Source: Capsulimonadaceae bacterium
GTDB lineage: Bacteria > Armatimonadota > Armatimonadia > Armatimonadales > Capsulimonadaceae
Assembly (NCBI GenBank): GCA_965215505.1
Contig: OZ244065.1
Location: forward strand, 4,416,001 to 4,480,000
Direction: 5' to 3'
DNA: 64,000 nucleotides
Each line of letters starts with the position of its first letter. The stretch's first letter is position 1. The notes beneath the pieces were generated by a model, which made no database searches, was not told where the DNA came from, and saw nothing but the letters and a program-made list of their open reading frames with translations. The position numbers were made by a program, and so were the translations under genes. Shown one piece after another: positions 1 through 64,000 of the stretch.

Positions 1-986
1 TGCTGGATGGGGAAGGCGTACAGGTACATCCCGTAGGAAAAATCGCCCCACCGGGCCAAGCCCTGGAGCCGGACGCGCGGCTGGAACGCGAACGAAAATA
101 GGGCGTAGGAGCCGAAGAGCGGCAGGGCGGCGCTGAACCACTCGTCCCGCCGTGCCGCCGCCAGCAGGACCAGGACGGACAAGCCGAGCAACACGGGCGA
201 GGAGGGGACGCGGTCCCGGTACAGGCAGAACGCCGCGCCCGAAAGGTAGCAGGCCGAGAGCCGGAGCCACGCGGACGGGCTGCCGACCCAGGGAAGCTCG
301 GCGGCCGGGACGGGCATAAGAGAAGTCACCTGCGACACGGCGAGCAGGCAGTACAGCAGCACGAACAGCGCCCCGACCCACACCTCCCGCCCGCGCCGCA
401 GCAGGCCGGCCGCGCCGAGGGCCGCCGTCAGCAGGTACATCTCGAACTCATAGCGCAGCGTCCAGAACGAGCCGTCCATCACTTTCGGGTAGGGCAGGCG
501 CGTGAAGACGTGGGCCACGTCCGGCCCCACCACGTCGGCGGGCAGCAGGAACAGGTACAGGGCGAATTTCAGCAGCCGGAAGTGGTGCCAATAAAGAGAG
601 GCCGAGTCCGCGCCCAGCGGCCCGACGAGCAGGGCGCAGGCGGCCGAGGCCAGGAAGAAGCCGGGGTAGATCCGCAGCGCGCGTCTCCGCAGGAACGGCC
701 AGACCCCCGGACTGCGCTGCCGGCTCATCGTCACCAGGAACCCGCTGATGACGAAAAAGAAGTCAACGCCGGCCCCGCCCGCCAGCGTCGCCGCCCGCTC
801 CGCCGTCCCGCCCCGCCCCGGCCCGCCCGGCGGGAGCAGCGCGAAGCAGTGGTACAGCAGCACCAGCGAGGCCAGCACGAACCGCAGGAAGTCGAAGTTG
901 TTCCGACGGCCCTCGGCGGCGGAAGCGAAGGTGGCACGGAAAAGGCCGGCACGGAAAAGGCTGGTGCTGAGGCGGGGCGGTCCCAT
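1..986 (-). CDS. Acyltransferase family 3 (OafA-like) membrane protein, 3' end runs off the window
   Basis: Manual minus-strand translation from ATG 986 gives ...RRNNFDFLRFVLASLVLLYHCFAL...AVDFFFVISGFLV-like segment...DGSFWTLRYEFEMY...GDFSYGMYLYAFPIQ, typical AT3 motifs. Not in the ORF track because no stop lies in the window. Confidence 0.85.
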   Translation of the reverse strand, partial: MGPPRLSTSLFRAGLFRATFASAAEGRRNNFDFLRFVLASLVLLYHCFALLPPGGPGRGGTAERAATLAGGAGVDFFFVISGFLVTMSRQRSPGVWPFLRRRALRIYPGFFLASAACALLVGPLGADSASLYWHHFRLLKFALYLFLLPADVVGPDVAHVFTRLPYPKVMDGSFWTLRYEFEMYLLTAALGAAGLLRRGREVWVGALFVLLYCLLAVSQVTSLMPVPAAELPWVGSPSAWLRLSACYLSGAAFCLYRDRVPSSPVLLGLSVLVLLAAARRDEWFSAALPLFGSYALFSFAFQPRVRLQGLARWGDFSYGMYLYAFPIQ

Positions 987-1088
987 GCCCCAGGGTAACA
1001 CGGCAGCCCGCCCGCTGTCAACCGTGCGCCGCCGGTTCGCTGTCAGGATGTGGGCCAAGACACAGGGGCGGCGTGGTATAATCCCCCT

Positions 1089-2108
1089 ATGAACACCCGT
1101 CTCCTCCTGCCGCTCGCTGCCTTCGCCGCTCTGGCATCTTTCCCCGCGCCCGCCGCTCCGCCAGCCTACCATCTGATCAAGAAGGTCATATTGGGCGGGG
1201 AGGGGGGCTGGGACTATCTCACGCTCGACGCCGCCTCCCGGCGGCTGTACATCAGCCGGGGAACGCACGTCATGGTCGTCAACGCCGACACTTACAGGGT
1301 CGTCGGCGACATCCCGAACACCAACGGGGTCCACGGCATCGCCCTCGCCCCCAGCCTCGGGCGCGGCTTCACCTCCAACGGCCAGGCCAACACGGTCACG
1401 ACCTTCGACCTCAAGACGCTGAAGGCCCTGGGGACCGCCAAGACCGGCGACCGGCCCGACGCCATCCTCTACGAACCCGCCACCCGGCGCGTGTTCACCT
1501 TCAACGGCGGCGGAAACAGCGCCACCGCCGTGGACGCGGTCACCGGCAAGGTCCTTGCCACGATCCCCTTGGGCGGACGCCCCGAGTTCGCCGCCACGGA
1601 CGGGGCGGGGATGGTCTACGACAACATTGAGGACAAGAACGAGATCGTCGCCATCAACGCCCGGACGCTGGCCATCACACACCGCTGGCCGGTCGCCCCG
1701 CTGGCCTCGCCGTCCGGGCTGGCGATGGACCCCAGGAGCCGCCGCCTGTTTGCGGTCTGCGACGGCCGGAAGATGGCCGTCGTCAGTGCCGACACCGGCC
1801 GAGTCGTCGCCTCGCCCGCCATTGGCGACGGCCCGGACGCCGCCGCCTTCGACCCCGGCGCGGCCCTTGCCTTCAGCTCCAACGGCGAGGACGGCACCCT
1901 GACCGTCATCCGCGAAGCCGCGCCGGACTCCTACCGCGTCCTCGAGAGCGTCCCGACCCAGGCCGGGGCGCGGACCATGGCCGTGGACACCAAGACCCAC
2001 CGGGTCTTCCTGGTCACCGCCAGGCCCGCCCCCGCCGCCCCCGGCACCCCGCCGTGGCGCCGCGCCTATGTCCCCGGCACCTTCACGCTGCTCGTCTTCG
2101 GGCCGTGA
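1089..2108 (+). CDS. Secreted YncE/YVTN-type beta-propeller protein
   Basis: Signal peptide, GGEGGWDYL, repeated propeller blades (HGIA, PDAI, PEFA, GARTMA). Confidence 0.8.
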   Translation: MNTRLLLPLAAFAALASFPAPAAPPAYHLIKKVILGGEGGWDYLTLDAASRRLYISRGTHVMVVNADTYRVVGDIPNTNGVHGIALAPSLGRGFTSNGQANTVTTFDLKTLKALGTAKTGDRPDAILYEPATRRVFTFNGGGNSATAVDAVTGKVLATIPLGGRPEFAATDGAGMVYDNIEDKNEIVAINARTLAITHRWPVAPLASPSGLAMDPRSRRLFAVCDGRKMAVVSADTGRVVASPAIGDGPDAAAFDPGAALAFSSNGEDGTLTVIREAAPDSYRVLESVPTQAGARTMAVDTKTHRVFLVTARPAPAAPGTPPWRRAYVPGTFTLLVFGP

Positions 2109-2274
2109 TTCGCGGCGCAAGCCTTGACAAATTCGCCTTTATGTGTTACCCTGCATCGGGGCGGCCCGCCCGCCCGAGCGCATCAGCAAACGCAAGCGGC
2201 CACACCGTTCCCGCCGACCCAACGGCAGGCGATCCGGTGCGAGGCGGCTGCTGCGAAAGTAAGGAGCACACACC

Positions 2275-2487
2275 ATGCCAGTCGGTAAGATCAAATGGTT
2301 CAGCGACGCCAAGGGCTACGGGTTCATCGACACCGGTGAAGCCAAAGACCTGTTCGTCCACTTCTCGGCCATCCAGCAGAACGGCTACAAGTCGCTGCGC
2401 GAGGGCCAGGAAGTCGAGTACGAGGTGGGCGAAGGCCCCAAAGGCCCGCAGGCCGAGAAGGTCGTCCCGCACGTCGGCCAGGTCTGA
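2275..2487 (+). CDS. cspA: Cold-shock protein (CSD)
   Basis: GKIKWF, KGYGFI (RNP1), LFVHFSAI (RNP2); AAGGAG RBS; TTGACA at ~2124 implies a long 5' UTR. Confidence 0.95.
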
Positions 2488-2615
2488 CACGCCGGCCAGG
2501 TTTGAGCGGCCGGCGGTGCTTTGGCATGGTTCTTGCATTTACCTTAAGTCAGGGGCGCGTCCGCACTGACGGGCGCGACGGCCCCGGAACAGTCCCGGAA
2601 AGAAACATCACCACC

Positions 2616-3848
2616 ATGAACCATGTCACCCGTCCAAATCAGGGAGTCCGTCTGCGGGTCGCCGTTTGGGCTGCCCTGATGCTCCTCTGCGTCGCCGTCT
2701 CCTGCCGGCCCGCCACCGCCCAGGGTGCTGCCAGCCTCGTCAACGTGATTGACGCCGGCGCGCGGCTGCACATCACGGTCGCCAACGAGGCCCAGCTCTC
2801 CGGCGACTACACCGTGGACGCCGACGGCAACATCACGCTCCTCTACATCAACCAGGTCCGCGTCCAGGGGCTGACCCCCGCCCAGGCCGCCGCCCTCATC
2901 CGGGGCAATGCCGCCTCCGGCGGCAAGCCCGCCACCGGCCTGTCCCAGTTCTACGTCAGCCCGCAGGTCGTGGTCACTATCACCGACGTCGGCGGCATCG
3001 GCGTGGACGTGGCCGGGCTGGTCAGCGCGCCGCGCCACTACACCGTCCGCTCCAACGCCCGCCTGGACGACGTCATGCAGCAGGCCGTCCCCGCGCTCAA
3101 CGCCGATCTGAGCAAGGTCGAGGTCACGCGCGGCGATACCAAGGCCAAGGAGACGTTCAACTACCGCGCCTACCTCGACAGCAGGGACGAAGCGGGCAAC
3201 CCGCTGCTCCGCAGCGGCGACGTCATCGTCATCAGCAACCGCGACCCGCAGCCCATCTCCATCAACATCCAGGGCCAGGTCGCGAAGCCTGGCCGGTTCC
3301 AGGTGCCCCCCACCACGACCGCCTACAGCGCCCTCCAGGCGGCGGGCGGCCCGACACTCGCCGCCAACACGGCGGGGATCGTCATCAAGCACTTCGGCAC
3401 GACCGACACCATCCCCTTCCAGTACGCCCAGGCCGGCCAAAACCCCACCGATGCCGCCCTCAACCCGGTCCTGCTGGACGGCGACACGATCATCGTCGCC
3501 GCCGCGCCGGTCCTCGCCACCTACACCCTGACCGGGGCGGGCATCCGCAACCCCGCCGAGTACCCGCTGCCCAACGGCGTGCCGATCTCCCTCGCCGCCG
3601 CCATCGGCAAGGCGGGCGGCCTGTCCGACCGCGCCAAGATCAACGAGGTACAGATCATCCGCTCCAACCCCAAGTCAGGGGCCTCGCAGACGATCAAGCT
3701 CGATGCCAAGGACCCCACCGTCCAGGGCAGCACGCTGATCCAGCCCGGCGACAACATCACCATCGGCCAGGGCGGCGCCCCCTCGCGCGTTGACCCCCTC
3801 CAGGCCCTCGGTATTCTGATCGCCGTCTTCAGCGTCCTGCACCACTAG
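2616..3848 (+). CDS. Polysaccharide biosynthesis/export protein with SLBB domains (Wza-like)
   Basis: Signal peptide; Poly_export motif (YTVDADGNITLLYINQVRVQGLT); repeated SLBB-like units (GQVAKPG, AGG, GDxI). Confidence 0.8.
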   Translation: MNHVTRPNQGVRLRVAVWAALMLLCVAVSCRPATAQGAASLVNVIDAGARLHITVANEAQLSGDYTVDADGNITLLYINQVRVQGLTPAQAAALIRGNAASGGKPATGLSQFYVSPQVVVTITDVGGIGVDVAGLVSAPRHYTVRSNARLDDVMQQAVPALNADLSKVEVTRGDTKAKETFNYRAYLDSRDEAGNPLLRSGDVIVISNRDPQPISINIQGQVAKPGRFQVPPTTTAYSALQAAGGPTLAANTAGIVIKHFGTTDTIPFQYAQAGQNPTDAALNPVLLDGDTIIVAAAPVLATYTLTGAGIRNPAEYPLPNGVPISLAAAIGKAGGLSDRAKINEVQIIRSNPKSGASQTIKLDAKDPTVQGSTLIQPGDNITIGQGGAPSRVDPLQALGILIAVFSVLHH

Positions 3849-3887
3849 GCCTGCGCTGCTGATGCGGAAAAAGCAGGCCCGAAATGG

Positions 3888-3921
3888 AAAAGCCCCCCGC
3901 CCCTATAAAAGGGGGCGGGGG
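3888..3921. terminator. GC-rich hairpin between convergent genes
   Basis: CCCCCGCCCC...GGGGCGGGG inverted repeat with flanking A-run. Confidence 0.55.
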
Positions 3922-3923
3922 AC

Positions 3924-4493
3924 TTACTTGTTCTGAGCCGTCTCCGCCGGGTCGGTCTTTTCCGGCTCCGGCGGGTGGGGATGGGCGGCATGGCGGTGCG
4001 AGGCATAAGGCGCGTTCAGGCGGCGGCAGAGCTTGGCGATCTCGCGCAGGCGGCCGATCTCGCGGTTCATGTCAACGTGCGCGATGTCGCGCCGGTCCAA
4101 TGAGTTAATCAGGCACTCGGCCAGGCGGATCGCGCCCAGCGCGACCACCTCATGGTCGTAATCCACCGTCACATAGAATCGCCCGCGCGGGTCCACGGTC
4201 CAGTTCCAGCGCGTCTCGCCGGACAGGGGGATGCCGACGCCGCGCCGTACCTGGTTCTGGATCTCCATGATCAGGTGTTCGAACAGGTGGGGAATCTCGG
4301 TCGCCTGCGCCTCCCGGCCGAAGGAAAGTCCCTCGTCGTTGAAGCAGTGCTGCGCGGCCATCTGCGGCAGCAGCTTGAACAGGATGCGCGGGATGTGCGG
4401 GCGCTCCTCCGTCGTGTAGGGACCCGTGTCCGGCATCTCGACCACCAGGGTCGCGCGCCCGCTGTCGTGAAAAACGATTTCGGTGACTTTCAA
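3924..4493 (-). CDS. Stand-alone cyanophycin synthetase N-terminal-like domain protein
   Basis: LLPQMAAQHC...ATEIPHLFEHLIMEIQ...GETR resembles the CphA N-domain (LPxLxEHxC...GTxxGHxxEHxxLELQ...GxTR). TTG start. Confidence 0.65.
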   Translation of the reverse strand: MKVTEIVFHDSGRATLVVEMPDTGPYTTEERPHIPRILFKLLPQMAAQHCFNDEGLSFGREAQATEIPHLFEHLIMEIQNQVRRGVGIPLSGETRWNWTVDPRGRFYVTVDYDHEVVALGAIRLAECLINSLDRRDIAHVDMNREIGRLREIAKLCRRLNAPYASHRHAAHPHPPEPEKTDPAETAQNK

Positions 4494-4526
4494 GGTATTT
4501 CCCGTGCTTTTTGCCGGTCCAGACTC

Positions 4527-4555
4527 TTGACATTTCCTCGGGAAGAGTCTATAAT
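4527..4555 (+). promoter_or_regulatory. Consensus sigma70 promoter of tRNA-Asn
   Basis: TTGACA (4527-4532), 17-nt spacer, TATAAT (4550-4555). Confidence 0.85.
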
Positions 4556-4569
4556 ATCGCTGGCTTTAT

Positions 4570-4645
4570 TCCCTGATAGCTCAATTGGCAGAGCGTTCGG
4601 CTGTTAACTGAAATGTTGTAGGTTCAAGTCCTACTCAGGGAGCCA
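4570..4645 (+). tRNA. tRNA-Asn(GTT)
   Basis: Acceptor stem TCCCTGA/TCAGGGA, D-arm AGCTCAATTGGCAGAGC, anticodon loop CTGTTAA, T-loop GGTTCAAGTCC, encoded CCA end; 76 nt. Confidence 0.97.
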
Positions 4646-4792
4646 CCCCTTTTCACGATGCTTTCACTAATCCCGTGAAGCTTTCACGAAGTCCTCTTTG
4701 ACAACCTCTCCCGCAGCCTATCGCATTGTATCATAAGAATTGGCGTTTGTCCAGGACTCGTTCTTCCCCACTTCCGTCATAGAAGGCAAACC

Positions 4793-5347
4793 ATGAACGC
4801 AGACTGGCTGGTGCGCGTCGGCCCCGTCGTCGGCGCGCTCTTCCTGGCGCGCATCGTCGGCCAGTGGCGCGGCTCCAAACGGCAGAAGGCAGCCATGACG
4901 ACGCCCCTGTTCGACGGTGCTCTCCTGGAAGCCGTCTTCCAGCCCCGCCCGCGCGACGGCGACGACGCCGACCTCTTGGCCGAGGTGCGGGACACCCTGG
5001 CCCACCTCAACCGCCAGGCCTGGGCCGAGGAGTTCTGGGGCCTGAACGAGCAGATCGCCGCCCTCTACGCCAAGATCGCCCCCCCCCAGCAGGCCACCCT
5101 GCGCCGCGCCCTCCTGCGCCTGCTGACCGCGAACGACCGCTGGCTCCAGCTCGTCGCCGCCAAGACCGCCGCAGACCTCGGCATGGCCGAGGCAATCCCC
5201 CCCCTGCGCGCCATCCTGGAGATGGGCGACTCCCAGACCTTCTCCGCCAGCAAGGCCGAATACTCCAGCGCCGACGCCGTCACCCTGCGCTTCCGCAAGG
5301 TGCTGGAAGAGGCGCTTGCGACCCTGACGATGGAGGCGACTCCATGA
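4793..5347 (+). CDS. Hypothetical protein, N-terminal TM plus HEAT-repeat-like C-terminus
   Basis: High-GC3 codon usage; hydrophobic N-terminus; AAKTAADLGMAEAIPPL resembles a HEAT/PBS repeat. Confidence 0.6.
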   Translation: MNADWLVRVGPVVGALFLARIVGQWRGSKRQKAAMTTPLFDGALLEAVFQPRPRDGDDADLLAEVRDTLAHLNRQAWAEEFWGLNEQIAALYAKIAPPQQATLRRALLRLLTANDRWLQLVAAKTAADLGMAEAIPPLRAILEMGDSQTFSASKAEYSSADAVTLRFRKVLEEALATLTMEATP

Positions 5348-5381
5348 AGTCACCGGCCCTCCGGGCTTCGGAGCGGTCCGT

Positions 5382-5406
5382 GTAGGGGTGCCGCTTGCCG
5401 CGCCCT
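5382..5406 (+). repeat. GTAG-type REP-like palindrome
   Basis: GTAGGGGTGCCGCTTGCCGCGCCCT; one mismatch to the copy at 61327-61351. Confidence 0.7.
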
Positions 5407-5513
5407 CTGTATTCTCTATGCCCTCCGTATTCTCTATGCCCTGTCCAGCCTGCCGCGCTCTCCTAATGCCTCTCCCATGAACCCGCCCGCTAGGCCCACT
5501 GAAAGCCCCGCCC

Positions 5514-6005
5514 ATGAAGTTCGACTACACCCTCGACTACAAGACCCTGGACCTGCGCGCCCACCCCGAGCTGTACCGCATCGGGGTGGGGGAGCAGGGC
5601 GTCCTCCTGGTCGAGCCGTACAAGAGCGAGATCCTGCCCCACTGGCGCTTCGCCACCCCCGACGCCGCCCGCGAGTCCTCCGAAGCCATCTGGGCGATGT
5701 TCCAGGACTACGGCCGTCAAAACGACTTCGTGGGAATGGATCTCGCCAGGAAGTTCTTACAGATGGGAATGACCCGCGCCCGCCGCTACGCGAACCACAA
5801 AGGCGGCCACAAATACGACGGCCCCGTCCCCGAAGACAAGCGCGGCCAGAGCGGCGCACACGGCCGGGCCGTCCTGCCCTACACCACCGACCCAATCAAG
5901 GCCGAATCGGCCGCCATCTTTCGGGCTAAGTGGGAAGAAGCCAAGGCCGACCCCACCTACCAACGGCTGATGCAGAGGCACCGGGAGATGTACGAAATGG
6001 GATGA
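5514..6005 (+). CDS. DUF4385 family protein
   Basis: HPELYRIGVGEQGVLLVEPYKSEILPHWRF and DFVGMDLARKFLQMG-TRARRYANHKGG. Confidence 0.85.
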   Translation: MKFDYTLDYKTLDLRAHPELYRIGVGEQGVLLVEPYKSEILPHWRFATPDAARESSEAIWAMFQDYGRQNDFVGMDLARKFLQMGMTRARRYANHKGGHKYDGPVPEDKRGQSGAHGRAVLPYTTDPIKAESAAIFRAKWEEAKADPTYQRLMQRHREMYEMG

Positions 6006-6124
6006 TCTTCTCTCTGTCTTGCCGGATGCGGCCTGCTGTCGCGAGGGGGAAAGATACACGGCAGGAATGAATGGAATAACATGAACACGCGCAAGCCCCC
6101 TGGATCTGGTGGTTAGGGATCACA

Positions 6125-6568
6125 TTGCTGGTCCTGCTCTTCTTCGGCTTCATCTGCCAGCGGCTCGGGACGCTGAGGGGCCTCCTCGGCATGCGACCCT
6201 TACCGCCGAACAGCTTCCTTGGCTACCAGTTCGGGACGCCAAACCGCGTCCCGCCGCCGAGCATCGCCATTAACCTGTATGACCCGAACATCATCGAAGT
6301 CGCGGATTTTGGACCCGCAACCATGACCGGTGTCCGAGCCTCGATCTCTGGTGTTCCGCCGGTGTATCTTGGGACCATTCGGCCCCTCAAGAGCGGCAGA
6401 AATCTGTCCAGCCAGATCGCCAAGACTTCTTTCTGGATACCGCATCCTTGGCCTGTTGGGTCGCCACGATATATGAAGATACGTCTGCAATACTGGGCCG
6501 ATGGCTATCTACAGGACGGCACCTATACCATCAGGGCATACCCTAAGCCACCATTTGAGCCTTTCTGA
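6125..6568 (+). CDS. Hypothetical membrane-anchored protein, lower GC, start uncertain
   Basis: 147-aa ORF with hydrophobic N-terminus; the frame is open upstream to a TAA at 6077. Confidence 0.45.
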   Translation: MLVLLFFGFICQRLGTLRGLLGMRPLPPNSFLGYQFGTPNRVPPPSIAINLYDPNIIEVADFGPATMTGVRASISGVPPVYLGTIRPLKSGRNLSSQIAKTSFWIPHPWPVGSPRYMKIRLQYWADGYLQDGTYTIRAYPKPPFEPF

Positions 6569-6726
6569 GAAGTGTTACTCGGCTCGCCGCTCCCCCCCGT
6601 GAAACCCTGTAAGCTCTGCGTGGTTAACGGATGAAGGCGCTCTCCGACTCAAGTCACTGATGTTACGCACTGTCTGCCGCCTCTCCCTAGTACGCTACCC
6701 CGGCGGAGCGAGCGGGCTGGGAGCGG

Positions 6727-6875
6727 GCCGAGTGGTTGAAAACCACTCGCTAGGAGAAGCGTTCTGCGAACGGGAATACGGATGCCGGATGTCTCCGCCC
6801 CCAAGGGGCCATTTCGGGGCCATCTCCTGTGTCCGCAGGACACTTCTCCTAGCGAGTGGTTTTCAACCACTCGGC
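6727..6875. repeat. REP/BIME-like doublet: 33-bp perfect inverted repeats, each with an internal palindrome
   Basis: GCCGAGTGGTTGAAAACCACTCGCTAGGAGAAG at 6727-6759 and its reverse complement at 6843-6875. Confidence 0.85.
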
Positions 6876-6989
6876 ACTCGGCTCGGCACGCGGCTATGCC
6901 TGCGTAACATCAGTCAAGTCATCCTCTCCCCTTCCGATCCTCTCCTCGGTAGTTGCCCTCCGGGTAGCCAGTGCTGCGCCGGGAGAGGT

Positions 6990-9443
6990 TCACCCCTTCA
7001 CCCGCACCGCCCTCCCGTCATCCAGCACCACCAGCACATTGTCGCCCAGGCTGGTGTAAGCCGCCAAGCTCGGGTACTTCTTCAGCAGGGCGAAATGGGC
7101 GTCGCTGAAGGCCTGCACGGTCAGCACGTCCTTCTGCTTGGCCGCGTCGTAGGCGCTGTCGGTCCAGACGCCGCCTTGCAGGGTGAAGGTCTTCGTGCCC
7201 ACCGTGCGGACCCGGTCGCCGACGGCCTTGGCCTGGTCCGCGTCATAGCCGGCCAGGCCGCTGGCGACCGAGGCGCTTTTCGTGGCGCGCAATGCCTGGC
7301 TCTGGGTCGTGGCGACCGGCCCGCTCAGGGCGGCATACGCCTGGGGCGGGGCAGGGGAAGGAGATTTCAGGATCGGTCCGCCGAAGCCGCCTCCTCCACC
7401 GAAACCGCCCCCGCCGACGAACGGCGGCGGGGCGGGCACCGGGACTCCGCGCCGGATGCCGTGCAGGGGGCCGCCGAACGGCGCGTTCTCCTCGCTGCCG
7501 TCCGTCACCAGGAATGAGGTGTAGGGGGTGACGACCCCATACTCTTTGGACAGGCGCACGACCTCAGCCACCAGTTCCGGGTCGTCCGCGCTGCCGCTGC
7601 CGCCGGTCGTGTCCGTCTGGCGCAGGCGGATCGCGTCCAGAAGGTAACCGATCTTGCGCGTCGCCCACAGGCGCGGCAGGAAGTCGTTCGTGTCCGCCAC
7701 GGCGGGCAGCGTCGTCGCCAGGGAACAGGAAACCGGCCTGCCGCCGACGTTCCCCGTCAAGCGGGCGGTGACCGGGCCGCTGCCCGTGTAGCGGCCGGCA
7801 ATCAACAACTGCGAGCCGGTGAACAGGTCGGGCAGCTCGGACGGGTTCGGGTACAGCTCCGCCGTCTGCGCGCCGCCGATCTCGACATGCACATCCGTCA
7901 GCACCGGCGAGGCGACCTTCTTGTAGAAGCGCGAGACCTTGGCCTCGATGTCCTCCTCGGGCCGGACGTAGTCCGAGTCGCCCCGGTTCGCCTGGGCCAG
8001 ACGGTCCAAAAAGTGGACGTCCACGTCGTACCCGACGCCGAAGTCGAACAGGCGGACGTGACGCGCCCGGCTCAGGGCGCGCGCCCCCGCCGTGATCTTC
8101 GCGTCGTCCGTCTCGCCCACCGTCGGCAGGCCGTCGGTCAGGAAGATCGTCATGTTCTGGCTGCCGCCGTCCCCGCCCGCCTCGGCCGGGAACATCTTCA
8201 GGGCGGCGTCCAGGGCGTCATGGATGTTCGTCCCGCCCTCCGCCTCGATCCCCCGGACGAAGGCCAGGCCGCGCTTGACGTTGTCCGGGGTGGCCCGCAG
8301 CAGGCCGCCGGGGCTGAGGATATCGTTCGACTCGTTGAACGTCATCACGTTGAACTCGTCGCCCGGCCGCAGGGCTTGCAGGACATAGGCTAGCGCGCTC
8401 CGGGCCTGCTCGATCTTCGGCCCGGCCATCGAGCCGGACCGGTCCAGCACCAGCACGACGCGCTTGGGCAGGGCGGGGGCGTCCGGCAGGGCCATCTTGG
8501 GCGAGGCCATCAAGAGGAAGTAGCCCGAGTCGCGCTTGCCCTCCGCGCCCGGCGTGAAGGCCGCCGTCCGCGCGCCCGCCAGGGAGACGTTGTAGGCCAG
8601 CAGCCCCAGGCCCACCGGGTCCTTCCGCACGGTGCTGTAGTAAAGGATGAAGTCGTCCTTGACCCGCGCGTCCTTCGCCTCCCAGGTGACGGTCGCCGCC
8701 GTGTCACCCGTCCGGCGGATGCTGACGTCGTGCGTCGGGGAGTAGATGTTGGCGAGCGCCTCGCCGTCCTGCAATGTTACCTGCACCGTCGTCTCGCGCG
8801 GCAGCGGCCCGCCCGCCGCGCCGCCGCCCAGCGTCCCGCCGAGGAACGAGTAGACGTACTTGCGGGCGTCCCCGCCCTCGGGCGGCAGGGCTTCCGCGTA
8901 CTTCAGAGTCACCCGGCGCGTCGCGTGGGGCGGGACCGGGTACAGCTTGACCTCATAGGCCCCGCGCCCGACATAGCGCAGCAGGGCCGGGTCGCGCTGA
9001 CGCCGGACGATGCCCTCGTAGGTATCGGCGGCCTGGTCCTTGTCCAGCAGCCGCCCGGTCATCTGCTTGTCCCCGTCATACAGCGCGAAATCCGAGACGG
9101 TCGCGCCCTCCGGCAGCGGGAACAGGTACGAGCCTTCCTGCGCCATGTCCGTGTCGTTGCGCCAGATCTGCTCCACCTCCGTCTGCGCGACTCCCCCCGC
9201 CATCGCCGTGCGGATGTGGACCGCATCAATCGTCAGCACCTGCTGGAAGGCCGGCCGCCAGACCGGCGGGGGTGCCCAATCGGGCGGACTCGGCCAAACC
9301 GGCGGATGTGGGCGCGGCCTGACTTCTTGCCGCACCTGGGCATGAACGGGGGATGTAGGGCGGGCGGCGTACAGCGCCCCGGCCCCGACCACCAGGGGTA
9401 GGGCGACCATCAGCATCGAGCGGGTAGGGATGAGCGGCATCAC
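6990..9443 (-). CDS. VIT and VWA domain protein (inter-alpha-trypsin inhibitor-like), exported
   Basis: VIT (YLFPLPEGATVSDFA, RQRDPALL); VWA MIDAS DRSGSM, GGTNI, FLTDG; AGGAG RBS before GTG 9443/ATG 9440. Confidence 0.9.
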   Translation of the reverse strand: MMPLIPTRSMLMVALPLVVGAGALYAARPTSPVHAQVRQEVRPRPHPPVWPSPPDWAPPPVWRPAFQQVLTIDAVHIRTAMAGGVAQTEVEQIWRNDTDMAQEGSYLFPLPEGATVSDFALYDGDKQMTGRLLDKDQAADTYEGIVRRQRDPALLRYVGRGAYEVKLYPVPPHATRRVTLKYAEALPPEGGDARKYVYSFLGGTLGGGAAGGPLPRETTVQVTLQDGEALANIYSPTHDVSIRRTGDTAATVTWEAKDARVKDDFILYYSTVRKDPVGLGLLAYNVSLAGARTAAFTPGAEGKRDSGYFLLMASPKMALPDAPALPKRVVLVLDRSGSMAGPKIEQARSALAYVLQALRPGDEFNVMTFNESNDILSPGGLLRATPDNVKRGLAFVRGIEAEGGTNIHDALDAALKMFPAEAGGDGGSQNMTIFLTDGLPTVGETDDAKITAGARALSRARHVRLFDFGVGYDVDVHFLDRLAQANRGDSDYVRPEEDIEAKVSRFYKKVASPVLTDVHVEIGGAQTAELYPNPSELPDLFTGSQLLIAGRYTGSGPVTARLTGNVGGRPVSCSLATTLPAVADTNDFLPRLWATRKIGYLLDAIRLRQTDTTGGSGSADDPELVAEVVRLSKEYGVVTPYTSFLVTDGSEENAPFGGPLHGIRRGVPVPAPPPFVGGGGFGGGGGFGGPILKSPSPAPPQAYAALSGPVATTQSQALRATKSASVASGLAGYDADQAKAVGDRVRTVGTKTFTLQGGVWTDSAYDAAKQKDVLTVQAFSDAHFALLKKYPSLAAYTSLGDNVLVVLDDGRAVRVKG

Positions 9444-9532
9444 GGTTCTCCTTGCGAAGCGGGCTTCTTGGGCCATTAGACCCGCCCCACACCGAGGGGC
9501 TTCAATCCGTCGGTAATCATGAAGAACGGTGT

Positions 9533-10996
9533 TCACACCGAATACATCGTCTCCAAATCCACCAGCACAAGTCTCTTTGGCTCCTGGGCCGCCGCGATCT
9601 CCGTCAGACGCGGCGTGAACCCGGAGCGGGAGAACAGGACCAGGACGGGGTCGGAGCCGTCGAGGCCGGCGAGTGTCAGGTCGCGCTGCAAGGCGGCGTA
9701 CTCGCGGACATCCACCGCCGCCTCGGTCCACTTGCAGGAGCCGGCCAGGACCACCTGGCCGCGCATGTCCGTCGCCATCACGTCTATCTCGCGGTCCCCA
9801 ACGCCCCACCACGTCCCGACCTCGGTGAACCCCGTTTCGGCCAGGGGCGCGACCGACGCGGGGCGCGCCTCCGAGGCAAGGACGCGCCAGAGGAACTGGC
9901 GACAGGCGCGCTCGAATGCGGGACGGGAGACGTACTGGCTCAGGGAGGGCGCGATGGTCTGCTCCCAGAGCCGTGCCCCCAGGCCGCGAACGATCAGGCT
10001 GCGCGCGGGGTCCACATAGCGATACCAGAAGTCCAAATAGTTGTCGGCGAGGAAATACAGCGAGTTGCGTGAGCGGGCCTGGCCGCGCTCCGTGATCGGC
10101 ACCTCGCGTACCAGCAGGCCCATCTCCTGCAAGGTCGTGAGCTGCGGGGCCACGTCCTGCGCCGCCCCCTTGCCGATCGTCTTGGCGATCTCGGACGGGC
10201 GGCGGTCGCCCTGTGCCACAGCCCGGAGGATGGAGCCGTAGGTGACATCGCGCCGCAGGTCTTCCAGCAGCAGCCAGTTCGGTTCTTCGGAAAGATAGGT
10301 GTTGCGCCGGAGTACCGTCGCCATCAGGTTCCCCGCGATACCGATGCCGGGGTCGAATTGTTCCAGGTAGGAGGGCATCCCGCCGAGAATCGCATACGCC
10401 TCCATCCTCTCGCGCGGAGAATAGCTGGGGAAGAACAGGCCGGCGTCGGCATAGTCCATCGGCTCCAATTTGAGCGCCCCGGTGCGGCGATTATAAAGCG
10501 GGGCATTGCTATCCAACACTTGCCGCTCCATAAAGGCGACATAGGAGCCGGCGAGGAAGACCTTCAGGTTGGGACGGCGCTTGTTGGCGTCCCACCAGTG
10601 CTGGAGGGTGGTCAGCAGGCCGGCGTCCACATCCGCGAGGTAGGGCAGTTCATCAATCACGACGACGACTGGAACGGGATTACCGACCGCCTCGCGTTCG
10701 GCGGCTTGATGAACAAGGAAGTCCAGGAAAACGGGGACCGAGGCGAAAGGCTGCCCCAAAAACGTCTCCGGGTAGGCCTCTCGGGCGGCCCCGGTGAGTG
10801 CCGCTAGCTGAAGCGGCAGAGTGCGGCGTGTCGCCCGGTAAAAGATGTAAGGGAAGGCTGCCTCCTGCAAAGCCTGCTCCAGCAGGGCGCTTTTCCCGAC
10901 GCCCCGCCGGCCGTACACGATGATCAACTCAGAGCGCGGTGAGGAAAGCACCCCTCCCAGCATGGCGCGTTCCTGCTCTCGGTCATAAAACTGCAT
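9533..10996 (-). CDS. Archaeal-type ATPase with wHTH and C-terminal DUF234/PD-(D/E)xK nuclease-like domain
   Basis: FYDREQE, Walker A YGRRGVGKS, Walker B VVIDELPYL, GGMPSYL, DNYLDFWYRY, WW...EIDV...GSCKW. Confidence 0.88.
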   Translation of the reverse strand: MQFYDREQERAMLGGVLSSPRSELIIVYGRRGVGKSALLEQALQEAAFPYIFYRATRRTLPLQLAALTGAAREAYPETFLGQPFASVPVFLDFLVHQAAEREAVGNPVPVVVVIDELPYLADVDAGLLTTLQHWWDANKRRPNLKVFLAGSYVAFMERQVLDSNAPLYNRRTGALKLEPMDYADAGLFFPSYSPRERMEAYAILGGMPSYLEQFDPGIGIAGNLMATVLRRNTYLSEEPNWLLLEDLRRDVTYGSILRAVAQGDRRPSEIAKTIGKGAAQDVAPQLTTLQEMGLLVREVPITERGQARSRNSLYFLADNYLDFWYRYVDPARSLIVRGLGARLWEQTIAPSLSQYVSRPAFERACRQFLWRVLASEARPASVAPLAETGFTEVGTWWGVGDREIDVMATDMRGQVVLAGSCKWTEAAVDVREYAALQRDLTLAGLDGSDPVLVLFSRSGFTPRLTEIAAAQEPKRLVLVDLETMYSV

Positions 10997-11010
10997 AGTA
11001 GTCCCCTGAA

Positions 11011-11051
11011 TAGTATAATCATAATTAGTATAATCGTGATTATACTAATTA
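11011..11051. promoter_or_regulatory. AT-rich operator-like palindrome upstream of the ATPase
   Basis: TAATTAGTATAATC-GT-GATTATACTAATTA (11022-11051) plus an extra TAGTATAATC at 11011. Confidence 0.7.
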
Positions 11052-11117
11052 CGGTGTGGAAACGCAAGCGTTCCAAAATCGGCATCAAGACAGTATAATC
11101 TGTCGGAGGCTTTTTGT

Positions 11118-12185
11118 ATGACCGACGCCCTAGCCCTTGTCCGTGAACTCATCGCCCTCCCCGGCCCGCCGGGGCAGGAGGACTTGGTACGCACCACCGT
11201 CGCCGCCCATGCCGACCGGCTGGGGTGCGCCCACGAAACCGACGCGCGGGGGAACCTGCTCCTGTCCCTGCCCGGCGCGGGCAATATCCCCGCCCATCCC
11301 GACATCGTGGTGATGGCGCACCTGGACGAGATCGCCATGCTCGTCGTCGGGGCCGAGGCGGACGGGCGGCTGGCGATCACCAGTTTGGGCGGCGCGTACC
11401 CGTGGAAGTGGGGCGAAGGGCCTGTTCAGATTTTGGCTTCGGGTGGGCCGCTGACCGGCATCCTGTCCTTCGGGAGCATCCACACCAACGACGGCGGCAG
11501 CACGGCGGCCCAGGCGCGGGAGCGGGCCTTGACCTGGGGCGATGCGCGGGTCTGGACCGGCCTGACCGTGGAGGAACTGGCCGGGCGCGGCGTCCGGGCG
11601 GGGACGCGCGTCGTCCTGCACCCGTCCCAGCGGACCCTGACCGAAGTGGGCGAGTTCGTCTCCGCGCCCTTCCTGGACGACCGGGCGGATGTCGCCGCCC
11701 TGCTGCTGGCTTTAGAAAGAGACGACGTGAAGGGCATGGACCCTGCCCGCGTTCTGTTCGCCGCGACTGCCGCCGAGGAGGTGGGCTGCCATGGGGCGCT
11801 CTGGCTGCTGAACCAGCGCCCCGCCGCCGTCGGGATCGCGCTGGAGATCGGGCCGCGCGTGCCGGAAAGTCCGTTCGTCCTAGATGACCAGCCGACCGTC
11901 TGGGTCAACGACGGCTACAGCGCCATGCAGGCCCGCGACATTGACCTGGTGGCGCGCGCCGCCCGGCGGATCGGGCTAACGCCCCACTTCCAGGCCCTCT
12001 CGCGGGGCGGCAGTGACGCCTCCTGCGGGGCCTCGCGCGGCCTGGTCGCCCGCCCCATCACGCTGGCCTTCGGCGCGGAGAACTCGCACGGCCACGAGAT
12101 CATGCACCGGAACGCCGTCCCGAACCTGGCCGCGCTGCTCGCGGCGACTCTGACGGAGGTTTTAGGGGAGGGGAACCGTGGGTGA
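11118..12185 (+). CDS. M42-family (M20/M28 clan) metallopeptidase
   Basis: PGPPGQE, AHLDEI, LDDR, AEEVG, GGSDA, NSHGHE. Confidence 0.85.
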   Translation: MTDALALVRELIALPGPPGQEDLVRTTVAAHADRLGCAHETDARGNLLLSLPGAGNIPAHPDIVVMAHLDEIAMLVVGAEADGRLAITSLGGAYPWKWGEGPVQILASGGPLTGILSFGSIHTNDGGSTAAQARERALTWGDARVWTGLTVEELAGRGVRAGTRVVLHPSQRTLTEVGEFVSAPFLDDRADVAALLLALERDDVKGMDPARVLFAATAAEEVGCHGALWLLNQRPAAVGIALEIGPRVPESPFVLDDQPTVWVNDGYSAMQARDIDLVARAARRIGLTPHFQALSRGGSDASCGASRGLVARPITLAFGAENSHGHEIMHRNAVPNLAALLAATLTEVLGEGNRG

Positions 12186-12636
12186 CATTTCACACGGCGG
12201 CGTCTTCGAGCTGCGGTTGAACCCGCAGTATTACGACTTCGACCCGTCCGGCATCGCGCACAACGTCGTCTACATCCGCTGGCTAGAAGACGGCCGGCTG
12301 GCCTTCCAGAGCGCAAGTGCCTGGCCGCCGGACCGGCTCTATGCCGCCGACATCGCCGCCGCCCTGACCCGCACCGAGATCGTCTACAAAAAGCCCATCC
12401 GCCTGTCCGACCCCGTCACGCTCCGGGTCTGGGTGACGCACGTCGGCCGGTCCGCCCTGTCGCTGGCCCTGCGCTTCCTCCACCCGGAGACGGGTCTGGA
12501 ATACGCCCGCGCCGAGCAGAGCGGCTGCTTCGTCCGCCGCTCTACGGGCCGCCCCATCGCCATGCCCGCCGAGTTCCTGGAGTTCTGCCGGTCCTACTTG
12601 GCCCAGGTAGGATTGCCGGGAAGCGATGAAAGATGA
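12178..12636 (+). CDS. Acyl-CoA thioesterase (4HBT/YbgC hotdog fold)
   Basis: DFDPSGIAHNVVYIRWLEDGR, EIVYKKPIRL, HVGRSA. Confidence 0.85.
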   Translation: MGDISHGGVFELRLNPQYYDFDPSGIAHNVVYIRWLEDGRLAFQSASAWPPDRLYAADIAAALTRTEIVYKKPIRLSDPVTLRVWVTHVGRSALSLALRFLHPETGLEYARAEQSGCFVRRSTGRPIAMPAEFLEFCRSYLAQVGLPGSDER

Positions 12637-12687
12637 AACTTTTCGCCCGCCTTTTCTGTTATATAAAGGGTAAGAGGTAACTAACCC

Positions 12688-13206
12688 ATGAAGACATCAC
12701 GCCGCGATTTCCTGCGCAACTCCCTCCTCGGCACCGCCGCCGTCGGCGGCGCATTGCTCCTCAGCCGCTCCGGCCTGATGGGCGTCGCCGACGCCAAGCC
12801 CGCCGACCCCCGCCATTATGCCGTCGTCAAGACCGACGCCGAATGGAAGAAGCTCCTGACCCCCGTCCAGTACCACGTCCTGCGCGAGCAGGGCACGGAG
12901 CCGGCCTTCTCCGGCCAGTATGAGGCGAAGGGGAAGGGCATCTATGAGTGCGCCGCGTGCCACAATCCGCTGTTCAGCACGGACACGCAGTTCGACTCGG
13001 GCACGGGCTGGCCGAGCTTCTGGCAGCCCCTTTCCAAGACCAGCGTTTTCACCCGGACCGATGACAGCCTGGGCATGACCCGCGACGAGGTCGTCTGCAA
13101 CCGCTGCGGCTCCCATCTGGGCCACGTCTTCAACGACGGCCCCAAGCCGACGGGCCTGCGTTACTGCATGAACTCGGTCGCGATGAAGTTCGTGAAGAAG
13201 GCGTAA
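12688..13206 (+). CDS. msrB: Peptide-methionine (R)-S-oxide reductase with Tat signal
   Basis: SRRDFL Tat motif; [26 protein letters not shown]; two CxxC motifs. Confidence 0.95.
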
Positions 13207-13230
13207 GCGTTGAGAGACTTTTTCCAAAGG

Positions 13231-13266
13231 GGCGGCGCGGACTGTTCAGTCCGCGCCGCCTTTTTG
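13231..13266 (+). terminator. Intrinsic terminator after msrB
   Basis: GGCGGCGCGGACTG-TT-CAGTCCGCGCCGCC followed by a T-run. Confidence 0.85.
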
Positions 13267-13453
13267 CGTTTCTTGTCATACACATTATAGACAGCTAAGT
13301 ATGACAAGAAATAGCTAAAAACAATTATTGACGCTCCCCTGGTTTAACTCCTTCTGCCGGTGTGGTAACAGGAGCATGGCAGCGTGAGCCGCCTACGGCG
13401 TACACCACGCATCTTTATCAGCCGGGCGGAAACTGCCAGAAGGAGAAACAACG

Positions 13454-13969
13454 ATGACCAACCAGATCAAGGCCGCCGCACTGCTTGCGGCGAGTCTCCT
13501 GCTGGGGACCGGCGGAGTCTCGCTCGCCCAGACCGGCGCAGGCGGCGCGGGCGGCACTGGAACGACGGGCAGCTCTTCAGGTGCCGGCGCTGGCTCCGGC
13601 GGCAGCATGGGCACTGGGTCGAACACTGGGGCCGGCGGCGCTTCCCGGAGCGGCGCGTCCGGGAGCAGCACGAGCGGGCGACGCCGGAGCAGTTCGCACC
13701 GCCGCACCAGTTCCCGAAAGTCGTCCCGCACCGGATCTCACTCGTCCTCCACTTCGGGGGTGGGTTCTTCGGGGATGGGTTCGGGAACTGGTAGCCGGTC
13801 CGGCATGGGCGGCTCCATGTCCGGCAGCGGCGCGGCGGGTTCCAGCAGCCGGCGACGTGGCGGCACGGGCGGCGCAGGGGCAGGCAACACCACCGGCGGC
13901 GCGGGCACGACCGGCGCAGGCGGCACGGGGGCTGGCGCGGGCGGCGGGGCTGGCACCACGACTCCTTAA
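13454..13969 (+). CDS. Secreted Gly/Ser/Thr-rich low-complexity protein
   Basis: AGGAG RBS, signal peptide ending SLA-Q, G/S/T-rich body with Arg/Ser blocks. Confidence 0.75.
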   Translation: MTNQIKAAALLAASLLLGTGGVSLAQTGAGGAGGTGTTGSSSGAGAGSGGSMGTGSNTGAGGASRSGASGSSTSGRRRSSSHRRTSSRKSSRTGSHSSSTSGVGSSGMGSGTGSRSGMGGSMSGSGAAGSSSRRRGGTGGAGAGNTTGGAGTTGAGGTGAGAGGGAGTTTP

Positions 13970-14031
13970 CATTGCCACTGACTGACGGGCGCGGGGGGCG
14001 AAACCTCCCGCGCCTTCCAAGGACTTCACCT

Positions 14032-14607
14032 ATGACCAGAGCGTCTTTCCACCCCCGCCTGACCAAAGCCGAATGCGAGATCTGGTTCGAGGCAGGGGCC
14101 GACTGGCAGGAACACACTGAGCGGCGGATGGAGGCCCATCTGGCGGACGCCTTTCCGGATGTCACCGGCGTCTCCGAGCCATTCCTGTGGTTCGAGCCGA
14201 ACTACCTGGCGGTCCTGAGCGGCCCGACGGGGGAGGGCGAGGCGCATACGGACGTCAAGGCGCACGCCGGCTGCATCACGCGCGCCCTGGCCGCCTACCA
14301 GGACGCGGCCCAGCCGCACCGGGTCCAGACGCTCTTCCTGAACTACCAGTTTGAATTCGACGCGACCTTCCTGCCGTGTGGCCCTAGGAAGACGGTCTGG
14401 AACACGCCGCACGAGATGATGACGCTGGAGCGCGAGACGCCCCCCGGCAGCCCCCGGACCCGGCTCGCGCTCCGGTGCCTGATCACCCGACCCCCGGTGA
14501 GCTGTCTGACCCGCTCCCCCGCCTGGCTCCAGCACATCCACCGCCGGATGGAAGGGGCGTTCCAGAAGGTGCAACAGAGCGACTCCCCCGGCGTGAGCCG
14601 GGTCTGA
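14032..14607 (+). CDS. Hypothetical protein
   Basis: ORF with genome-typical codon bias; AAGGA before the ATG. Confidence 0.55.
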   Translation: MTRASFHPRLTKAECEIWFEAGADWQEHTERRMEAHLADAFPDVTGVSEPFLWFEPNYLAVLSGPTGEGEAHTDVKAHAGCITRALAAYQDAAQPHRVQTLFLNYQFEFDATFLPCGPRKTVWNTPHEMMTLERETPPGSPRTRLALRCLITRPPVSCLTRSPAWLQHIHRRMEGAFQKVQQSDSPGVSRV

Positions 14608-14669
14608 CGCGCCGCAAAACGGCCGTCGCGGATGCCGACCACATTACCGGATCAAGAAAGGCTGTTTCC

Positions 14670-15599
14670 ATGTTTTTTCACACCAAACGACTGCAATACG
14701 ACGTCAAAGTCGAGCAGCCGAACGCGCTGTTCGCCAAAAAGGTCCAGGAAGTCCTGGGCGGCCAGTACGGCGAGATGACCGTCATGGTCCAGTATCTGTT
14801 CCAGGGCTGGAGCTGCCGCGGCCCGGCCAAGTACAAGGACATGCTGCTCGACATCGGCACCGAGGAGATCGGGCACGTCGAGATGCTCTGCACCATGATC
14901 GCCCGGCTGCTCGAAGGTGCCCCGCTTAGTGAGCAGGAGGCCGCCGTCGCGGCGAACCCGATGCTGGCCGCCATCATGGGCGGCATGAACCCGCAGCACG
15001 CCCTCGTATCCGGGGGCGGCCCGCGCCCCACCGACAGCGTCGGCAACCCGTGGAATGGCGGCTACGTCACCGCCAGCGGCAACATGATGGCCGACTTCCA
15101 TGCCAACCTGAACGCCGAGGTCAGCGGGCGCTTGCAGGTCTGCCGCCTGTACGAGATGACCGACGACCCCGGCATCCGGGACACCTTCGCCTACATGATC
15201 GCCCGCGACACCATGCACCAGAACCAGTGGATCGCCGCGATCCAGGAGCTGGAGGCGGACGGCATAGACCAGTACCCCGTGCCCGGCCTGTTCGTCAAGG
15301 ACGGCGTCCACGCGGACGCCCAGAACCAGTTCTGGAACCTGTCGGAAGGCACGGACAGCCAGGCTGGCCGCTGGGCGAGCGGCCCCCGGCCCGACGGCAA
15401 GGGCCGGTTCGTCTACCTCGCCGACCCGCAGCCGCTGGGTGCCGAGCCGGTCCCCGTCCTGCCCGCCCCCGACGTGCGCCTGTACGACCTGCCCCCGACG
15501 CAGAGCGACGGCTTCCGGGCCGACGGCACCGGCATGGGCGGCGCGGGCGGAGTCCTCAAGGAAGCCGTCCAGGCGATCACCGGCAAGACCTCGGGCTGA
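14670..15599 (+). CDS. Manganese catalase family protein
   Basis: LGGQYGEM, DIGTEEIGHVEM, NAE, ARDTMHQNQW di-Mn ligands. Confidence 0.93.
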   Translation: MFFHTKRLQYDVKVEQPNALFAKKVQEVLGGQYGEMTVMVQYLFQGWSCRGPAKYKDMLLDIGTEEIGHVEMLCTMIARLLEGAPLSEQEAAVAANPMLAAIMGGMNPQHALVSGGGPRPTDSVGNPWNGGYVTASGNMMADFHANLNAEVSGRLQVCRLYEMTDDPGIRDTFAYMIARDTMHQNQWIAAIQELEADGIDQYPVPGLFVKDGVHADAQNQFWNLSEGTDSQAGRWASGPRPDGKGRFVYLADPQPLGAEPVPVLPAPDVRLYDLPPTQSDGFRADGTGMGGAGGVLKEAVQAITGKTSG

Positions 15600-15668
15600 G
15601 AGCCGGCGGCCCGACCGGAAACCGCCCGGCAAGGGGCCGACGCATACACGACGTAAGGAGGAACAACC

Positions 15669-16553
15669 ATGACACTATTGCAGCAGCAGGACCCGAAGAC
15701 CCAGGAGCAGGGGCCGCCCTCGGACGCCGAGCCGATCGCGCCGCCCGGCCACGAGAGCGAGATGAGCATCAAGCCGAACTACGGCGAGGACGCCTACGTC
15801 GGCAGCGAAAAGCTGCGGGACCGCGTCGCCCTCATCACCGGCGGGGACTCCGGCATCGGCCGCGCCGTCGCGCTGGCCTTCGCCCGCGAGGGCGCGGACA
15901 TACTGATCTCATTCCTCGACGAGGGCGAGGACGCCCAGGAGACCGCCCGGCTGGTCACCGAGTCGGGCCGCAAGGCCGTCCTCGTGCCCGGCGACATCTC
16001 CGAGGAGGCGCACTGCCAGCTTCTCGTGAAGCGGGCCATGGACGAGTTCGGCCACCTGGACATCCTCGTCAACAACGCCGCCTTCCAGCGGACCCACGAG
16101 AGCATCCAGGAGGTGCCGTCGGAGGAATGGGACCACACCTTCAAGACGAACATCTACGCCATGTTCTACCTGTGCAAAGCCGCGTTGGCGGTGATGCCCG
16201 CCGGCGGGTCCATCATCAACACCAGCTCCATCGAGGCGATCCAGCCCGACTCCATGCTGCTGGCCTATGCCGCCACCAAAGCCGCCATCGTCAACTTCAC
16301 CAAGGGGCTCGCCCAGGAGGCCATCAAGACCGGCGTCCGCGTCAACAGCGTCGCCCCCGGCCCCGTCTGGACCCCCCTGATCCCCTCCACCATGCCGCCC
16401 GACCAGGTGAAGACCTTCGGCAAGGACACCCTGCTGGAGCGCCCCGCCCAGCCCTCCGAGCTTGCCCCCGTCTATGTCCTGCTCGCCTCCCAGGAGGCCA
16501 GCTACATCACCGGCATGATCTACGGCGTCACCGGCGGCGACCCCATCGTCTGA
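15669..16553 (+). CDS. SDR oxidoreductase (YghA/YdaD general-stress type)
   Basis: TGGDSGIG, NNAA, YAATK, VAPGPVWTPL. Confidence 0.92.
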   Translation: MTLLQQQDPKTQEQGPPSDAEPIAPPGHESEMSIKPNYGEDAYVGSEKLRDRVALITGGDSGIGRAVALAFAREGADILISFLDEGEDAQETARLVTESGRKAVLVPGDISEEAHCQLLVKRAMDEFGHLDILVNNAAFQRTHESIQEVPSEEWDHTFKTNIYAMFYLCKAALAVMPAGGSIINTSSIEAIQPDSMLLAYAATKAAIVNFTKGLAQEAIKTGVRVNSVAPGPVWTPLIPSTMPPDQVKTFGKDTLLERPAQPSELAPVYVLLASQEASYITGMIYGVTGGDPIV

Positions 16554-16774
16554 CCCGCCTGCTTTGATCTGCTCTGCCACTCCCCCCGCCGGGGCGACCG
16601 GGACAACCCGCGCCGCCCCGGCTTTTCTTTCTCCCCACTCCCGTTCCAAAGTCCCTTTGCAAGAATCAGTGAACCTTTGGTATAATAGAGCGTCCCTACC
16701 ATATCACTGCCGCTTTCTCCCGGCCCGCGTCCCGTCACCGCCCGCGTTCTACCCGCCCCTTTGGAGGCTTACCG

Positions 16775-18130
16775 ATGACACTGACCACCACTGACACCCG
16801 CCGCCTCGCCCACCTGCTGCGGCGCGCGGGCTTCGGCGCACGCCCCTCGGAATGGACCGAGTACAGCAAGCTGGGCGTTGCCGGGACCACGAGCCGCCTG
16901 CTCCACCCCGAGGCCGTCCCGGACCCGTTCGAGGCCGTCCTCGCGGGCATCCAGGGCGACTATGTGGACTTCGACGACATCGGCAGCACCCGCAAGTGGT
17001 GGATGTACCGCATGTCCCACACGCCCCGGCCCCTGGAAGAAAAGCTGACCCTGTTCTGGCACAACCACTTCGCGACCGCAAACTACAAGGTGGACAACCC
17101 GCGCTGGATGTGGACGCAGAACCAGCTCTTCCGCACCCACGCGCTCGGCAACTTCCGCACCATGCTCCAGGCCGTCTCGCGCGACCCCGCCATGCTGGTC
17201 TGGCTCGACGGGGCCGAGAACCGCAAGGGCCGGCCCAACGAGAACTACGGCCGCGAACTGCTGGAACTCTTTACCATGGGCGTCGGCAACGGCTACACCG
17301 AAGCCGATGTCAAAGAAGCCGCCCGCGCCTTCACCGGCTGGCACTTCGACCGGGACAAAGGCGTCTTCGTCTTCGACGCCGACCGCCATGACGACGGCGT
17401 CAAGACGTTTCTAGGCCAGACCGGGGCCTTCAACGGCGACGACATCATTGACATCCTCGTCAAGCACCCGTCTACGGCCAACTTCGTCTGCGGCAAGCTG
17501 TTCCGCTACTTCGTCCACGAGACGCCGATGCCTGCCGACATCGCGCCGCTCTCCAAGGTCTACTTCAACAGCGGCTATGACATCCGGGCCGTCGTCGCCT
17601 CCATCCTGAACTCGCCCGCGTTCTACTCCGACGCCGCCTACCACGCCAAGATCAAGAACCCCACCGAGTACGTCGTCACCGCCCTGCGGACATTGGACGC
17701 CCCGTTCTCCGCCGCCAACAACAGCCTGCTCTCGTCAACCCGCACGATGGGCCAGGAGCTGTTCAGCCCGCCCAACGTCAAGGGCTGGCCGGGCGGCAAG
17801 ACGTGGATGAACACCATGACCCTGATCACCCGCGTCAACTTCGCCAGCGGCCTGACCTACGAAATGAACCGCCACGGGCTGCTCGGCCCGCGCCTGCGCC
17901 ACGCCATCGCCGCCTACGGCACCGCGCCTAGCGGCCTGGCGACTCCGGAACACCTGGTGGACGCCGTCTGGGGCCTGATGCTGCCCGGCCACCCGCCCAG
18001 CGCGCCGACCCGCGACGCCCTCGTCGCCTTCGCCCGCGACGGCGGCCACCCGGCTCAGGTCAACTTCGACGCCAAAGCCCCCGGCCTGGTGTCCCTGATC
18101 CTGTCCGCGCCCGAATATCAATTGGCCTAG
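16775..18130 (+). CDS. DUF1800 domain protein
   Basis: HLLRRAGFG, EKLTLFWHNHF, PNENYGRELLELFTMG, PPNVKGW, PEYQL. Confidence 0.92.
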   Translation: MTLTTTDTRRLAHLLRRAGFGARPSEWTEYSKLGVAGTTSRLLHPEAVPDPFEAVLAGIQGDYVDFDDIGSTRKWWMYRMSHTPRPLEEKLTLFWHNHFATANYKVDNPRWMWTQNQLFRTHALGNFRTMLQAVSRDPAMLVWLDGAENRKGRPNENYGRELLELFTMGVGNGYTEADVKEAARAFTGWHFDRDKGVFVFDADRHDDGVKTFLGQTGAFNGDDIIDILVKHPSTANFVCGKLFRYFVHETPMPADIAPLSKVYFNSGYDIRAVVASILNSPAFYSDAAYHAKIKNPTEYVVTALRTLDAPFSAANNSLLSSTRTMGQELFSPPNVKGWPGGKTWMNTMTLITRVNFASGLTYEMNRHGLLGPRLRHAIAAYGTAPSGLATPEHLVDAVWGLMLPGHPPSAPTRDALVAFARDGGHPAQVNFDAKAPGLVSLILSAPEYQLA

Positions 18131-18173
18131 GAAGCCCAAGCCCTGAGACCGGGGCCATGCGGAGCAACAAACC

Positions 18174-19445
18174 ATGTCCATTTACGACCCGACCACGCGC
18201 CGCCAGTTCTTGCAGAACGGCCTGACCTTCGTCGGGCTTGGCCTCGCCATGCCCACCTTCCTGATGCGCGCCGCCCAGGCCCAGGCCGCCGATCCCTTGG
18301 CCGCGCCCCTGCCGGCCATTCCCGCCGGGAAGATTTTGGTGGTCATCGAGATGTCCGGCGGCAACGATGGCCTCAACACCGCCATCCCCTACACCGACCT
18401 GGGCTACCTCAAAGCGCGCCCCACCATCGGAGTCTCCACCAGCGATGTCGTCAAGATCGCTCCCAAGGTCGGCCTGCACCCGAACATGCGGGCCTTGAAG
18501 CCGCTCTATGACCGGGGCCAGCTCGCCGTCATCACCGGCGTCGGCTATCCCAATCCGAACCGCAGCCACTTCCAGTCAATGGACGTCTGGCAGACCGGCA
18601 ACCCCGCCGTGGACGTCCGCGAGCGGACCGGCTGGCTCGCCCGCTACTTCGACAAGGACGGCCACTTCAACGGCAACCCCCTGTCCGGCATCACCCTCGG
18701 CTCGGCCCTGCCGCTCGCCATGTTCTCCGACAGCGTTCCCGCCTCGGTCATCGGCGGCGGGGGGCAGGACTTCGGGTTCACCAGCCAGGCCCCCGACAAG
18801 AAGCAGCAGAGCGAAACCCTGCGCGCCCTCTACGCTCAGGGCACCGTCGCCGGCACAAACGCCGAGTTCGTCCGCAACGTCGGCAGCGAGGCCTACAGCA
18901 GCAGCCTGGAAATGAAGCGCGCCTTCAAAGACTACGACGTCAAGGCCACCCACGCCGCCCCTTACCCGCAGAGCGGGCTGGCCAACGGACTCCAGACCAT
19001 CTCCAAGCTCATCACCGGCGGGGTCGGCACCCGCGTCTACTACCTCGGCATGGGCGGCTTCGACACCCACGCCAACCAGCCCCGCTCCCACGCAAACCTC
19101 CTGGGCGAGCTGGCCGACGGCCTGACCGCCTTCTACGCCGACCTGACCGCCCAGGGCCGCGCCAATGACGTCATCACCATGACCTTTTCCGAGTTCGGTC
19201 GGCGCGTCAAGGAGAACGGCTCCTCGGGCACCGACCACGGCGCGGCCAGCGTCATGTTCCTCGCGGGCGGGTCCATCAAGGGCGGCGTCTACGGCGAATA
19301 CCCCAGCCTGACCGATCTGGACGACGGCGACCTGCGGATGCACACCGACTTCCGCTCCGTCTACGCCACCCTGCTCGACAAGTGGCTCCAGACCCCCTCC
19401 TCGCCCGTCCTGGACGGGAACTTCGCCCACCTCGATTTCGTGTAG
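18174..19445 (+). CDS. DUF1501 domain protein with Tat signal
   Basis: TRRQFL, GGNDGLN, NRSHF, GGFDTH, SEFGRR, GTDHG, DFRSVY. Confidence 0.92.
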   Translation: MSIYDPTTRRQFLQNGLTFVGLGLAMPTFLMRAAQAQAADPLAAPLPAIPAGKILVVIEMSGGNDGLNTAIPYTDLGYLKARPTIGVSTSDVVKIAPKVGLHPNMRALKPLYDRGQLAVITGVGYPNPNRSHFQSMDVWQTGNPAVDVRERTGWLARYFDKDGHFNGNPLSGITLGSALPLAMFSDSVPASVIGGGGQDFGFTSQAPDKKQQSETLRALYAQGTVAGTNAEFVRNVGSEAYSSSLEMKRAFKDYDVKATHAAPYPQSGLANGLQTISKLITGGVGTRVYYLGMGGFDTHANQPRSHANLLGELADGLTAFYADLTAQGRANDVITMTFSEFGRRVKENGSSGTDHGAASVMFLAGGSIKGGVYGEYPSLTDLDDGDLRMHTDFRSVYATLLDKWLQTPSSPVLDGNFAHLDFV

Positions 19446-19469
19446 CCGCGGCGCAGAGGGCATGCAAAG

Positions 19470-19495
19470 AAGGCCGGGGCAAATGCCCCGGCCTT
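19470..19495. terminator. Hairpin between convergent genes
   Basis: AAGGCCGGGGC-AAAT-GCCCCGGCCTT. Confidence 0.65.
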
Positions 19496-19551
19496 CCTTC
19501 CTGTCTTCCACCGTGCTGCTACCTCCGGTGCGCCTGCACTGGCCTTCCGCG

Positions 19552-20358
19552 TCATCGTGCAGTCCGAAGCTGGGCTGTAGCAGCCGACCGAACAGGACCT
19601 TTCCCTATCTTTGCGGTTATGGCAAATGCGTTCTGCGCTTCTGTGAGATGCCCCAGCCCATGCAAGGCGTAGCCTCTGTAATAGTGGGCGATTGCTAGAT
19701 TGGGATCAATCGCCACAGCTTGGTCAAATTGGGGCAATGCTTCCCTGTAGTTTCGCCCGTAGCGCCGTCCCAGTACAACATGCAGCATGGCGCGCATTGC
19801 TCGCGGCTGAGGAACAGCAGAATTGAAATGTGTGTCTAGTCCTGGCTCATCAGCGGCCGGAGGTTCCTGGTTATATGGCATATCAGGACTCTTGAGGATG
19901 TCTTTGTATGCCTGTACCGCCTCAGACCAGTGCCCCGCATCATTTAGCAACGTTGCGTAGTGAATGATGTTGGAGGCGCTACCGAAGGTGCCTGGTGGGA
20001 CGCCATCAGGAGGGTAGATCATGTCATGATAGGCATGGATCGCCTCATTTGTACGTCCCTCGGTTTCATAGAGGCGCGCGAGTTCCTCTAGGGCAAACGC
20101 CCCCGCAGAAGTGTGTTCTTTTACGCACTCCTGAAGATCCGCTTCGGCGGTTTCCAGGTCTCCTGCTCGGCGTGCTTGCTGCCCTTCCTTCAGCAAGCGA
20201 TTAGCGCGACCGACGCTCGCCTGTACCTCAGGCGACAGCGCATGGCGGGCCTGACTCTTCGCTTGCAGATGTGGTGAGGAAAGCCAAACCATCATGCAAG
20301 CGATCACGGCGGCGCATCCGAGAACTATGTGCCGTTTCATTGCCTGATCCTTTCTCAT
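19552..20358 (-). CDS. Exported TPR-repeat protein, lower GC
   Basis: Signal peptide; TPR motifs such as EALPQFDQAVAIDPNLAIAHYYRGYAL; abuts the upstream gene. Confidence 0.8.
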   Translation of the reverse strand: MRKDQAMKRHIVLGCAAVIACMMVWLSSPHLQAKSQARHALSPEVQASVGRANRLLKEGQQARRAGDLETAEADLQECVKEHTSAGAFALEELARLYETEGRTNEAIHAYHDMIYPPDGVPPGTFGSASNIIHYATLLNDAGHWSEAVQAYKDILKSPDMPYNQEPPAADEPGLDTHFNSAVPQPRAMRAMLHVVLGRRYGRNYREALPQFDQAVAIDPNLAIAHYYRGYALHGLGHLTEAQNAFAITAKIGKGPVRSAATAQLRTAR

Positions 20359-22163
20359 CTAGCTGCCAGACGTATCCGGGTAGTAGTCTTCCCATGTCGG
20401 GAAGTTGTATGTCGCCGCATTGTCGAGGACAGTGACAGTTCCAGGCGGGTTAGGATTGTAATAGCTGGGCTGGCCGAACGTACTCACATAGTTCAAGTTG
20501 CACTGCCATGTCCAGTCCATCTTGTTGAGCGGTGCCCATTGAATGTCATTTCCTGGCGGCTGGTACATCATGTACGTCTGAAAACTATCGTTGATGGTCA
20601 TGTTGTCATGGGCGAAAAGACCCTCTGTTGGAGCATCGCCTGATCCTTGTTGATCCGGTGTTGTGTCAGTACTGTCAGCAGGCCAGGGTGCTCCTTCTTT
20701 ACTGGCGTAGTTGAATTCTGCATCCAAGACAGGGCCGCCGGTGTTTGTGAGTAGGTAGTATGGAGGCGGTGCGTACCGATACAGGTTGCAGAGTTGCGTA
20801 ACCTGCCAGATGCCCGCACTGCCCCAGTAGGAGCGGAACAAGTCGGGTGTTCCGACAGCCCCGTTCCAGTCGATGTTCCCTATGACTTCGACACCAGGGA
20901 CACCAGGAGTGCCGACGATGTTGACCCCTTTTGGAGTGGCATTGAACTTGAAGTAGGGCCTCCAAACTAAAACATCTCGCTTGCCGGTTACAGTGCCAAT
21001 AGACACATTGTTGATGCTGGCTTGTGCGGTACAAGAAACTGTCTGTAGAAGGCCCGAATCGTCCCCTCTACTCCAGTACCAGTGTGGAGACGGCTTCTGA
21101 TACTCAGACGGATCAACTGGATGGACGTGGCCATAGTGGGAAGCGGATGTTTCTACCACCTCAAAGCTAGCGTATGTCTGACCGGGTATGGTCCACTGGA
21201 AGTCAGACAGCGTGGCTGCTCCGGCAGTGAGGGTGCCGGAGCATCCCTGGCCGATGAGGATGTTGTCTTTCTTGTTGCTGTCTTTGGTTGTGCCTGATAG
21301 GGTGAGGATGACCGGATTGGGGGTGACGCTGTAAAAGAGGTTGACGAAATTGTCAGTTTCTTCCCAGTCGTATGCTAATGTCGTGCTGCCCGAAGTCGTG
21401 ACAGGAGGCAGAGTAATCGTAGTCGTGCCAGCAGCGGGGGCGGGGTAGATCGTATACTGTGTGGCGTAGTCGGAGGCGTCTTGCAGATACTCGATGTGAG
21501 TCGGATTGGGCAGGCCGCAACTGCAAGTGCCTGTACCCGCACCGTCGATGAACCACGATGCCCCCGCATCCTCCTCCACGATGACAGCAGGAGCCGGATC
21601 GTCCCCGTGCCAAGTCAGAGTAGCGGTGACAGTATTGGTTATAGTGTCCTGGCTCTGAAAGTCCTTTCCCTGGACTACGGGGTCAACGCTGTAGGAGACG
21701 GTGTAGCCCGAAGAGCCGGAGCCATCCTCCTGTGCGTGAGCGGGACAGACGAAGGAAAGCGTCAGGCCATTAATCAGGAGACTGAAGAGCCAGAGGATGG
21801 CCCAGGAGCGCGAGTGGCCCAGGAGCGCGAGTGGCCCAGGAGCGCGAGTGGCCCAGGAGCGCGAGTGGCCCAGGAGCGCGAGTGGCCCAGGAGCGCGAGT
21901 GGCCCAGGAGCGCGAGTGGCCCAGGAGCGCGAGTGGCCCAGGAGCGCGAGTGGCCCAGGAGCGCGAGTGGCCCAGGAGCGCGAGTGGCCCAGGAGCGCGA
22001 GTGGCCCAGGAGCGCGAGTGGCCCAGGAGCGCGAGTGGCCCAGGAGCGCGAGTGGCCCAGGAGCGCGAGTGGCCCAGGAGCGCGAGTGGCCCAGGAGCGC
22101 GAGTGGCCCAGGAGCGCGAGTGGCCCAGGAGCGCGAGTGGCCCAGGAGCGCGAGCGAGCGCAT
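20359..22163 (-). pseudogene. Secreted T/S/G-rich hypothetical protein whose signal peptide is frameshifted by a 17-bp VNTR
   Basis: GGAGG plus ATG at 22163; the 21 repeats put this ATG out of frame with the downstream ILWLFSLL...AHA-Q body. The only in-frame start upstream of the repeat is TTG 22176, which overlaps the SD. Confidence 0.65.
21798..22154. repeat. Perfect tandem repeat, 21 x 17 bp (TGGCCCAGGAGCGCGAG)
   Basis: 357 bp counted directly; no spacers or variant units. Confidence 0.97.
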
Positions 22164-22375
22164 GACGATCCTCCAATCAAGAACGGCGACGGCAGAGCAG
22201 AGAAGCGACGAAGTGTGAGAACGACGAAGCGTAACAGCAAGGCGAAGCGATGACCGAAGGACGCTCACGTTCAGCGTCACGGGTTAATTATATCACCAAA
22301 AGATTGTGGTGTCAAGTGGTTGTTGCAAACTATTTTCGGCGGGAACTTCCTACCTCATTTCGCGTAGAATCAGGC

Positions 22376-22630
22376 ATGAAGTACCCTCTAATCCTGTCCG
22401 CACTTCTCGTCCTGGGGGCGAGTCTGAGCGCGTCCGCCGCGCCGAAGCACCCAGCGCACAAGAAGCAAACGCCGAAGCCCGCGCCCGTCGCCATTAACCG
22501 CCCTGCTCCGGCAACTCAGGGGACGCCGGGCGGCTTCCGGGACGTGCCGCCGGACCATTGGGCGGCGAAGGCGGTCGAGACGTTGCGCCGTGAGGGCATC
22601 GTGAAGGGCTACCCCGACGGTGCGAAGTAG
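22376..22630 (+). CDS. Small secreted protein with a single SLH (S-layer homology) motif
   Basis: Signal peptide; FRDVPPDHWAAKAVETLRREGIVKGYPDG. Confidence 0.8.
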   Translation: MKYPLILSALLVLGASLSASAAPKHPAHKKQTPKPAPVAINRPAPATQGTPGGFRDVPPDHWAAKAVETLRREGIVKGYPDGAK

Positions 22631-23645
22631 GTTTAGTACGGCGCTGGCCCTGCTCCTGCTGGCTTCCGGCCCGGCCCTCGCGCACGATGTCAAAGACCCC
22701 GTGTGCCGCATGATGACGGACACGGACACGACGCCGTACCGGGAGGCCGTCAACGGCAAGACCTACTACTTCTGCTCGGACGGCTGCAAAGCCAAGTTCG
22801 ACAAGTCGCCTGCCGCTTACGTCACGCTGAACGCGGGTCTGGCGGCCGGGCGTGTCCGCACCTACCGCCTCGACTTAGACGCCCCGCCGCACCCCGCCCC
22901 CGGCCGTCCCGTCCCCCTCTCGTTCGTCATCCGCGAGGCACCTACGGGCCGGGTCGTGCAGGACTTCGAGGTCGTCCACACCAAGCCACTGCACTTCCTC
23001 ATGGTCAGCGCCGACCTCGCCTACTTCGAGCATCAGCACCCAACCCTTGGCCCCGACGGGCGGTTCCGGCTGGTCTGGACCTTCCCCCGCGCCGGCCGGT
23101 ACTTCCTGTTCGCCGACTTCACGCCCGCCGACGGCGACAACCAAATATTGCGGGCGGCTTTGGACGTCGGCCCGGCCCCTCCGGCCCCCCTGCCGCCGCG
23201 CCTCGTCCCCGACACGGAGCAGGTCAAGACCGTTGGCGATACCCGCATCACACTCGCCGTCCGGCCCGGCGCGCTGCGGGCGGGGAAGCAATCCCTGTTG
23301 ACCTACACGCTGACAGATTTGTCAGGCAAGGGCAGGGCCGACATGCAGCCGATCTTGGGCGTCATGGGCCACTTGATCGCTCTGCGAGGCGACACGCAGA
23401 CCCTCGTCCACACGCACGCCCTGCACGGCGTCCAGCCCGGCTCCTACGGCGCGGCGATGCTGGCGATGATGCAGGCGGGGCAGCCGGAAGTCGTGCCTAT
23501 CACGCCGGACATGGTGACGGAAAACGGCCCGCGCTTCACCTTCAAGCTGACCCCGCCCAGGCCGGGCCGCTACAGGCTGTGGGCGCAGTTCCAGCGACAG
23601 AACAAGTGGCTGACGGTGCCGTTCACGGTGGATGTCAAGGAGTAG
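22620..23645 (+). CDS. Secreted YHS-domain heavy-metal (Cu?) binding protein
   Basis: KDPVCRM...YYFCSDGCKAKF (YHS); VHTKPLH, FEHQHP, GVMGH, HTHA, YRLWAQF. Confidence 0.8.
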   Translation: MRSRFSTALALLLLASGPALAHDVKDPVCRMMTDTDTTPYREAVNGKTYYFCSDGCKAKFDKSPAAYVTLNAGLAAGRVRTYRLDLDAPPHPAPGRPVPLSFVIREAPTGRVVQDFEVVHTKPLHFLMVSADLAYFEHQHPTLGPDGRFRLVWTFPRAGRYFLFADFTPADGDNQILRAALDVGPAPPAPLPPRLVPDTEQVKTVGDTRITLAVRPGALRAGKQSLLTYTLTDLSGKGRADMQPILGVMGHLIALRGDTQTLVHTHALHGVQPGSYGAAMLAMMQAGQPEVVPITPDMVTENGPRFTFKLTPPRPGRYRLWAQFQRQNKWLTVPFTVDVKE

Positions 23646-24312
23646 CGGGGCTGGTTGAAGTGGAAGAGGCAGCCACAGGGGGTGACTGTGCCGCGTGGTG
23701 CAGCGCGGCGTCGTGCGCCGAGTCGGAGGCGCTGTCGCTGTAGACTTCTTCCTTGTGCATGCGGATGAAGCCGGACAGGTTGCCTTCCGGGTGGGCTTTG
23801 GTGACGACGACCACATACGCCTGGCCGTTCAGGACGGCACCGACGAGGTCGGCGAAAGCGGCGACTCTGGGGGCCGTCTGCCGATGGAGGTCAGTTTCCC
23901 CGACATGTTTTGTCAGCGCGGCAGGCAGCGGACCGTCCGAAGCCGAGTAGAGCGTCAGCACGGCGGGACCGGTGTGGTCGGTGTAGGATCGGGCGACGTG
24001 CAGCTCGACGGCCCGCACGTCCTGGAGGCCCTTGGTATTTACTTCGACCGTCGCGCCGGGGTGGGCAAGGTCAAAATCAATGGCCGCCGTTCCCGTGGCG
24101 GGCATCGGCACGGACGGGTTTCCCTTCAAACCGGGCGTCAGTGCCGCCTTCCAGGTGATCTTCAGCTCGCAGGCGCGGGCGACCGACGCAAGACTCGCAA
24201 GGCCAACAATACCCGCCAAAATCATCGCGGCCCAGCACCCGCTTGGCCTCGGTAGGAATGTCTTCCACGGCATCATAAAGCTATTATTCCACCTCAGCGC
24301 GATCCTTGTCAA
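23635..24312 (-). CDS. CHRD-domain-like secreted protein, start uncertain
   Basis: ATGTA...LH...GPAV...GQAYVVVVTKAHPEGNLSGFI resembles the CHRD YVNVHTxxxPxGEIRGQ motif. Confidence 0.65.
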   Translation of the reverse strand: MTRIALRWNNSFMMPWKTFLPRPSGCWAAMILAGIVGLASLASVARACELKITWKAALTPGLKGNPSVPMPATGTAAIDFDLAHPGATVEVNTKGLQDVRAVELHVARSYTDHTGPAVLTLYSASDGPLPAALTKHVGETDLHRQTAPRVAAFADLVGAVLNGQAYVVVVTKAHPEGNLSGFIRMHKEEVYSDSASDSAHDAALHHAAQSPPVAASSTSTSPATP

Positions 24313-24332
24313 TGATGAAGGCGTACCCCGAC

Positions 24333-24374
24333 AAAAACCCGCCCGCCTCTCTTGACGAGAAGCGGGCGAGTTTT
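24333..24374. terminator. Terminator downstream of rplL
   Basis: AAAAACCCGCCCGC...GCGGGCGAGTTTT. Confidence 0.7.
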
Positions 24375-24414
24375 GTTCTGCGCGTGTCGGCTACGCACTC
24401 GATCAGCCAGGCAC

Positions 24415-24792
24415 TTAAGCGGGCTTGATCTCGATGGTCGCGCCCTCGGCTTCCAGCTTGGCCTTCATGGCGGCGGCGTCCTCGGCGTTTAGGCCTTCCT
24501 TGACTGCCTTGGGGGCGCTGTCCACGAGTTCCTTGGCTTCCTTCAGGCCCAGCGCGGTGATCTCGCGGACGACCTTGATGACGCTGATCTTCTTGTCGCC
24601 TGCGGCGGTCAGGACCACGTTGAACGAGGTCGGGGCCTCGGGGGCGGCGGCGACTTCTGCTGCGGGTGCGGCAGGGCCGGCGGGGGCGGCGGCGGTGACG
24701 CCGAATTCTTCCTGGAGCTGCTTGACGAAGTCGCTGAGTTCCAGAACGGTCATGCTCTTGATGGATTCCATCATTGCGGCGGTATCGGCCAT
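24415..24792 (-). CDS. rplL: 50S ribosomal protein L7/L12
   Basis: [42 protein letters not shown]. Confidence 0.98.
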
Positions 24793-24855
24793 GGGTCTAA
24801 TTCTCCTTGTAATGCGTGTACTAAATGACGTGCGTGAGGACGCTTCAATGCGTCC

Positions 24856-25422
24856 CTACGCGGCTTCGGTCGCCGCCTCGCCCGCGCCCTGCTTGTCGGC
24901 GATGGCTTGCAGCGTGAAGACGAAGTTCGAGATGATGCCGTTCAAAGTGCCCACGAAGCCCGAGATGGGCGACTGGAGCGACCCGATCATCTGCGACAGC
25001 AGGACCTCGCGCGGCGGGGTCTTGGAAAGCGCATCCACCTGAGCGGCGCTCAGGACGCGGCCGTCCATGACGCCTGCCTTGACGGACATCGCCTTGTGGT
25101 CGCGGGCATAGTCCAGCAGGATCTTGGCGACGGCCACGGGGTCGCCCTTGGCGAAGCCGATGGCAGTGGGTCCGGCGAGGAACTCGCCCATGTCGGCAAC
25201 GGGCATGGAGTCGCCCGCAGCCAGCTTGAACAGGGTGTTCTTGACGACTCGGTACTCGGCGTCCACGCCGCGCAGCTTCTTGCGAAGCTCGGTCATCTCC
25301 GCCACGGACAGGCCCCGGTAGTCGGTCAGGATCGCGGCTTTGGTCAGGCCGACCAGTTCGCGCAGCTCGCCGACGAGTTCGACTTTGGCCCCGGCGGGTT
25401 CGATCGTGTATTCGATTGCTAT
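24856..25422 (-). CDS. rplJ: 50S ribosomal protein L10, probable ATA start (GTG 25431 is the alternative)
   Basis: DYRGLSVAEMTELR, VVKNTL, GPTAIGF; SD GGAGG at 25435-25431. Confidence 0.95.
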   Translation of the reverse strand: MAIEYTIEPAGAKVELVGELRELVGLTKAAILTDYRGLSVAEMTELRKKLRGVDAEYRVVKNTLFKLAAGDSMPVADMGEFLAGPTAIGFAKGDPVAVAKILLDYARDHKAMSVKAGVMDGRVLSAAQVDALSKTPPREVLLSQMIGSLQSPISGFVGTLNGIISNFVFTLQAIADKQGAGEAATEAA

Positions 25423-25467
25423 GATGTTCACCTCCCCCGAATGTTCTTCCGAAATAATCTTCCGAAC

Positions 25468-25621
25468 AAAAATGCGCCCTGCGACTGCCGTAGACGAAGA
25501 GGGCAAGTCGCAGGGCGCATCGGGACACCTTTTGGGGTGTCCTGGACGTTCCTGTTACCTCGGCTGGCGGGCGTGTGCCCATTAACCCGCGTTTATGTTC
25601 GCGGGGCCGGCTGTCTACGGC
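25468..25621 (-). promoter_or_regulatory. L10 leader (rplJ autoregulatory RNA) with attenuator
   Basis: 5' GCCGUAGACAG...UUAAU...CCGAGG...GUCUACGGC pairing overlaps a terminator stem ATGCGCCCTGCGAC/GTCGCAGGGCGCAT followed by a U-run. Confidence 0.85.
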
Positions 25622-25645
25622 GAAATCTTATGTGGTTGTCAGAGA

Positions 25646-25699
25646 ACCCCCACCCCCCGCCCCTCCCACGCAAGCGGGAGAGGGGCGGGGGGTGGGGGT
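25646..25699. repeat. Long GC hairpin (REP-like) after rplA
   Basis: ACCCCCACCCCCCGCCCCTC...GAGGGGCGGGGGGTGGGGGT 20-bp arms around a GCAAGC-containing loop. Confidence 0.7.
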
Positions 25700-25705
25700 C
25701 CTACC

Positions 25706-26443
25706 CTATCCCTTGCCCGCCGCCACCGAGACGGCACGGAGGGGGTCAACCCGCACGGTCGGCCCCATCGTCGTGTTGATGGCGATCTTCTTGAAGTACC
25801 GGCCCTTCGCCGCCGTCGGCCGGGCCTTCTGCAAGGCGTCCAGCAGGGCGTTGAAGTTCTCCATAAGCTGGTCCGGCGTGAACGAGGCTTTGCCGATGGG
25901 GGCGTGGACGATGCCCGCCTTCTCGACGCGGTACTCGACGCGGGTGGCCTTCTTGATGTCGTTGACGGCCTGCCCGATGTTCGGCGAGACGGTGCCCGCC
26001 TTCGGGTTCGGCATCTTCTGCTTGAAGGTCGCGCCCAGACGCCCCACCTGGCCCATCATGTCGGGCGTCGCGAGGATCAGGTCGTACTGCTTCCAGTCGA
26101 GCGTCCCCTTCTGCACCTGCTCGATGATGTCCTCGGCACCTACTAGGTCCGCGCCCGCCGCCTCGGCGTCGGCGGCCTTCGGGCCTTTGGCGAAGACCAG
26201 CACCTTGCGGCTCTTGCCGGTCCCGTGGGGCAGGGTGGTGACGCCGCGCACCATCTGGTCGCCGTGGCGCGGGTCCACGCCCAGGTTGAAGGCGACGTTG
26301 ACGGTCTCATCGAACTTGGCATTGGCGAGGCTCTTCGCCAGCTCCATCGCGGGCATGGGGTCGAGCAGCTTCTCGGGGTCGGTCTGCTTGGCGAGCGCCT
26401 GGTAGCGCTTGCCGATTGTCTTCACGCGGTCTTGCTTTCGCAT
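25706..26443 (-). CDS. rplA: 50S ribosomal protein L1
   Basis: KFDETV, LGVDPRHGDQMVRG, LPHGTGK, MPNPKAGTV, TTMGP. Confidence 0.98.
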   Translation of the reverse strand: MRKQDRVKTIGKRYQALAKQTDPEKLLDPMPAMELAKSLANAKFDETVNVAFNLGVDPRHGDQMVRGVTTLPHGTGKSRKVLVFAKGPKAADAEAAGADLVGAEDIIEQVQKGTLDWKQYDLILATPDMMGQVGRLGATFKQKMPNPKAGTVSPNIGQAVNDIKKATRVEYRVEKAGIVHAPIGKASFTPDQLMENFNALLDALQKARPTAAKGRYFKKIAINTTMGPTVRVDPLRAVSVAAGKG

Positions 26444-26449
26444 CTTCTG

Positions 26450-26489
26450 TCTCCTTGTGGTGCTGACGGGCGTTCGAGGCCCTCCCACA
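26450..26489 (-). promoter_or_regulatory. Putative L1-binding site before rplA
   Basis: GUGGGAGG...ACCACAAGGAG next to the rplA SD, resembling known L1 operator sites. Confidence 0.65.
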
Positions 26490-26496
26490 GACGCCG

Positions 26497-26667
26497 TTAG
26501 AACGGCGGTCTCGCCTTGCGCTTGTTTGAGGTCTTATCGGGCGTGTGCAGATCCTGCCAGTAGTCCCGCGTCCACCAGGCGATGGCCGCGCCAATGAGAA
26601 GTGCGACCACGATGAGTTTGACCCATAGCGGTGTATTCGGCGACAGCAGGATCTTCAGCAACGTCAT
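26497..26667 (-). CDS. Small 56-aa single-TM protein between rplK and rplA
   Basis: [56 protein letters not shown]; its ATG overlaps the rplK stop (TAATG). Confidence 0.65.
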   Translation of the reverse strand: MTLLKILLSPNTPLWVKLIVVALLIGAAIAWWTRDYWQDLHTPDKTSNKRKARPPF

Positions 26668-27089
26668 TACCCGATGTCAATGCCCATCGAGCGGGCCGTG
26701 CCGGCGATGATCTTCATCGCCGCCTCGGTGTCGTTGGCGTTCAGGTCCGGGGCCTTCGTCTCGGCGATGGAGCGGAGCTGTTCGGGGGTGATCTTGGCGA
26801 CCTTGGTCTTGTTGGGCGTCCCCGACCCGCTCGGGATGCCGGCGGCCTTCTTCAGAAGGTCGGCGGCGGGCGGGGTCTTGGTGACGAACGTGAACGACCG
26901 GTCCTCGTAGATGGTGATCTCGACGGGGACGATGGAGCCGATCATCGCGGCCGTCCGCTCGTTATAGCCCTTGATGAACTCCATCATATTGATGCCGTAG
27001 CCGCCCAGCGCGGGGCCGACGGGCGGCGCGGGGGTCGCCTTGCCGGCGTTGATCTGGAGCTTGACGACTCCGGTGATTTTCTTTGCCAT
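26667..27089 (-). CDS. rplK: 50S ribosomal protein L11
   Basis: [35 protein letters not shown]. Confidence 0.98.
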
Positions 27090-27110
27090 GTGTCTGTGAT
27101 GTCCTTAATG

Positions 27111-27238
27111 ACCTCTCCCCGCCGCAAGCGGCGACCCTCCCCTGTTAAGGGAGGGTGAGAAGTGAGGCGTCTGCCTGTGCTGTTTTGTCTTCACCCTTCC
27201 TTAACAGGGAGGGGTCGGCGCTTGCGCCGGGGGTAGGT
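27111..27238. repeat. REP-like inverted doublet between nusG and rplK
   Basis: ...CCCTGTTAAGGGAGGGTGA... and ...TCACCCTTCCTTAACAGGG... form ~50-bp imperfect inverted arms with GCAAGC/GCTTGC hairpins. Confidence 0.7.
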
Positions 27239-27768
27239 TACGAAATCTTCTCGATCTGGCTGAACTCCAGCTCGACCGGCGTGTCACGCCCGAAGATGGA
27301 GATAAGCACCTTGACCTTGTCCTTGGGCGCGTTGATCTCCTGAATGCTGCCCGTGAAGTCCCCGAACGGGCCGGAGTTGACGCGCACCGCCTGGCCGACT
27401 TCCCACTTGGGGCGGATGTACGGCTTGGTGTCGGACTCCTCGATGGCCTTGCGGATCTCGCGGATCTCCGAATCCTTGACGATGGTCGGCTTGGCGTCGC
27501 CGACGAACCCGATCACGCCGGTCGTACTCTTGACCAAGTACCAGGTGTTGTCGTCGAGTACCATCTCGACGAAGACATACCCTGGGAAGACCTTGCGGTC
27601 TATTTCGCTCTTCTTGCCCTGACGGACGCGCGATTCCTTCTCGGTCGGAACGAGGATGTCGAACACTTTGTTCTTCAGCCCCATCGTCTCCGCCCGGCGC
27701 TCGACGTTCGTCTTGACTTTCTTCTCGTGGCCCGAATAGGTGTGGACCGCGTACCAATGCTTCTGCAT
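27238..27768 (-). CDS. nusG: Transcription termination/antitermination factor NusG
   Basis: WYAVHTYSGHE, FPGYVFVEM, KOW GPFGDFTG, IFGRDTPVELEF. Confidence 0.98.
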   Translation of the reverse strand: MQKHWYAVHTYSGHEKKVKTNVERRAETMGLKNKVFDILVPTEKESRVRQGKKSEIDRKVFPGYVFVEMVLDDNTWYLVKSTTGVIGFVGDAKPTIVKDSEIREIRKAIEESDTKPYIRPKWEVGQAVRVNSGPFGDFTGSIQEINAPKDKVKVLISIFGRDTPVELEFSQIEKIS

Positions 27769-27786
27769 AGTTTTTAGATCGTCTTT

Positions 27787-28122
27787 TTAGTGGCGCCCGC
27801 CGTTGAACAGCGGCGCGGCGAGATGAGTCAGCAGGGCGTCGATGCCCCCGACCCAGATGGCGACGGCCAGGACGAAGGCCAAAACCACCGAGGTGGACTT
27901 GGTCAGCACGTCCCGGTTCGGCCAGGACGTCTTCTTCAGCTCCACCCAGGCCTCCTGGAAGAACTGCTGCGGGCTGGCTGGCTGCGCCTTCGCCATGGAC
28001 TGCGCGCGCCGCTGCGCCTCGGCCGTGATGCCGGTCCGGGCCGGCGCGGCGGGCTTGCCGGCGGGCGTCCCCTTCTTGGGGCCGGTCGGCTTCGGGTCCG
28101 GGGTTTTATAGGTTTCCGCCAT
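27787..28122 (-). CDS. secE: Preprotein translocase subunit SecE
   Basis: FFQEAWVELKKTSWP plus one TM helix, directly upstream of nusG. Confidence 0.92.
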   Translation of the reverse strand: MAETYKTPDPKPTGPKKGTPAGKPAAPARTGITAEAQRRAQSMAKAQPASPQQFFQEAWVELKKTSWPNRDVLTKSTSVVLAFVLAVAIWVGGIDALLTHLAAPLFNGGRH

Positions 28123-28299
28123 GGTGTACCGCCTTCGCCTGTGAGGACAGGCAAAAAAATGAACAGGGGTCGCGCCCCTGTCCGGTGTCTGAAGGCTACT
28201 ATAGCACGAACGGGGCGGCTTTGTCAAGCGCCGGGCGGCACGGGCGATTCTTTTTGGTGCCCGGCAGGAGACGCCGGGGGGCGCGGCGAACTCACGCCC

Positions 28300-29718
28300 A
28301 TGGAGCAGCAGCCCGCGCCCGACGCAGATGTCCGTGGGGAGATCGCCCGCATCGCCGTCCCCGTCGGACTGGAGATGGTGGTCCAGCTCCTCCTGGGGCT
28401 GATTGACCAGGTCATCGTCGGCACATTGGGGGCGGTGGCGATCGCCGCCGTCGGCCTGTCCAACAGCTTCCTCGGCGTCCTGGGCATCTCGCTCGCCTCG
28501 CTCGGGGCAGGGGCCGGCATCCTGGTTTCGCGGGCGCACGGCGGCGGGCGGGCCGGCGAAACGGCGCGCGTTTCCAGCGCGGCGGTGGTCCTGGCCGCCG
28601 CTCTGTCTCTGCTCGTGGCCCTCCCATTCCTGCCCCTCGTCGGGCCATTCCTGAAGGCAGTCGGTGCCGCCCCGGATGTCGCCGCCGCTGCCCGCCCCTT
28701 CTTCCAGATCGTGCTCCTGACCCTGCCCGCCGCCGTCAGCGGGTCGGTCGCGAGCGCGACGCTGCGCTCGCTCGGCCGGGCGCGTGCCCCGCTGGCCGCC
28801 ACCCTGGTCGCGGTCGCGCTCAACACCGCGCTCGGGTACGCCCTGGTGCTGGGCGCGGGTCCCTTCCCCCGGCTGGGGCTGGCGGGGGCGGCCTGGGCGA
28901 CACTGGCCGCCCAGACCGTCCGGGCCGCGCTCGTCTTCCGGTCGCTCTACGGGGGCCGCACGGCCGAGCGCTGGGATCTGCCTTCCTCCCTGGCGGAGTG
29001 GCGCGAGACGGGCAGGGAACTGTTCCGTCTGTCCGTGCCGCTCGGGGCCAAAGACGTTTCGTGGTCGCTGGGCCTGTTCTTCTACGCCCTGCTCTTCCAG
29101 CGGCTGGGGACGGGGGCGCTGGCGGCCAGCCAGATCGTCTCCACGCTGGAGAACGTCTTCCTGCTGGCCTCCATCGGGCTGATGGTCGCCGCGACCACCT
29201 TGATCGGCCAGGCGGTCGGCAAAGGGGATGCGGACCTCGTGCGCTCGCGCGTCCGCGCCCTGTTGCGGGCCGGGGCCGTGACCGGGTGGGGGTTTGGGGC
29301 ACTCTACCTCGGGACCGCCCTGCTCCTGCCGGTCTTCTACCGGCATCTCGCCGCCGGTGTGCTGCACGTCGCCGCCTGGGGCATCGTCATCAGCGCCGCC
29401 TTCCAGGCGGTCCGGGTGCGGAACATCATCCTGGGCGGCGGCGTCCTCCCGAGCGCGGGCGACGCGCGCACCGTGGTCATCGGGGACGGCCTGGGGGCAT
29501 TCGTGGTCGGCCTGCCGCTCGCCTACCTGCTCGCGTTCCCGCTGCACTTCGGGGTGTGGGGCATCTTCGCGGCGCGCGGCGTCGAGGAGTTGTTCAAGGT
29601 ACTGCTGTTCTCCTGGCGGTCGGGCCGCCTGCGCTGGTCGGAGGTGATACTGCGCTCCGCCGCCCCCGCCTTTGATCCCGCCGGTGAGCCGGTAAAGGAA
29701 CGAGTTGGGCTATACTGA
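28300..29718 (+). CDS. MATE family efflux transporter
   Basis: IAVPV...DQVIVGTLGAVAIAAVG, LGLAGAAWAT, two-fold TM repeat. Confidence 0.92.
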   Translation: MEQQPAPDADVRGEIARIAVPVGLEMVVQLLLGLIDQVIVGTLGAVAIAAVGLSNSFLGVLGISLASLGAGAGILVSRAHGGGRAGETARVSSAAVVLAAALSLLVALPFLPLVGPFLKAVGAAPDVAAAARPFFQIVLLTLPAAVSGSVASATLRSLGRARAPLAATLVAVALNTALGYALVLGAGPFPRLGLAGAAWATLAAQTVRAALVFRSLYGGRTAERWDLPSSLAEWRETGRELFRLSVPLGAKDVSWSLGLFFYALLFQRLGTGALAASQIVSTLENVFLLASIGLMVAATTLIGQAVGKGDADLVRSRVRALLRAGAVTGWGFGALYLGTALLLPVFYRHLAAGVLHVAAWGIVISAAFQAVRVRNIILGGGVLPSAGDARTVVIGDGLGAFVVGLPLAYLLAFPLHFGVWGIFAARGVEELFKVLLFSWRSGRLRWSEVILRSAAPAFDPAGEPVKERVGLY

Positions 29719-29763
29719 TACCGTGCGCCTTCCGAACCGGGGCGCAATGGAGGCGAGACGATC

Positions 29764-30540
29764 ATGCTGCGGATGAAAGACGTGCCGCCGGACCAGATGG
29801 CGGAGGTCGTGCGGGTGGCGGGCGAACTCTACGACGCTGAGAAGGCACAGGCCCAGGAGCGACGCGCCACCGTCGCCGCCGCCGCCGAGATGGGCCTGCC
29901 GAAAGAGTACCTGGACCGGGCCGCCGAGCTTGTCCACGCCCGCCGGGTGGAGCAGATCGGCAGGCAGCGCCGCCGCCGGGCCGGCCTGTTCGCCGGCATC
30001 GGCGTTGCCGTCGCGCTCGGGGGCGGTTGGTTCGTGACCCACCCCCAGCCCGCCGCCCCCGTGGTTTACAGCTTCCAGACGGGGCAGTGGAACCTGGAAA
30101 CCGACCCCGCCTCCAAAGCCGCCGTGACCTCCGCGGACGGGGCCGCCACCATCCACGTTGACCACTTCGGGACGTCCGCCGGGGCTGACCAGTTTTTCGT
30201 CAACCTCAACACCAAAGACGTGCCTAAAACGCTTGTAGGCTACCGCACCGTCAGCTTCCGCGCCAGGAGCCTCGGGCTGGCCCATCTCCGTCTCTACCTG
30301 GAGAACGGCGACGAGCGATGGCGCTCCGCCAACCTCGCGGTGCCGACCGGCGGGCAGGTGTTCCGGCTTGACCTCCGCCAGTTCGACCACCAGACCCGCG
30401 ATGTGTCTACGGGCAAGTGGCAGAAGGTGGGGGCGAGCGCGCCGGGCCACGTCGAGCAGTTGTCCTTTAAAGTCGGCTACTACGTTAACAACGCGGACGC
30501 GCATGGGGATGTCCAGGTCAGTGACTTACGGTTCCAGTAG
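29764..30540 (+). CDS. Bitopic membrane protein: helical N-domain, TM, CBM/CIA30-like beta-sandwich
   Basis: RRRR then a hydrophobic helix; C-terminal GYRTVSFRAR...LDLRQF...VEQLSF...VQVSDLRF. Confidence 0.65.
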   Translation: MLRMKDVPPDQMAEVVRVAGELYDAEKAQAQERRATVAAAAEMGLPKEYLDRAAELVHARRVEQIGRQRRRRAGLFAGIGVAVALGGGWFVTHPQPAAPVVYSFQTGQWNLETDPASKAAVTSADGAATIHVDHFGTSAGADQFFVNLNTKDVPKTLVGYRTVSFRARSLGLAHLRLYLENGDERWRSANLAVPTGGQVFRLDLRQFDHQTRDVSTGKWQKVGASAPGHVEQLSFKVGYYVNNADAHGDVQVSDLRFQ

Positions 30541-32170
30541 GCCGGGTGCCTGGGCCGCCTACCGCGGACCGGGCGGCGATGCGGCGCTTCTGAGCCGTCT
30601 GATTGGCCCTGGCGCAGGGGCGCAGAACGGCGCAGTCTGGGGCCTCGGAGCGCACGGCGGGGTAGCGGAACCGGCGCGACTGATGTGCGCGCCCGGCGGG
30701 CTGATCCGGGCGCAAATTGGCACGGACGAAGAAGCCGGGTGTTCCGCCACAATCGCCCCGGATGGCGGCACTCTGACGCTGGCCTGTGACCCGTTCGGCC
30801 TGCACGGCGTCTTTTATACCCGGATCGGCGGCACATTCTGGGCCGCATCCGACCCGTGCCTCCTCCGAAATCTGCCCGGCGCTTCGGGTGGCCTGTCGCC
30901 CGATGCGCTGCACGGCTATCTGTGTTTCTCCCATGTGCCGACGCCGTTGACCATGACGGCGGGCGTCTCGGCCCTTCCCGCCGGGCACCGGCTGATGGTC
31001 ACGGCGGGGCATGTACAGGAAGAACATGGCCCGGCCTGGCGCGAGCGGGAGCCGACGCCGCTTGACGAAGACGCCCTCGCCGGGGAACTGCGCGGCCTGC
31101 TCCGGGCCGCCGTCGCCCGCCGCCTGGGGAACGATTTGGACGTCGCCGTCTTCCTCTCAGGCGGCCTGGACAGCAGCCTCATCGCCGCCCTGCTGGCGGA
31201 GGCCGGGGCGCGCGTTCACCTGTTCACGCTGGACTTCGGCCCGCCGTTCGACGCCGAACTGGCCTGCGCGCATCAGGTGGCCGCGCACCTGAAACGGCCA
31301 TTGCACGTCGTCCCGGCCCGGCCCGCCCAGATACGCGGCGCGCTGGAGGCGACCGGGGCGGCGATGCAGCAGCCCCTCGGCGACGGCGTCGCCGTTCCCT
31401 TGTACCTGCTGGGACAGGCGGCGCGGGCGCACGGCCTGACTACCGCTTTCAACGGCGAGGGCGGCGACCAGCTTTTCGGCGGCTGGGCCAACAAGCCGAT
31501 GATCGCCGCCGAGCTATACCGCCCGACAGGGGGAGACTTGGAGGCCGACCGCGAGGCCGCCTACCTCGCGACTTACCACCGCTTCTGGGGCCTCACCGAT
31601 CAGTTTTACACGCCGCAGGCGCGGGAGGCTATTACTGGGCTGGACGCCGGGGCTTGGGTGCGTCCGGCCCTCAGTGCCGACGGCTCTCCCAGCCCCAGCC
31701 TGCTGCACCGCCTGCGGGCCGCCAACCTGCGGCTGAAAGGGGCGCAGAACATCGCGCCGCGCGCCGTCCAACTGGGCGCGGCGCACGGCCTGCGTGTCCA
31801 GATGCCGCTCTTCGACCGGGCGCTGACGGAGTGGACCTTCGGCCTGCCCTCCGAGTGGTTCCTGCGCGGCGCGTGCGAGAAGTACGGGCTGAAGCGAGCC
31901 GCCGAGGCATTTCTGCCGTTCGAGATCGTCTGGCGCGAGAAGCGCGGCATGGGCGTCCCGGCCACCGAGTGGTGCCTGGGGCCACTGGGCCGAGAAGTCG
32001 CACACTGGCTTTCGCCGCGACGGCTGAAGCGGGACGGCCTGTTTGAACCCGATGCCGTTGCCCGTCTCCGGCGCGGCGAGGACCAGGGAGGCGAGTTCCG
32101 GCGTCGCCGCGTGGGCGAAAAGCTTTGGGCCTTGCTGATGCTCCACGTCTGGCGCGAAACACACCCATGA
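30503..32170 (+). CDS. Asparagine synthetase-like protein 1 (no N-terminal Cys)
   Basis: DPFGLHGVFY, SGGLDSS PP-loop, NGEGGDQLFGG, EKRGM; start may be 30503, 30509 or 30521. Confidence 0.85.
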   Translation: MGMSRSVTYGSSRPGAWAAYRGPGGDAALLSRLIGPGAGAQNGAVWGLGAHGGVAEPARLMCAPGGLIRAQIGTDEEAGCSATIAPDGGTLTLACDPFGLHGVFYTRIGGTFWAASDPCLLRNLPGASGGLSPDALHGYLCFSHVPTPLTMTAGVSALPAGHRLMVTAGHVQEEHGPAWREREPTPLDEDALAGELRGLLRAAVARRLGNDLDVAVFLSGGLDSSLIAALLAEAGARVHLFTLDFGPPFDAELACAHQVAAHLKRPLHVVPARPAQIRGALEATGAAMQQPLGDGVAVPLYLLGQAARAHGLTTAFNGEGGDQLFGGWANKPMIAAELYRPTGGDLEADREAAYLATYHRFWGLTDQFYTPQAREAITGLDAGAWVRPALSADGSPSPSLLHRLRAANLRLKGAQNIAPRAVQLGAAHGLRVQMPLFDRALTEWTFGLPSEWFLRGACEKYGLKRAAEAFLPFEIVWREKRGMGVPATEWCLGPLGREVAHWLSPRRLKRDGLFEPDAVARLRRGEDQGGEFRRRRVGEKLWALLMLHVWRETHP

Positions 32171-33270
32171 AATGCATCCACTGTAACACGGACACCACCT
32201 ACCCGGTGCGGCGCGGCAACGGGGGCCGCTGCCGCTCTTGTCAGCACCCGTTCGCCTTCGAGCCGAAGACCGACGCGCTCGGCGTCGCCGACGGTCTGTT
32301 CCAAAGGGCGGTCAAGGACGTGTCCGGCGACAGGGCCGTCTTCTTCACCGAGGGCCAGTTGTGGTATGAGTTCAACCGCCGCCTGCTCCGCAAAAAGGTC
32401 CCCGTCTCGTCCGGCTCGGTCCTGATCGGTGTCAGTGGTGCCGGCGGGGTCGTCGTCGCCCTCGCCGCCCACACCTTCTGGCCGCTCGCGTTCATCACCG
32501 TCCCCGGCGTCATCGGCGGGGCCTTGCTGCGCGCCCGCGCCAAGCGCGCCAACATGCTCCCGCACCCCCTGATCTCGACGGGCGGGTTTCATGCCAAGTA
32601 CCTGACCCGTTGGAGCGCGGTACATGGCCCGATCCCGAAGCTCCTGCCGCCCGTCGTTTCCCAGCCCGCGCCCGCCGCGCCGCCCTCGGACATCTCCGCG
32701 TTCAGCTTCGACCGCGCCCTGGTCACGGACCACGCCGCCGTCGCCGCCATGCTGGTCGCCAACAACTTCCACTTCGAGAACAACTGTGCCATCCTGAGCG
32801 CGGACGGCTACCCGCAGCACGTCGGGGCCACTCTGATGACCATGCTGCGGCGCAACCCGCGCCTGCGCGTCTTCGCCGTGCATGACGCTTCGGAGGCCGG
32901 CTGCGGGCTGCCGCTGGAACTGCGGCGGGAAGGCTGGTTCCCGGACCCATCCGTCCAGGTCTTCGACCTGGGCCTGCGGCCGAGCCACGTCCTGAAGATG
33001 CGCCCGATCTCGTTGCCGGGCGGGTCGCGCACTCTGCCGCCCGCCCTGCGCGCCACGCTCGCGCCCGAGGAGGCGGCCTGGCTGGAAGGGGGAACCAGCG
33101 TGGGCCTGGAGGTCGTCCGCCCGGCCAAGCTCATGCGCTCGATCTATCAGGGCTTCGCCCGCGCCGACCAGGCCGGTTCCGTCGGCGGCGGTGACATGGG
33201 CGGAGACGGCATCATTATTTGGGGATACGACGGCGGCGCGGACATCCAGGCGGCGGACAGTTTCGGCTAG
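32167..33270 (+). CDS. Zn-ribbon + 2TM + TOPRIM-like protein with Gly/Asp-rich tail
   Basis: CxxC...CxxC; two hydrophobic helices; GYP...VFAVHDASEAG...LGLRPSH; ATGA overlap with the upstream gene. Confidence 0.7.
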   Translation: MKCIHCNTDTTYPVRRGNGGRCRSCQHPFAFEPKTDALGVADGLFQRAVKDVSGDRAVFFTEGQLWYEFNRRLLRKKVPVSSGSVLIGVSGAGGVVVALAAHTFWPLAFITVPGVIGGALLRARAKRANMLPHPLISTGGFHAKYLTRWSAVHGPIPKLLPPVVSQPAPAAPPSDISAFSFDRALVTDHAAVAAMLVANNFHFENNCAILSADGYPQHVGATLMTMLRRNPRLRVFAVHDASEAGCGLPLELRREGWFPDPSVQVFDLGLRPSHVLKMRPISLPGGSRTLPPALRATLAPEEAAWLEGGTSVGLEVVRPAKLMRSIYQGFARADQAGSVGGGDMGGDGIIIWGYDGGADIQAADSFG

Positions 33271-33296
33271 AAAACATTTATGGTTAGAAGTCAGGC

Positions 33297-34994
33297 ATGA
33301 ACGACTTTTTCGGTGTTTACGGCGTCCCCGACCCGGCCCGCGCCCTGCGGTCCCTGGGCATCACGCCGGCTTGGAGCGATGCGGACGTGGCCTTCGGCGG
33401 TGCCCCGGTCTGGGCGGACTCGTCCGGGACGGTCATCGCCTGCGGCGAGCTGATACTCGACAACGCCGAGGAGTTGCGCCGAATGCTCGACCGACCCCAA
33501 GCCGAGCCGGGGGCGCTGCTGGCCGAACTCGCCCTGTGCCACGGTGACCAGGCCGGCAAATACGCGCGCGGCATGTTCGCCGTCGCCCTGTGGAACACGC
33601 GCGAGAAGACTTTGACCCTCCTGCGTGACGGGGTGGGGGCGCGGACGCTCTACTATGCCTCTTCGGGCCGTGCCTGCTGGTTCGGGGCGCGCCTGCGCGC
33701 CCTCCGCCGCTGCCCCGCCGTGTCCGACGCCCTCTCACTGCCCGCCCTCCGCGACTACCTCACCTGTGCCTTCGTGCCCGGCGCGCAGACACTGTGGCGG
33801 GACGTGTCCGAGCTGCGGCCCGGCACGGCGCGGGTCTGGCCCGGCGGTGCCACGCACTCCCACTGGGAGCCGGCGGAGGACGCCTCGGACTGGGCCGCCC
33901 CGATGGAGACACACGCCGCACGCCTGCGCGTTCTGCTGGAAGAGGCCGTGCGCGACTGCCTCCCCGCCACGGGTCCGACCGGCGTCTTCCTCTCGGGTGG
34001 ACTGGACAGCAGCCTGGTCGCGGCCCTTGCCGCCCGTGACGTGCCCGGACCGCTGCACACGTTCGCCATCCACTTCGGGCCGGAGTACCCGCACGAGCTG
34101 GAATACTCGGACCTGGTCGCGCGGCACTGCGGGACGCATCACCACGTCATCGCCCTGCCCGCCAAAAAGATCCGCGAGGCGCTGCCCGAGACGATGGCCG
34201 CCCTGGACGACCCCATCGGGGACCCTTTGACCACGCCGAACCTCATCCTGGGCCGGGCGGCCGCCGCCGAGACCGGCGTGGTCCTGAACGGCGAGGGCGG
34301 CGACCCCTGCTTCGGCGGCCCCAAGAACCTGCCCATGCTCCTGCACGAGCTTTACGGGGGGGGGCCTGACAGTGAACAGACGGGCCGTGCGGGGGCCTAC
34401 CTGCGCGCCTTCCAGAAGTGCTATGACGACCTGCCGCGCCTGCTCCTGCCGGATGTCCGGACGGCACTGCGCGCCTCGCCGCCCGAGGCGTTACTCACCC
34501 CGCTGCTGGACGATGAGGCTTCGGCACACTATCTGAACCGCCTGATGTACGTCAACACGCGCTTCAAGGGGGCCGACCACATTCTGACCAAGGTGAGCAA
34601 CCTGACCTCGGTGTGCGGCCTGCTGGGGCGCTCCCCACTGTTTGACCGCCGCGTCGTCGGGGCGAGCTTCGCCATCCCGCCCGAATTCAAGCTGTCCGGG
34701 GCCAGCGAAAAGGCCGTGCTGAAACGCGCCGTGGCCGACCTCCTGCCGGAAATCATTTTGACCCGCCCTAAGAGCGGAATGCTGGTGCCGGTGCAGGCCT
34801 GGTTCGCCCGCGATCTGCGCCCGATGGCCCGCTCCCTGCTCCTCAGCCGGCGCTCCCGCATCCGCCCATACCTGGACCAGACCCTGGTGCGCGAGTGGCT
34901 GCAAGGCCGCCCCCACCTGCGCCCCCGCGCGGGCGTCAAGCTGTGGCTCCTGCTGACGCTTGAGCTATGGCTGCGGGCGAATGAGGCGGAATGA
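33297..34994 (+). CDS. Asparagine synthetase-like protein 2 (no N-terminal Cys)
   Basis: MNDFFGVYG in place of MCGI; GMFAVALW, RDGVGARTLYY, SGGLDSS, NGEGGDPCFGG, RPKSGM. Confidence 0.9.
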   Translation: MNDFFGVYGVPDPARALRSLGITPAWSDADVAFGGAPVWADSSGTVIACGELILDNAEELRRMLDRPQAEPGALLAELALCHGDQAGKYARGMFAVALWNTREKTLTLLRDGVGARTLYYASSGRACWFGARLRALRRCPAVSDALSLPALRDYLTCAFVPGAQTLWRDVSELRPGTARVWPGGATHSHWEPAEDASDWAAPMETHAARLRVLLEEAVRDCLPATGPTGVFLSGGLDSSLVAALAARDVPGPLHTFAIHFGPEYPHELEYSDLVARHCGTHHHVIALPAKKIREALPETMAALDDPIGDPLTTPNLILGRAAAAETGVVLNGEGGDPCFGGPKNLPMLLHELYGGGPDSEQTGRAGAYLRAFQKCYDDLPRLLLPDVRTALRASPPEALLTPLLDDEASAHYLNRLMYVNTRFKGADHILTKVSNLTSVCGLLGRSPLFDRRVVGASFAIPPEFKLSGASEKAVLKRAVADLLPEIILTRPKSGMLVPVQAWFARDLRPMARSLLLSRRSRIRPYLDQTLVREWLQGRPHLRPRAGVKLWLLLTLELWLRANEAE

Positions 34995-35007
34995 CCTTCC
35001 TACCTTC

Positions 35008-35031
35008 GTAGGGGCGGGGTTCCCCCGCCCT
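35008..35031 (+). repeat. GTAG-type REP-like palindrome
   Basis: GTAGGGGCGGGGTTCCCCCGCCCT. Confidence 0.7.
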
Positions 35032-35068
35032 CTGGTCCTGATATGTCGCTGTGAAAGACAACCACCCA

Positions 35069-35794
35069 ATGACCTTCCTCCCGCTCCCCCTCCAAAACGG
35101 CCTCCTGCTGGACCTCACCGACGGTGCCCACCCCACGCAGGTCTTCGGCTGGACTGACGGCGTTCTGGACCTGCCGCCCGGCGCGACCCACTACGGCATG
35201 GTCACGGAGGGGGAGGCTGGACTGACCTTCGACGGCGGCCACTTCCGCCTGCGGCCCGGCATGTACTTCGTCCTCCCCGCCCAGGCAACACTCTCCGGGG
35301 CGGGCAGCCGGGGCCTGGTCGTCTCGCGGCTCGGCTACACTGGTCTGACCCAGTGGGGCGGGCCGGTGGAGGCGCAGGGCCGCCTGCGCTACATTGACGG
35401 CTGCTCCGACACCCTCCTCGTCTGCCCGCCCCAGAAGGGCGAGCCTTGCCTCAACCACCTGCACATCCCGCCCCGCACCAGCCAGTCCGCGCACACGCAC
35501 CCCTCGGAGCGCATCGGCGTCATCCTGCGCGGCGCGGGCGAGTGCCGCACACCGGACGGCACCTTCGCGCTGGCCCCCGGCATGGGCTGGCGCATCCCCG
35601 CCGGGTGTGAACACTCCTTCTTCACGACCGAGGCGAGCCTGGACGTCATCGCCTGGCACCCTGACTCCGACTTCGGCCCCACCCACGATGACCACCCCAT
35701 GGTCAACTTGACTCTGGTGGGCGGCGTCTCCGCCGCGCAGATTGACGCCATTCGGACCGGGGAGCTGAATGAAAGGAAACCCAATGGAAATTAA
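35069..35794 (+). CDS. Bicupin metal-binding protein
   Basis: HTHPSERIGVILRGAG...EHSFFT cupin motifs; YIDGCSDT; HPDSDFGPTHDDHPM. Confidence 0.8.
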   Translation: MTFLPLPLQNGLLLDLTDGAHPTQVFGWTDGVLDLPPGATHYGMVTEGEAGLTFDGGHFRLRPGMYFVLPAQATLSGAGSRGLVVSRLGYTGLTQWGGPVEAQGRLRYIDGCSDTLLVCPPQKGEPCLNHLHIPPRTSQSAHTHPSERIGVILRGAGECRTPDGTFALAPGMGWRIPAGCEHSFFTTEASLDVIAWHPDSDFGPTHDDHPMVNLTLVGGVSAAQIDAIRTGELNERKPNGN

Positions 35795-36302
35795 CATCAG
35801 CCCCGCGCCCCCCGACTGGCGCAAGACCGTCGCAGAGCGCACCCCGCTCTACGGCCACCGCAACTGGATCGCCGTCGTGGACTCCGCCTACCCCGCCCAG
35901 TCCCAGGGCGGCATCGAAACCATCGTTGCCGACGCCGACCAGGCCGAGGTCGTGGGGGCCGTGCTGCAAGCGCTGTCCGCCTCCCGGCATGTGCGCCCCG
36001 TCGTCTACACCGACGCCGAACTGGCCTTTGTAGACGAAGACGACGCCCCCGGCGTCACCGCCTACCGCCGGCAGCTCGCGGCGGTCCTGGGGGACAACGC
36101 CGCGACCGGCCTGATCCACGAACAGATCATCCAAAGGCTGGACGAGGCGGGGCAGACGTTCCGCATCCTCATCGTGAAGACGGACATGACGATCCCCTAC
36201 ACCTCTGTTTTCTTCCAGCTCGACTGCAAATACTGGAGCGCCGAGGCGGAGCAGCGGTTGCGCGCCCGGATGCCCGCCGAGACACCGGAGGCGGCCAAGT
36301 GA
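35784..36302 (+). CDS. RbsD/FucU-like (sugar mutarotase/pyranase fold) protein
   Basis: YGHRNWIAVVDSAYP and IVKTDMTIPYTSVFF. Confidence 0.7.
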   Translation: MEINISPAPPDWRKTVAERTPLYGHRNWIAVVDSAYPAQSQGGIETIVADADQAEVVGAVLQALSASRHVRPVVYTDAELAFVDEDDAPGVTAYRRQLAAVLGDNAATGLIHEQIIQRLDEAGQTFRILIVKTDMTIPYTSVFFQLDCKYWSAEAEQRLRARMPAETPEAAK

Positions 36303-36850
36303 CGACGACAGCCATGTCCCTCAGAGCCGGCATTGAGATCGTGGAAGCGGCCATTGACGACAAGCCGATCCTGCGCCAACTTCTGGAGCTGTACCAGTAC
36401 GACTTCAGCGAGTTCGAGGGGACGGACGTCGGGCCGCACGGCGTTTACGGATACCGCTATTTGGACCACTACTGGACGGAGCCTGACCGCCACCCCTATC
36501 TTATCCGCGTGGACAGCCGCCTCGCGGGCTTCGCCCTCGTCAACCGCCACGCCGTCAGCGGCGAGGATCGCCGGTCACTCGCCGAGTTCTTCGTGATGCG
36601 GAAGTACCGGGGGCGAGGCGTCGGCGAATTCGCCGCCACCCGCGTCTTCGACCTCTGGCCTGGGAAATGGGGGGTCGCGCAGGTTGCCTCCCACCCAGGC
36701 TCCTCCGCCTTCTGGCGCAAGGTCATCCGCCGGTACACGCGCGGCGAGTTCGAGGAGCGCCAGGCCGAGTGGGGCGGACAGCACGGCCCCGTACAACTCT
36801 TCGACAACTCGGGCCGCGCAGCGGTGGGGGAGGAAGGCGCGGAGTCATAA
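36299..36850 (+). CDS. GNAT N-acetyltransferase
   Basis: LYQYDFSEF, AEFFVMRKYRGRGVG, AFWRKVI. Confidence 0.88.
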   Translation: MTTTAMSLRAGIEIVEAAIDDKPILRQLLELYQYDFSEFEGTDVGPHGVYGYRYLDHYWTEPDRHPYLIRVDSRLAGFALVNRHAVSGEDRRSLAEFFVMRKYRGRGVGEFAATRVFDLWPGKWGVAQVASHPGSSAFWRKVIRRYTRGEFEERQAEWGGQHGPVQLFDNSGRAAVGEEGAES

Positions 36851-36899
36851 TCAACTGACAGCAGTAGGCGTTTTAGATGACATGTACGGCGGCCCTGTA

Positions 36900-37763
36900 C
36901 TACCTCTGGAAGTCATACGCCCCGCCGTGCGCGATGTAGTTGATCGGGCCGTCTACAAACTCGGCGTCCGTCTTCAAGACGGGGTGCCGGAAGAACGCTT
37001 CCGCGCTCCGGGGGAACTGGACCGGCTGGGCCGGCCACCAGCTTACCCAGTGGATCATGGCGATCATGGGCCGGGCCTGGTCCGTCAGGTTCGGCATCCC
37101 GGCGTGCCAGAGCCGCAGGTCGCGGATGACAACACCGCCCGCCCGGACGGACGGCTGGAGCGGCGGGCGCACGGCCCGGCGGGCTTCCACCACATCCGAG
37201 GGCAGCTTGATGTCGCCCGCCTGGACGTAGATCGTCGTGTCCAAATGGGTGCCGGGCCAGACCTCCGTGCTGCCATTCTCGGCGCTCACATCCACGACGG
37301 GGATGTTGACAACCAGGCCATACGGGGGAGTGGCGGCTTTCAGGTCGGGCCACAACTGCCCGCTGTCGGCGTGGACCGGCTGGCGCTGGCCGCTGCCGCC
37401 GACGGCGGTGTTGCCGCTGTAAAAGCCGTTGTGCAGGCCGCCCCCAAGCAGGCCGTGCGTGACCGAGATCACGATGTCGTTCAGCAGGACGTCTCTGTAC
37501 AGGTAGGGCGCGAACGGCGGCGGCTCCTGCTGAACATTGCCCGTGTTGAAGTTGAACGGCGCGTCCGTCCGGGCCAGGTATGCGGGCAGATCGGCCAGCA
37601 TCTTCTCGCGCAGGGCGGCGATGTGGCCGAGGTCAACGACGCCGTTCAGGACGACGATGCCGTCATCCCGCAGGGCGCGCGTGGCCTCGGCCAGGTGGGC
37701 GAGCGTGAGGCGGCCCGATCGGACCTCTTCGGGCGCGATGTCGAGGGCGATGAGGTCTGTCAT
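36900..37763 (-). CDS. Phytanoyl-CoA dioxygenase (PhyH) family Fe/2OG enzyme
   Basis: QPVHAD (HxD), NGSTEVWPGTH, RLWHAGMPN...RPM. Confidence 0.88.
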   Translation of the reverse strand: MTDLIALDIAPEEVRSGRLTLAHLAEATRALRDDGIVVLNGVVDLGHIAALREKMLADLPAYLARTDAPFNFNTGNVQQEPPPFAPYLYRDVLLNDIVISVTHGLLGGGLHNGFYSGNTAVGGSGQRQPVHADSGQLWPDLKAATPPYGLVVNIPVVDVSAENGSTEVWPGTHLDTTIYVQAGDIKLPSDVVEARRAVRPPLQPSVRAGGVVIRDLRLWHAGMPNLTDQARPMIAMIHWVSWWPAQPVQFPRSAEAFFRHPVLKTDAEFVDGPINYIAHGGAYDFQR

Positions 37764-37826
37764 AGGTTTGATTCTCTTTACGGCCGGCGCGAGGATTAGA
37801 AAATTGTGGTCTGACACTCAAAAGTG

Positions 37827-37855
37827 TTGACTTTCTGCTGCTTGTCTGCTATACT
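37827..37855 (+). promoter_or_regulatory. Sigma70-like promoter
   Basis: TTGACT, 17-nt spacer, TATACT; ~200 nt upstream of the next start codon. Confidence 0.6.
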
Positions 37856-38066
37856 ATTCTTGCGGCTTTCCAAAGCACCACCTGCCGCATTGTTTTTCCT
37901 GTACTTTCTTTCTAACCGATCTGCCGGCAACCGGCGCGTCCGGCGGCCCGGCGTCTGCCTCATGTGCCGGCACGCACTGCCTTGGGCGACGCTGCGGCAC
38001 CGCCTGTCCGCCTTGTCAGCACCACGGCGACCATCATGCACGCACGACAAACAAAGGAGAATGACC

Positions 38067-39164
38067 ATGCCCGTCGCTGAACCTCCCGTAAGTCTGCCCG
38101 TCCCTGGACTCCCCCTGGAGCCGCTCATTCCTAAAATTCCATTCGAGGCACCTCTTTCCGGCCTGCGCTTGAGGCTGCCCATCGCCCAACTCGCTGCCTC
38201 CCTCGGCCTGCTCCAGAGTCTCCAGGGGGAATGGATCGGCACCGGCTTCAACCTGATCTGGCGGCCCAACTTCGCGCCCATCGGCGGGGTACCCAGCGAC
38301 CATTTCCTGGAACTCAACTTGACCCAGGAGATCACGAAACTCGACTTCATCGGGGCACCGATCCCGAACCGTGGGCTGGCGCAGCCGGACCAGACCCTGT
38401 TCGGCCTCCACTACTTGCAGCAGGTCAGTGACCTCGTCACGCGCGGGGCGCTCCACATCGAGCCGGGCATCTGGGTCAACATGACCGACCCGACGACGCA
38501 GCCCAAAGTCGCGCCCGCCGTCGCCCGACTCTCCACCATCCCGCACGGCAACGCCCTGGTCGCACAGGGCGAGGCCGCCAACTTCCCCGGCGGACCCGTC
38601 TTCACGCCCGCCAACGTCAACCCCTTCCCCATCGGCGGGGGACCGCAGATCCTCCCGCTTTTCCCTGAGCTAAACCTGGCGGTCCCCACTTCCTTCCGCA
38701 GCAGTCCCATACCCCCACCTCCTGGGCTGCCCCCGGCGATGGCCCCGGCGGTTTTTCAGAATGTGGTGCATAACCCGAACCTGATGCTGTCTAACGCCAT
38801 CGCGGGCCAGAAGATCCTCAACACGACGGTGATCACGGTCGCGACCTCGGCCAGCATCCCCTCCTTCACCGTCGCGAACAAACCGGCCCCCGTGGTCACC
38901 CCCAATGGCGAGGGAGGTGTCGAGAACATCGCCTTCCTGAACTCGGCCGCAGGCACCCCACCGGTCCCTGTTGCGCCCCATAACCTCCCCAACGCCAATG
39001 CCGCGGAACTCTTCGCCACCTTCTGGATCGAGGAGGTGCAGAACCCGCTCGGCGCGGGCACTTTCCTCCAACTCCAGTACACGCAGACTGTCTATCTGAA
39101 CTTCGCCGGTCTCACCTGGCCGCACGTCTCCGTCGCCACCCTGGTCAAGTCGAGCGTCGTCTAG
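38067..39164 (+). CDS. Heme-binding protein (FMP-type peroxidase / nitrobindin-like barrel)
   Basis: LQGEWIGTGFNLIWRP, IPNRG, LHYLQQVSD, LHIEPGIW, TIPHGN, LQYTQTVYLNF..WPHVSVATL. Confidence 0.7.
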   Translation: MPVAEPPVSLPVPGLPLEPLIPKIPFEAPLSGLRLRLPIAQLAASLGLLQSLQGEWIGTGFNLIWRPNFAPIGGVPSDHFLELNLTQEITKLDFIGAPIPNRGLAQPDQTLFGLHYLQQVSDLVTRGALHIEPGIWVNMTDPTTQPKVAPAVARLSTIPHGNALVAQGEAANFPGGPVFTPANVNPFPIGGGPQILPLFPELNLAVPTSFRSSPIPPPPGLPPAMAPAVFQNVVHNPNLMLSNAIAGQKILNTTVITVATSASIPSFTVANKPAPVVTPNGEGGVENIAFLNSAAGTPPVPVAPHNLPNANAAELFATFWIEEVQNPLGAGTFLQLQYTQTVYLNFAGLTWPHVSVATLVKSSVV

Positions 39165-39221
39165 CCGACGGCCCCCTGCCCCCACCGACAGCGGGGGCGG
39201 GGCCATTCAGGAACAAAATCC

Positions 39222-40331
39222 ATGCCGCAGCTTCGATCCAACCCAAGCACGGGCCTCGCCTCGGACGTCACCGGCAGCGCCGCCGCCAACCTCGGCACGC
39301 TCAACCCGATTCCGGTGCCCCGAAAAAGCCCGCCCGCCTTCACGCTGGCGGACATCTCCCCCGCCGTCGCCACGCAGCATCTCGTGTTCCACGCGGGCGG
39401 CGACTCGGGTGGCACGAACCAGCAGACCCAGGAAAAACTCGCCGCAGCCATGGCGACGGACGCGCCGCTCGGCCAAAGCCCGGCGTTCCTGCTGCACCTC
39501 GGCGACGTCATGTACGGTGCCGGCAAGGATGCCGAGTATTTGGACCGGTTCTACCGGGCCTACGCGGGCTATCCCCACCCGATCGTCGCGATTCCGGGCA
39601 ACCACGACGGGGAGGTACGTTCGGGAACGGACCCGTCGAGCCTGCGGGCGTTCTGGGCCAACTTCTGTGCCGCCGCCGCCGCCGTGCCGGGCGACGTCGC
39701 GCAGACGGGCATCACCCGCACCACGATGACTCAGCCCGGCGTCTACTGGCAGATGACCTCGCCCCTGGCCGACATCATCGGCCTGTACACGAACTCCGGC
39801 GAGAACGGCGGCACACTTGAGGACGGGCACGGCGACCAGAGCCAGAAGGATTTCCTCGGTGCCGCCCTCGCCGGCATCGCCGCCCGGCGGGCCGCCGGGC
39901 CGCGCAAGGCCTTGGTGCTGGCGACCCACCACCCGCCCTTCAGCAGCAGCGGGCACGCCGGGAGCACGCTGCTGCTAAGTCAGATCGATGCCTCCTGTTC
40001 CACGGCGGGCGTCTACCCGGACCTGGTCCTGAGCGGACACGCGCACAACGACCAGATCTACTCGCGGCGCTTCACGTTCGGCGGTGCCGCCCTGACCGTC
40101 CCGTACTACGTCTGCGGGACGCTCGGCTTCGGACTCCAGGCGGTGGCCGAGCCGACCGGCACCACGACCCAGGGCACGTTGGGCGGCACGATCACTTATG
40201 CGCTGGGCAAAGAAGCCTACGGGTATTTGATCGTCCAGGTGACCGCGTCCCAGATCACCGTCACCGTCAGGACGATGTCGGCGGGCGGCACCGTCAGCGA
40301 CGCCGACACCCGGACCTATCCATTGGTCTGA
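39222..40331 (+). CDS. Calcineurin-like metallophosphoesterase
   Basis: GDSG, HLGDVMY, PGNHD, HHPP, SGHAH. Confidence 0.88.
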   Translation: MPQLRSNPSTGLASDVTGSAAANLGTLNPIPVPRKSPPAFTLADISPAVATQHLVFHAGGDSGGTNQQTQEKLAAAMATDAPLGQSPAFLLHLGDVMYGAGKDAEYLDRFYRAYAGYPHPIVAIPGNHDGEVRSGTDPSSLRAFWANFCAAAAAVPGDVAQTGITRTTMTQPGVYWQMTSPLADIIGLYTNSGENGGTLEDGHGDQSQKDFLGAALAGIAARRAAGPRKALVLATHHPPFSSSGHAGSTLLLSQIDASCSTAGVYPDLVLSGHAHNDQIYSRRFTFGGAALTVPYYVCGTLGFGLQAVAEPTGTTTQGTLGGTITYALGKEAYGYLIVQVTASQITVTVRTMSAGGTVSDADTRTYPLV

Positions 40332-40360
40332 CACACTGGTCCAATACAAGTGATGACACC

Positions 40361-40969
40361 ATGAGCCACTATTTTCAAAACCATACGACGCCGCTCGACC
40401 GCGTTCCGGTGCCCGACGCCGGGCCGCTCCCCGTCAGCACCTACCTGTCGATCACCGGCGAATTCGACCACATCTCGCCGCTTTCCAGCGCCACCGGGAG
40501 GCCGGACGAGCGGCACGTCTTCCTCTGGGTCAACGTGACGACCGGGACCTATCAGGGCAAGTATGAGGCCGCCATAGATGTCCACTCCAACCGGCCCGGC
40601 AGCGGGGAGGCCGACCCCGAAGAGGTGAAGTACCACCTGGCGGTGGAGGCCGTTCAGGAGAGCGGGTGGCCCCCCATCGGGGTCAACACGCGCGCCCGGC
40701 TTTCCTTCGTCGGTCTGGGGCTGCATGAGAGCGATTTCACCCTGGCGGAAGAGGACGACCTGCATCATCTGGTGCAGGAATATGCCTCCAACTGTGACCG
40801 CATCTCCGTCTTCGGGATGTCCTATACCAACGGCAGAGGGCTGCATGACGTTCATAGGAACGGGGGTGAGAACCAGGACGGCGCGATCGCCTTTTATTAC
40901 GACGCCGCGAACGGCGGTCCGCTCGTGCGGTGGCTGTTCCTGAAGTTCCAGCAGCCCGTCCTGCCCTGA
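40361..40969 (+). CDS. DUF2278/YukJ-like protein
   Basis: YEAAIDV, VFG, GLHDVHRNGG, QDGAI, FLKFQQ. Confidence 0.65.
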   Translation: MSHYFQNHTTPLDRVPVPDAGPLPVSTYLSITGEFDHISPLSSATGRPDERHVFLWVNVTTGTYQGKYEAAIDVHSNRPGSGEADPEEVKYHLAVEAVQESGWPPIGVNTRARLSFVGLGLHESDFTLAEEDDLHHLVQEYASNCDRISVFGMSYTNGRGLHDVHRNGGENQDGAIAFYYDAANGGPLVRWLFLKFQQPVLP

Positions 40970-40977
40970 GCCGCCGC

Positions 40978-43900
40978 TCATTTCCCCCAGCCAAACTCCA
41001 GCTCGTTCGCCCAGTGTTCCAGCCAATCCACATGGAATGAGCCGTTACGCTTGGCGACGCTGCGCCCGCGCGACAGCTCCATCGTCCCCTCGCCCTTGTT
41101 GTCGTTGACACGGAAGCTGAACTTGACCGGCTGGCCCGCGTCCAGGCGCTTCTTGACGGCGGGCATCTCCGACCAAGGGATGCTGCACTCGACGATTCGC
41201 GTGGTGGCGTCGCGCGTCATCACCAGCCTGCCGCCTCTGACGGGGCCGTCTAAGGGAGAAGTCGGCTGGCGGGGGTAGAAGTGCTTCTGAGGCATTCCGG
41301 GGTAGGACAGCCGCCATATCTCCGTCCCGCCCCCGTACTGCGGCGCGACAAGGTTGAGCGCATACTCGTAGTCCGTGTCTTTATAGTTGGTGAAGCCCGC
41401 CATGACACCGGGCGGGTGGCTGTACCAGGGTTTCTCACTTGCCGGCAGGACGTTAAAGGCGATCTGGACGTTGTCGTGGGCGGGCGCATTGCCCGCCGGC
41501 AGCTCCGGGTCCTTGCGATAGGAGTAGCGGCGGACCGCGGCGGGCCAGGCCAGCGCCTGGGGCGCGTCCGTGTCTCCGGGCTTGACGGGGGCGGTCTGGG
41601 GCCTTTGCAGGCGGACGACGTCGCTGGTCGCGGGGTAGAAATACTCGTCATCGTCGCGCGTGGCGAAGCGGACGGTCCCGGCGTCGGGCGTCGCGTCGGC
41701 GACCTTGGCGGCGAAGTAGAAGTTTTTGTCGTCATACGCCAGGTACCCCGTCGCGAAGCCTGCGCCCACCGACGGGTCGAACGACTTGAACGGGAACCAG
41801 GCCGCCTCGGTCAGGCTGCGGGCGGCCTTGCCCGCCGTGACCGTCTGCGGAAGGACGCCCTTCCAGTCGTCCAAATTGCCGTCCACGGTGATCGTCCGGA
41901 GGGCGATGAGGTTGACGTGGATGTCCTCGGCGAGCTGCGCCCGGCCGTCCGCCCCCGCCTCAAACGTCGCGACGAACGGGTAGGTGTTGTCGGCGGTCGC
42001 TCGGCCCCCGAGAACGGGCAGCGACACCTCACGCGTCTCGTTCGGCCCCAGCGTCAGCGGGCCAGGCGCGCGGACGGACAGGCCGCCCAATGTCAGCCTC
42101 AGCCGGCCCGTGACGGCCCGGTTCAGCACGTTGGTCAGCGTCAGGCGCAGGGCGGGATGTGTCCCGACGGGCGCGAGCAGGTCGTGGGCGGCCAGGGCCA
42201 GCGGCTCGATGCCGAAGGTGTGCCCCGCCCGGAGGGCGCGCGTCAGGGCGGCGAACGAGCCGGGGGAGCCGTCCGCCCGCAGGAAGAAGCCGCGCCCATC
42301 AAGTGGCACGGTGATCTTGCCGCCGCGCGACGGGACGAGGTTGCCGTAGAAGTCATACAGGTGGAACCGCCCGCCGCCGTCGGCCAGCGTCAAAGTCGCG
42401 CCGCTCAGGGTCTCCGGCGTGTCTATCTGCGTCCGGATCTTCGCCCGGTCGGCGGCAGTTTGCCCCACGAGCCGCGCCCGTGGGGCGGCCTTGTGCGCCC
42501 GCTCGGCGAAGCCCCGCGCCGTGCGGAAGGGCAGGTTGTCCGCGCCGAACTCTTCCCCCAGATCGCCGACGATCACGGCCGTGCCGTCGTCAGGGTTCCG
42601 GTTCAAGCCGCCGAACAGCATCACCCAGGGCAGGCCGTTCTGGAAGAGCAGCCTGGAAAACGGGCGCTCGCCGAGGAAGTGCTGGCTCGCGCCGACCGAG
42701 GCCGCCGTGGACCAGGCGTGGACGAACGGGACGCGCTTCGTCTTGCCGCCTGGCAGGCGCATGTCGGCGTCGCCGCTGTCGCAGATGTTGCCCCCGAACA
42801 CCCCCATCGCGCGGTCGTAGCCCGCCGCCCGGTCGCCCGCCACCAGCGCGGCCACGCGGTCGTCGGTGTTGGCGACCCAGCTCTCCGTGTCCCAGATCTT
42901 GACCCGGCCATTCGGACTCTTCCGGTTCACCCAATCCTTGACCGTCGCCATCGAGGTCAGGCCTTGATAGTGGATCGAGAGGAAGTCGAATAGCGGCAGC
43001 ATCGCGTTCGTGCCGTCCGAGAACAGCTTGTCCATCGCGTTCGAGCTGGAGTCGCAGCCGCCGACCAGAACGCGCGCGCCGTCATGCCGGCGGGCCTCGG
43101 CGACCCCCCGGTACATGTGCGTGTACATCTCCCGGTAGCGCAGCATGTCCGCGCCCCAGCCGGAGATCGAGATGCCCTCCCAGGGTTCGTTCCAGAGCGA
43201 GACGGCGTTGATGGGGCCTTTGGGCCAGCCGAAATCGCGGGCGAACTGATACGTCCATTGCTGAAAATCATCGTCATAGGACGGCAGCCAGGCCAGGTCG
43301 AACTTCGTGTCCAGCATCACGCCCTTGTCGTCCAGCCACGGGCGTGGACGTCCGAGGGGCTGGGTCGGACTGAAGAACTCCCCGCCCCCAGCCATCAGCA
43401 GCACGGCGATGTCGGCCTCCTGATACCCCTTCAACTCGCGCCCCTTGTCGGCGTACCACTCGGCGAAATCGGGGTCCGTGGTCGGCTTGTAGCCGACGCC
43501 CCAGCGGATCGCGTGGACGTCGAGCCGCTTCAGTACCGGCAGCGGCAGGGCGTCCAGGCAGAACTTCGGGTACTGCACCCGCCGGGGCGTCGCGGCGAAG
43601 GTGCGGACGCACGAGGTCAAGAACCGCCGCCCTGCCGGCCCCAGGTCCACGACCAGCGCATAGCCGCCGAGGCGGGTTGGGATGGTCGGGCTGACCGTGA
43701 CGTCCGCGTAGCCGTGTGCGGGGACCTCCGCCGCCACTGGGACCGAGCCGGCCTGAGCGATCTTGAAGACGTGCGGCGTCCAGACGTCGCCCGGTGCCCC
43801 GCGCGTCCCGTAGGCGATGACCTCGACCCGACCCGCCCCGTTGATAACGTGGTCGCCGTCGTTGACGATCTGGAAGGTCCAGGTCGGCCTGTCGCCGGGC

Positions 43901-44091
43901 CACAGAATGTTGCCCGGCGCACTGCCCCCGATGATCTGCACCGTGTAGGCGGGGCGACCGGTCAGCCCAAAGGTCTCGGCGTAGCCGGGCATGGCCGCCC
44001 CCGTCACCATCTGCCCCCGGCCCGGCAGTGCGGGAAGCAGCAGCATCAGGGCGCAGAGCAGGCCGGCTAGGCGATAAGAGGCAGTCGGCAT
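40978..44091 (-). CDS. Large secreted glycoside-hydrolase-like protein with CBM9-like C-terminus
   Basis: Signal peptide; WNEPW, SIHY and WDTESW clan GH-A-like motifs; VDGNLDDW...YLAYDDKNFYFAAKV. Confidence 0.7.
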   Translation of the reverse strand: MPTASYRLAGLLCALMLLLPALPGRGQMVTGAAMPGYAETFGLTGRPAYTVQIIGGSAPGNILWPGDRPTWTFQIVNDGDHVINGAGRVEVIAYGTRGAPGDVWTPHVFKIAQAGSVPVAAEVPAHGYADVTVSPTIPTRLGGYALVVDLGPAGRRFLTSCVRTFAATPRRVQYPKFCLDALPLPVLKRLDVHAIRWGVGYKPTTDPDFAEWYADKGRELKGYQEADIAVLLMAGGGEFFSPTQPLGRPRPWLDDKGVMLDTKFDLAWLPSYDDDFQQWTYQFARDFGWPKGPINAVSLWNEPWEGISISGWGADMLRYREMYTHMYRGVAEARRHDGARVLVGGCDSSSNAMDKLFSDGTNAMLPLFDFLSIHYQGLTSMATVKDWVNRKSPNGRVKIWDTESWVANTDDRVAALVAGDRAAGYDRAMGVFGGNICDSGDADMRLPGGKTKRVPFVHAWSTAASVGASQHFLGERPFSRLLFQNGLPWVMLFGGLNRNPDDGTAVIVGDLGEEFGADNLPFRTARGFAERAHKAAPRARLVGQTAADRAKIRTQIDTPETLSGATLTLADGGGRFHLYDFYGNLVPSRGGKITVPLDGRGFFLRADGSPGSFAALTRALRAGHTFGIEPLALAAHDLLAPVGTHPALRLTLTNVLNRAVTGRLRLTLGGLSVRAPGPLTLGPNETREVSLPVLGGRATADNTYPFVATFEAGADGRAQLAEDIHVNLIALRTITVDGNLDDWKGVLPQTVTAGKAARSLTEAAWFPFKSFDPSVGAGFATGYLAYDDKNFYFAAKVADATPDAGTVRFATRDDDEYFYPATSDVVRLQRPQTAPVKPGDTDAPQALAWPAAVRRYSYRKDPELPAGNAPAHDNVQIAFNVLPASEKPWYSHPPGVMAGFTNYKDTDYEYALNLVAPQYGGGTEIWRLSYPGMPQKHFYPRQPTSPLDGPVRGGRLVMTRDATTRIVECSIPWSEMPAVKKRLDAGQPVKFSFRVNDNKGEGTMELSRGRSVAKRNGSFHVDWLEHWANELEFGWGK

Positions 44092-44228
44092 GGGTTCCAA
44101 TCCTATCTCGCGTGTGATACAATGACTACAATGCAGTAGCCATGATAACACGGCGCGGGCGCCCTGTCAACCGAACGCGCCCCTTGTGTCACAACCTCTG
44201 TGACACTGTGACACAGCCAAACAAAACC

Positions 44229-46421
44229 ATGTCCAAAAAAACCTTTGCCCTCTGCGCCGCCCTGGTGATGGCCCTGATGCCTCTGCCGAGCCTGGCCCAA
44301 TCGCTGACCTACAGCACGTCCTGGATCGGCAACACGTTCGGCGGGAACCGGACGCCTGGCCAGCCACGAAAGCATGTGTCGCTGGCGACGGACGCGCTGT
44401 TCGTCGCGCCCGACGGCACCTGCTACACGAACACGTTCTGGGACGAGGACGGCGCGGAGGTCGCCTTCTACAAAGACGGCGATGTGCTGGGCAGCGCGGG
44501 CCACACCCACGGCTGGGGCTACGGCGGGGGTACGGAAGTCACCGCGAACGGCCGCTACCTCTTCTTCGCCCAGACCGTAGGCAGCGAAGGCGGCGGCCTG
44601 AAGGACGCGGGCACCTGGCCCGCTAAGGGCAAAGTCTGGTATGGGATCGCGCGCCGCACGCGCGACGGCCGCCCGGCACCGTTCTCCGGCGGCAAGGGCG
44701 GGGCGGGCGATACCCTGAAGCAAGGTTTCCTCCTCCTCGAAGAAGCGCCGGACGGGACGAACGCGGGTGTCGGCGGCCTGGCGGCGGACGAGACGCACCT
44801 CTACGTCAGCGACCCGGCAGCAGGCCGTGTCGAGGTCTATGACCCCAACACCATGGCGAAGACCGGCGGGTGGCCGCTGCCCCGGACCGGACGGATCGCG
44901 CTGGCCGCCGACGGGACTCTGTGGATCATCCAGCATGGCGCGGCGGCCGACAAGCCGCGCGTCGTCCATGTCACCCGTCAAGGGGCGCTGCTGCCTGGGG
45001 CGGTCACCGGCATCGCCGAGCCTGCGGCCCTCTGCTTCGACAGGCGTGGGCGGCTTCTGGTGGCGGACGGTGGTCCCGCCCAGCAGGTCCGCTTCTACGA
45101 TGTTCATGGTCCCCGGCCGCATTTCCTGGGGGCGCTCGGCTCGCCCGGCGGCATACTCGGGGGGCAGGCGGAGCAGGTCGGTCGCGACGGCCCGCTGCGC
45201 TTCAACCACCTCACCGGGGTCGGCTGCGACTCCCTGGGTGACATCTACGTCGCCTCGAACGGCTCGGTCGCGGGCGGCGGGACCGTCCTGGAGGGCTACA
45301 CGCCGGGCGGGGGACTCCGGTGGCGGCTGCTCGGCCTGGAGTTCATTGACTGCGCCGAGCCGGACCCGGCCTCCGAGACCGACGTCTACACCAAGGAAGA
45401 GCATTTCGTCACGGACTACGCCCGGCCCGCCGGTCATCAGTGGACGTACCAAGGCTACACCGTCAACCGCTTCAAGTACCCCGACGACCCGCGCCTGCAC
45501 ACCGGGGCGACCTCGGTGTTCGTCCGGCGCATCGCGGGCAAGCCCTTCCTGTTCACGACGGACATGTATTCGGCTGAACTGTCCGTGTTCCGGTTCCAGC
45601 CCGGCACGGACGGCGAAACAGCGGTCCCCGCGGCGATGTTCGCCAAGGGCCATTATGCGCCCGAGGACAAGTCGGTCTGGCCCGCCGCCCAGCCGGAGAA
45701 AGGCGAATGGCTCTGGCGTGACGCGGACGGCGACGGGAAGATGTCGGCGGGCGAGTTCGCGCAGCCCGGCACGGGCAAGGACGCGCCGAGCGGGTGGGGG
45801 TGGAGCGTGGACAGCCGGGGCGACGTCTGGCAGGCCTCGGACCGGGACGGCCTGCGCGAGTTCCCCTGCCTCGGCCTGGACGCGCACGGCGTCCCGCTTT
45901 ATTCCTATGCCTCCCTGAAGACGGCCCCGATGCCCGCGCCGTTCGTCGAGCTGTGCCGGGCCGAGTACGCCCCCGAAACCGACACGATGTTCCTGAGCGG
46001 CTACACGACCGAGCGCCCGCACAAGGGCGGCGAGTGGGGTACGGTGGGAACCGAAGTGGTCCGCTATGACCATTGGAGCCGGGGCGGGTCCCAGCCCGCA
46101 TTGCGGATCGCGCTGCCCTACGACGGCAAAAAAGACGCGCAGGTCTACATCAAGGCCATGTGCGTGGCCGGGGATTATGTGTTCGCCGCCGAGAGCCGCG
46201 ACCCGGAGCGCGTGTTTGTCTATGACGCGCGTACCGGCACTCTCCAGGGAACGATGCAGCCGGACGAGACGGTCGGCAGGAGCAGCGGCTGGGTGGACAC
46301 CCCCTACGGCATCCGTGCCGCCCGGCGCTCGAACGGCGAGTACCTGATCTTCGTGGAGGAAGACCTGGACGCCAAAGTGCTGCTGTACCGCTGGACGCCG
46401 CCCCTGCGCGCCGGGCGCTGA
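44229..46421 (+). CDS. Secreted NHL/SMP-30-type beta-propeller protein
   Basis: Signal peptide; blades LYVSD, DGTLWI, GRLLVAD, GDIYVA. Confidence 0.7.
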   Translation: MSKKTFALCAALVMALMPLPSLAQSLTYSTSWIGNTFGGNRTPGQPRKHVSLATDALFVAPDGTCYTNTFWDEDGAEVAFYKDGDVLGSAGHTHGWGYGGGTEVTANGRYLFFAQTVGSEGGGLKDAGTWPAKGKVWYGIARRTRDGRPAPFSGGKGGAGDTLKQGFLLLEEAPDGTNAGVGGLAADETHLYVSDPAAGRVEVYDPNTMAKTGGWPLPRTGRIALAADGTLWIIQHGAAADKPRVVHVTRQGALLPGAVTGIAEPAALCFDRRGRLLVADGGPAQQVRFYDVHGPRPHFLGALGSPGGILGGQAEQVGRDGPLRFNHLTGVGCDSLGDIYVASNGSVAGGGTVLEGYTPGGGLRWRLLGLEFIDCAEPDPASETDVYTKEEHFVTDYARPAGHQWTYQGYTVNRFKYPDDPRLHTGATSVFVRRIAGKPFLFTTDMYSAELSVFRFQPGTDGETAVPAAMFAKGHYAPEDKSVWPAAQPEKGEWLWRDADGDGKMSAGEFAQPGTGKDAPSGWGWSVDSRGDVWQASDRDGLREFPCLGLDAHGVPLYSYASLKTAPMPAPFVELCRAEYAPETDTMFLSGYTTERPHKGGEWGTVGTEVVRYDHWSRGGSQPALRIALPYDGKKDAQVYIKAMCVAGDYVFAAESRDPERVFVYDARTGTLQGTMQPDETVGRSSGWVDTPYGIRAARRSNGEYLIFVEEDLDAKVLLYRWTPPLRAGR

Positions 46422-46496
46422 CATGGCACGATCTTCGTGGCACGATGTATGCAGTGGGGTATCATAAGAGTCGTGCGACTGAAAGGAAATCGAAAC

Positions 46497-48692
46497 GTGT
46501 CTTTGTTACCAACATGCCGGGCAGCGCGCCGGGCAGGGCGTCTGGTCCCGCTGCTGGCCGCCCTCGCACTGGGAGGCTCAATCGCCGCCCGCGCCGACGA
46601 GGCGAAACCCTTCCTGCACCCGCTTTTCACCGACGACATGGTCTTGCAGCGGGGCGTCGCCGACCCCATCTGGGGCTGGACCACGCCCGGCAACCCCGTC
46701 AACGTCTCCCTGAATGGCCAGGCGACGCGCGTCATCGCGGGGCCGGACGGCAAATGGGTGGCGAAGATCGGCCCGTTCAAAGCGGGCGGCCCGTACACCC
46801 TGACCGTCAAGGGGCCGCAGTCGGTCACTCTGAAAAACATTCTGATTGGCGACGTGTGGCTCTGCTCGGGCCAATCCAACATGGAGTTCGGCGTGGGCAA
46901 CCTCACGAACGCGAGGGAAGAGATCGCCGGCTCGAACCACCCCGACATCCGACTGTTCACCGTCGCCCGCGCCACCTCGCAGACGCCGCTCGCGCTGCCC
47001 GTGGGCCGGTGGCAGGTCTGCGGGCCGAAGACCATCACCGAGGGCCAGTGGAACGGCTTCAGCGCCGTCGGCTACTTCTTCGGGCGCGGACTGGAGAAGG
47101 ACCTGCACGTCCCCATCGGCCTGATCCACACCTCCTGGGGCGGCACGCCCGCCGAGGCCTGGACCAGCGCGGAAGCCCTGGCACCCCTGCCGGACTTCGC
47201 CCCGGTCGTCACCGCCTTGCAGCAGGCGCGGCAGGACCCCAACGGGTTCGGCAAGACGACCGACGCCTGGTACGCCAAGCACGACCCCGGCTCCAAAGAC
47301 AAAACATGGGCCGACGCCGACCTCAGCACGACGGACTGGCAGCCGATCACGGAGCCGGTCGCGTTCCAGAAGTCCGGCATCGCCGAGCTTTCCGGCACCA
47401 ACGACGTCGTCTGGCTGCGCCGCGAGTTCGACCTGCCCGTCGCCTGGGCCGGCAAGGACCTGACGCTCCACCTAGGCCCCATAGACGACCGCGACACCAC
47501 CTACATCAACGGGACCGCCGTCGGCGGCCTGAACGACCCGGCCGCGCCGCGCGATTACAAGGTCCCCGCCGCCCTGCTGAAGCCGGGCCGGAACGTCCTC
47601 GCCGTCCGCGTCCTGGACACCGGCGGCGCGAACGACACCGGCGGGCTGACCGGCAAGGCCGACGCGCTCCGGGTCGAGGCCGTGGGCGACCCGACGCCCG
47701 CCGTCTCATTGGCAGGGCCGTGGCTGGTCAAGGTCGGGGCACCGATCCCCGCCGACGACCCCGCCCCGGTCGTGCCGGGCAGCGACCAGAACACGCCCAC
47801 GATCCTCTACAACGGCATGGTGAACCCGCTGATCCCCTTCGGCATCAAGGGCGCGATCTGGTATCAGGGCGAGTCGAACGCGGGTCGCGGCAAGCAGTAC
47901 CAGGCCCTCCTGCCCGCCCTGATCGGCGACTGGCGCAAGCGATTCGGGTCGGGCGACTTCCCGTTCCTCGTCGTCCAGCTCGCGAACTATGACCCCCACC
48001 TCGCCGACCACACCCAGCCCGGCGAGTCCGGATGGGCCGAAGTGCGCGAGGCGCAGCTCCTGACGGCGGAACACCTGACGAGGGTAGGGCTGGCCGTCAC
48101 CGACGACATCGGCGACGCGGGCGACATCCACCCGAAGAACAAGCAGGAGGTGGGCCACCGCCTGGCCCTCGCCGCCGAGGCCATCGCCTACGACAAGCCG
48201 GTCGAGTACGGCGGGCCGCTTTACCAGAGCATGACCGTCGAGGGCGGCAAGGTCCGCCTGAAGTTCACGCACCTCGGCGGCGGCCTGGTCGCCAAGCCCC
48301 TGGACCTCGGCGCACCCCTGGTCAAGAACGCCGAGGCGGCTAAGGACGCCGTCCCCGCCCCCGTCCAGGCCGCCAAGACCGCCGAGGCCGTGGGCGCGGC
48401 AAAAGCCGTGAAGGCCGCCGAGGCGGCCAACGTCACCGCGAAAAGTCCCGCCGAGAAGACGCCCGAAAAGGCCCCGGAGAAGGCTACCGAGAAGCTGCTC
48501 GGCTTCGCCGTGGCGGGCGCGGACGGCGCATTCGTCTGGGCGGACGCCCGCGTGGACGGCGACACCGTCGTCGTCTCCTCACCGACCGTGCCGCAGCCGA
48601 CGGACGTCCGCTACGGCTGGGCAGATAGCCCGGTCTGCAACCTCTACAACAAGGCCGGCCTGCCCGCCCCGCCGTTCCGAACGGGGAAATAA
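46497..48692 (+). CDS. Sialate/9-O-acetylesterase (SASA, SGNH) with inserted galactose-binding-like domain
   Basis: DMVLQR, GDVWLCSGQSNM, WGGTPAEAW, WYQGESN, DIHPKNK, GLPAPPFRT. Confidence 0.92.
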   Translation: MSLLPTCRAARRAGRLVPLLAALALGGSIAARADEAKPFLHPLFTDDMVLQRGVADPIWGWTTPGNPVNVSLNGQATRVIAGPDGKWVAKIGPFKAGGPYTLTVKGPQSVTLKNILIGDVWLCSGQSNMEFGVGNLTNAREEIAGSNHPDIRLFTVARATSQTPLALPVGRWQVCGPKTITEGQWNGFSAVGYFFGRGLEKDLHVPIGLIHTSWGGTPAEAWTSAEALAPLPDFAPVVTALQQARQDPNGFGKTTDAWYAKHDPGSKDKTWADADLSTTDWQPITEPVAFQKSGIAELSGTNDVVWLRREFDLPVAWAGKDLTLHLGPIDDRDTTYINGTAVGGLNDPAAPRDYKVPAALLKPGRNVLAVRVLDTGGANDTGGLTGKADALRVEAVGDPTPAVSLAGPWLVKVGAPIPADDPAPVVPGSDQNTPTILYNGMVNPLIPFGIKGAIWYQGESNAGRGKQYQALLPALIGDWRKRFGSGDFPFLVVQLANYDPHLADHTQPGESGWAEVREAQLLTAEHLTRVGLAVTDDIGDAGDIHPKNKQEVGHRLALAAEAIAYDKPVEYGGPLYQSMTVEGGKVRLKFTHLGGGLVAKPLDLGAPLVKNAEAAKDAVPAPVQAAKTAEAVGAAKAVKAAEAANVTAKSPAEKTPEKAPEKATEKLLGFAVAGADGAFVWADARVDGDTVVVSSPTVPQPTDVRYGWADSPVCNLYNKAGLPAPPFRTGK

Positions 48693-48706
48693 TCACACCG
48701 CATCGT

Positions 48707-48732
48707 GTAGGGGCGAACCTTGTGTTCGCCCT
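48707..48732 (+). repeat. GTAG-type REP
   Basis: GTAGGGGCGAACCTTGTGTTCGCCCT, identical to 58781-58806. Confidence 0.8.
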
Positions 48733-48764
48733 TCTTTCCCCTCCCGTCTTTCCTTTCCCTGCCC

Positions 48765-49730
48765 TTATCTTCCTTCGCTTCGCCCCGCCTCCAGACTCTC
48801 CCGCTCTGCCTCGCTCATCTCCAGCCCGACCGCCATCACGCTGTCCTGTAGCTGCTCCACGGTGCGCGGGCCGACCACCGCCGCGCCGCCGCAGGGATGG
48901 TTCAGGAGATACGCCAGCGCGACGGCGTTAGCCGAAACCCCACGCTCCTCGGCCATCTGCCGGACGCGCTCCCAGCGGCTCGCGTTGACCTCGCTGTGGT
49001 ACAGCGCGTATTTGCCATCGGCGGGGTCATACGGGTGCGCGAAGAAGCCGCCCGCCTGTGGCGAGAAGGGGATCACTTTCAGACGCGCCGCGCAGTAATA
49101 CTTTAGTGCCTCGGCGTCCATGTGCAGTGAGTCGTACCATTGTCCCTGCACCACGTTCGGGACGGCCAGGCTCCAGCCGATCTGGCTGGCGACAAAGCCG
49201 CTCAGTCGGTGCGCTTCGGCATACTCCGCCGCCGCTTGGAGGCGCGCAGGCTGCCAGTTGGATGCGCCGGGGGCATGGATCCGGCCTGCCGCTTGGTGTT
49301 CGTTCAGCGCCTCTAGTATCTCGCCGACCGGCACGGCGGGGTCATCCCGGTGCAGCCAGTAGAGGTCTGTGTGACTCGTCCCCAGCCGCTCCAAGCTCTC
49401 CGAGATGTCACGGCTCAGATCCTCGGGCCGCAGGCGTGACCGCTCCATCGTCTCCAAACGGGGGTGACCGCCCTTCGTCGCCATCGCGAATTCGTTCCGG
49501 ACGCCGCGCGTCCGCAGCCACTCGCCCACGGTCCGCTCACTCGCCCCATGTCCGTTTGGCAGCCAGTCGGCGTAGACGTGGGCGGTGTCCAGGAAACTGC
49601 CGCCCGCCTCGGCGAAGGCGTCCAGCAAGGCAAACGACTCATCGCGCGTGTAAGCCGACCCGTAGTTCGCCGTGCCGAGACAGAGGACGGAGAGGGGCTG
49701 CTTGATGCCTGGAAGCGTGAAGTAGTTCAT
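48765..49730 (-). CDS. Aldo/keto reductase
   Basis: LCLGT, DTAHVY, TKGGH, SLERLGT..DLYWLH, GASNW. Confidence 0.92.
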   Translation of the reverse strand: MNYFTLPGIKQPLSVLCLGTANYGSAYTRDESFALLDAFAEAGGSFLDTAHVYADWLPNGHGASERTVGEWLRTRGVRNEFAMATKGGHPRLETMERSRLRPEDLSRDISESLERLGTSHTDLYWLHRDDPAVPVGEILEALNEHQAAGRIHAPGASNWQPARLQAAAEYAEAHRLSGFVASQIGWSLAVPNVVQGQWYDSLHMDAEALKYYCAARLKVIPFSPQAGGFFAHPYDPADGKYALYHSEVNASRWERVRQMAEERGVSANAVALAYLLNHPCGGAAVVGPRTVEQLQDSVMAVGLEMSEAERESLEAGRSEGR

Positions 49731-50116
49731 TAGGTTGTTCCCGTCCCGCCCGGCAGGCGTCGGCGTCGGTCCGCCCAGCGCCAGAGCGGGGCAGCCAAGA
49801 AAGCACCCGCCATCAGGCTCGGGCCGAGCCAGGCCAGGACCGAGTGCGGCAGCGGCAAATAATGGCCGATGAAGGAGTCGCAGTAGGCCGAGCCGGGCGC
49901 GTCCCAGTTCCGCAGGCCCTGCTCCCAGCGCGTCAGCGGACACTCGCCCCACAGGACGTTGGCGGCGATCACGACGGCCAGCAGCGCATAGTAGGCCCGT
50001 TCCCAGCGCGGGCGACGGCGCAGAAGCCCCAGCATCGCCGCGAGTGCGCCTAGGGCCACTACAGCCACGAGCAGCCCGTGCGTGACGGCGACGAGATCGG
50101 CAAGCCACAGGAACAT
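49730..50116 (-). CDS. DUF2784-like membrane protein
   Basis: LADLVAVTH, CPLTRWEQGLR, FIGHY. Confidence 0.75.
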   Translation of the reverse strand: MFLWLADLVAVTHGLLVAVVALGALAAMLGLLRRRPRWERAYYALLAVVIAANVLWGECPLTRWEQGLRNWDAPGSAYCDSFIGHYLPLPHSVLAWLGPSLMAGAFLAAPLWRWADRRRRLPGGTGTT

Positions 50117-50144
50117 TGTTTCCCCCTCCGGCAGCCGGTTACAT

Positions 50145-51149
50145 CTAACCCGCTTTCGGCGTCACCCACGCCTCTTGTTTCGCCCCCTCGTACATCGCCT
50201 CCATCACCGCGCTCCGGTAGGCCGCCTCGCGGACGCCGACCAGGGCCGCATCCTTTTGGCCGCCCAGCGCGTTCAGGAACGAGTCCAGGCCCGCCGGGAT
50301 ATTGGGCGGCAGGTCCGTCCAGGGCTGCTTGCCGTCCGCGCCCGGAACGTGCTTGCTGCGGAAATAGAGCTGCCCGTTCAGCACCATCGCGTGGCCTTCC
50401 GTCCCGCTGACCAGCAGGCTGACCGGGTCCGCCACGTCGTCCCAGGCGGCGGCCAGCGTCCCGATGGTCCCATTCACGAACCGCATCAGCCCCTCGCCAG
50501 TCTCGTCGCAGCCGTCATAGGCGTCCGTGCCCGCGTCGAGCTGGGCGGTCACGGTCGTCACGTCCCCCAGGAGCCAAAGCAGGATGTCCAGCGAGTGCGT
50601 CCCCAGGTCGCCGAACGCGCCCACGCCCGCGATCTTCGGGTCCGCCATCCAGCGCCACTCCGTGTCGAACCACCGCCCCAAGGCCCCGCTGTGGCAGTTG
50701 GAACCCCGGACGCGCGTGATCTTGCCGAACGCGCCCTGTGCGATCTGCTCTTTCAAATAGATGTTTTTGGCGTCCCCGCGCTGGAAATAGCCGGTCTGGT
50801 ACAGCACGCCCGCCTTCTCGATGGCGTCCGCCATGCGGTAGGCGTCCTCGGAGCCGAAGCCGAGCGGCTTCTCGACAAACAGATGCTTCCCCGCCGCTGC
50901 TGCGGGCAGGACGACCTGTTCATGCAGGTTCGTCTCGGTGCAGACGATCAGGGCCTCGATCTCCGGGTCGGCCAGCAGCGCGCCCATGTCGGCGGCGACG
51001 GCGGCCCCCAATTCGGCGGCCCGTTTGGCGGCCCGCGCCGGGTCGTGATCCCAGACGCTCTTGCACTGGACATCGGGACGGCCCTTGATGGTGTTGATAA
51101 AGCCGGGCGTGTGGATGTGCGCGCACCCGGCAAAGGCGACTGTGGTCAT
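50145..51149 (-). CDS. Gfo/Idh/MocA oxidoreductase
   Basis: AGKHLFVEKP, GAFGDLGTHSLD. Confidence 0.92.
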   Translation of the reverse strand: MTTVAFAGCAHIHTPGFINTIKGRPDVQCKSVWDHDPARAAKRAAELGAAVAADMGALLADPEIEALIVCTETNLHEQVVLPAAAAGKHLFVEKPLGFGSEDAYRMADAIEKAGVLYQTGYFQRGDAKNIYLKEQIAQGAFGKITRVRGSNCHSGALGRWFDTEWRWMADPKIAGVGAFGDLGTHSLDILLWLLGDVTTVTAQLDAGTDAYDGCDETGEGLMRFVNGTIGTLAAAWDDVADPVSLLVSGTEGHAMVLNGQLYFRSKHVPGADGKQPWTDLPPNIPAGLDSFLNALGGQKDAALVGVREAAYRSAVMEAMYEGAKQEAWVTPKAG

Positions 51150-51301
51150 GGAGGTTCATCCCTTCAAGAATGTTACTCCTCACTATCCGCCGCGCGGCGC
51201 GGAAAGTCCTGCCTCTATTTATGGCTGGTTTAGCCTTGGCCCCAAACGGCGATACTATTCTTGTCATACGCCGCGCCGACGGGCGCTTAGAAAAGATCCG
51301 C

Positions 51302-53521
51302 TTGACTCCCGACACCTACCCCGCCGGCACCGTCCGCGCCCTGCTCCCGACTGACCTGGTGACGCCCGCCACGCGGGACGTTTTGCAGGGGCGCTTGTCG
51401 GGAGAAACCCCCGACCCGCGTTTCTTCGCCGCGCCCGAGCTAGACCTGCTGCAAGCGGCCCTGGCGCGGCTTTTCGCCGATCCCGAGGCACCCACCGCCC
51501 GTACTCTGGCCCTGTGCATAGATGCGCGCCTGGCGGACGGCAAATCCGACGGCTGGCGCTACGACGCCCTGCCGCCCGATGGCGAGGCCGCCCGGCGCGG
51601 CCCGCGCGGGCTGGACCAGACGGCCCAGGCGCTCCACGGCAGCGGCTTCGTCGCCCTCGACGCGGCCCGTCAAGAGGCCGTACTGGCCGCCGTCCAGAAG
51701 GGCAACCCGCCCGGCGAAGTCTGGCAGACGCTGTCCGCCGCCCGCTTCTTTGAAGAGCTGCTGGCCGAGGCGACGGAAGCGTACTACAGCCACCCGCTGG
51801 CTCAGGAAGAGATCGGCTACGTCGGCATGGCCGATGCGCGCGGCTGGACGCGGATTGCCATGAACGAACGCGAGCCGTGGGAGCCGCTGCCCGTCGTGGG
51901 TTCCGGCCTCGTAGGGGCGCGACTCATCGCGCCCTCTGCTTCGCCCGAGGGCGCGGCAAGCCACGCCCCCACCGACCCGGAACCAGGCAGGCAGTTCGCC
52001 CTCACCGAAACGCTGGACGCCGTCATCATTGGGACGGGCGCGGGCGGGGCACCCCTGCTGGCCCGGCTCGCCCAAGCCGGGCTGAAAGTCGTCGCCCTGG
52101 AAGCGGGCCGCTTCTGGGACCCCGCCCGCGACTTCGCCACTGACGAGCGCGCCCAGGCCAAACTATTCTGGAACGACGAGCGCCTGAGTGCGGGCGGCGA
52201 CCCGCTGCCCTTCGGGTCCAACAACTCCGGCATCGGCGTCGGCGGCTCGACCCTCCACTACACCGCCTACACGCCGCGCGCCCATACAGACGATTTTCGG
52301 CTGCACACGGAGTTCGGCATCGGCGCGGACTGGCCGCTCGGCTACACCGACCTGGAACCTTACTACGATGAGTTGGAGCAGTTCTTGGGCGTCTCCGGCC
52401 CGTCACCGTACCCGTGGGACCCGCACGGGCAGCCCTATCCCCTGCCGCCCCTGCCGCTGAACGGCGCGGCACAACTGATGCAGCGCGCGTGTGCCGCCCT
52501 GGGCATTCGGACCTCGCCCGCGCCCAATGCCGCTCTGTCCGGCCCCTACTACAAGCCCGGCGTCGGGTGGCGTCGCGCCTGCACCAACCGGGGCTTCTGC
52601 CAGGCCGGGTGCAGCGTCGGGGCAAAGGCCAGCATGGACGTGACGTTTATTCCTGTCGCCTTGCAGGCCGGGGCCGAGGTCCGCTCGGAGTGCTTCGTGA
52701 CGCAGATCGAGCGGGACAAAACGGGCCGCGTCTCCGGCGTCGTCTACACCCAGAATGGCGTCGAGCGGCGGCAGCCCTGCCGGAACGTCTTCCTCTGCGC
52801 CGGGGCCGTCGAGACCCCGCGCCTGCTCCTGCTGAACGGCCTGGCGAACGGCAGCGGACTGGTCGGGCGGAACTTCATGGCCCACACCGGGGTGCAGGTC
52901 TGGGGGCAGTTCGAGGCGGACATCCGGCCGTACAAGGGCATCCCCGGCGGCCTGATCTCCGAGGACACGCACCGGCCAAAGGACGCCGACTTCGCGGGCG
53001 GCTACCTACTGCAAAGCCTCGGCGTCATGCCCGTCACTTATGCCTCTCAACTTGCACGGGGGCCGGGCCTGTGGGGGGAACCGCTGCGCGCCCACATGCG
53101 CGGCTACAACCACGTCGCCGGCATCAATATCTGCGGCGAGGGCCTGCCCCACGCCGGCAACTTCCTGGAACTCTCGGACGAGAAGGACGCGCGCGGGCTG
53201 CCCAAGCCGCGCGTCCACTACACGGCGGGCGAGAACGAGAGGAAACTGACCGCCCACGCCGAAGCCCTCATGCGCGCGATCTGGGCCGAGGCTGGGGCGC
53301 ACGACGTCTGGGCGTTAGACCGCCACCCGCATACCCTGGGGACCTGCCGCATGGGGACCGACCCGGACACGTCCGTCGTCGGCCCGGACGGGCAGGCCCA
53401 CGACGTTCCCGGCCTCTACATCGCCGACGGCTCGGTCTTCCCCAGCGCCCTGGCCGTCAACCCGGCCCTGACGATCATGGCGGTGAGCCTGGGAACGGCG
53501 GATCGGTTTCTGGGGAAGTGA
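51302..53521 (+). CDS. Fusion of gluconate-2-dehydrogenase subunit 3-like domain and GMC oxidoreductase
   Basis: N-part DGWRY...YYSHPLAQEEIGY; C-part IIGTGAGG, GGSTLHY, AGAVETPRLL, HTLGTCRMG, NPALTI. TTG start uncertain. Confidence 0.88.
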   Translation: MTPDTYPAGTVRALLPTDLVTPATRDVLQGRLSGETPDPRFFAAPELDLLQAALARLFADPEAPTARTLALCIDARLADGKSDGWRYDALPPDGEAARRGPRGLDQTAQALHGSGFVALDAARQEAVLAAVQKGNPPGEVWQTLSAARFFEELLAEATEAYYSHPLAQEEIGYVGMADARGWTRIAMNEREPWEPLPVVGSGLVGARLIAPSASPEGAASHAPTDPEPGRQFALTETLDAVIIGTGAGGAPLLARLAQAGLKVVALEAGRFWDPARDFATDERAQAKLFWNDERLSAGGDPLPFGSNNSGIGVGGSTLHYTAYTPRAHTDDFRLHTEFGIGADWPLGYTDLEPYYDELEQFLGVSGPSPYPWDPHGQPYPLPPLPLNGAAQLMQRACAALGIRTSPAPNAALSGPYYKPGVGWRRACTNRGFCQAGCSVGAKASMDVTFIPVALQAGAEVRSECFVTQIERDKTGRVSGVVYTQNGVERRQPCRNVFLCAGAVETPRLLLLNGLANGSGLVGRNFMAHTGVQVWGQFEADIRPYKGIPGGLISEDTHRPKDADFAGGYLLQSLGVMPVTYASQLARGPGLWGEPLRAHMRGYNHVAGINICGEGLPHAGNFLELSDEKDARGLPKPRVHYTAGENERKLTAHAEALMRAIWAEAGAHDVWALDRHPHTLGTCRMGTDPDTSVVGPDGQAHDVPGLYIADGSVFPSALAVNPALTIMAVSLGTADRFLGK
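51911..51972. repeat. REP doublet embedded in-frame within the GMC fusion gene
   Basis: GTAGGGGCGCGACTCATCGCGCCCT plus inverted AGGGCGCGGCAAGCCACGCCCCCAC. Confidence 0.75.
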
Positions 53522-54353
53522 CTCCACCCCGAAGGGTGGGGTGCGTCATCGTGGTCTCCGCGATGTGACTCATCAGGTTATATTCCAGCATCGGGCGGAC
53601 GCTCCGAAACCCTTCCGACTCGCGCCGCCAGCCCGCCAAACCGCCCTCGGCGACTATTCTCTGGCAGGCGTCGCTGCCCCTCGCCGCCTGCTCTTCGAGC
53701 CAGTCGCCTAGAAATTGAAGGACCGACTCCACCATGTCCAGCAGTCCCGGTGTCGCGGCGATGCCGTAAGCATGACAGAATAGGCACAGTCTGCGGCTCC
53801 CCTCTTCCCTGTCCGCCCGTGCCCGCTCGCTTAATTCGCCTTGCGACCAGAGCGGCGCGAGCCAGAAGGCCGCATACGCCACATCCCGCAGGCGCGGCCC
53901 CGGCCCGGCCATGTCGAAGTCAATCATCGCATAGGGGACGCCCCTCATGCAGACCAGGTTATATGGCGCGAAATCGTTGTGACAGATGACCTCGTGCCGC
54001 CGCGCATCCGGGTAGACAAACCCCCAGCGGGCGTCGGGGCCGGGGGCGAAGCCGGCCGTCGCGTCATGGTAGTCACGGAGCAGGCGGGCTGCCGCCACGA
54101 GCGGCGCGACGTCATCCCACAGGTAGGGCATGAAGCCGACCTCGCCCGGCAAGAATGTCAGCGCCTCCCGCCCCTGAGCATCCATGCCCAGGAACCGGGG
54201 ACAGCCCGAGAATCCCTGTGCCTCCAGATGCCGCAGCAGGCTTTGAACTGTCTGGCTGTGGGTGCCCACGGCACGGCGAACCGTGTCACCCACCCGCGCA
54301 ACGGTCGGGTTGATGTTGCCGCCGCCCAGTGGCTCTTCATCATAGTGTTCCAT
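53475..54353 (-). CDS. Aminoglycoside phosphotransferase-family kinase
   Basis: VARVGDTVRR, CHNDFAPYN, IDFD. Confidence 0.85.
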   Translation of the reverse strand: MEHYDEEPLGGGNINPTVARVGDTVRRAVGTHSQTVQSLLRHLEAQGFSGCPRFLGMDAQGREALTFLPGEVGFMPYLWDDVAPLVAAARLLRDYHDATAGFAPGPDARWGFVYPDARRHEVICHNDFAPYNLVCMRGVPYAMIDFDMAGPGPRLRDVAYAAFWLAPLWSQGELSERARADREEGSRRLCLFCHAYGIAATPGLLDMVESVLQFLGDWLEEQAARGSDACQRIVAEGGLAGWRRESEGFRSVRPMLEYNLMSHIAETTMTHPTLRGGVTSPETDPPFPGSPP

Positions 54354-54398
54354 GAGCGCATCATGCCTGTCCCTCCGGGTGTGCGCCCGGCAGACGTT

Positions 54399-55637
54399 CT
54401 AATCCAAAGCCAACAGCATGTCCAGGTCGAAATCGGCTTTGCGGATTTCGTCCTCCAGGCCGTCCACCGGCGGCTTGGTCCGCGCGATCTTTTCTAGAGT
54501 CTCGTAAAGCTCTTCGGGCGGGTTGACCGAGATCACCATCACGACCTCGTTGTTCTCGTCCACATACAGCTCGTCGAAGCGGTTGGAGTCCGGGTCGCCG
54601 TGGAACAGGCCGCCCTTGCCCCCCTGCGGGTCCCCGAACAGCTCGAAGTGGATGTCCAGCTCATCGGAGAAGAAGTTCGCGACGTGGTCGTAGGCAACAC
54701 GTTGCCCGGCCATGTTCGCCCCGGCGATCTCCCCGTGCCAGAAAGCGTTGTTCCAATGTTCGACGCGCCACTGTTTGCCCAGCACGGGGTCCTGAAAGCC
54801 CGCCACGTCGCCCGCCGCCCAGACGTCGGGGGCGCTGGTCTCCAGGAACTCGTTCACCAGGATGCCGTTCTTTTTCTCGTCCACGTCCAGCCCCGACGCC
54901 AGCGCGAACTCCAGGTTCGGCTTGACGCCGACGCCGACCAGGACGTAGTCGCCGTCTATCACTTTGCCCGCCTTCGTCTTGACGCCCCCCGCCGTGATCT
55001 CCGTCACCTCATCGCCCAGGATGACCTCGGCCCCCGCCGCTTCCAGCTTCTTCCTCAGGAACGCGCCGTACTCGGGCGAGGCGAACTTGCTCCACAGGTG
55101 GCCGGTCGGCTCGATGATCGTCGCCCGGCCCCCCTTGGTCACGAAGTCGGCAGCCACCTCGACGCCGATGTAGCCGCCGCCGACGAGGATGATCTTCTGG
55201 CCCAGGTGTGCCCGGATGGCCTCGCTGTCCTCGCGCGTCCGCAGCATCCGCACGTTCGGCCCTTCCGCGCCGGGGATGTCCAGCGCTTTGGGTGATGACC
55301 CGGTGGCGATCAGCAGCTTTTCGTATGTCACCGTATCGCCGCCGTCCAGCGTGACCGTCTTGGCCGACGTGTCCGCATTCTTCGCTTTCACGCCCGTCAG
55401 CAGGGTGACTTTGTTGTCTGTATACCAAGACGGCGGCTGGACCGGCAGGACGGCGTCGGCCTCCGCTTCGCCTCGCAGGTACTCCTTGGACAGCGGCGGG
55501 CGGTTGTACGGCGCGTGAGGCTCCGAACCGATGAGGAGGATCGCGCCGTCCGGGTCATGCTTGCGGATGTTCTCGGCCGCCGTCGCCGAGGCGAGGCCGC
55601 CGCCGACCAGAACATAATGGGCGGAATGGGATGCCAT
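54399..55637 (-). CDS. FAD/NAD-dependent oxidoreductase (ferredoxin reductase-like)
   Basis: GGGLAS, PYNRPPLSKEYL, ATGS, GGGYIG, WAAGDVA, RVEHW. Confidence 0.92.
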   Translation of the reverse strand: MASHSAHYVLVGGGLASATAAENIRKHDPDGAILLIGSEPHAPYNRPPLSKEYLRGEAEADAVLPVQPPSWYTDNKVTLLTGVKAKNADTSAKTVTLDGGDTVTYEKLLIATGSSPKALDIPGAEGPNVRMLRTREDSEAIRAHLGQKIILVGGGYIGVEVAADFVTKGGRATIIEPTGHLWSKFASPEYGAFLRKKLEAAGAEVILGDEVTEITAGGVKTKAGKVIDGDYVLVGVGVKPNLEFALASGLDVDEKKNGILVNEFLETSAPDVWAAGDVAGFQDPVLGKQWRVEHWNNAFWHGEIAGANMAGQRVAYDHVANFFSDELDIHFELFGDPQGGKGGLFHGDPDSNRFDELYVDENNEVVMVISVNPPEELYETLEKIARTKPPVDGLEDEIRKADFDLDMLLALD

Positions 55638-55699
55638 GAGGGTTTGCCCTTTCTAGGGAGTGGGAGGGTATGCTGAAGTCTACCCGGTGGAGCAGGGCG

Positions 55700-57910
55700 T
55701 CAACCGGGCACATACTCCTCCCAGCGAATCTCCACCTCGCCGCCGCCAGGGATGGCGTATTCCCGGTGCCCCTCCGGTGTCGTCTCACCGACCAGTTCTG
55801 TGCCGCCGAGCCGGACCACGGTGTCGGGCATCCTGCCGTCATCCGGGATCAGGCGCAGGCGGCAGGCGGCTCGGGGAACACCGGGGAGCCGGAGGCCGAC
55901 GCACCCTTCGGCATGGCGCATCTCGGCCAGCGGGTAGTCGCAGTAGAGCAGGAACGGGACGCGCGGCAGCCGGTGGAAGGCGCGCGTGACGAAGGCGAAG
56001 GCCGCGCCCGCGCCGTACACCTCCTGGCCGACCGCCCCTGCCGGGTCGCCGTTCGCGTACAGGTCCTCCACCGGGAGGGCCAATGCCCGGTCCAGATGGC
56101 CGTTGCGAATTTCGGTCGCCAGTGCCTCCTCGGGCATCTCGCCCGGATAGTAGTACCAGGCCCGGTCCAGTAGGTGTCGGCAGTATTCTGTCAGCAGCAG
56201 CGTGACCGACGGAGGCAGGTCGTCGCCCGTGAGGCTCAGTATCTCATGGAAAGCGGCCAGCGACTCGAACGCCTCGAAGATGGCGGTGTATTCGGCGTCG
56301 TGCAGGCACAGGACGGCGAGGAATGTGGGGAAGAACTTGGCAGCGCCCAGGTCGGACTCGAACAGCGTGGTGTGATGGAAGAACGAGGCCAGCAGGACGA
56401 AAGCCTGGTCCCGGAAGAAGTCGTCGCCGGTTTCGCGCCACAGGCGGAGGCAGGCCGCCGCCCCGATGGCCGTGATGTTGTACTGGTAGCCCGTCGCGAA
56501 CCGGTAGCCGGACAAGGCGCGGGCAGCTTTTTTCGCCTCCTCCAGATAGCGGTCTTTTCCGGTCAGTCCCCAGGCGTGGAGGCAGACGTCGGCGTACAGC
56601 CCGCCGACGTCCGACTGCCCCGGCTCGCCCGGCTTTCGGTCCCCGGTGATCACCTCGAACGTCTCGACGTTGAACTGCACCGGCCAGCGGTATTGGAAGT
56701 GATGCGCCGCCTTGATGCCGTGTTCCAGGGAGTCCAGGAATAGACGCCTCGCCTCGCTGTCCCCCGTCCCGGCCAGCCGCGCCAGGTCGAGCAGAGGGTG
56801 GTACAAGTACCACGAGTCCACCTCGTCCGCGTCTTTCTCCTCGCCCACGGAGGGCAGGTAGCGCCGCATCGTCTTCAATTTAGCATCGTAGAAGGCCGGG
56901 ACGCCCCTCCTCAGTGCGTCCGCCAGCGGGATGGGTTCGCCGGTCCATCCCTCGAATTCGCGCAGCGGCAACAGCAGGGCGAGTTGGACCATGCTGTCCG
57001 GCTCCTCGGCGTCCAGGTAGGGCCGGGCGTAGGTGTGGCCGTCTTGGACCACCAGGCAACCGTCCGCGTGGGCCAGATCGTGCGCCGACTCCCGCGCCTT
57101 GCGCGGCCAGTCGTGCCACCGAGTCTCCGTCTGGGCGATGTGTGGGTAGAGCCGCGCCAGACCGTCCAGGAACAGCCGCGCCGCCTGCCGCTCATCGGCG
57201 GGCACTTGGGGGCTGAAGACGACGAGGGCGTCCGAAACCGTGACCTCGACGCCCGCTTTTAGCGGCGTCTCGGAGGGCGGCGGGGCGTAGCCGAGCTGCG
57301 GCCACTGCCCGCCGACCAGCCCGCTCGGCTTGGCTTCCAGGGCGGCCAGGAGGGGATTCAAGGCCGTCAGGTTTTGCAGGTAGAGCATCGTGCCGGAGGC
57401 AGGTGCGGTCCCGGTCCAGAACAGCACGGCCGCCCCCGAGTTCGGCTGCCCCGCGTGGGCCGTGCCACGCGCATCGCGCGGGTCATCGCCCCGCCCCAGC
57501 GGGTAGATGTCGCGCGGCCAGAAGGGCAGGCGCAGTTCGTCGCCCGGCGTCAGGCTGCTCCGCCACCGGAGCAGGCCGTCTTCGACCCGCTCCACTTCCA
57601 CCTTGTAGCGACCCAGCGAGGTGGTCAGGGCGAACCGGGCCGCGTCGTCCCCGGCCTCCGCCTCGTCCACCGTCAGCGGTGCCCCCGGCGCATAGGTCGT
57701 CCGGAAGGCGGTGCCGCCCTTGCCGCTCCGGGCGACGATCCACAGCGACTCGCGGCCCGCCCGCACGTCCACCGTCACCGGCCCACACTCCCAGGGCGTC
57801 GGGAGCAGGGAGCGGCTTGCCGCCAGCTCGTCCCGCACCGCCGCCGTCCACGGGTCAACCCCCGTCAGCTCGTCGTCGGGGATCACGTCTTTGTCCATCA
57901 CGTCTGCCAT
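55700..57910 (-). CDS. Conserved hypothetical protein, possible (alpha/alpha)6 glycosidase fold
   Basis: ~736-aa ORF with strong codon bias; DSWYLYHP, LTGKDRYLEEA, ETGDDFF six-hairpin-like repeats. Confidence 0.65.
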   Translation of the reverse strand: MADVMDKDVIPDDELTGVDPWTAAVRDELAASRSLLPTPWECGPVTVDVRAGRESLWIVARSGKGGTAFRTTYAPGAPLTVDEAEAGDDAARFALTTSLGRYKVEVERVEDGLLRWRSSLTPGDELRLPFWPRDIYPLGRGDDPRDARGTAHAGQPNSGAAVLFWTGTAPASGTMLYLQNLTALNPLLAALEAKPSGLVGGQWPQLGYAPPPSETPLKAGVEVTVSDALVVFSPQVPADERQAARLFLDGLARLYPHIAQTETRWHDWPRKARESAHDLAHADGCLVVQDGHTYARPYLDAEEPDSMVQLALLLPLREFEGWTGEPIPLADALRRGVPAFYDAKLKTMRRYLPSVGEEKDADEVDSWYLYHPLLDLARLAGTGDSEARRLFLDSLEHGIKAAHHFQYRWPVQFNVETFEVITGDRKPGEPGQSDVGGLYADVCLHAWGLTGKDRYLEEAKKAARALSGYRFATGYQYNITAIGAAACLRLWRETGDDFFRDQAFVLLASFFHHTTLFESDLGAAKFFPTFLAVLCLHDAEYTAIFEAFESLAAFHEILSLTGDDLPPSVTLLLTEYCRHLLDRAWYYYPGEMPEEALATEIRNGHLDRALALPVEDLYANGDPAGAVGQEVYGAGAAFAFVTRAFHRLPRVPFLLYCDYPLAEMRHAEGCVGLRLPGVPRAACRLRLIPDDGRMPDTVVRLGGTELVGETTPEGHREYAIPGGGEVEIRWEEYVPG

Positions 57911-58024
57911 TGCTGCCACCTCAAATCAATGTTGCCTAAAATCGATGCTGCTTATGCCTGCCCCGTTTGTTCCCAAAAAACGCCTGGGTATATCCGCCTC
58001 AGATTTGATGGAAGGGACACTCTC

Positions 58025-58765
58025 ATGCTGAAAAAGATCATCGGGACCAGCCTGCAAGGCAAGGCGGTCATCGTCACCGGGGGGACAACCGGAATCGGGC
58101 GCGCGACGGCGGAGCTTCTGGCCTCGGAGGGGGCCAAGGTGCTCATCTTCGGGCGGCACGAGAAGGAGCTGAACGAGGCGCTTGCCGACATGCCCGAGGG
58201 GCAGGTCTTCGGCCTGACGGCGGACACGACGAAGCCCGCCGACATCGAGCGCGTCTTCGCGACGGCCGACTCGAAGCTGGGCGGCGTGGATATTTTAGTC
58301 AGCAACGCCGCCGAAGCCGCCCAGAGCATCCTGGACACGGAGTATGCCGAGTGGGAATATGTGGTCCAGGCCAACCTGCTGGGGTACATGGCCTGCGCCC
58401 GCCACGCCGTTGACCGGATGAAGCCCAAGGGCAGCGGCCACATCGTCAACATCGGCTCCCTCAGCGCCAAGCTGCGGGACGCGGGCAGCGACGTGTATGT
58501 CGCCACGAAAAGCGCCATCGAGGGCTTTTCTGAGGCCCTGCGGAAGCAGGTGAACGAAATGGGCATCAAGATCTCGCTGATCGAGCCGGGCAAGGTCGGC
58601 GCGGACTTCCCGAACTCCACGCCGGAGGAGCAGCCCGCGCAGCAGGCCGAGGGCGAGATGCTGCTGGCCGAAGACATCGCCGCCGCCGTCCACTTCGTCC
58701 TGACCCAGCCGGCCCGCTGCGACATCATCCAGCTCCAGATCCGCCCGCACAAGCAGGCCATCTAG
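58025..58765 (+). CDS. SDR oxidoreductase
   Basis: TGGTTGIG, SNAA, YVATK, IEPG. Confidence 0.92.
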   Translation: MLKKIIGTSLQGKAVIVTGGTTGIGRATAELLASEGAKVLIFGRHEKELNEALADMPEGQVFGLTADTTKPADIERVFATADSKLGGVDILVSNAAEAAQSILDTEYAEWEYVVQANLLGYMACARHAVDRMKPKGSGHIVNIGSLSAKLRDAGSDVYVATKSAIEGFSEALRKQVNEMGIKISLIEPGKVGADFPNSTPEEQPAQQAEGEMLLAEDIAAAVHFVLTQPARCDIIQLQIRPHKQAI

Positions 58766-58780
58766 TGCGTCCGCTGCGCC

Positions 58781-58890
58781 GTAGGGGCGAACCTTGTGTT
58801 CGCCCTTCCCTCTAGGCCACGGTGGGGGCGCGGGGCGTCCGGGGCGCGGGGTCGTTGTTCAAGAAGGGCGAACACAAGGTTCGCCCCTAC
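58781..58890. repeat. REP doublet (two identical 26-bp GTAG REPs, inverted) between convergent genes
   Basis: 58781-58806 and its reverse complement at 58865-58890. Confidence 0.88.
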
Positions 58891-59423
58891 GCCCCCGAAT
58901 ACCGCCGCGCCCCGTCTTCCAGCAGTTCTTTGGCCCTCTCCGGCCCGCCGCGCCCGGTCGGCTTGAACTCCTTGCCCGCCAGCGTGTTGTAGGACACGAA
59001 GAACTGCTCGATCTCGACCACGGTGCTGTCTTCCAGGTGGTCCAGCGCCTCGATGCTTCGGTGAGACTGCGCGACGACCGCGACCGCGATGAGCCGGTCA
59101 TTCCGCATCGTTTCCCCGTCCCGCTCGGTCTGCTCGGCCTCGATGACGCCGATCAGCCGCGCTTCGACCAGGCAGCCGGGGAAGACCGGCTCATCCATCA
59201 GCACCAGCACGTCCAGCGGGTCGCCGTCCTCGCCGCGCGTAGACGGCAGGAAGCCCATGTCGAAGGGGAAGACCGCCCCCGCCGGCAGCACCTTGCTCAG
59301 ACGGAACAGGCCCCGCTTTGGCTCATAGGTGAACTTGTTCCGGCCGCCTTTGGGCGACTCGATGACCGCGTTCACCTGCCCCGTCTCCGGGTCCCGCGTT
59401 TCTAATCCTTCCAGGTTGGTCAC
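58887..59423 (-). CDS. ppa: Family I inorganic pyrophosphatase
   Basis: IESPKGGRNK, GFLPST, DGDPLDVLV, NDR, FFVSY. Confidence 0.88.
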   Translation of the reverse strand: MTNLEGLETRDPETGQVNAVIESPKGGRNKFTYEPKRGLFRLSKVLPAGAVFPFDMGFLPSTRGEDGDPLDVLVLMDEPVFPGCLVEARLIGVIEAEQTERDGETMRNDRLIAVAVVAQSHRSIEALDHLEDSTVVEIEQFFVSYNTLAGKEFKPTGRGGPERAKELLEDGARRYSGA

Positions 59424-59542
59424 GGCTCACCTCTCGTTCTTCTCGTCACCCTCGGCGGCTTCGTCCTCTTTGGGGTCCCTGCGCTCGTGCAGGTAGGCCA
59501 TGCTCAGGGGGGGCTTTCCACAGCCCCGTCCGCTTCTTCGCC

Positions 59543-60466
59543 TCACCCGCCGGGACCCAGCAATTGATCCACGGTGACGAACCGGAAGCCGCGCGCCTTC
59601 AAGCGCTGGATGATCTGCGGCAGGATCAGCAGCGTCTGCGCGCTGCCGTCGTGTAGCAGGATGATCCCGCCGTCGCTGATCGTGTCCAGCGTCCGCGTCT
59701 CGATCACGCCCGTGCCGGGGTCGGCGTAGTCGCCGGGGTCGTCGCTGTAGAGGATCATCTTGTAGCCCAGGGCCTCCACCGACTCGGCGACGCCCCGGTT
59801 GTACTCGCCGCCGGGCGGGCGGAACAGGTGCGGCGGACGGCCCGTGATGCGCGTCAGCACCTCGCCGCAGGCCTTGATCTCGGTATCCACATACTCCGGC
59901 GGGATCTTGATGAGGCTGACGTGGTCGTAGGTGTGGTTGCCGACCTCGTGCCCCCCGGCGACCTCGGCGCGGATGAGGGCCGGGTAGCGTTCGGCCTGTT
60001 CGCCGACCACGAAGAAGGTGGCATGGATGCCGCTCTGCTTCAGGATTTGCAGCAGCCTTTGCGTGTAGACCGGGTGCGGCCCGTCGTCAATGGTCAGCGC
60101 GATCTCGCGCCGGCCTGGATCGCCGCGCAGGATGTCGTTGGCACGCAGACCGCGCAGCAGCATGGTCTGGTGCTGGGCGATCAGCTCCAGGCCGCTCTTG
60201 TAGACCTCATGCTTGGCGTTGAGCCAGTACTTGTCCCGCTCGCCCTCCACCAGCGCCAGCGCCTCCGAAGCGGGGAGCATGTTCGGGGCCACCTCCCGGC
60301 GGCGGGCCGTGTTCTGCGGCAGCTTGGACTTCACACGGACCGGGTTCGGGACGACGGCGCGGGCCGCCGGCGCACTCTGGGCGGATGCGGCGAGTGCCAG
60401 GCTTGCCAGCGCGGAGAGGGAGAGGCCGAGGGCTGCCCCGTGGCGCATTGCTTGGTTTCTCATCAT
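59543..60466 (-). CDS. Polysaccharide deacetylase (CE4/NodB), exported
   Basis: LTIDDGP, ATFFVVG, GNHTYDH, FRPPGG, IILLHD. Confidence 0.92.
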   Translation of the reverse strand: MMRNQAMRHGAALGLSLSALASLALAASAQSAPAARAVVPNPVRVKSKLPQNTARRREVAPNMLPASEALALVEGERDKYWLNAKHEVYKSGLELIAQHQTMLLRGLRANDILRGDPGRREIALTIDDGPHPVYTQRLLQILKQSGIHATFFVVGEQAERYPALIRAEVAGGHEVGNHTYDHVSLIKIPPEYVDTEIKACGEVLTRITGRPPHLFRPPGGEYNRGVAESVEALGYKMILYSDDPGDYADPGTGVIETRTLDTISDGGIILLHDGSAQTLLILPQIIQRLKARGFRFVTVDQLLGPGG

Positions 60467-60484
60467 GGGGGCATTCTACCCGAA

Positions 60485-61249
60485 TCACAGCCGCAGGCAG
60501 GACTCCGCCGCCAGCCAGAACAGCTTCTCGCGCGCCGCCCCCTGCCGCTGCCAGCCCCGCGCGTCCCACACCCCGCCGCCCACGTCATCGCCGCCGTACA
60601 AAAGCTGCCCGAACTCCACACCGCGAAACTCGGCCACGGCGAAGAAGGCCGCCGCCTCCATCTCCACCGTCAGGCAGCCCTCCGCCCGGCGGCGCTTCAC
60701 CCTGTCCGGCGTCTCGCGGTACAAAGCGTCCGTCGTCCAGGTCTTCGTCTTCAGGTACTCCGTGCCCGCCGCCGTCAGCGTCTCCTCGATGGCGGCGACG
60801 GCGCGGGCAGTCGCCTCCACCTCGCGGGCCGGGGGCAGATAGTGGTACGACGTGCCCTCGTCGCGCACGGCGGCGTGGGGCACCAGGACGTGGCCCAGGG
60901 CGATGGCGCTGTCCAGGACGCCGCAGCCGCCGCAGGCGATGAACTTGCGCCCGCCCAGCGCGATGGCCTCCTCCAAAAGCCCCGCCGCCAGCGGGGCACC
61001 GACGCCGGGGTGGAAGACGGCCAGCCGCGTCCCCCGCAGCGTCACCTCGTAGATCGGGTGCAGTCCGATCTCGCTGGCGAGGTTATACAGCAGCCGCGCC
61101 TCGTGGTCCCGGAGCAGCGTGGCGACGACATCCTGAAAGAAGCAGACGACCGCCCGCTCCGGCATGTCCACGTCCGCGTTCAGGTGCTTCGGCTCGATCA
61201 GGGCCGTCCGCGCCGGATCAAATTCGAGGATGGGGTAGGGGTATTCCAT
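60485..61249 (-). CDS. Nucleoside phosphorylase (PNP/UDP family)
   Basis: GVGAPLA, RDEGTSYHY, WTTDALYRET, VEMEAA. Confidence 0.9.
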   Translation of the reverse strand: MEYPYPILEFDPARTALIEPKHLNADVDMPERAVVCFFQDVVATLLRDHEARLLYNLASEIGLHPIYEVTLRGTRLAVFHPGVGAPLAAGLLEEAIALGGRKFIACGGCGVLDSAIALGHVLVPHAAVRDEGTSYHYLPPAREVEATARAVAAIEETLTAAGTEYLKTKTWTTDALYRETPDRVKRRRAEGCLTVEMEAAAFFAVAEFRGVEFGQLLYGGDDVGGGVWDARGWQRQGAAREKLFWLAAESCLRL

Positions 61250-61326
61250 GATATGAGTAGTCACTGCCCCCGGATTGAGATCCGGGCATTCGGTGAGGCG
61301 AATGTCCGCCTGTACGGACAGAGTGC

Positions 61327-61351
61327 GTAGGGGTGCTGCTTGCCGCGCCCT
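61327..61351 (+). repeat. GTAG-type REP
   Basis: GTAGGGGTGCTGCTTGCCGCGCCCT. Confidence 0.7.
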
Positions 61352-61466
61352 CTTCTCTTGCCGCATCTTGATCTCCCGTGTCCGCGCAGGCAAATAATGA
61401 CACTTCTAAAGCCCTGGTCCTCAGACCGGGGCGTCCTTGCGCTGTTAAAACGTCATTAAACTGTCA

Positions 61467-62450
61467 TTAAACGGTTTTCCTGCCTCTCATCTCGTGCCAC
61501 CGCGCGGCGAACGGCACGAACGCGCCCGGCGTGAGGAAGGGCCGCACCCGCTCGTTGCCCTCCAGATAAAGAGCTTCGTAGACCCAGAGGTTCTGGTCGG
61601 CCAGGACGCCGTAACCCTCGGCGGCCTCTTGCAGTTCCGCCTCCGGGAGCGGGCAGAAGTCACGGTAGGCGGTCAGGAAGACGCGGCATGAACCGGGGGA
61701 CAGGTCCAGCATCAGGTGGAGGGCGCGCAGCACCTCCCAGGCGCGCGGGGCGACGCCGCACTGGTCCCAGTCTATGACGGCGCTGACCTCGCCCCCGTCG
61801 AAGAACAGGTTCGTCTCCTGGAAGTCGCCGTGTACGACTTGGAGGGGCAGGGCGCCGAAGCGGCGGCGCATGGATCCGTCGAGGGACGCCCGCCCTTGCA
61901 GCCATTCCCGGCGGCCCGCCAGGTGATGCAGGGCGGTCCGGTCGGCGTCCGTCTGAACGGCGCGGGCCGCGACCGCCGCCTGAATCCGTGCGAGGTTTTC
62001 CAAAGCTCCCGCCGTGTCGAAGGTGAACGCCTTGGGCCGTGCCTGAGCAATTGGGAAGTCGGCGAAGGCGAGGTGGATGCGCGCCAGGCAGCGGCCCGCC
62101 GCCGCGACCTCCGCCTCCTGTAAGTCGGCGCGCGCCACCTGCCGCCCGGCCGCCAGAGGGAACAGGGCGAACAAGCGCCCGTCCAGACAGGCCACCGTTC
62201 CGCCGTCCGGCAGGGGGAGAGGGGGGCAGACGGGTATGCCGCGCGCCGAGGCCCAGCCGATAGCCGTGTGTTCCCATTCGGCGCGCGCCGCGTCGGGGCG
62301 GCGGTAGGCGCGCAGGGCGCAAGCGCCGCCCGCCGTTTGGACGATGACCGTCCGGTTGACGGTGCCCGTCGCAGGCATGGTCGCGTTCAAGATGGGGCCA
62401 AGCCGCCACGACGACAGGGCGGCATGATCCTCGGGGGACAGAACGGACAC
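61467..62450 (-). CDS. Phosphotransferase (homoserine kinase type II/APH-like)
   Basis: GTVN, LARIH, VHGDFQETN, VIDWD. Confidence 0.85.
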   Translation of the reverse strand: MSVLSPEDHAALSSWRLGPILNATMPATGTVNRTVIVQTAGGACALRAYRRPDAARAEWEHTAIGWASARGIPVCPPLPLPDGGTVACLDGRLFALFPLAAGRQVARADLQEAEVAAAGRCLARIHLAFADFPIAQARPKAFTFDTAGALENLARIQAAVAARAVQTDADRTALHHLAGRREWLQGRASLDGSMRRRFGALPLQVVHGDFQETNLFFDGGEVSAVIDWDQCGVAPRAWEVLRALHLMLDLSPGSCRVFLTAYRDFCPLPEAELQEAAEGYGVLADQNLWVYEALYLEGNERVRPFLTPGAFVPFAARWHEMRGRKTV

Positions 62451-62765
62451 TTACCCGAGCCACTGCCGCGCCCAGGCGACGAGCTGCATGGTCTGCGGCT
62501 GGGGCAGCCCGAGCGATTCGCCGATGATGCGGATCTGGTCCAGGAACTCCAGAAAAGAGCAGACCGGCTCGGCGGACCGCTCGCCAGACAGACGCAGCAG
62601 CACCTGCCCGTCGGGGGAGCGCCGGATGTCGGCGATGAAAGGGTCCGTCCGCACGCCGGCCAGCCAGCCGATGACGGCGACGCAGAGCGGCGAGGCCTTG
62701 ACGCCGCGCTCGAGGGAGGACTGGAGGAAGGCGCGGGTGTCCTCCGCGCCGGGATGGTCGGACAT
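62451..62765 (-). CDS. Hypothetical protein
   Basis: 104-aa ORF abutting the next gene; TATAAT-like box just upstream of the ATG. Confidence 0.55.
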   Translation of the reverse strand: MSDHPGAEDTRAFLQSSLERGVKASPLCVAVIGWLAGVRTDPFIADIRRSPDGQVLLRLSGERSAEPVCSFLEFLDQIRIIGESLGLPQPQTMQLVAWARQWLG

Positions 62766-62807
62766 GGGGCTATTATAGCACGTCTTTAAGCACGTCAGGA
62801 CGGGGTA

Positions 62808-64000
62808 TCAGAACAGGAAGTAGCGCTGCGCCATCGGCAGGCTTTCGGCGGGCTTGCAGGTGAGCAGCACGCCGTCGGCGCGCACCTCGTAGGTCTCCGG
62901 GTCCACTTCGAGGACCGGCATGGCCGCGTTGTGTTTCATGTCGGCTTTACCGATGCATCGGCAGTCCTTGACGGCGGCGGCCTTCTTCTGGAGGCCCAAT
63001 GTCTCGGGCAGTCCGCTTTCGAGGGCGGCCTGGGAGACGAACGTCAGGCTCGTCGGGCCGACCGCCCCGCCGAACGCGCCGAACATCGGGCGGTACAAGA
63101 CCGGCTGCGGGGTGGGGATGGAGGCGTTCGGGTCGCCCATGGCGGCCCACGCGATGAACCCGCCCTTAACCACCATCTCGGGCTTGACGCCGAAGAAGGC
63201 GGGCCTCCACAGGACCAGGTCGGCCAGCTTGCCCGGCTCGATTGAGCCGATCTCATGGGCGACGCCATGGGTGATGGCGGGGTTGATCGTGTACTTGGCG
63301 AGGTAGCGCTTGACGCGGGCGTTGTCGTTCCGCGCGGAGTCTTCCGGCAGCGGCCCGCGCTGCGTCTTCATCTTGTGCGCGGTCTGCCAGGTCCGCGTCA
63401 CGACCTCGCCGACGCGGCCCATGGCCTGCGAGTCGCTGGAGATCATGCTGAGGACGCCCATGTCGTGCAGGATGTCCTCGGCGGCGATGGTCTCGGCGCG
63501 GATGCGGCTCTCGGCGAAGGCGACATCCTCGGGGACCTGCGGGTTCAGGTGGTGGCAGACCATCAGCATGTCCAGATGCTCGGCGATGGTGTTGACCGTG
63601 AAGGGCCGCGTCGGGTTGGTGGAGGAGGGCAGGACGTTCGGGAAGGACGCGATCCGCAGGATGTCCGGCGCGTGCCCGCCGCCCGCGCCCTCGGTGTGGT
63701 AGGTGTGAATCGTCCGCCCGGCGATGGCGGCGACGGTGTCCTCCAGGAAACCGGCCTCGTTGATGGTGTCCGTGTGGATCGCCACCTGTACGTCGTACTC
63801 GTCGGCGACCGCGAGGCAGGCGTTGATCGCCGCCGGGGTCGTCCCCCAGTCCTCATGCAGCTTCAGCCCGCAGGCCCCCGCCCGGACCTGCTCGGCCAGC
63901 GGCTCCGAGGTGGCCGCGTTGCCTTTGCCGGTGAACCCGAAGTTCATCGGCCAGGCGTCTGCGGCCTGGAGCATCCGCGCCAGGTGGAACGCGCCCGGTG
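62808..64000 (-). CDS. ureC: Urease subunit alpha (5' part outside the window)
   Basis: [48 protein letters not shown]. Confidence 0.98.

Follow-up and report, generated by a model that had tools for sequence, protein, structure and literature searches.

A two-domain AS fold with an SGGxDS PP-loop and a GEG(G/S)D motif occurs in amide ligases that use no glutamine, such as beta-lactam synthetase and CarA, and in the hydroxyamidotransferase TsnB9. An AsnB-like enzyme is also found with a LysA-like PLP decarboxylase in the XrtA/PEP-CTERM pair TIGR03108 and TIGR03099. LysW, a small protein, has a Zn ribbon and an acidic tail at its C-terminus, and amino-group carrier proteins (AmCPs) are soluble, about 55 aa long, Glu-ended and loaded by ATP-grasp ligases. 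In AmCP pathways, intermediates are tethered to the carrier protein and processed by the pathway enzymes (PMC11726168). Two AS-like enzymes have been shown to modify the C-terminal carboxylates of peptides. In fosfazinomycin biosynthesis, FzmA acts on the 22-aa FzmZ, with RRE recognition and nitrogen from a glutamyl donor (PMC13622209), and in nitrilobacillin biosynthesis PesC derivatises its peptide after ATP-dependent activation (PMC13060819). The locus described here resembles both in that an AS-like enzyme with ATP-dependent carboxylate activation is encoded beside a ribosomal product with a conserved C-terminus.

The locus lies within a 64,000-nt stretch of DNA from a Capsulimonadaceae bacterium, referred to as the window herein. 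As originally predicted, ORF listing and reading of the junctions gave seven co-oriented genes on the + strand with abutting or overlapping ends, at 29764-36850:

29764..30540, + strand: U, predicted single-pass membrane protein with a CBM-like ectodomain (AF2 and Foldseek)
30503..32170, + strand: A1 (AsnB1), putative adenylating ligase of the AS-like type, its N-terminal domain degenerate and lacking the nucleophile Cys (Pfam Asn_synthase)
32167..33270, + strand: Z, predicted Zn ribbon, TM hairpin, Toprim-like domain and tail (AF2 and Foldseek)
33297..34994, + strand: A2 (AsnB2), putative adenylating ligase of the AS-like type, its Ntn-type domain recognisable but lacking the nucleophile (Pfam)
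35051..35794, + strand: two-barrel cupin, putative accessory enzyme of the Armatimonadota-type module (Cupin_2)
35769 (or 35784)..36302, + strand: weak RbsD/FucU-like gene (PF05025, below cut-off)
36299..36850, + strand: GNAT acetyltransferase (PF00583)

At the U-A1 junction, the ATG at 30503 lies 38 nt ahead of the TAG at 30538-30540, and A1 and Z share an ATGA at 32167-32170; these two overlaps suggest translational coupling. The RbsD/FucU-like gene and the GNAT gene meet in a GTGA at 36299-36302, and the cupin stop at 35794 is overlapped by the RbsD/FucU-like start at either 35769 or 35784.

We surveyed 80 Z loci, which come from about 11 phyla going by the titles of their records. A1 or A2 was found beside Z in 77 of the 80, a recurrence that argues against a chance arrangement, and both were present in 54 (A1 in 71, A2 in 60). 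In 52 loci, Z has 5 kb or more of sequence on each side. Of these, 50 contained A1 or A2 and 37 contained both; 12 lacked A2 within 10 kb, and 5 lacked A1. Two gene architectures recur across phyla, and gene order, whose lack of conservation had been named beforehand as a refuting point, was found to be conserved across about 11 phyla. Homologs of the MATE, RbsD-like, GNAT and PhyH genes, which had been put forward as members or, for MATE and PhyH, as possible members, were found at none of the 80 loci (tblastn 1e-5; phmmer 1e-3), and these genes are local neighbours only. The RbsD/FucU-like gene (PF05025, E 1.1e-4; 23.1 bits against a cut-off of 25) and the GNAT gene (PF00583, E 2.9e-7) are tied to the operon here by their overlapping ends but lie outside the conserved module. 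Of the amide-forming module as first proposed, the dead-glutaminase ligases, Z, U and the cupin hold, and the conserved unit of U, A1, Z, A2 and cupin is smaller than it was drawn. We found no description of this module in the literature and only generic gene names in RefSeq; as had been supposed, it seems to be undescribed. The module spans many bacterial phyla. Our preferred reading, to which we assign a probability of roughly 0.45, is that Z is the membrane hub of a five-gene, membrane-tethered, two-ligase amide-forming complex with a cupin or a decarboxylase as the accessory enzyme.

Both AsnB paralogs contain FLSGGLDSS and the synthetase motif, as NGEGGDQ in A1 and NGEGGDP in A2, and the two proteins share 36% identity over 403 residues. 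Pfam analysis yielded Asn_synthase for A1 (E 1.6e-62) with no GATase domain found, and both Asn_synthase (E 3.7e-73) and GATase_7 (E 6.4e-13) for A2. The original prediction read MNDFFG instead of MCGI at the start of both proteins. This is correct for A2, which begins MNDFFGVYG with no in-frame start further upstream in its ORF, but not for A1, which begins MGMSRSV, has an extension of about 14 residues and carries Ala where the nucleophile would align. Upon alignment of 36 sequences for each paralog, we found that the PP-loop SGGxDS and the GEGxD motif were invariant in both and that the latter extended to an invariant NGEGGDQxFGGW..KP in A1. None of the 58 aligned A2 N-termini contains Met-Cys; three orthologs (L004, L007 and L011) have Cys at the aligned nucleophile position, but after Phe or Leu. 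For the 67 A1 orthologs, the would-be nucleophile position is V, I, L or A in most of those among the matches listed. The A1 orthologs of L038, L065 and L055 read MSGICG and thus keep the Cys, so that these three may use glutamine after N-terminal processing. Taken together, the motifs, the Pfam matches and the ortholog alignments support the assignment of A1 and A2 as AS-like ligases that keep the adenylation motifs, including the PP-loop and GEGGD, and lack the glutaminase nucleophile, which is what had been claimed for them.

Comparison with curated families placed A1 and A2 outside every NCBIfam AS-family cut-off. Both score below that of glutamine-hydrolysing AsnB (TIGR01536, 267.1 bits; A1 154.3, A2 216.0), and neither has the Cys directly after the initiator Met that characterises this class. 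The same was true for the lasso cyclase model NF033535 (525 bits; 62.1 and 121.8) and the macrolactam cyclase model NF033561 (300 bits; 64.7 and 79.1). The XrtA/PEP-CTERM amidotransferase TIGR03108 was among the best NCBIfam matches, at 170 and 203 bits for A1/A2 against a cut-off of 817. By PDB sequence search, the nearest solved structure to A2 is the hydroxyamidotransferase 7ylz (E 5.9e-32), and other matches were AsnB 1ct9 (E 3.7e-14), CarA 1q15 (E 1.3e-12) and BLS 1jgt (E 2.8e-10). What sets A1 and A2 apart from beta-lactam synthetase, CarA and TsnB9, besides the missed cut-offs, is that two paralogs travel with a membrane Zn-ribbon/Toprim-like protein. A natural fusion of an A1-type and an A2-type protein (P0260, 1141 aa, one contig) speaks for an A1-A2 heterodimer.

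Membership of the AS superfamily, the weak lasso cyclase matches and the lower-ranked resemblance of the Z fold to JetD and MksG could all be taken to mean that the locus has an ordinary or known function, such as making asparagine from ammonia, encoding a RiPP of the lasso or macrolactam type, or acting against phage through a Toprim nuclease. We regard this as hardly credible given the missed cut-offs and the strict co-occurrence with Z, which is unexpected for a housekeeping Asn synthase. In addition, Pfam analysis found no B-protease, RRE (PF05402 or other), short precursor gene or ATP-grasp gene among the neighbouring genes in the window or at locus L026, and the conserved short ORF clusters that we spot-checked overlap large genes and read as shadow ORFs. 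A scan of nine proteins against PADLOC-DB 2.0 matched no anti-phage system, its sole match being a weak one to QueC for A1 (E 1.8e-4). No phage match was found for Z or for the cupin, and within the window the locus neighbours secE-nusG-rplKAJL and contains no mobile-element genes.

The AF2 model of Z (367 aa; pLDDT 81, pTM 0.78) comprises a CxxC...CxxC Zn ribbon with a helical domain, a TM hairpin at about residues 82-128, a Toprim-like alpha/beta domain spanning 183-338, and a tail. Its best seven Foldseek matches were Topo VI-A chains with probabilities of 0.93-1.0, for instance 1d3y with E 9e-3 and probability 1.0, and JetD and MksG ranked lower. The model thereby agrees with the earlier description of the middle gene as a membrane Zn-ribbon/TOPRIM protein. 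PF21180 is reached by some relatives, such as P0121 (40.5 bits), whereas Z of the window scores 16.5 bits, below the cut-off of 24.1. At 50% identity, the Z family comprises 1655 representatives at E<=1e-3, 1174 at E<=1e-10 and 531 at E<=1e-30. The alpha/beta Toprim fold is common to Z and to Topo VI-A/Spo11, JetD and MksG; in contrast to Topo VI-A/Spo11, Z is predicted to be membrane-anchored, has no 5Y-CAP or nuclease partner, its predicted partner being an enzyme, and seems to conserve FHFENNC, HDA and DLG in the Toprim-like domain rather than Glu and DxD. When the Toprim metal site was mapped onto Z, which was done by strand order in the model only, the position after strand 1 was D/E/Q/N and the motif after strand 3 was H-D-A. 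The polar residues invariant across phyla include those of the FHFENNC loop (H202, E204, N205, N206 and C207) together with H239, D240 and D267.

Prediction of an A1-Z complex gave ipSAE values of 0.83, 0.82 and 0.85 in three runs, compared with 0.00 for the best of 3 controls, with a partner pLDDT of at least 80 and a between-run contact agreement of at least 68%. In calibration, the mark was reached by 58/80 solved complexes and 2/110 mismatched pairs, counts that apply only roughly to A1-Z since this pair was supplied with its own alignments and included ATP/Mg. The model, whose score is a measure of model confidence, supports binding of A1 to the FHFENNC loop of Z. The predicted interface is formed by Z 197-209 and 178-182 and by A1 K331, P332 and A335, with family-invariant residues on both sides, and the Z loop containing E204, N205, N206 and C207 contacts A1 next to its active-site motif. 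A loop so placed, made up of residues invariant across phyla, would fit Z as a catalytic partner, in which the Toprim-like domain (C207, H202, H239, D240 and D267) replaces the dead glutaminase domain and either releases or activates a nucleophile or holds an acyl intermediate on Cys207 for the bound ligase. However, the PP-loop and E319/D322 of A1 are outside the contact list, the Toprim Glu and DxD seem to have no retained counterparts in Z (as judged by strand order only), and we know of no Toprim domain with such chemistry; we consider this explanation highly improbable. The preferred hub reading is itself weakened by H239, D240 and D267, which lie on the classical Toprim ligand face and resemble a catalytic or ligand site more than a passive hub.

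The tail of Z is disordered in the AF2 model, acidic/Gly-rich, and terminates in Phe-Gly about 29 residues beyond the folded domain. Phe-Gly forms the C-terminal end of 93 of the 96 Z ORFs at the 80 loci, including every paralog at the 15 loci with tandem Z genes (2-3 copies), and of 234 of the 257 Z-family proteins that we fetched. This constancy, and the distance of a flexible tail from the folded domain, would be consistent with Z as a substrate or carrier. One or both ligases would adenylate either the carboxylate of its terminal Gly or an acidic residue at position -4 and then couple ammonia or an amine from the decarboxylase or cupin. The Toprim-like domain would act as a recognition element like a RiPP leader and the tail as the core. 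Such a route would yield either an altered membrane protein or a small molecule assembled on a protein scaffold. The tandem Z genes recall the multiple precursor genes of RiPP clusters, and in the model A1 docks on the folded Z domain beside its own active-site motif. To our knowledge, however, no known scaffold resembles a 367-aa membrane protein. There is precedent in FzmA (PMC13622209) and PesC (PMC13060819), which derivatise the C-terminal carboxylates of peptides, and in AmCPs, which support carrier-tethered biosynthesis (PMC11726168). The present candidate differs from the FzmA and PesC systems in its size and membrane location, in that no RRE was found and in the absent nucleophile Cys. 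It differs from LysW and AmCPs in its TM hairpin, Phe-Gly end and AS-like partner ligases, with no ATP-grasp gene found. Also against a substrate or carrier role, the tail has no confident placement on A1 and thus falls outside the confident interface, position -4 may hold S, G, A, T, Q or V instead of an acidic residue among the 257 proteins, and no conserved protease, RRE or exporter was found with the module at related loci. Lastly, a divergent Streptomyces Z-like domain lacks the FG end and has a cupin and a Cys-less AsnB-like gene nearby, so the Toprim-like/AS-like partnership may be wider than the tail. We think this role, a bolder reading than that of the hub, doubtful.

U has no Pfam or NCBIfam match. 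In its AF2 model (pLDDT 86), an N-terminal helical hairpin (residues 9-82) leads into the TM segment and the C-terminal part forms a beta-sandwich ectodomain. The best PDB matches of this ectodomain were CBM11, CBM29 and CBM4 (Foldseek, E 1.3e-7, probability 1.0); the membrane CBM-like partner of the original prediction would thus be the first gene. From the RRRRR run ahead of the TM segment, we infer that the N-terminus is inside and the ectodomain outside. U orthologs lie immediately 5' of A1 in 14 of the 80 loci, and the hairpin and TM segment are homologous to a 207-aa protein, u, of cyanobacterial-type loci (HHalign probability 96.9, E 1.5e-10, 83 columns). Counting either form, U or u is present in 59/80 loci.

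The cupin gene matches Cupin_2 in two stretches (E 1.1e-14, Pfam) and has orthologs in 14/80 loci. In Cyanobacteria and Blastocatellia loci it is replaced by a LysA-like PLP decarboxylase, and the two occur together in 0/80 loci. At L055, L057 and L078 the cupin sits 5' of A1, in the slot held by the decarboxylase in L053. The decarboxylase scores below the LysA cut-off (243 vs 298 bits) and also matches the exosortase-associated TIGR03099, far below its cut-off (101 vs 478 bits). Together with the TIGR03108 matches of A1/A2, likewise far below cut-off, and with the fact that all non-enzymatic partners are membrane proteins, one of them with a CBM-like ectodomain, this could point to envelope decoration. 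The carboxylates amidated by A1/A2 would belong to a glycan or peptidoglycan precursor linked to the membrane, for instance a uronic acid or meso-diaminopimelate, and the LysA-like decarboxylase would supply the amine. Z would only act as an anchor and U would read the polymer outside the cell. AsnB-type enzymes that amidate mDAP are known, as are amide-decorated uronic acids. We nonetheless judge this rather improbable, as no conserved glycosyltransferase, flippase or polymerase was found with the module at related loci, the MATE gene is not conserved, and the FG end and FHFENNC loop of Z are left unexplained. The XrtA/PEP-CTERM pair differs further from A1/A2 and the decarboxylase in that no conserved exosortase was found near the module and the nucleophile Cys is absent here.

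Taken together, the synteny, the A1-Z model, the kept adenylation motifs, the P0260 fusion, the mutual exclusivity of cupin and decarboxylase, the CBM-like ectodomain and shared hairpin of U and the gene surroundings of the Streptomyces relative favor the two-ligase complex. It is weakened by the well-flanked loci that lack A2 or A1, by the unplaced tail and by the MSGICG orthologs. For its topology, the role of the tail and any chemistry beyond adenylation, we infer the following working. Z would be held in the inner membrane by its helical hairpin as an assembly hub, with the Zn-ribbon and Toprim-like domains both cytoplasmic. The FHFENNC loop and the preceding PDxTAYSFDR would clamp A1 at the helix directly after NGEGGDQxFGGW, and the flexible acidic tail with its terminal Phe-Gly could provide a tip on which the second ligase, or else the accessory enzyme, docks, by analogy with the C-terminal tip of SSB, which recruits partners. 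A1 and A2, which keep the ATP-pyrophosphatase machinery, would each adenylate a carboxylate and couple it to an amine that is already available, whether ammonia or the product of the decarboxylase or cupin. Between them they would make one or two amide bonds at the inner membrane face. U would be anchored alongside, with its cytosolic hairpin as the only part common across lineages, and through its CBM-like ectodomain would connect the complex with envelope state.

Three features of the module were absent from the original prediction, namely the Phe-Gly end of Z, the swap of decarboxylase for cupin and the predicted A1-Z complex.

We compared the seven open reading frames at 29764-36850 of the window, whose GC content is about 68%, with Pfam and NCBIfam. 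In the ORF listing, all seven share one orientation and have overlapping or abutting ends:

29764-30540, plus strand: U, a CBM-like membrane protein; no family in Pfam or NCBIfam
30503-32170, plus strand: A1, an AsnB-like ligase; Asn_synthase (1.6e-62), GATase domain not found
32167-33270, plus strand: Z, a Zn-ribbon/Toprim-like membrane protein; only a sub-threshold match to the Topo VI-A Toprim domain (16.5 bits vs 24.1)
33297-34994, plus strand: A2, a second AsnB-like ligase; Asn_synthase (3.7e-73) and GATase_7 (6.4e-13)
35051-35794, plus strand: two-barrel cupin
35769-36302, plus strand: RbsD/FucU-like protein; weak match (23.1 bits vs 25)
36299-36850, plus strand: GNAT protein; Acetyltransf_1 (2.9e-7)

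The ATG of A1 at 30503 precedes the TAG of U (30538-30540), A1 and Z meet in an ATGA at 32167, the sixth gene starts at 35769 or 35784, before the stop at 35794, and its own junction with the GNAT gene is a GTGA at 36299. Both A1 and A2 contain FLSGGLDSS and NGEGGD. These ORF, junction, and motif readings confirm the co-oriented seven-gene row with two AsnB-like ligases put forward in the original prediction. The MNDFFG start that it gave to both ligases, in place of the glutaminase Cys, is found on A2, while A1 begins MGMSRSV. Since secE-nusG-rplK-rplA-rplJ-rplL (24415-28100, minus strand) lies directly upstream of the adjoining MATE gene, the module sits in the core chromosome rather than on an island, and we found no mobile-element genes at the window locus. 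A promoter and terminator scan gave nothing informative. Elsewhere in the window, GC falls to 0.576 at 20001-22000, compared with about 0.68, and no long high-GC3 ORF was picked at 19445-21797.

Z belongs to a large family. A profile search of a 1.84-billion-protein representative library, with representatives at 50% identity, yielded 1655 members at E<=1e-3, of which 1174 remained at 1e-10 and 531 at 1e-30; among the candidates scored, 570 were homologs at E<=1e-3. Source names among the 120 matches listed were either "hypothetical protein" or an RpoP label based on the Zn ribbon. Scanning one genome per species, we found 383 Z-encoding stretches, and our locus counts refer to the best 80 of these. 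According to record titles, these 80 come from Armatimonadota, Poribacteria, Dehalococcoidia, Blastocatellia, many Cyanobacteria, Longimicrobiaceae/Gemmatimonadota, Clostridia MAGs, Myxococcota, Turneriella, Planctomycetota, and Actinomycetota, and titles likewise place Acidobacteriota among the phyla of the family.

Neighbors of Z were called by best-hit assignment in all 80 loci and in the 52 with at least 5 kb on both sides. A1 stands beside Z in 71/80 loci (47/52 well-flanked), A2 in 60/80 (40/52), both in 54/80 (37/52), and one or the other in 77/80 (50/52); U, or its type II counterpart u, is present in 59/80 (40/52). Two arrangements recur. In type I (Armatimonadota, Gemmatimonadota, and others) the order is U-A1-Z-A2-cupin on a single strand, and in type II (cyanobacteria, Blastocatellia, and others) it is u-A1-decarboxylase-Z-A2, with one to three copies of Z and a convergent A2. 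The cupin occurs in 14 of the 80 loci and the decarboxylase in 52, never together. The slot upstream of A1 in Myxococcota/Planctomycetota-type loci holds a decarboxylase in L053 and a cupin in L055, L057, and L078. No homolog of the MATE, RbsD-like, GNAT, or PhyH genes, or of genes further downstream, was found across the 80 loci, which rules these four out as members and marks them as local neighbors. The core idea of the original prediction therefore holds, while three of the seven genes in its span fall outside the module (two if its CBM-like partner is taken as U), as do the MATE and PhyH genes that it had offered as optional flanking members.

Three plus-strand genes further downstream in the window (38070-40969), encoding an FMP-type heme-binding protein (NF040572, 232 bits), a metallophosphoesterase, and a DUF2278 protein, likewise have no counterpart in the 80 related loci. 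The sole other recurring neighbor is an RCK-domain K+ channel gene (TrkA_N and Ion_trans_2; 12 loci). Just upstream of U/u and mostly divergent, it lies about 4 to 6 kb upstream of Z in 11 loci from at least four phyla (L001, L003, L012, L014, L017, L024, L032, L033, L041, L055, and L080); the twelfth member of the cluster, in L054, lies about 10 kb downstream, and the window contains none. This proximity could hint at a tie to ion or osmotic homeostasis. Clusters of SDR and sensor-kinase neighbors occupy variable positions and probably reflect chance.

We then modeled Z (pLDDT 81, pTM 0.78). The model comprises a CxxC...CxxC ribbon with a helical domain, transmembrane helices at 82-101 and 105-128, a four-stranded alpha/beta domain at 183-338, and a disordered tail at 339-367. 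In fold, it comes closest to Topo VI-A chains of the PDB (E 9e-3, probability 1.0), with JetD and MksG lower; by sequence profile, the PDB returned only non-significant matches to RpoP-type Zn ribbons (best E 0.22). The positions that do not vary between phyla are the four Cys, S180-F181-D182, N199, F201-H202-F203-E204-N205-N206-C207-A208, H239, G245, and F366-G367. Mapped via strand order only, the Glu and DxD typical of Toprim domains do not seem to be retained. We consider it very improbable that Z is a catalytic partner of the ligases. The Phe-Gly end is found on 93 of the 96 Z ORFs of the loci, the remainder being one LG end and two truncated ORFs, on all tandem Z paralogs, and on 234 of 257 fetched family proteins. 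Position -4 is mostly D or E, and also S, G, A, T, Q, or V. Six loci (L058, L062, L064, L068, L069, and L075) have QSFG in place of D/ESFG, and none has A2 within 10 kb; A2 is absent from several D/E-tailed loci too. Since all six are Nostoc by record title, we count QSFG and the missing A2 as one evolutionary event. A search for longer proteins with Z fused to other domains returned only Z-Z tandem fusions, single polypeptides of 686-845 aa (P0258, P0259, P0121, and P0122), of which P0258 carries the FG end on its second copy only.

To model a complex, we combined A1 with full-length Z using paired 36-row alignments and included ATP and Mg. Three runs gave ipSAE values of 0.83, 0.82, and 0.85, compared with 0.00 for the best of three controls, with a partner pLDDT of 80 or higher and no fewer than 68% of contacts common between runs. 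In calibration, 58 of 80 solved complexes reach the mark, as do 2 of 110 mismatched pairs, counts that are only a rough guide to A1-Z because this model had its own alignments and a ligand present. We know of no solved AS-Toprim complex (AS, asparagine synthetase), so it seems unlikely that the predictor passed by reproducing a memorized structure. The predicted interface involves residues 166-182, 197-209, 216-233, 319-327, and 54-58 of Z and 331-342, 353, 356, 398-401, 449-457, and 528-533 of A1. It would thus use the invariant FHFENNC loop of Z (within 197-209) together with the invariant K331, P332, and A335 of A1 (within 331-342), which follow shortly after the NGEGGDQLFGGW motif. The model supports A1 binding of Z, short of proof.

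The conserved gene set, the intact adenylation motifs, the missing glutaminase nucleophile, and the folds are established, and the A1-Z complex is established as a prediction. The reading that we favor, held with somewhat less than even confidence, is that Z acts as a membrane hub that gathers the ligases at the inner membrane face. There they would activate a carboxylate by adenylation and join it to an amine that already exists, whether ammonia or one that the decarboxylase or cupin produces. The acidic FG tip of Z may bring in a further partner, by analogy to the SSB tail, which recruits partners, and the CBM-like ectodomain of U would tie the complex to the envelope.

The main rival, which we judge unlikely, takes the FG carboxylate of Z itself as the acyl substrate, or Z as a carrier. 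The fuller form, equally doubtful, casts Z as a membrane-anchored scaffold: the glutaminase-less AS-type ligases would adenylate its Phe-Gly carboxylate and attach it, through an amide bond, to an amine supplied by the decarboxylase or cupin. Such a mechanism would be unlike that of thioester carriers (ACP/PCP) or LysW-type amino-group carriers, and unlike ubiquitin-like E1 chemistry. The invariant FG tail, the tandem Z copies, and the predicted docking of Z beside the A1 active site are all consistent with it, as are AS-like enzymes that modify peptide C termini, described in PMC13622209 and PMC13060819, and the carrier-protein precedents in PMC11726168. However, the tail has no confident placement in the A1-Z model, position -4 varies, a conserved release enzyme is absent, and the FG end is missing from a divergent Z-like gene of Streptomyces that has a cupin and an AsnB-like gene nearby. 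We rate categorically new protein C-terminus chemistry as equally unlikely.

Our model of U (pLDDT 86) runs from a long helical hairpin through a transmembrane segment to a beta-sandwich that matches CBM11, CBM29, and CBM4 (E 1.3e-7). U and u have the cytosolic hairpin and transmembrane segment in common (HHalign probability 96.9, E 1.5e-10), and their ectodomains differ. That the module instead decorates an envelope precursor seems improbable to us. A1 and A2 are 36% identical over 403 residues, and among solved structures the hydroxyamidotransferase 7ylz comes closest to A2. Among the orthologs of A1 and A2 listed, a Met-Cys start is absent; the exceptions are three A1 orthologs reading MSGICG. 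The metagenomic protein P0260 (1141 aa) joins an A1-type half (NGEGGDQLFAGW) to an A2-type half (NGEGGDPCFGGPKN), and this single Rosetta-stone case suggests that A1 and A2 may act together; it was seen on one contig only, where a lost stop codon or sequencing error is possible. The decarboxylase is LysA-like and under the cut-off (243 bits vs 298). ESM Atlas feature-neighbors of the window cupin include predominantly viral (Uroviricota) clusters, a lead without sequence support, as tblastn of the cupin against 50,697 phage records gave no match.

An already known function, whether Asn synthesis, a lasso cluster, or anti-phage defense, is the least probable reading of all. Both ligases fall under every curated AS-family cut-off. 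A lasso or RiPP cluster was rejected since no B-protease, RRE, or precursor was found in Pfam scans of the window neighbors and of locus L026, and a defense system since PADLOC gave no relevant match and tblastn of Z, like that of the cupin, found nothing in the phage records. A1 and A2 are a known kind of enzyme, and their clade could lie inside the AS-like sequence similarity network mentioned in PMC13622209. Our search of the full-text literature, with subscription-only papers and bioRxiv supplements outside its coverage, found nothing on the module; none of the literature found describes the FG end, the sensor-like U/u partner, or the obligatory pairing of these enzymes with the Z family.

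The gene module is real, conserved, without explanation among the systems found, and open to experiment. More than 1100 Z representatives at 50% identity carry generic names and almost always accompany the same AS-like ligase pair. Working out the product would show in one step what four or five conserved gene families do. It would also widen the known chemistry of the asparagine synthetase superfamily and explain the presence of a membrane-bound Toprim-like domain whose partner, judging from the model, seems to be an enzyme and not nucleic acid. Were Phe-Gly the substrate, the result would be a new mechanism of protein modification or of carrier function, directly checkable by mass spectrometry, with such chemistry in at least 11 phyla. 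Model cyanobacteria (Nostoc, Anabaena) carry the module, which makes genetics feasible.

Two additional loci lie on plasmids. A complete type II module is found at 4238-11056 of Cy782202, a 474-kb plasmid of Gloeothece verrucosa PCC 7822 that is conjugative by PLSDB typing, with genes for a protelomerase and a PEP-CTERM sorting-domain protein close by. RefSeq names this copy, in order, hypothetical protein, asparagine synthetase B family protein, decarboxylase, hypothetical protein, and asparagine synthase-related protein. Lastly, a linear plasmid of Streptomyces sp. NBC_01237 (3671-11494) encodes the divergent Z-like Toprim domain, which keeps HDAS and has no clear Zn ribbon; with a cupin, a Cys-less AsnB-like gene, and an aldehyde dehydrogenase nearby, it may be a distant variant of the module.

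Follow-up and report, generated by a model that had tools for sequence, protein, structure and literature searches.

The genomic window analyzed here, a 64,000-nucleotide stretch of a Capsulimonadaceae genome (Armatimonadota; contig OZ244065.1), encodes on its forward strand, like all the features described below, a protein of 367 amino acids (hereinafter X) that extends from the ATG at 32167 to the TAG at 33268-33270, the same boundaries as in the first-pass annotation of this locus. A TTG codon is present upstream, at 32125, but homologs of X begin at the same MKC, so the TTG is not the start of X. The N-terminal part of X is a zinc ribbon (residues 1-30; 32167..32256), in which four cysteines (C3, C6, C22 and C25) are invariant among 38 of 38 aligned homologs and present in 237-238 sequences of a larger set of 250, the remainder being gaps; homologs of X also show weak matches to zinc-ribbon Pfam families. 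The zinc ribbon is followed by a conserved two-helix module predicted to be cytoplasmic (residues 31-77; 32257..32397; HPFAFEP..D42..S53) and a two-helix membrane hairpin (residues 78-125; 32398..32541), which is the sole hydrophobic stretch of the protein and corresponds to helices 82-101 and 105-128 of an AF2 model (pLDDT 84.1, pTM 0.80). Given the two transmembrane (TM) helices, with 5 K/R residues before them, 4 after them and an uncharged short loop in between, X is predicted to adopt an N-in/C-in topology, in agreement with the two TM helices proposed originally.

The hairpin leads into a conserved juxtamembrane helix (residues 138-153, including W149, H153 and G154; 32578..32625; pLDDT 91-97) and a TOPRIM domain (residues 175-336; 32689..33174), in which the edge of the active site, comprising D188, H239-D240-A241-S242 and D267, has been remodelled. 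The C-terminal region consists of a Gly/Asp-rich linker that varies in length among the homologs (residues 337-352; 33175..33222; pLDDT below 50 at 339-348) and a conserved tail that ends in D-S-F-G-COOH (residues 353-367 and the stop codon; 33223..33270). A search for fusions yielded just two longer proteins, in which Pfam shows no domain other than the zinc ribbon and the TOPRIM domain already present in X.

The gene for X is embedded in a gene array. The ATG of X overlaps the TGA stop codon (ATGA) of the preceding gene, ASNa (30521..32170; the start is uncertain, with the called ORF beginning at 30368), which encodes an AsnB-like PP-loop ligase (PF00733, E-value 1.9e-62) with a conserved PP-loop motif SGGLDSS and without the N-terminal Cys nucleophile. 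Downstream of X is ASNb (33297..34994), a second AsnB-like PP-loop ligase (PF00733, 3.7e-73; GATase_7, 6.4e-13) that begins with MNDFF and contains a glutaminase-like N-terminal domain, again without the Cys nucleophile. Upstream of ASNa, C9 (29764..30540) encodes a single-pass membrane protein with a TM peak at residues 73-91 and no Pfam family above the cut-off, and the array continues past ASNb with C10 (35051..35794), which encodes a bicupin protein (Cupin_2, 1.1e-14, two stretches). Directly upstream of this array, the window genome carries a gene for a MATE exporter, which is not conserved at other X loci.

The TOPRIM assignment rests on profile matches and on structure comparison. The profile of the TopoVI-A/Spo11 TOPRIM domain, PF21180, matched X itself with an E-value of 0.0088 and 16.5 bits, under the gathering cut-off of 24.1 bits; the same profile matched 35 of the 38 homologs at E<=1 (best E-value 2.6e-6), and the cut-off was passed by three of the nine longer homologs scanned (40.5, 28.9 and 28.8 bits). 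The predicted TOPRIM alpha/beta fold of X superposes on TopoVI-A, whereas RecR (PDB 3ve5), which combines a zinc finger with a TOPRIM domain, is a much weaker structural match and, unlike X, is soluble and lacks AsnB-like partners. RecR-type proteins, the TOPRIM domain of which is non-catalytic, work in recombination. A sequence-profile search of the PDB with X retrieved 1d3y with a non-significant E-value of 0.83, and this match served for residue alignment alone. A six-frame search of 21 whole genomes of relatives with PF21180 gave no matches at E<=0.01; the search, which in the control matched in four archaea, is too insensitive for the X branch. All the sequence motifs quoted in the first-pass annotation are present in X, and part of its interpretation is borne out: X has a TOPRIM domain of the TopoVI-A class that is sited at the membrane and preceded by a zinc ribbon, and we take the fold as demonstrated at the level of the predicted model. 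The closest known system is the TopoVI-A/Spo11 TOPRIM (PF21180; PDB 1d3y, 2zbk, 2q2e, 9o0g and 8uru), from which X differs in several respects. We detected neither a 5Y-CAP/WHD domain nor a catalytic Tyr in X, and there is no B subunit; instead, the TOPRIM domain of X is preceded by a membrane hairpin and, before it, a zinc ribbon, the protein ends in a conserved DSFG tail, and AsnB-like ligases are encoded alongside.

The conservation of X shows that it is not a product of chance: 570 proteins, out of 8000 candidates scored, match at E<=0.001, 1114 representatives at 50% identity match as well, and relatives of X are encoded in 423 genome stretches of a collection that holds one genome per species. 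The best 80 of these 423 loci are spread over Cyanobacteria, Armatimonadota, Acidobacteria, Gemmatimonadota, Chloroflexota, Myxococcota and other phyla. No description of this family was found in the literature searched, and the plasmid-borne copy from Gloeothece PCC 7822 is labeled 'hypothetical protein' in RefSeq.

Conservation within the family is concentrated away from the canonical catalytic site. In the HMMER alignment to 1d3y, D188 occupies the position of the TOPRIM Glu, D240 that of the first Asp of the DxD motif, and S242 replaces the second Asp; among 250 homologs, position 188 is D in 152, E in 54, Q in 27 and other residues in 17 (including 6 G, 6 N and 3 S), position 240 is D in 210, N in 25 and S in 10, and position 242 is S in 176, T in 60 and D in only 6. 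Thus, DxD is incomplete in 244 of the 250 sequences and the full acidic triad is found in just two. The three positions rank 123rd, 69th and 97th, respectively, in conservation among the 367 positions of X. The best-conserved residues are found elsewhere, namely H202 and H239 (249 of 250 homologs each), N230 and the C-terminal DSFG tail; a family-specific invariant His preceding the first Asp and Ser/Thr in place of the second Asp set this branch apart from TopoVI-A/Spo11. The canonical E/DxD metal triad is, by this alignment, no longer under selection in the X family. The original description of the acidic DxD motif as degenerate (DAS) is correct in that X has D-A-S, but only the second Asp is lost, and both D188 and D240 are acidic. 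Because both the Glu-equivalent and the first-Asp positions are acidic in 175 of the 250 homologs and X paralogs with an intact H-D-A-D motif are encoded at one Streptomyces locus, residual metal binding or catalysis by X is possible.

The many invariant polar residues of the family (S180, D182, R183, H202, E204, C207, N230, H239 and D267) are also compatible with X being no passive scaffold but an enzyme that has acquired a new active site. X could then be an enzyme or a ligand sensor, in which the TOPRIM pocket is rebuilt around the invariant H239, together with D240, S/T242, D188 and D267, and which binds or hydrolyzes a phosphorylated or nucleotide ligand, for example ATP, AMP or an acyl-adenylate of the ligases, or else senses a nucleotide signal. 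We consider this reading unlikely. The acidic positions 188 and 240 vary freely, to Q, N, S and G, as would not be expected of a fixed metal-phosphate site. Furthermore, a second cluster of invariant residues (D182, R183, H202, E204, C207, N230, W257 and F258) precedes the strands and so, by parallel-sheet geometry in the predicted model, would lie on the opposite edge, an arrangement that fits an interaction interface better than a pocket.

After TopoVI-A, the folds nearest to X are those of the nucleases MksG and JetD of the MksBEFG/Wadjet plasmid defence systems (PDB 8b7f and 7til), which raises the alternative that X is a relative of JetD/MksG that acts as a nuclease effector in a defence or conflict system yet to be described, with the AsnB-like proteins acting as sensors or regulators. 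The patchy distribution of X, which was found in one of 24 genomes of the genus and in 5 of 121 genomes sampled across the phylum, is compatible with such a role. In addition, DNA matching the segment that encodes X is missing from the 3-5 genomes of the same genus that were compared, and one copy resides on a conjugative cyanobacterial plasmid. Nevertheless, we regard this possibility as very unlikely. The DxD motif is incomplete in nearly all homologs, whereas in MksG the TOPRIM Glu and Asp are required for cleavage (PMC10123090); X is membrane-anchored, SMC-like JetABC/MksBEF or SMC/kleisin genes are missing among the conserved neighbors, and the conserved partners are metabolic enzymes. 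Searches of PADLOC-DB 2.0 with seven module proteins (the window set and two cyanobacterial partners) gave no family for X, nor for four of the remaining six proteins, and the single hit among the seven was a weak QueC match for ASNa (E-value 2e-4). At 49 loci, 146 ORFs flanking the module were scanned; 137 of them had no PADLOC match at E<=1e-10, the other nine matched mostly generic models (TPR, AAA, subtilase, methyltransferase), and none of the 146 matched Jet or Mks models. Relatives of X were likewise absent from 50,697 phage records. The genomic context, in which X lies between two AsnB-like ligases accompanied by metabolic partners, does not support the suggestion in the first-pass annotation that X is a defence or signaling effector.

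Among 81 X loci, the conserved clusters of neighboring ORFs of at least 80 aa comprise solely AsnB-like proteins, a PLP decarboxylase, a cupin, C4/C9 and an SDR protein; AsnB-like ORFs are present in 76 of these loci. All 72 ASNa-subfamily ORFs share the strand of X and are located upstream of it, all 59 ASNb-subfamily ORFs are downstream of X, and the ATGA overlap between ASNa and X recurs in 11 of the 26 loci that have ASNa immediately in front of X. The bicupin protein C10 (15 of 81 loci) is specific to the module version found in the window and never co-occurs with a LysA-like PLP decarboxylase (49 of 81 loci; 248.6 bits against TIGR01048, which has a cut-off of 297.9), the partner found in cyanobacteria and acidobacteria. 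The C9 cluster occurs in 16 of the 81 loci, and the C9 protein has a conserved, predicted cytoplasmic N-terminal helical module and a variable, beta-rich outer domain; its N-terminal 80 columns are homologous to C4, from the cyanobacterial/acidobacterial version (hhalign 96.6%, E-value 6.7e-10). C9 and C4 have only the cytoplasmic helix and the TM segment in common, as would be expected if this part contacts the cytoplasmic subunits. The module order, namely a single-pass membrane protein, ASNa, X, ASNb and a cupin or a LysA-like decarboxylase, is well established by these comparisons. A possible link to an exosortase/PEP-CTERM system is hinted at by sub-threshold matches of the ligases and the decarboxylase to exosortase-associated NCBIfam models and by a PEP-CTERM gene fragment located upstream in Gloeothece, but the three exosortase genes carried by the genome from which the window is taken are 0.45 to 2.8 Mb from the window.

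The association of X with the ligases extends to phyletic patterns. In the 121-genome phylum sample, ASNa-type matches at E<=1e-90 are confined to the same five genomes that encode X, two in each; these two matches flank X in four genomes, and in the fifth (G013) the second match is on a different contig. No ASNa-type match was found at E<=1e-60 in 115 of the 116 genomes without X. In G013 and G017, X is fragmentary and ASNa contains an in-frame stop, which suggests joint decay. Altogether, the gene order, the apparent translational coupling and the phyletic coupling of X with the ligases can be considered firmly supported by comparative genomics.

In both ligase subfamilies (66 and 59 sequences, respectively), the S-G-G-x-D-S motif is conserved in at least 90% of the proteins and the N-terminal region contains no conserved Cys; ASNa begins with M-x-x-[FL]-x-G-Y-W-G in most loci and with MSGICG in a few. 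Thus, ASNa and ASNb are Cys-less ligases with an intact PP-loop. This combination of a PP-loop adenylating domain with the loss of the N-terminal Cys is shared with beta-lactam synthetase (1jgt), carbapenam synthetase (1q15) and lasso-peptide cyclases, but the scores of the two ligases against the NCBIfam lasso-cyclase and macrolactam-cyclase models are far under the family cut-offs (e.g., 121.8 vs 525 bits for lasso cyclase), and no gene for a lasso B-protease, an RRE or a precursor is conserved near the ligases among ORFs of at least 80 aa in the 81 loci.

The most unusual conserved element of X is its tail. F366 is conserved in 234, G367 in 244 and the exact DSFG in 175 of 250 homologs; of the 97 ORFs that encode X in the 81 loci, 96 terminate in FG, whereas the ending [DE]xFG was not found in any non-X ORF among the 8689 ORFs of at least 30 aa in these loci. 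Such a tail, placed at the very C-terminus, on a disordered linker of variable length and unique to X in these loci, could make X a carrier or acceptor, with the ligases adenylating a tail carboxylate (the alpha-carboxylate of G367 and/or the side chain of D364) and joining an amine to it, so that the chemistry would proceed on a protein-tethered substrate at the membrane. An analogy is provided by LysW-type amino-group carrier proteins, in which a dedicated ligase covalently loads the C-terminal carboxylate. Carboxylates are activated by enzymes of the AsnB type, neither of the two ligases has its own source of ammonia, and an amine-making decarboxylase is one of the alternative partners. On a Streptomyces megaplasmid, a tail ending in DDFG is carried by a separate small membrane ORF that adjoins an ASNb-like gene and lies beside three tail-less X paralogs. 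This arrangement gives the tail the look of a functional unit that can be detached from X, but the fission is limited to one locus, and ORF prediction is unreliable in the high-GC genome concerned. The neighborhoods contain no conserved gene for a separate precursor, but the clustering took in ORFs of at least 80 aa, so that a shorter precursor could escape it. The evidence for a carrier is circumstantial and a conserved tail suits a docking motif equally well, so we deem the carrier role improbable. More specifically, the tail of a membrane-tethered, dead-TOPRIM carrier might be adenylated by both ligases and amide-linked to an amine from the decarboxylase or cupin step, a scheme that we consider distinctly improbable. 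If the carrier reading is correct, X would serve, on the inner side of the membrane, as the protein template for assembling a small molecule or an envelope conjugate. This would amount to a novel type of protein-templated biosynthesis and to the first role outside nucleic acid transactions for a TopoVI-A-type TOPRIM.

As the best explanation of these observations, to which we assign about an even chance, we propose that X, a TOPRIM protein without nuclease activity, is the scaffold that keeps an ATP-dependent pathway of amide formation at the membrane. Under this model, X would have lost the canonical metal-dependent nuclease function and would be a structural subunit, either a scaffold or an adaptor, that is obligatory for a module both conserved and horizontally mobile. 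The core of the module would consist of C9 or C4, X, and the two ATP-dependent adenylating amide ligases without the glutaminase nucleophile, joined by one amine- or CO2-handling enzyme, a cupin in the window and a LysA-like PLP decarboxylase in cyanobacteria and acidobacteria. The zinc-ribbon module and the TOPRIM domain of X, both predicted to be cytoplasmic, would keep both ligases on the inner side of the membrane, the invariant DSFG-COOH tail, carried by a flexible arm, would dock into a partner, and the amide-linked product of the pathway would either be exported or serve at the envelope.

To our knowledge, the TopoVI-A/Spo11/JetD class of TOPRIM domains comprises solely DNA-cleaving modules among its known members. 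The X branch appears to have moved to the membrane, with its catalytic triad drifting, and to have become locked to two AsnB-like amide ligases. What emerges from this analysis is more likely an enzyme complex of the membrane, widespread and so far undescribed, than a DNA-cutting protein or a gene for phage defence. If the module is indeed an enzyme complex, it would represent a new use of the TOPRIM fold and an uncharacterized, widely transferred pathway, the candidate parts of which are the two ligases, the decarboxylase or cupin, and the conserved C-terminal tail.

The open reading frame of X, the membrane TOPRIM protein (367 codons; window positions 32167-33270, forward strand), starts with an ATG that overlaps the stop codon of the preceding gene (TGA, as ATGA), and its homologs share the start Met-Lys-Cys. 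The protein comprises an N-terminal zinc ribbon (CxxC...CxxC, with all four Cys invariant in homologs), a conserved two-helix module (residues 31-77), two membrane helices in the sole hydrophobic stretch (78-125), a conserved juxtamembrane helix and a C-terminal domain of 160 residues, after which come a disordered Gly/Asp-rich linker and finally a conserved tail. Given that the hydrophobic stretch is preceded by 5 and followed by 4 K/R residues and that its seven-residue loop is uncharged, both soluble parts should be cytoplasmic under the positive-inside rule. All motifs quoted in the first-pass annotation are present, and its assignment of the domain to the TOPRIM fold is corroborated by several searches. 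The PF21180 profile (TOP6A-Spo11_Toprim) matches residues 185-245 with an E-value of 0.0088 and 16.5 bits, below the cut-off of 24.1; of the 38 aligned homologs, 35 are matched as well (the best at E 2.6e-6), and 3 of 9 longer homologs exceed the cut-off. An AlphaFold2 model built from 38 sequences (pLDDT 84.1, pTM 0.80) has TopoVI-A as its top Foldseek match, with an E-value of only 0.012. Cyanobacterial versions (L063 4626-7299 and others) are ~430 aa long and carry additional hydrophobic segments located after the ribbon module and before the TOPRIM domain. Tandem pairs are frequent among them, and because both members retain the tail and the invariant residues, the pairs may form hetero-dimers.

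In the HMMER alignment with 1d3y, D188 corresponds to the TOPRIM Glu, and D240 and S242 to the first and second Asp of the DxD motif. Among 250 homologs, position 188 is D in 152, E in 54, Q in 27, G in 6, N in 6 and S in 3 (conservation rank 123 among 367 positions), position 240 is D in 210, N in 25 and S in 10 (rank 69) and position 242 is S in 176, T in 60 and D in 6 (rank 97). The DxD of X (D-A-S) is degenerate, as originally proposed. Acidic residues are found at both 188 and 240 in 175 of these homologs and at all three positions in 2. In MksG, the equivalent Glu and Asp are essential for DNA cleavage (PMC10123090), whereas in the X family these positions vary. Conservation peaks elsewhere: H239 and H202 are each kept in 249 of the 250 homologs, and N230, P216, N199, R183, W257/F258 and D267 are strongly conserved. 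Judging by where the strands lie in the model and by parallel-sheet geometry, we infer two groups of invariant residues on opposite sheet edges, namely H239, D240, G214-P216 and D267-G269 on the canonical edge, and S180-R183, H202-C207, N230-P231 and W257-F258 on the other, which looks more interface-like.

We compared the window with 80 loci from other genomes (the best 80 of 423 stretches with an X relative). AsnB-like genes are present in 76 of the 81 loci and form two orthologous groups, ASNa (72 ORFs; in the window putatively 30521-32170), without exception 5' of X on the same strand, and ASNb (59 ORFs; 33297-34994), without exception 3' of X. Both retain the PP-loop and lack the N-terminal Cys. 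A few myxobacterial-type ASNa orthologs (L045, L060, L062, L072) start with MSGICG, with a Cys four residues in, perhaps as a vestige of the Ntn-amidotransferase N-terminus or because this is a pro-peptide form; most others start with M-x-x-F/L-x-G-Y-W-G. The module version of the window, complete in 10 loci, is C9-ASNa-X-ASNb-cupin, where C9 (29764-30540) is a single-pass membrane protein and the cupin gene lies at 35051-35794. The second version, found mainly in cyanobacteria and Blastocatellia, is C4-ASNa-decarboxylase-X(-X)-ASNb; homology between C9 and C4, its single-pass protein, is confined to the cytoplasmic N-terminal helix and the TM (hhalign 96.6%). The LysA-like decarboxylase (248.6 bits, below the cut-off of 297.9) occurs in 49 of the 81 loci and the cupin in 15, never together; X is tandemly duplicated in 15. 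In the window, RbsD/FucU-like and GNAT genes (35769-36850) follow the cupin gene in the same orientation, their ends overlapping; not being conserved in other loci, they may prolong the operon in this genome only.

Five of the 121 genomes in the phylum sample carry X, and these five and no others have ASNa-type matches at E<=1e-90, two in each, which flank X in four; in the fifth (G013), the second match is on a different contig. Of the 116 genomes lacking X, 115 have no ASNa-type match at E<=1e-60. In two of the five, G013 (contig 62) and G017 (contig 5), both from the same order, the module looks decayed: X is fragmentary, either split or truncated, and an in-frame stop, TGA or TAA, interrupts ASNa, so the two genes seem to decay jointly. 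X is single-copy in its genome, and a screen of 24 genomes of the genus detected it in one. The surrounding ~18 kb (~28235-46583), which encode MATE, the X module, RbsD/FucU-like, GNAT, PhyH, metallophosphoesterase and DUF2278 proteins and two very long Pfam-less ORFs, lack any DNA-level counterpart in the genomes of the genus used for comparison, which numbered five for the left part and three for the right; G+C is 0.69-0.72 at 28-36 kb vs 0.58-0.67 immediately upstream. A ~40-nt G+C-rich hairpin-like element (35004-35047) between ASNb and the cupin gene and a ~130-nt element (27111-27240) adjoining a nusG-like gene have many copies in same-genus genomes and look REP/MITE-like. An X relative labelled 'hypothetical protein' resides on the conjugative plasmid Cy782202 of Gloeothece PCC 7822 (L082 5003-12056), where the module has a 42-aa PEP-CTERM-domain gene directly upstream and a protelomerase gene downstream. 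No relatives were found in 50,697 phage records.

The suggestion that X is a defence effector was not borne out: X has no PADLOC match, and at E<=1e-10 neither do 137 of the 146 flanking ORFs scanned (of 207 eligible; 49 loci, all <55% GC), the other nine matching mostly generic domains. The sole match among the scanned module proteins is a weak one of ASNa to QueC (E 2e-4). We regard a defence nuclease as unlikely.

The tail is strongly conserved: of the 250 homologs, 234 have F366, 244 have G367, and 175 end exactly in DSFG. FG terminates 96 of the 97 X ORFs in the 81 loci, and a [DE]xFG ending occurs in no non-X ORF among 8689 of at least 30 aa. A Streptomyces megaplasmid (NZ_CP108509.1; L083 5387-11065) carries a distant version of the module whose parts are split: three tandem X-like paralogs without the FG tail, two with an intact H-D-A-D motif, then a 179-aa ORF with a TM, a Gly/Asp-rich tail and a DDFG end, and then an ASNb-like gene. 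From this one locus, the tail looks like a separable unit, and loss of the DxD is not universal in the family. The locus bears on two alternatives, both of which we consider unlikely: that X is a covalent carrier acting through its C-terminal tail, in line with a tail on a separate small membrane ORF adjoining the ASNb-like gene, and that X serves as an enzyme or sensor whose pocket is centred on a His. The best-supported reading, held with moderate confidence, takes X for a nuclease-dead TOPRIM protein and a putative scaffold of a membrane-associated amide-ligase module.
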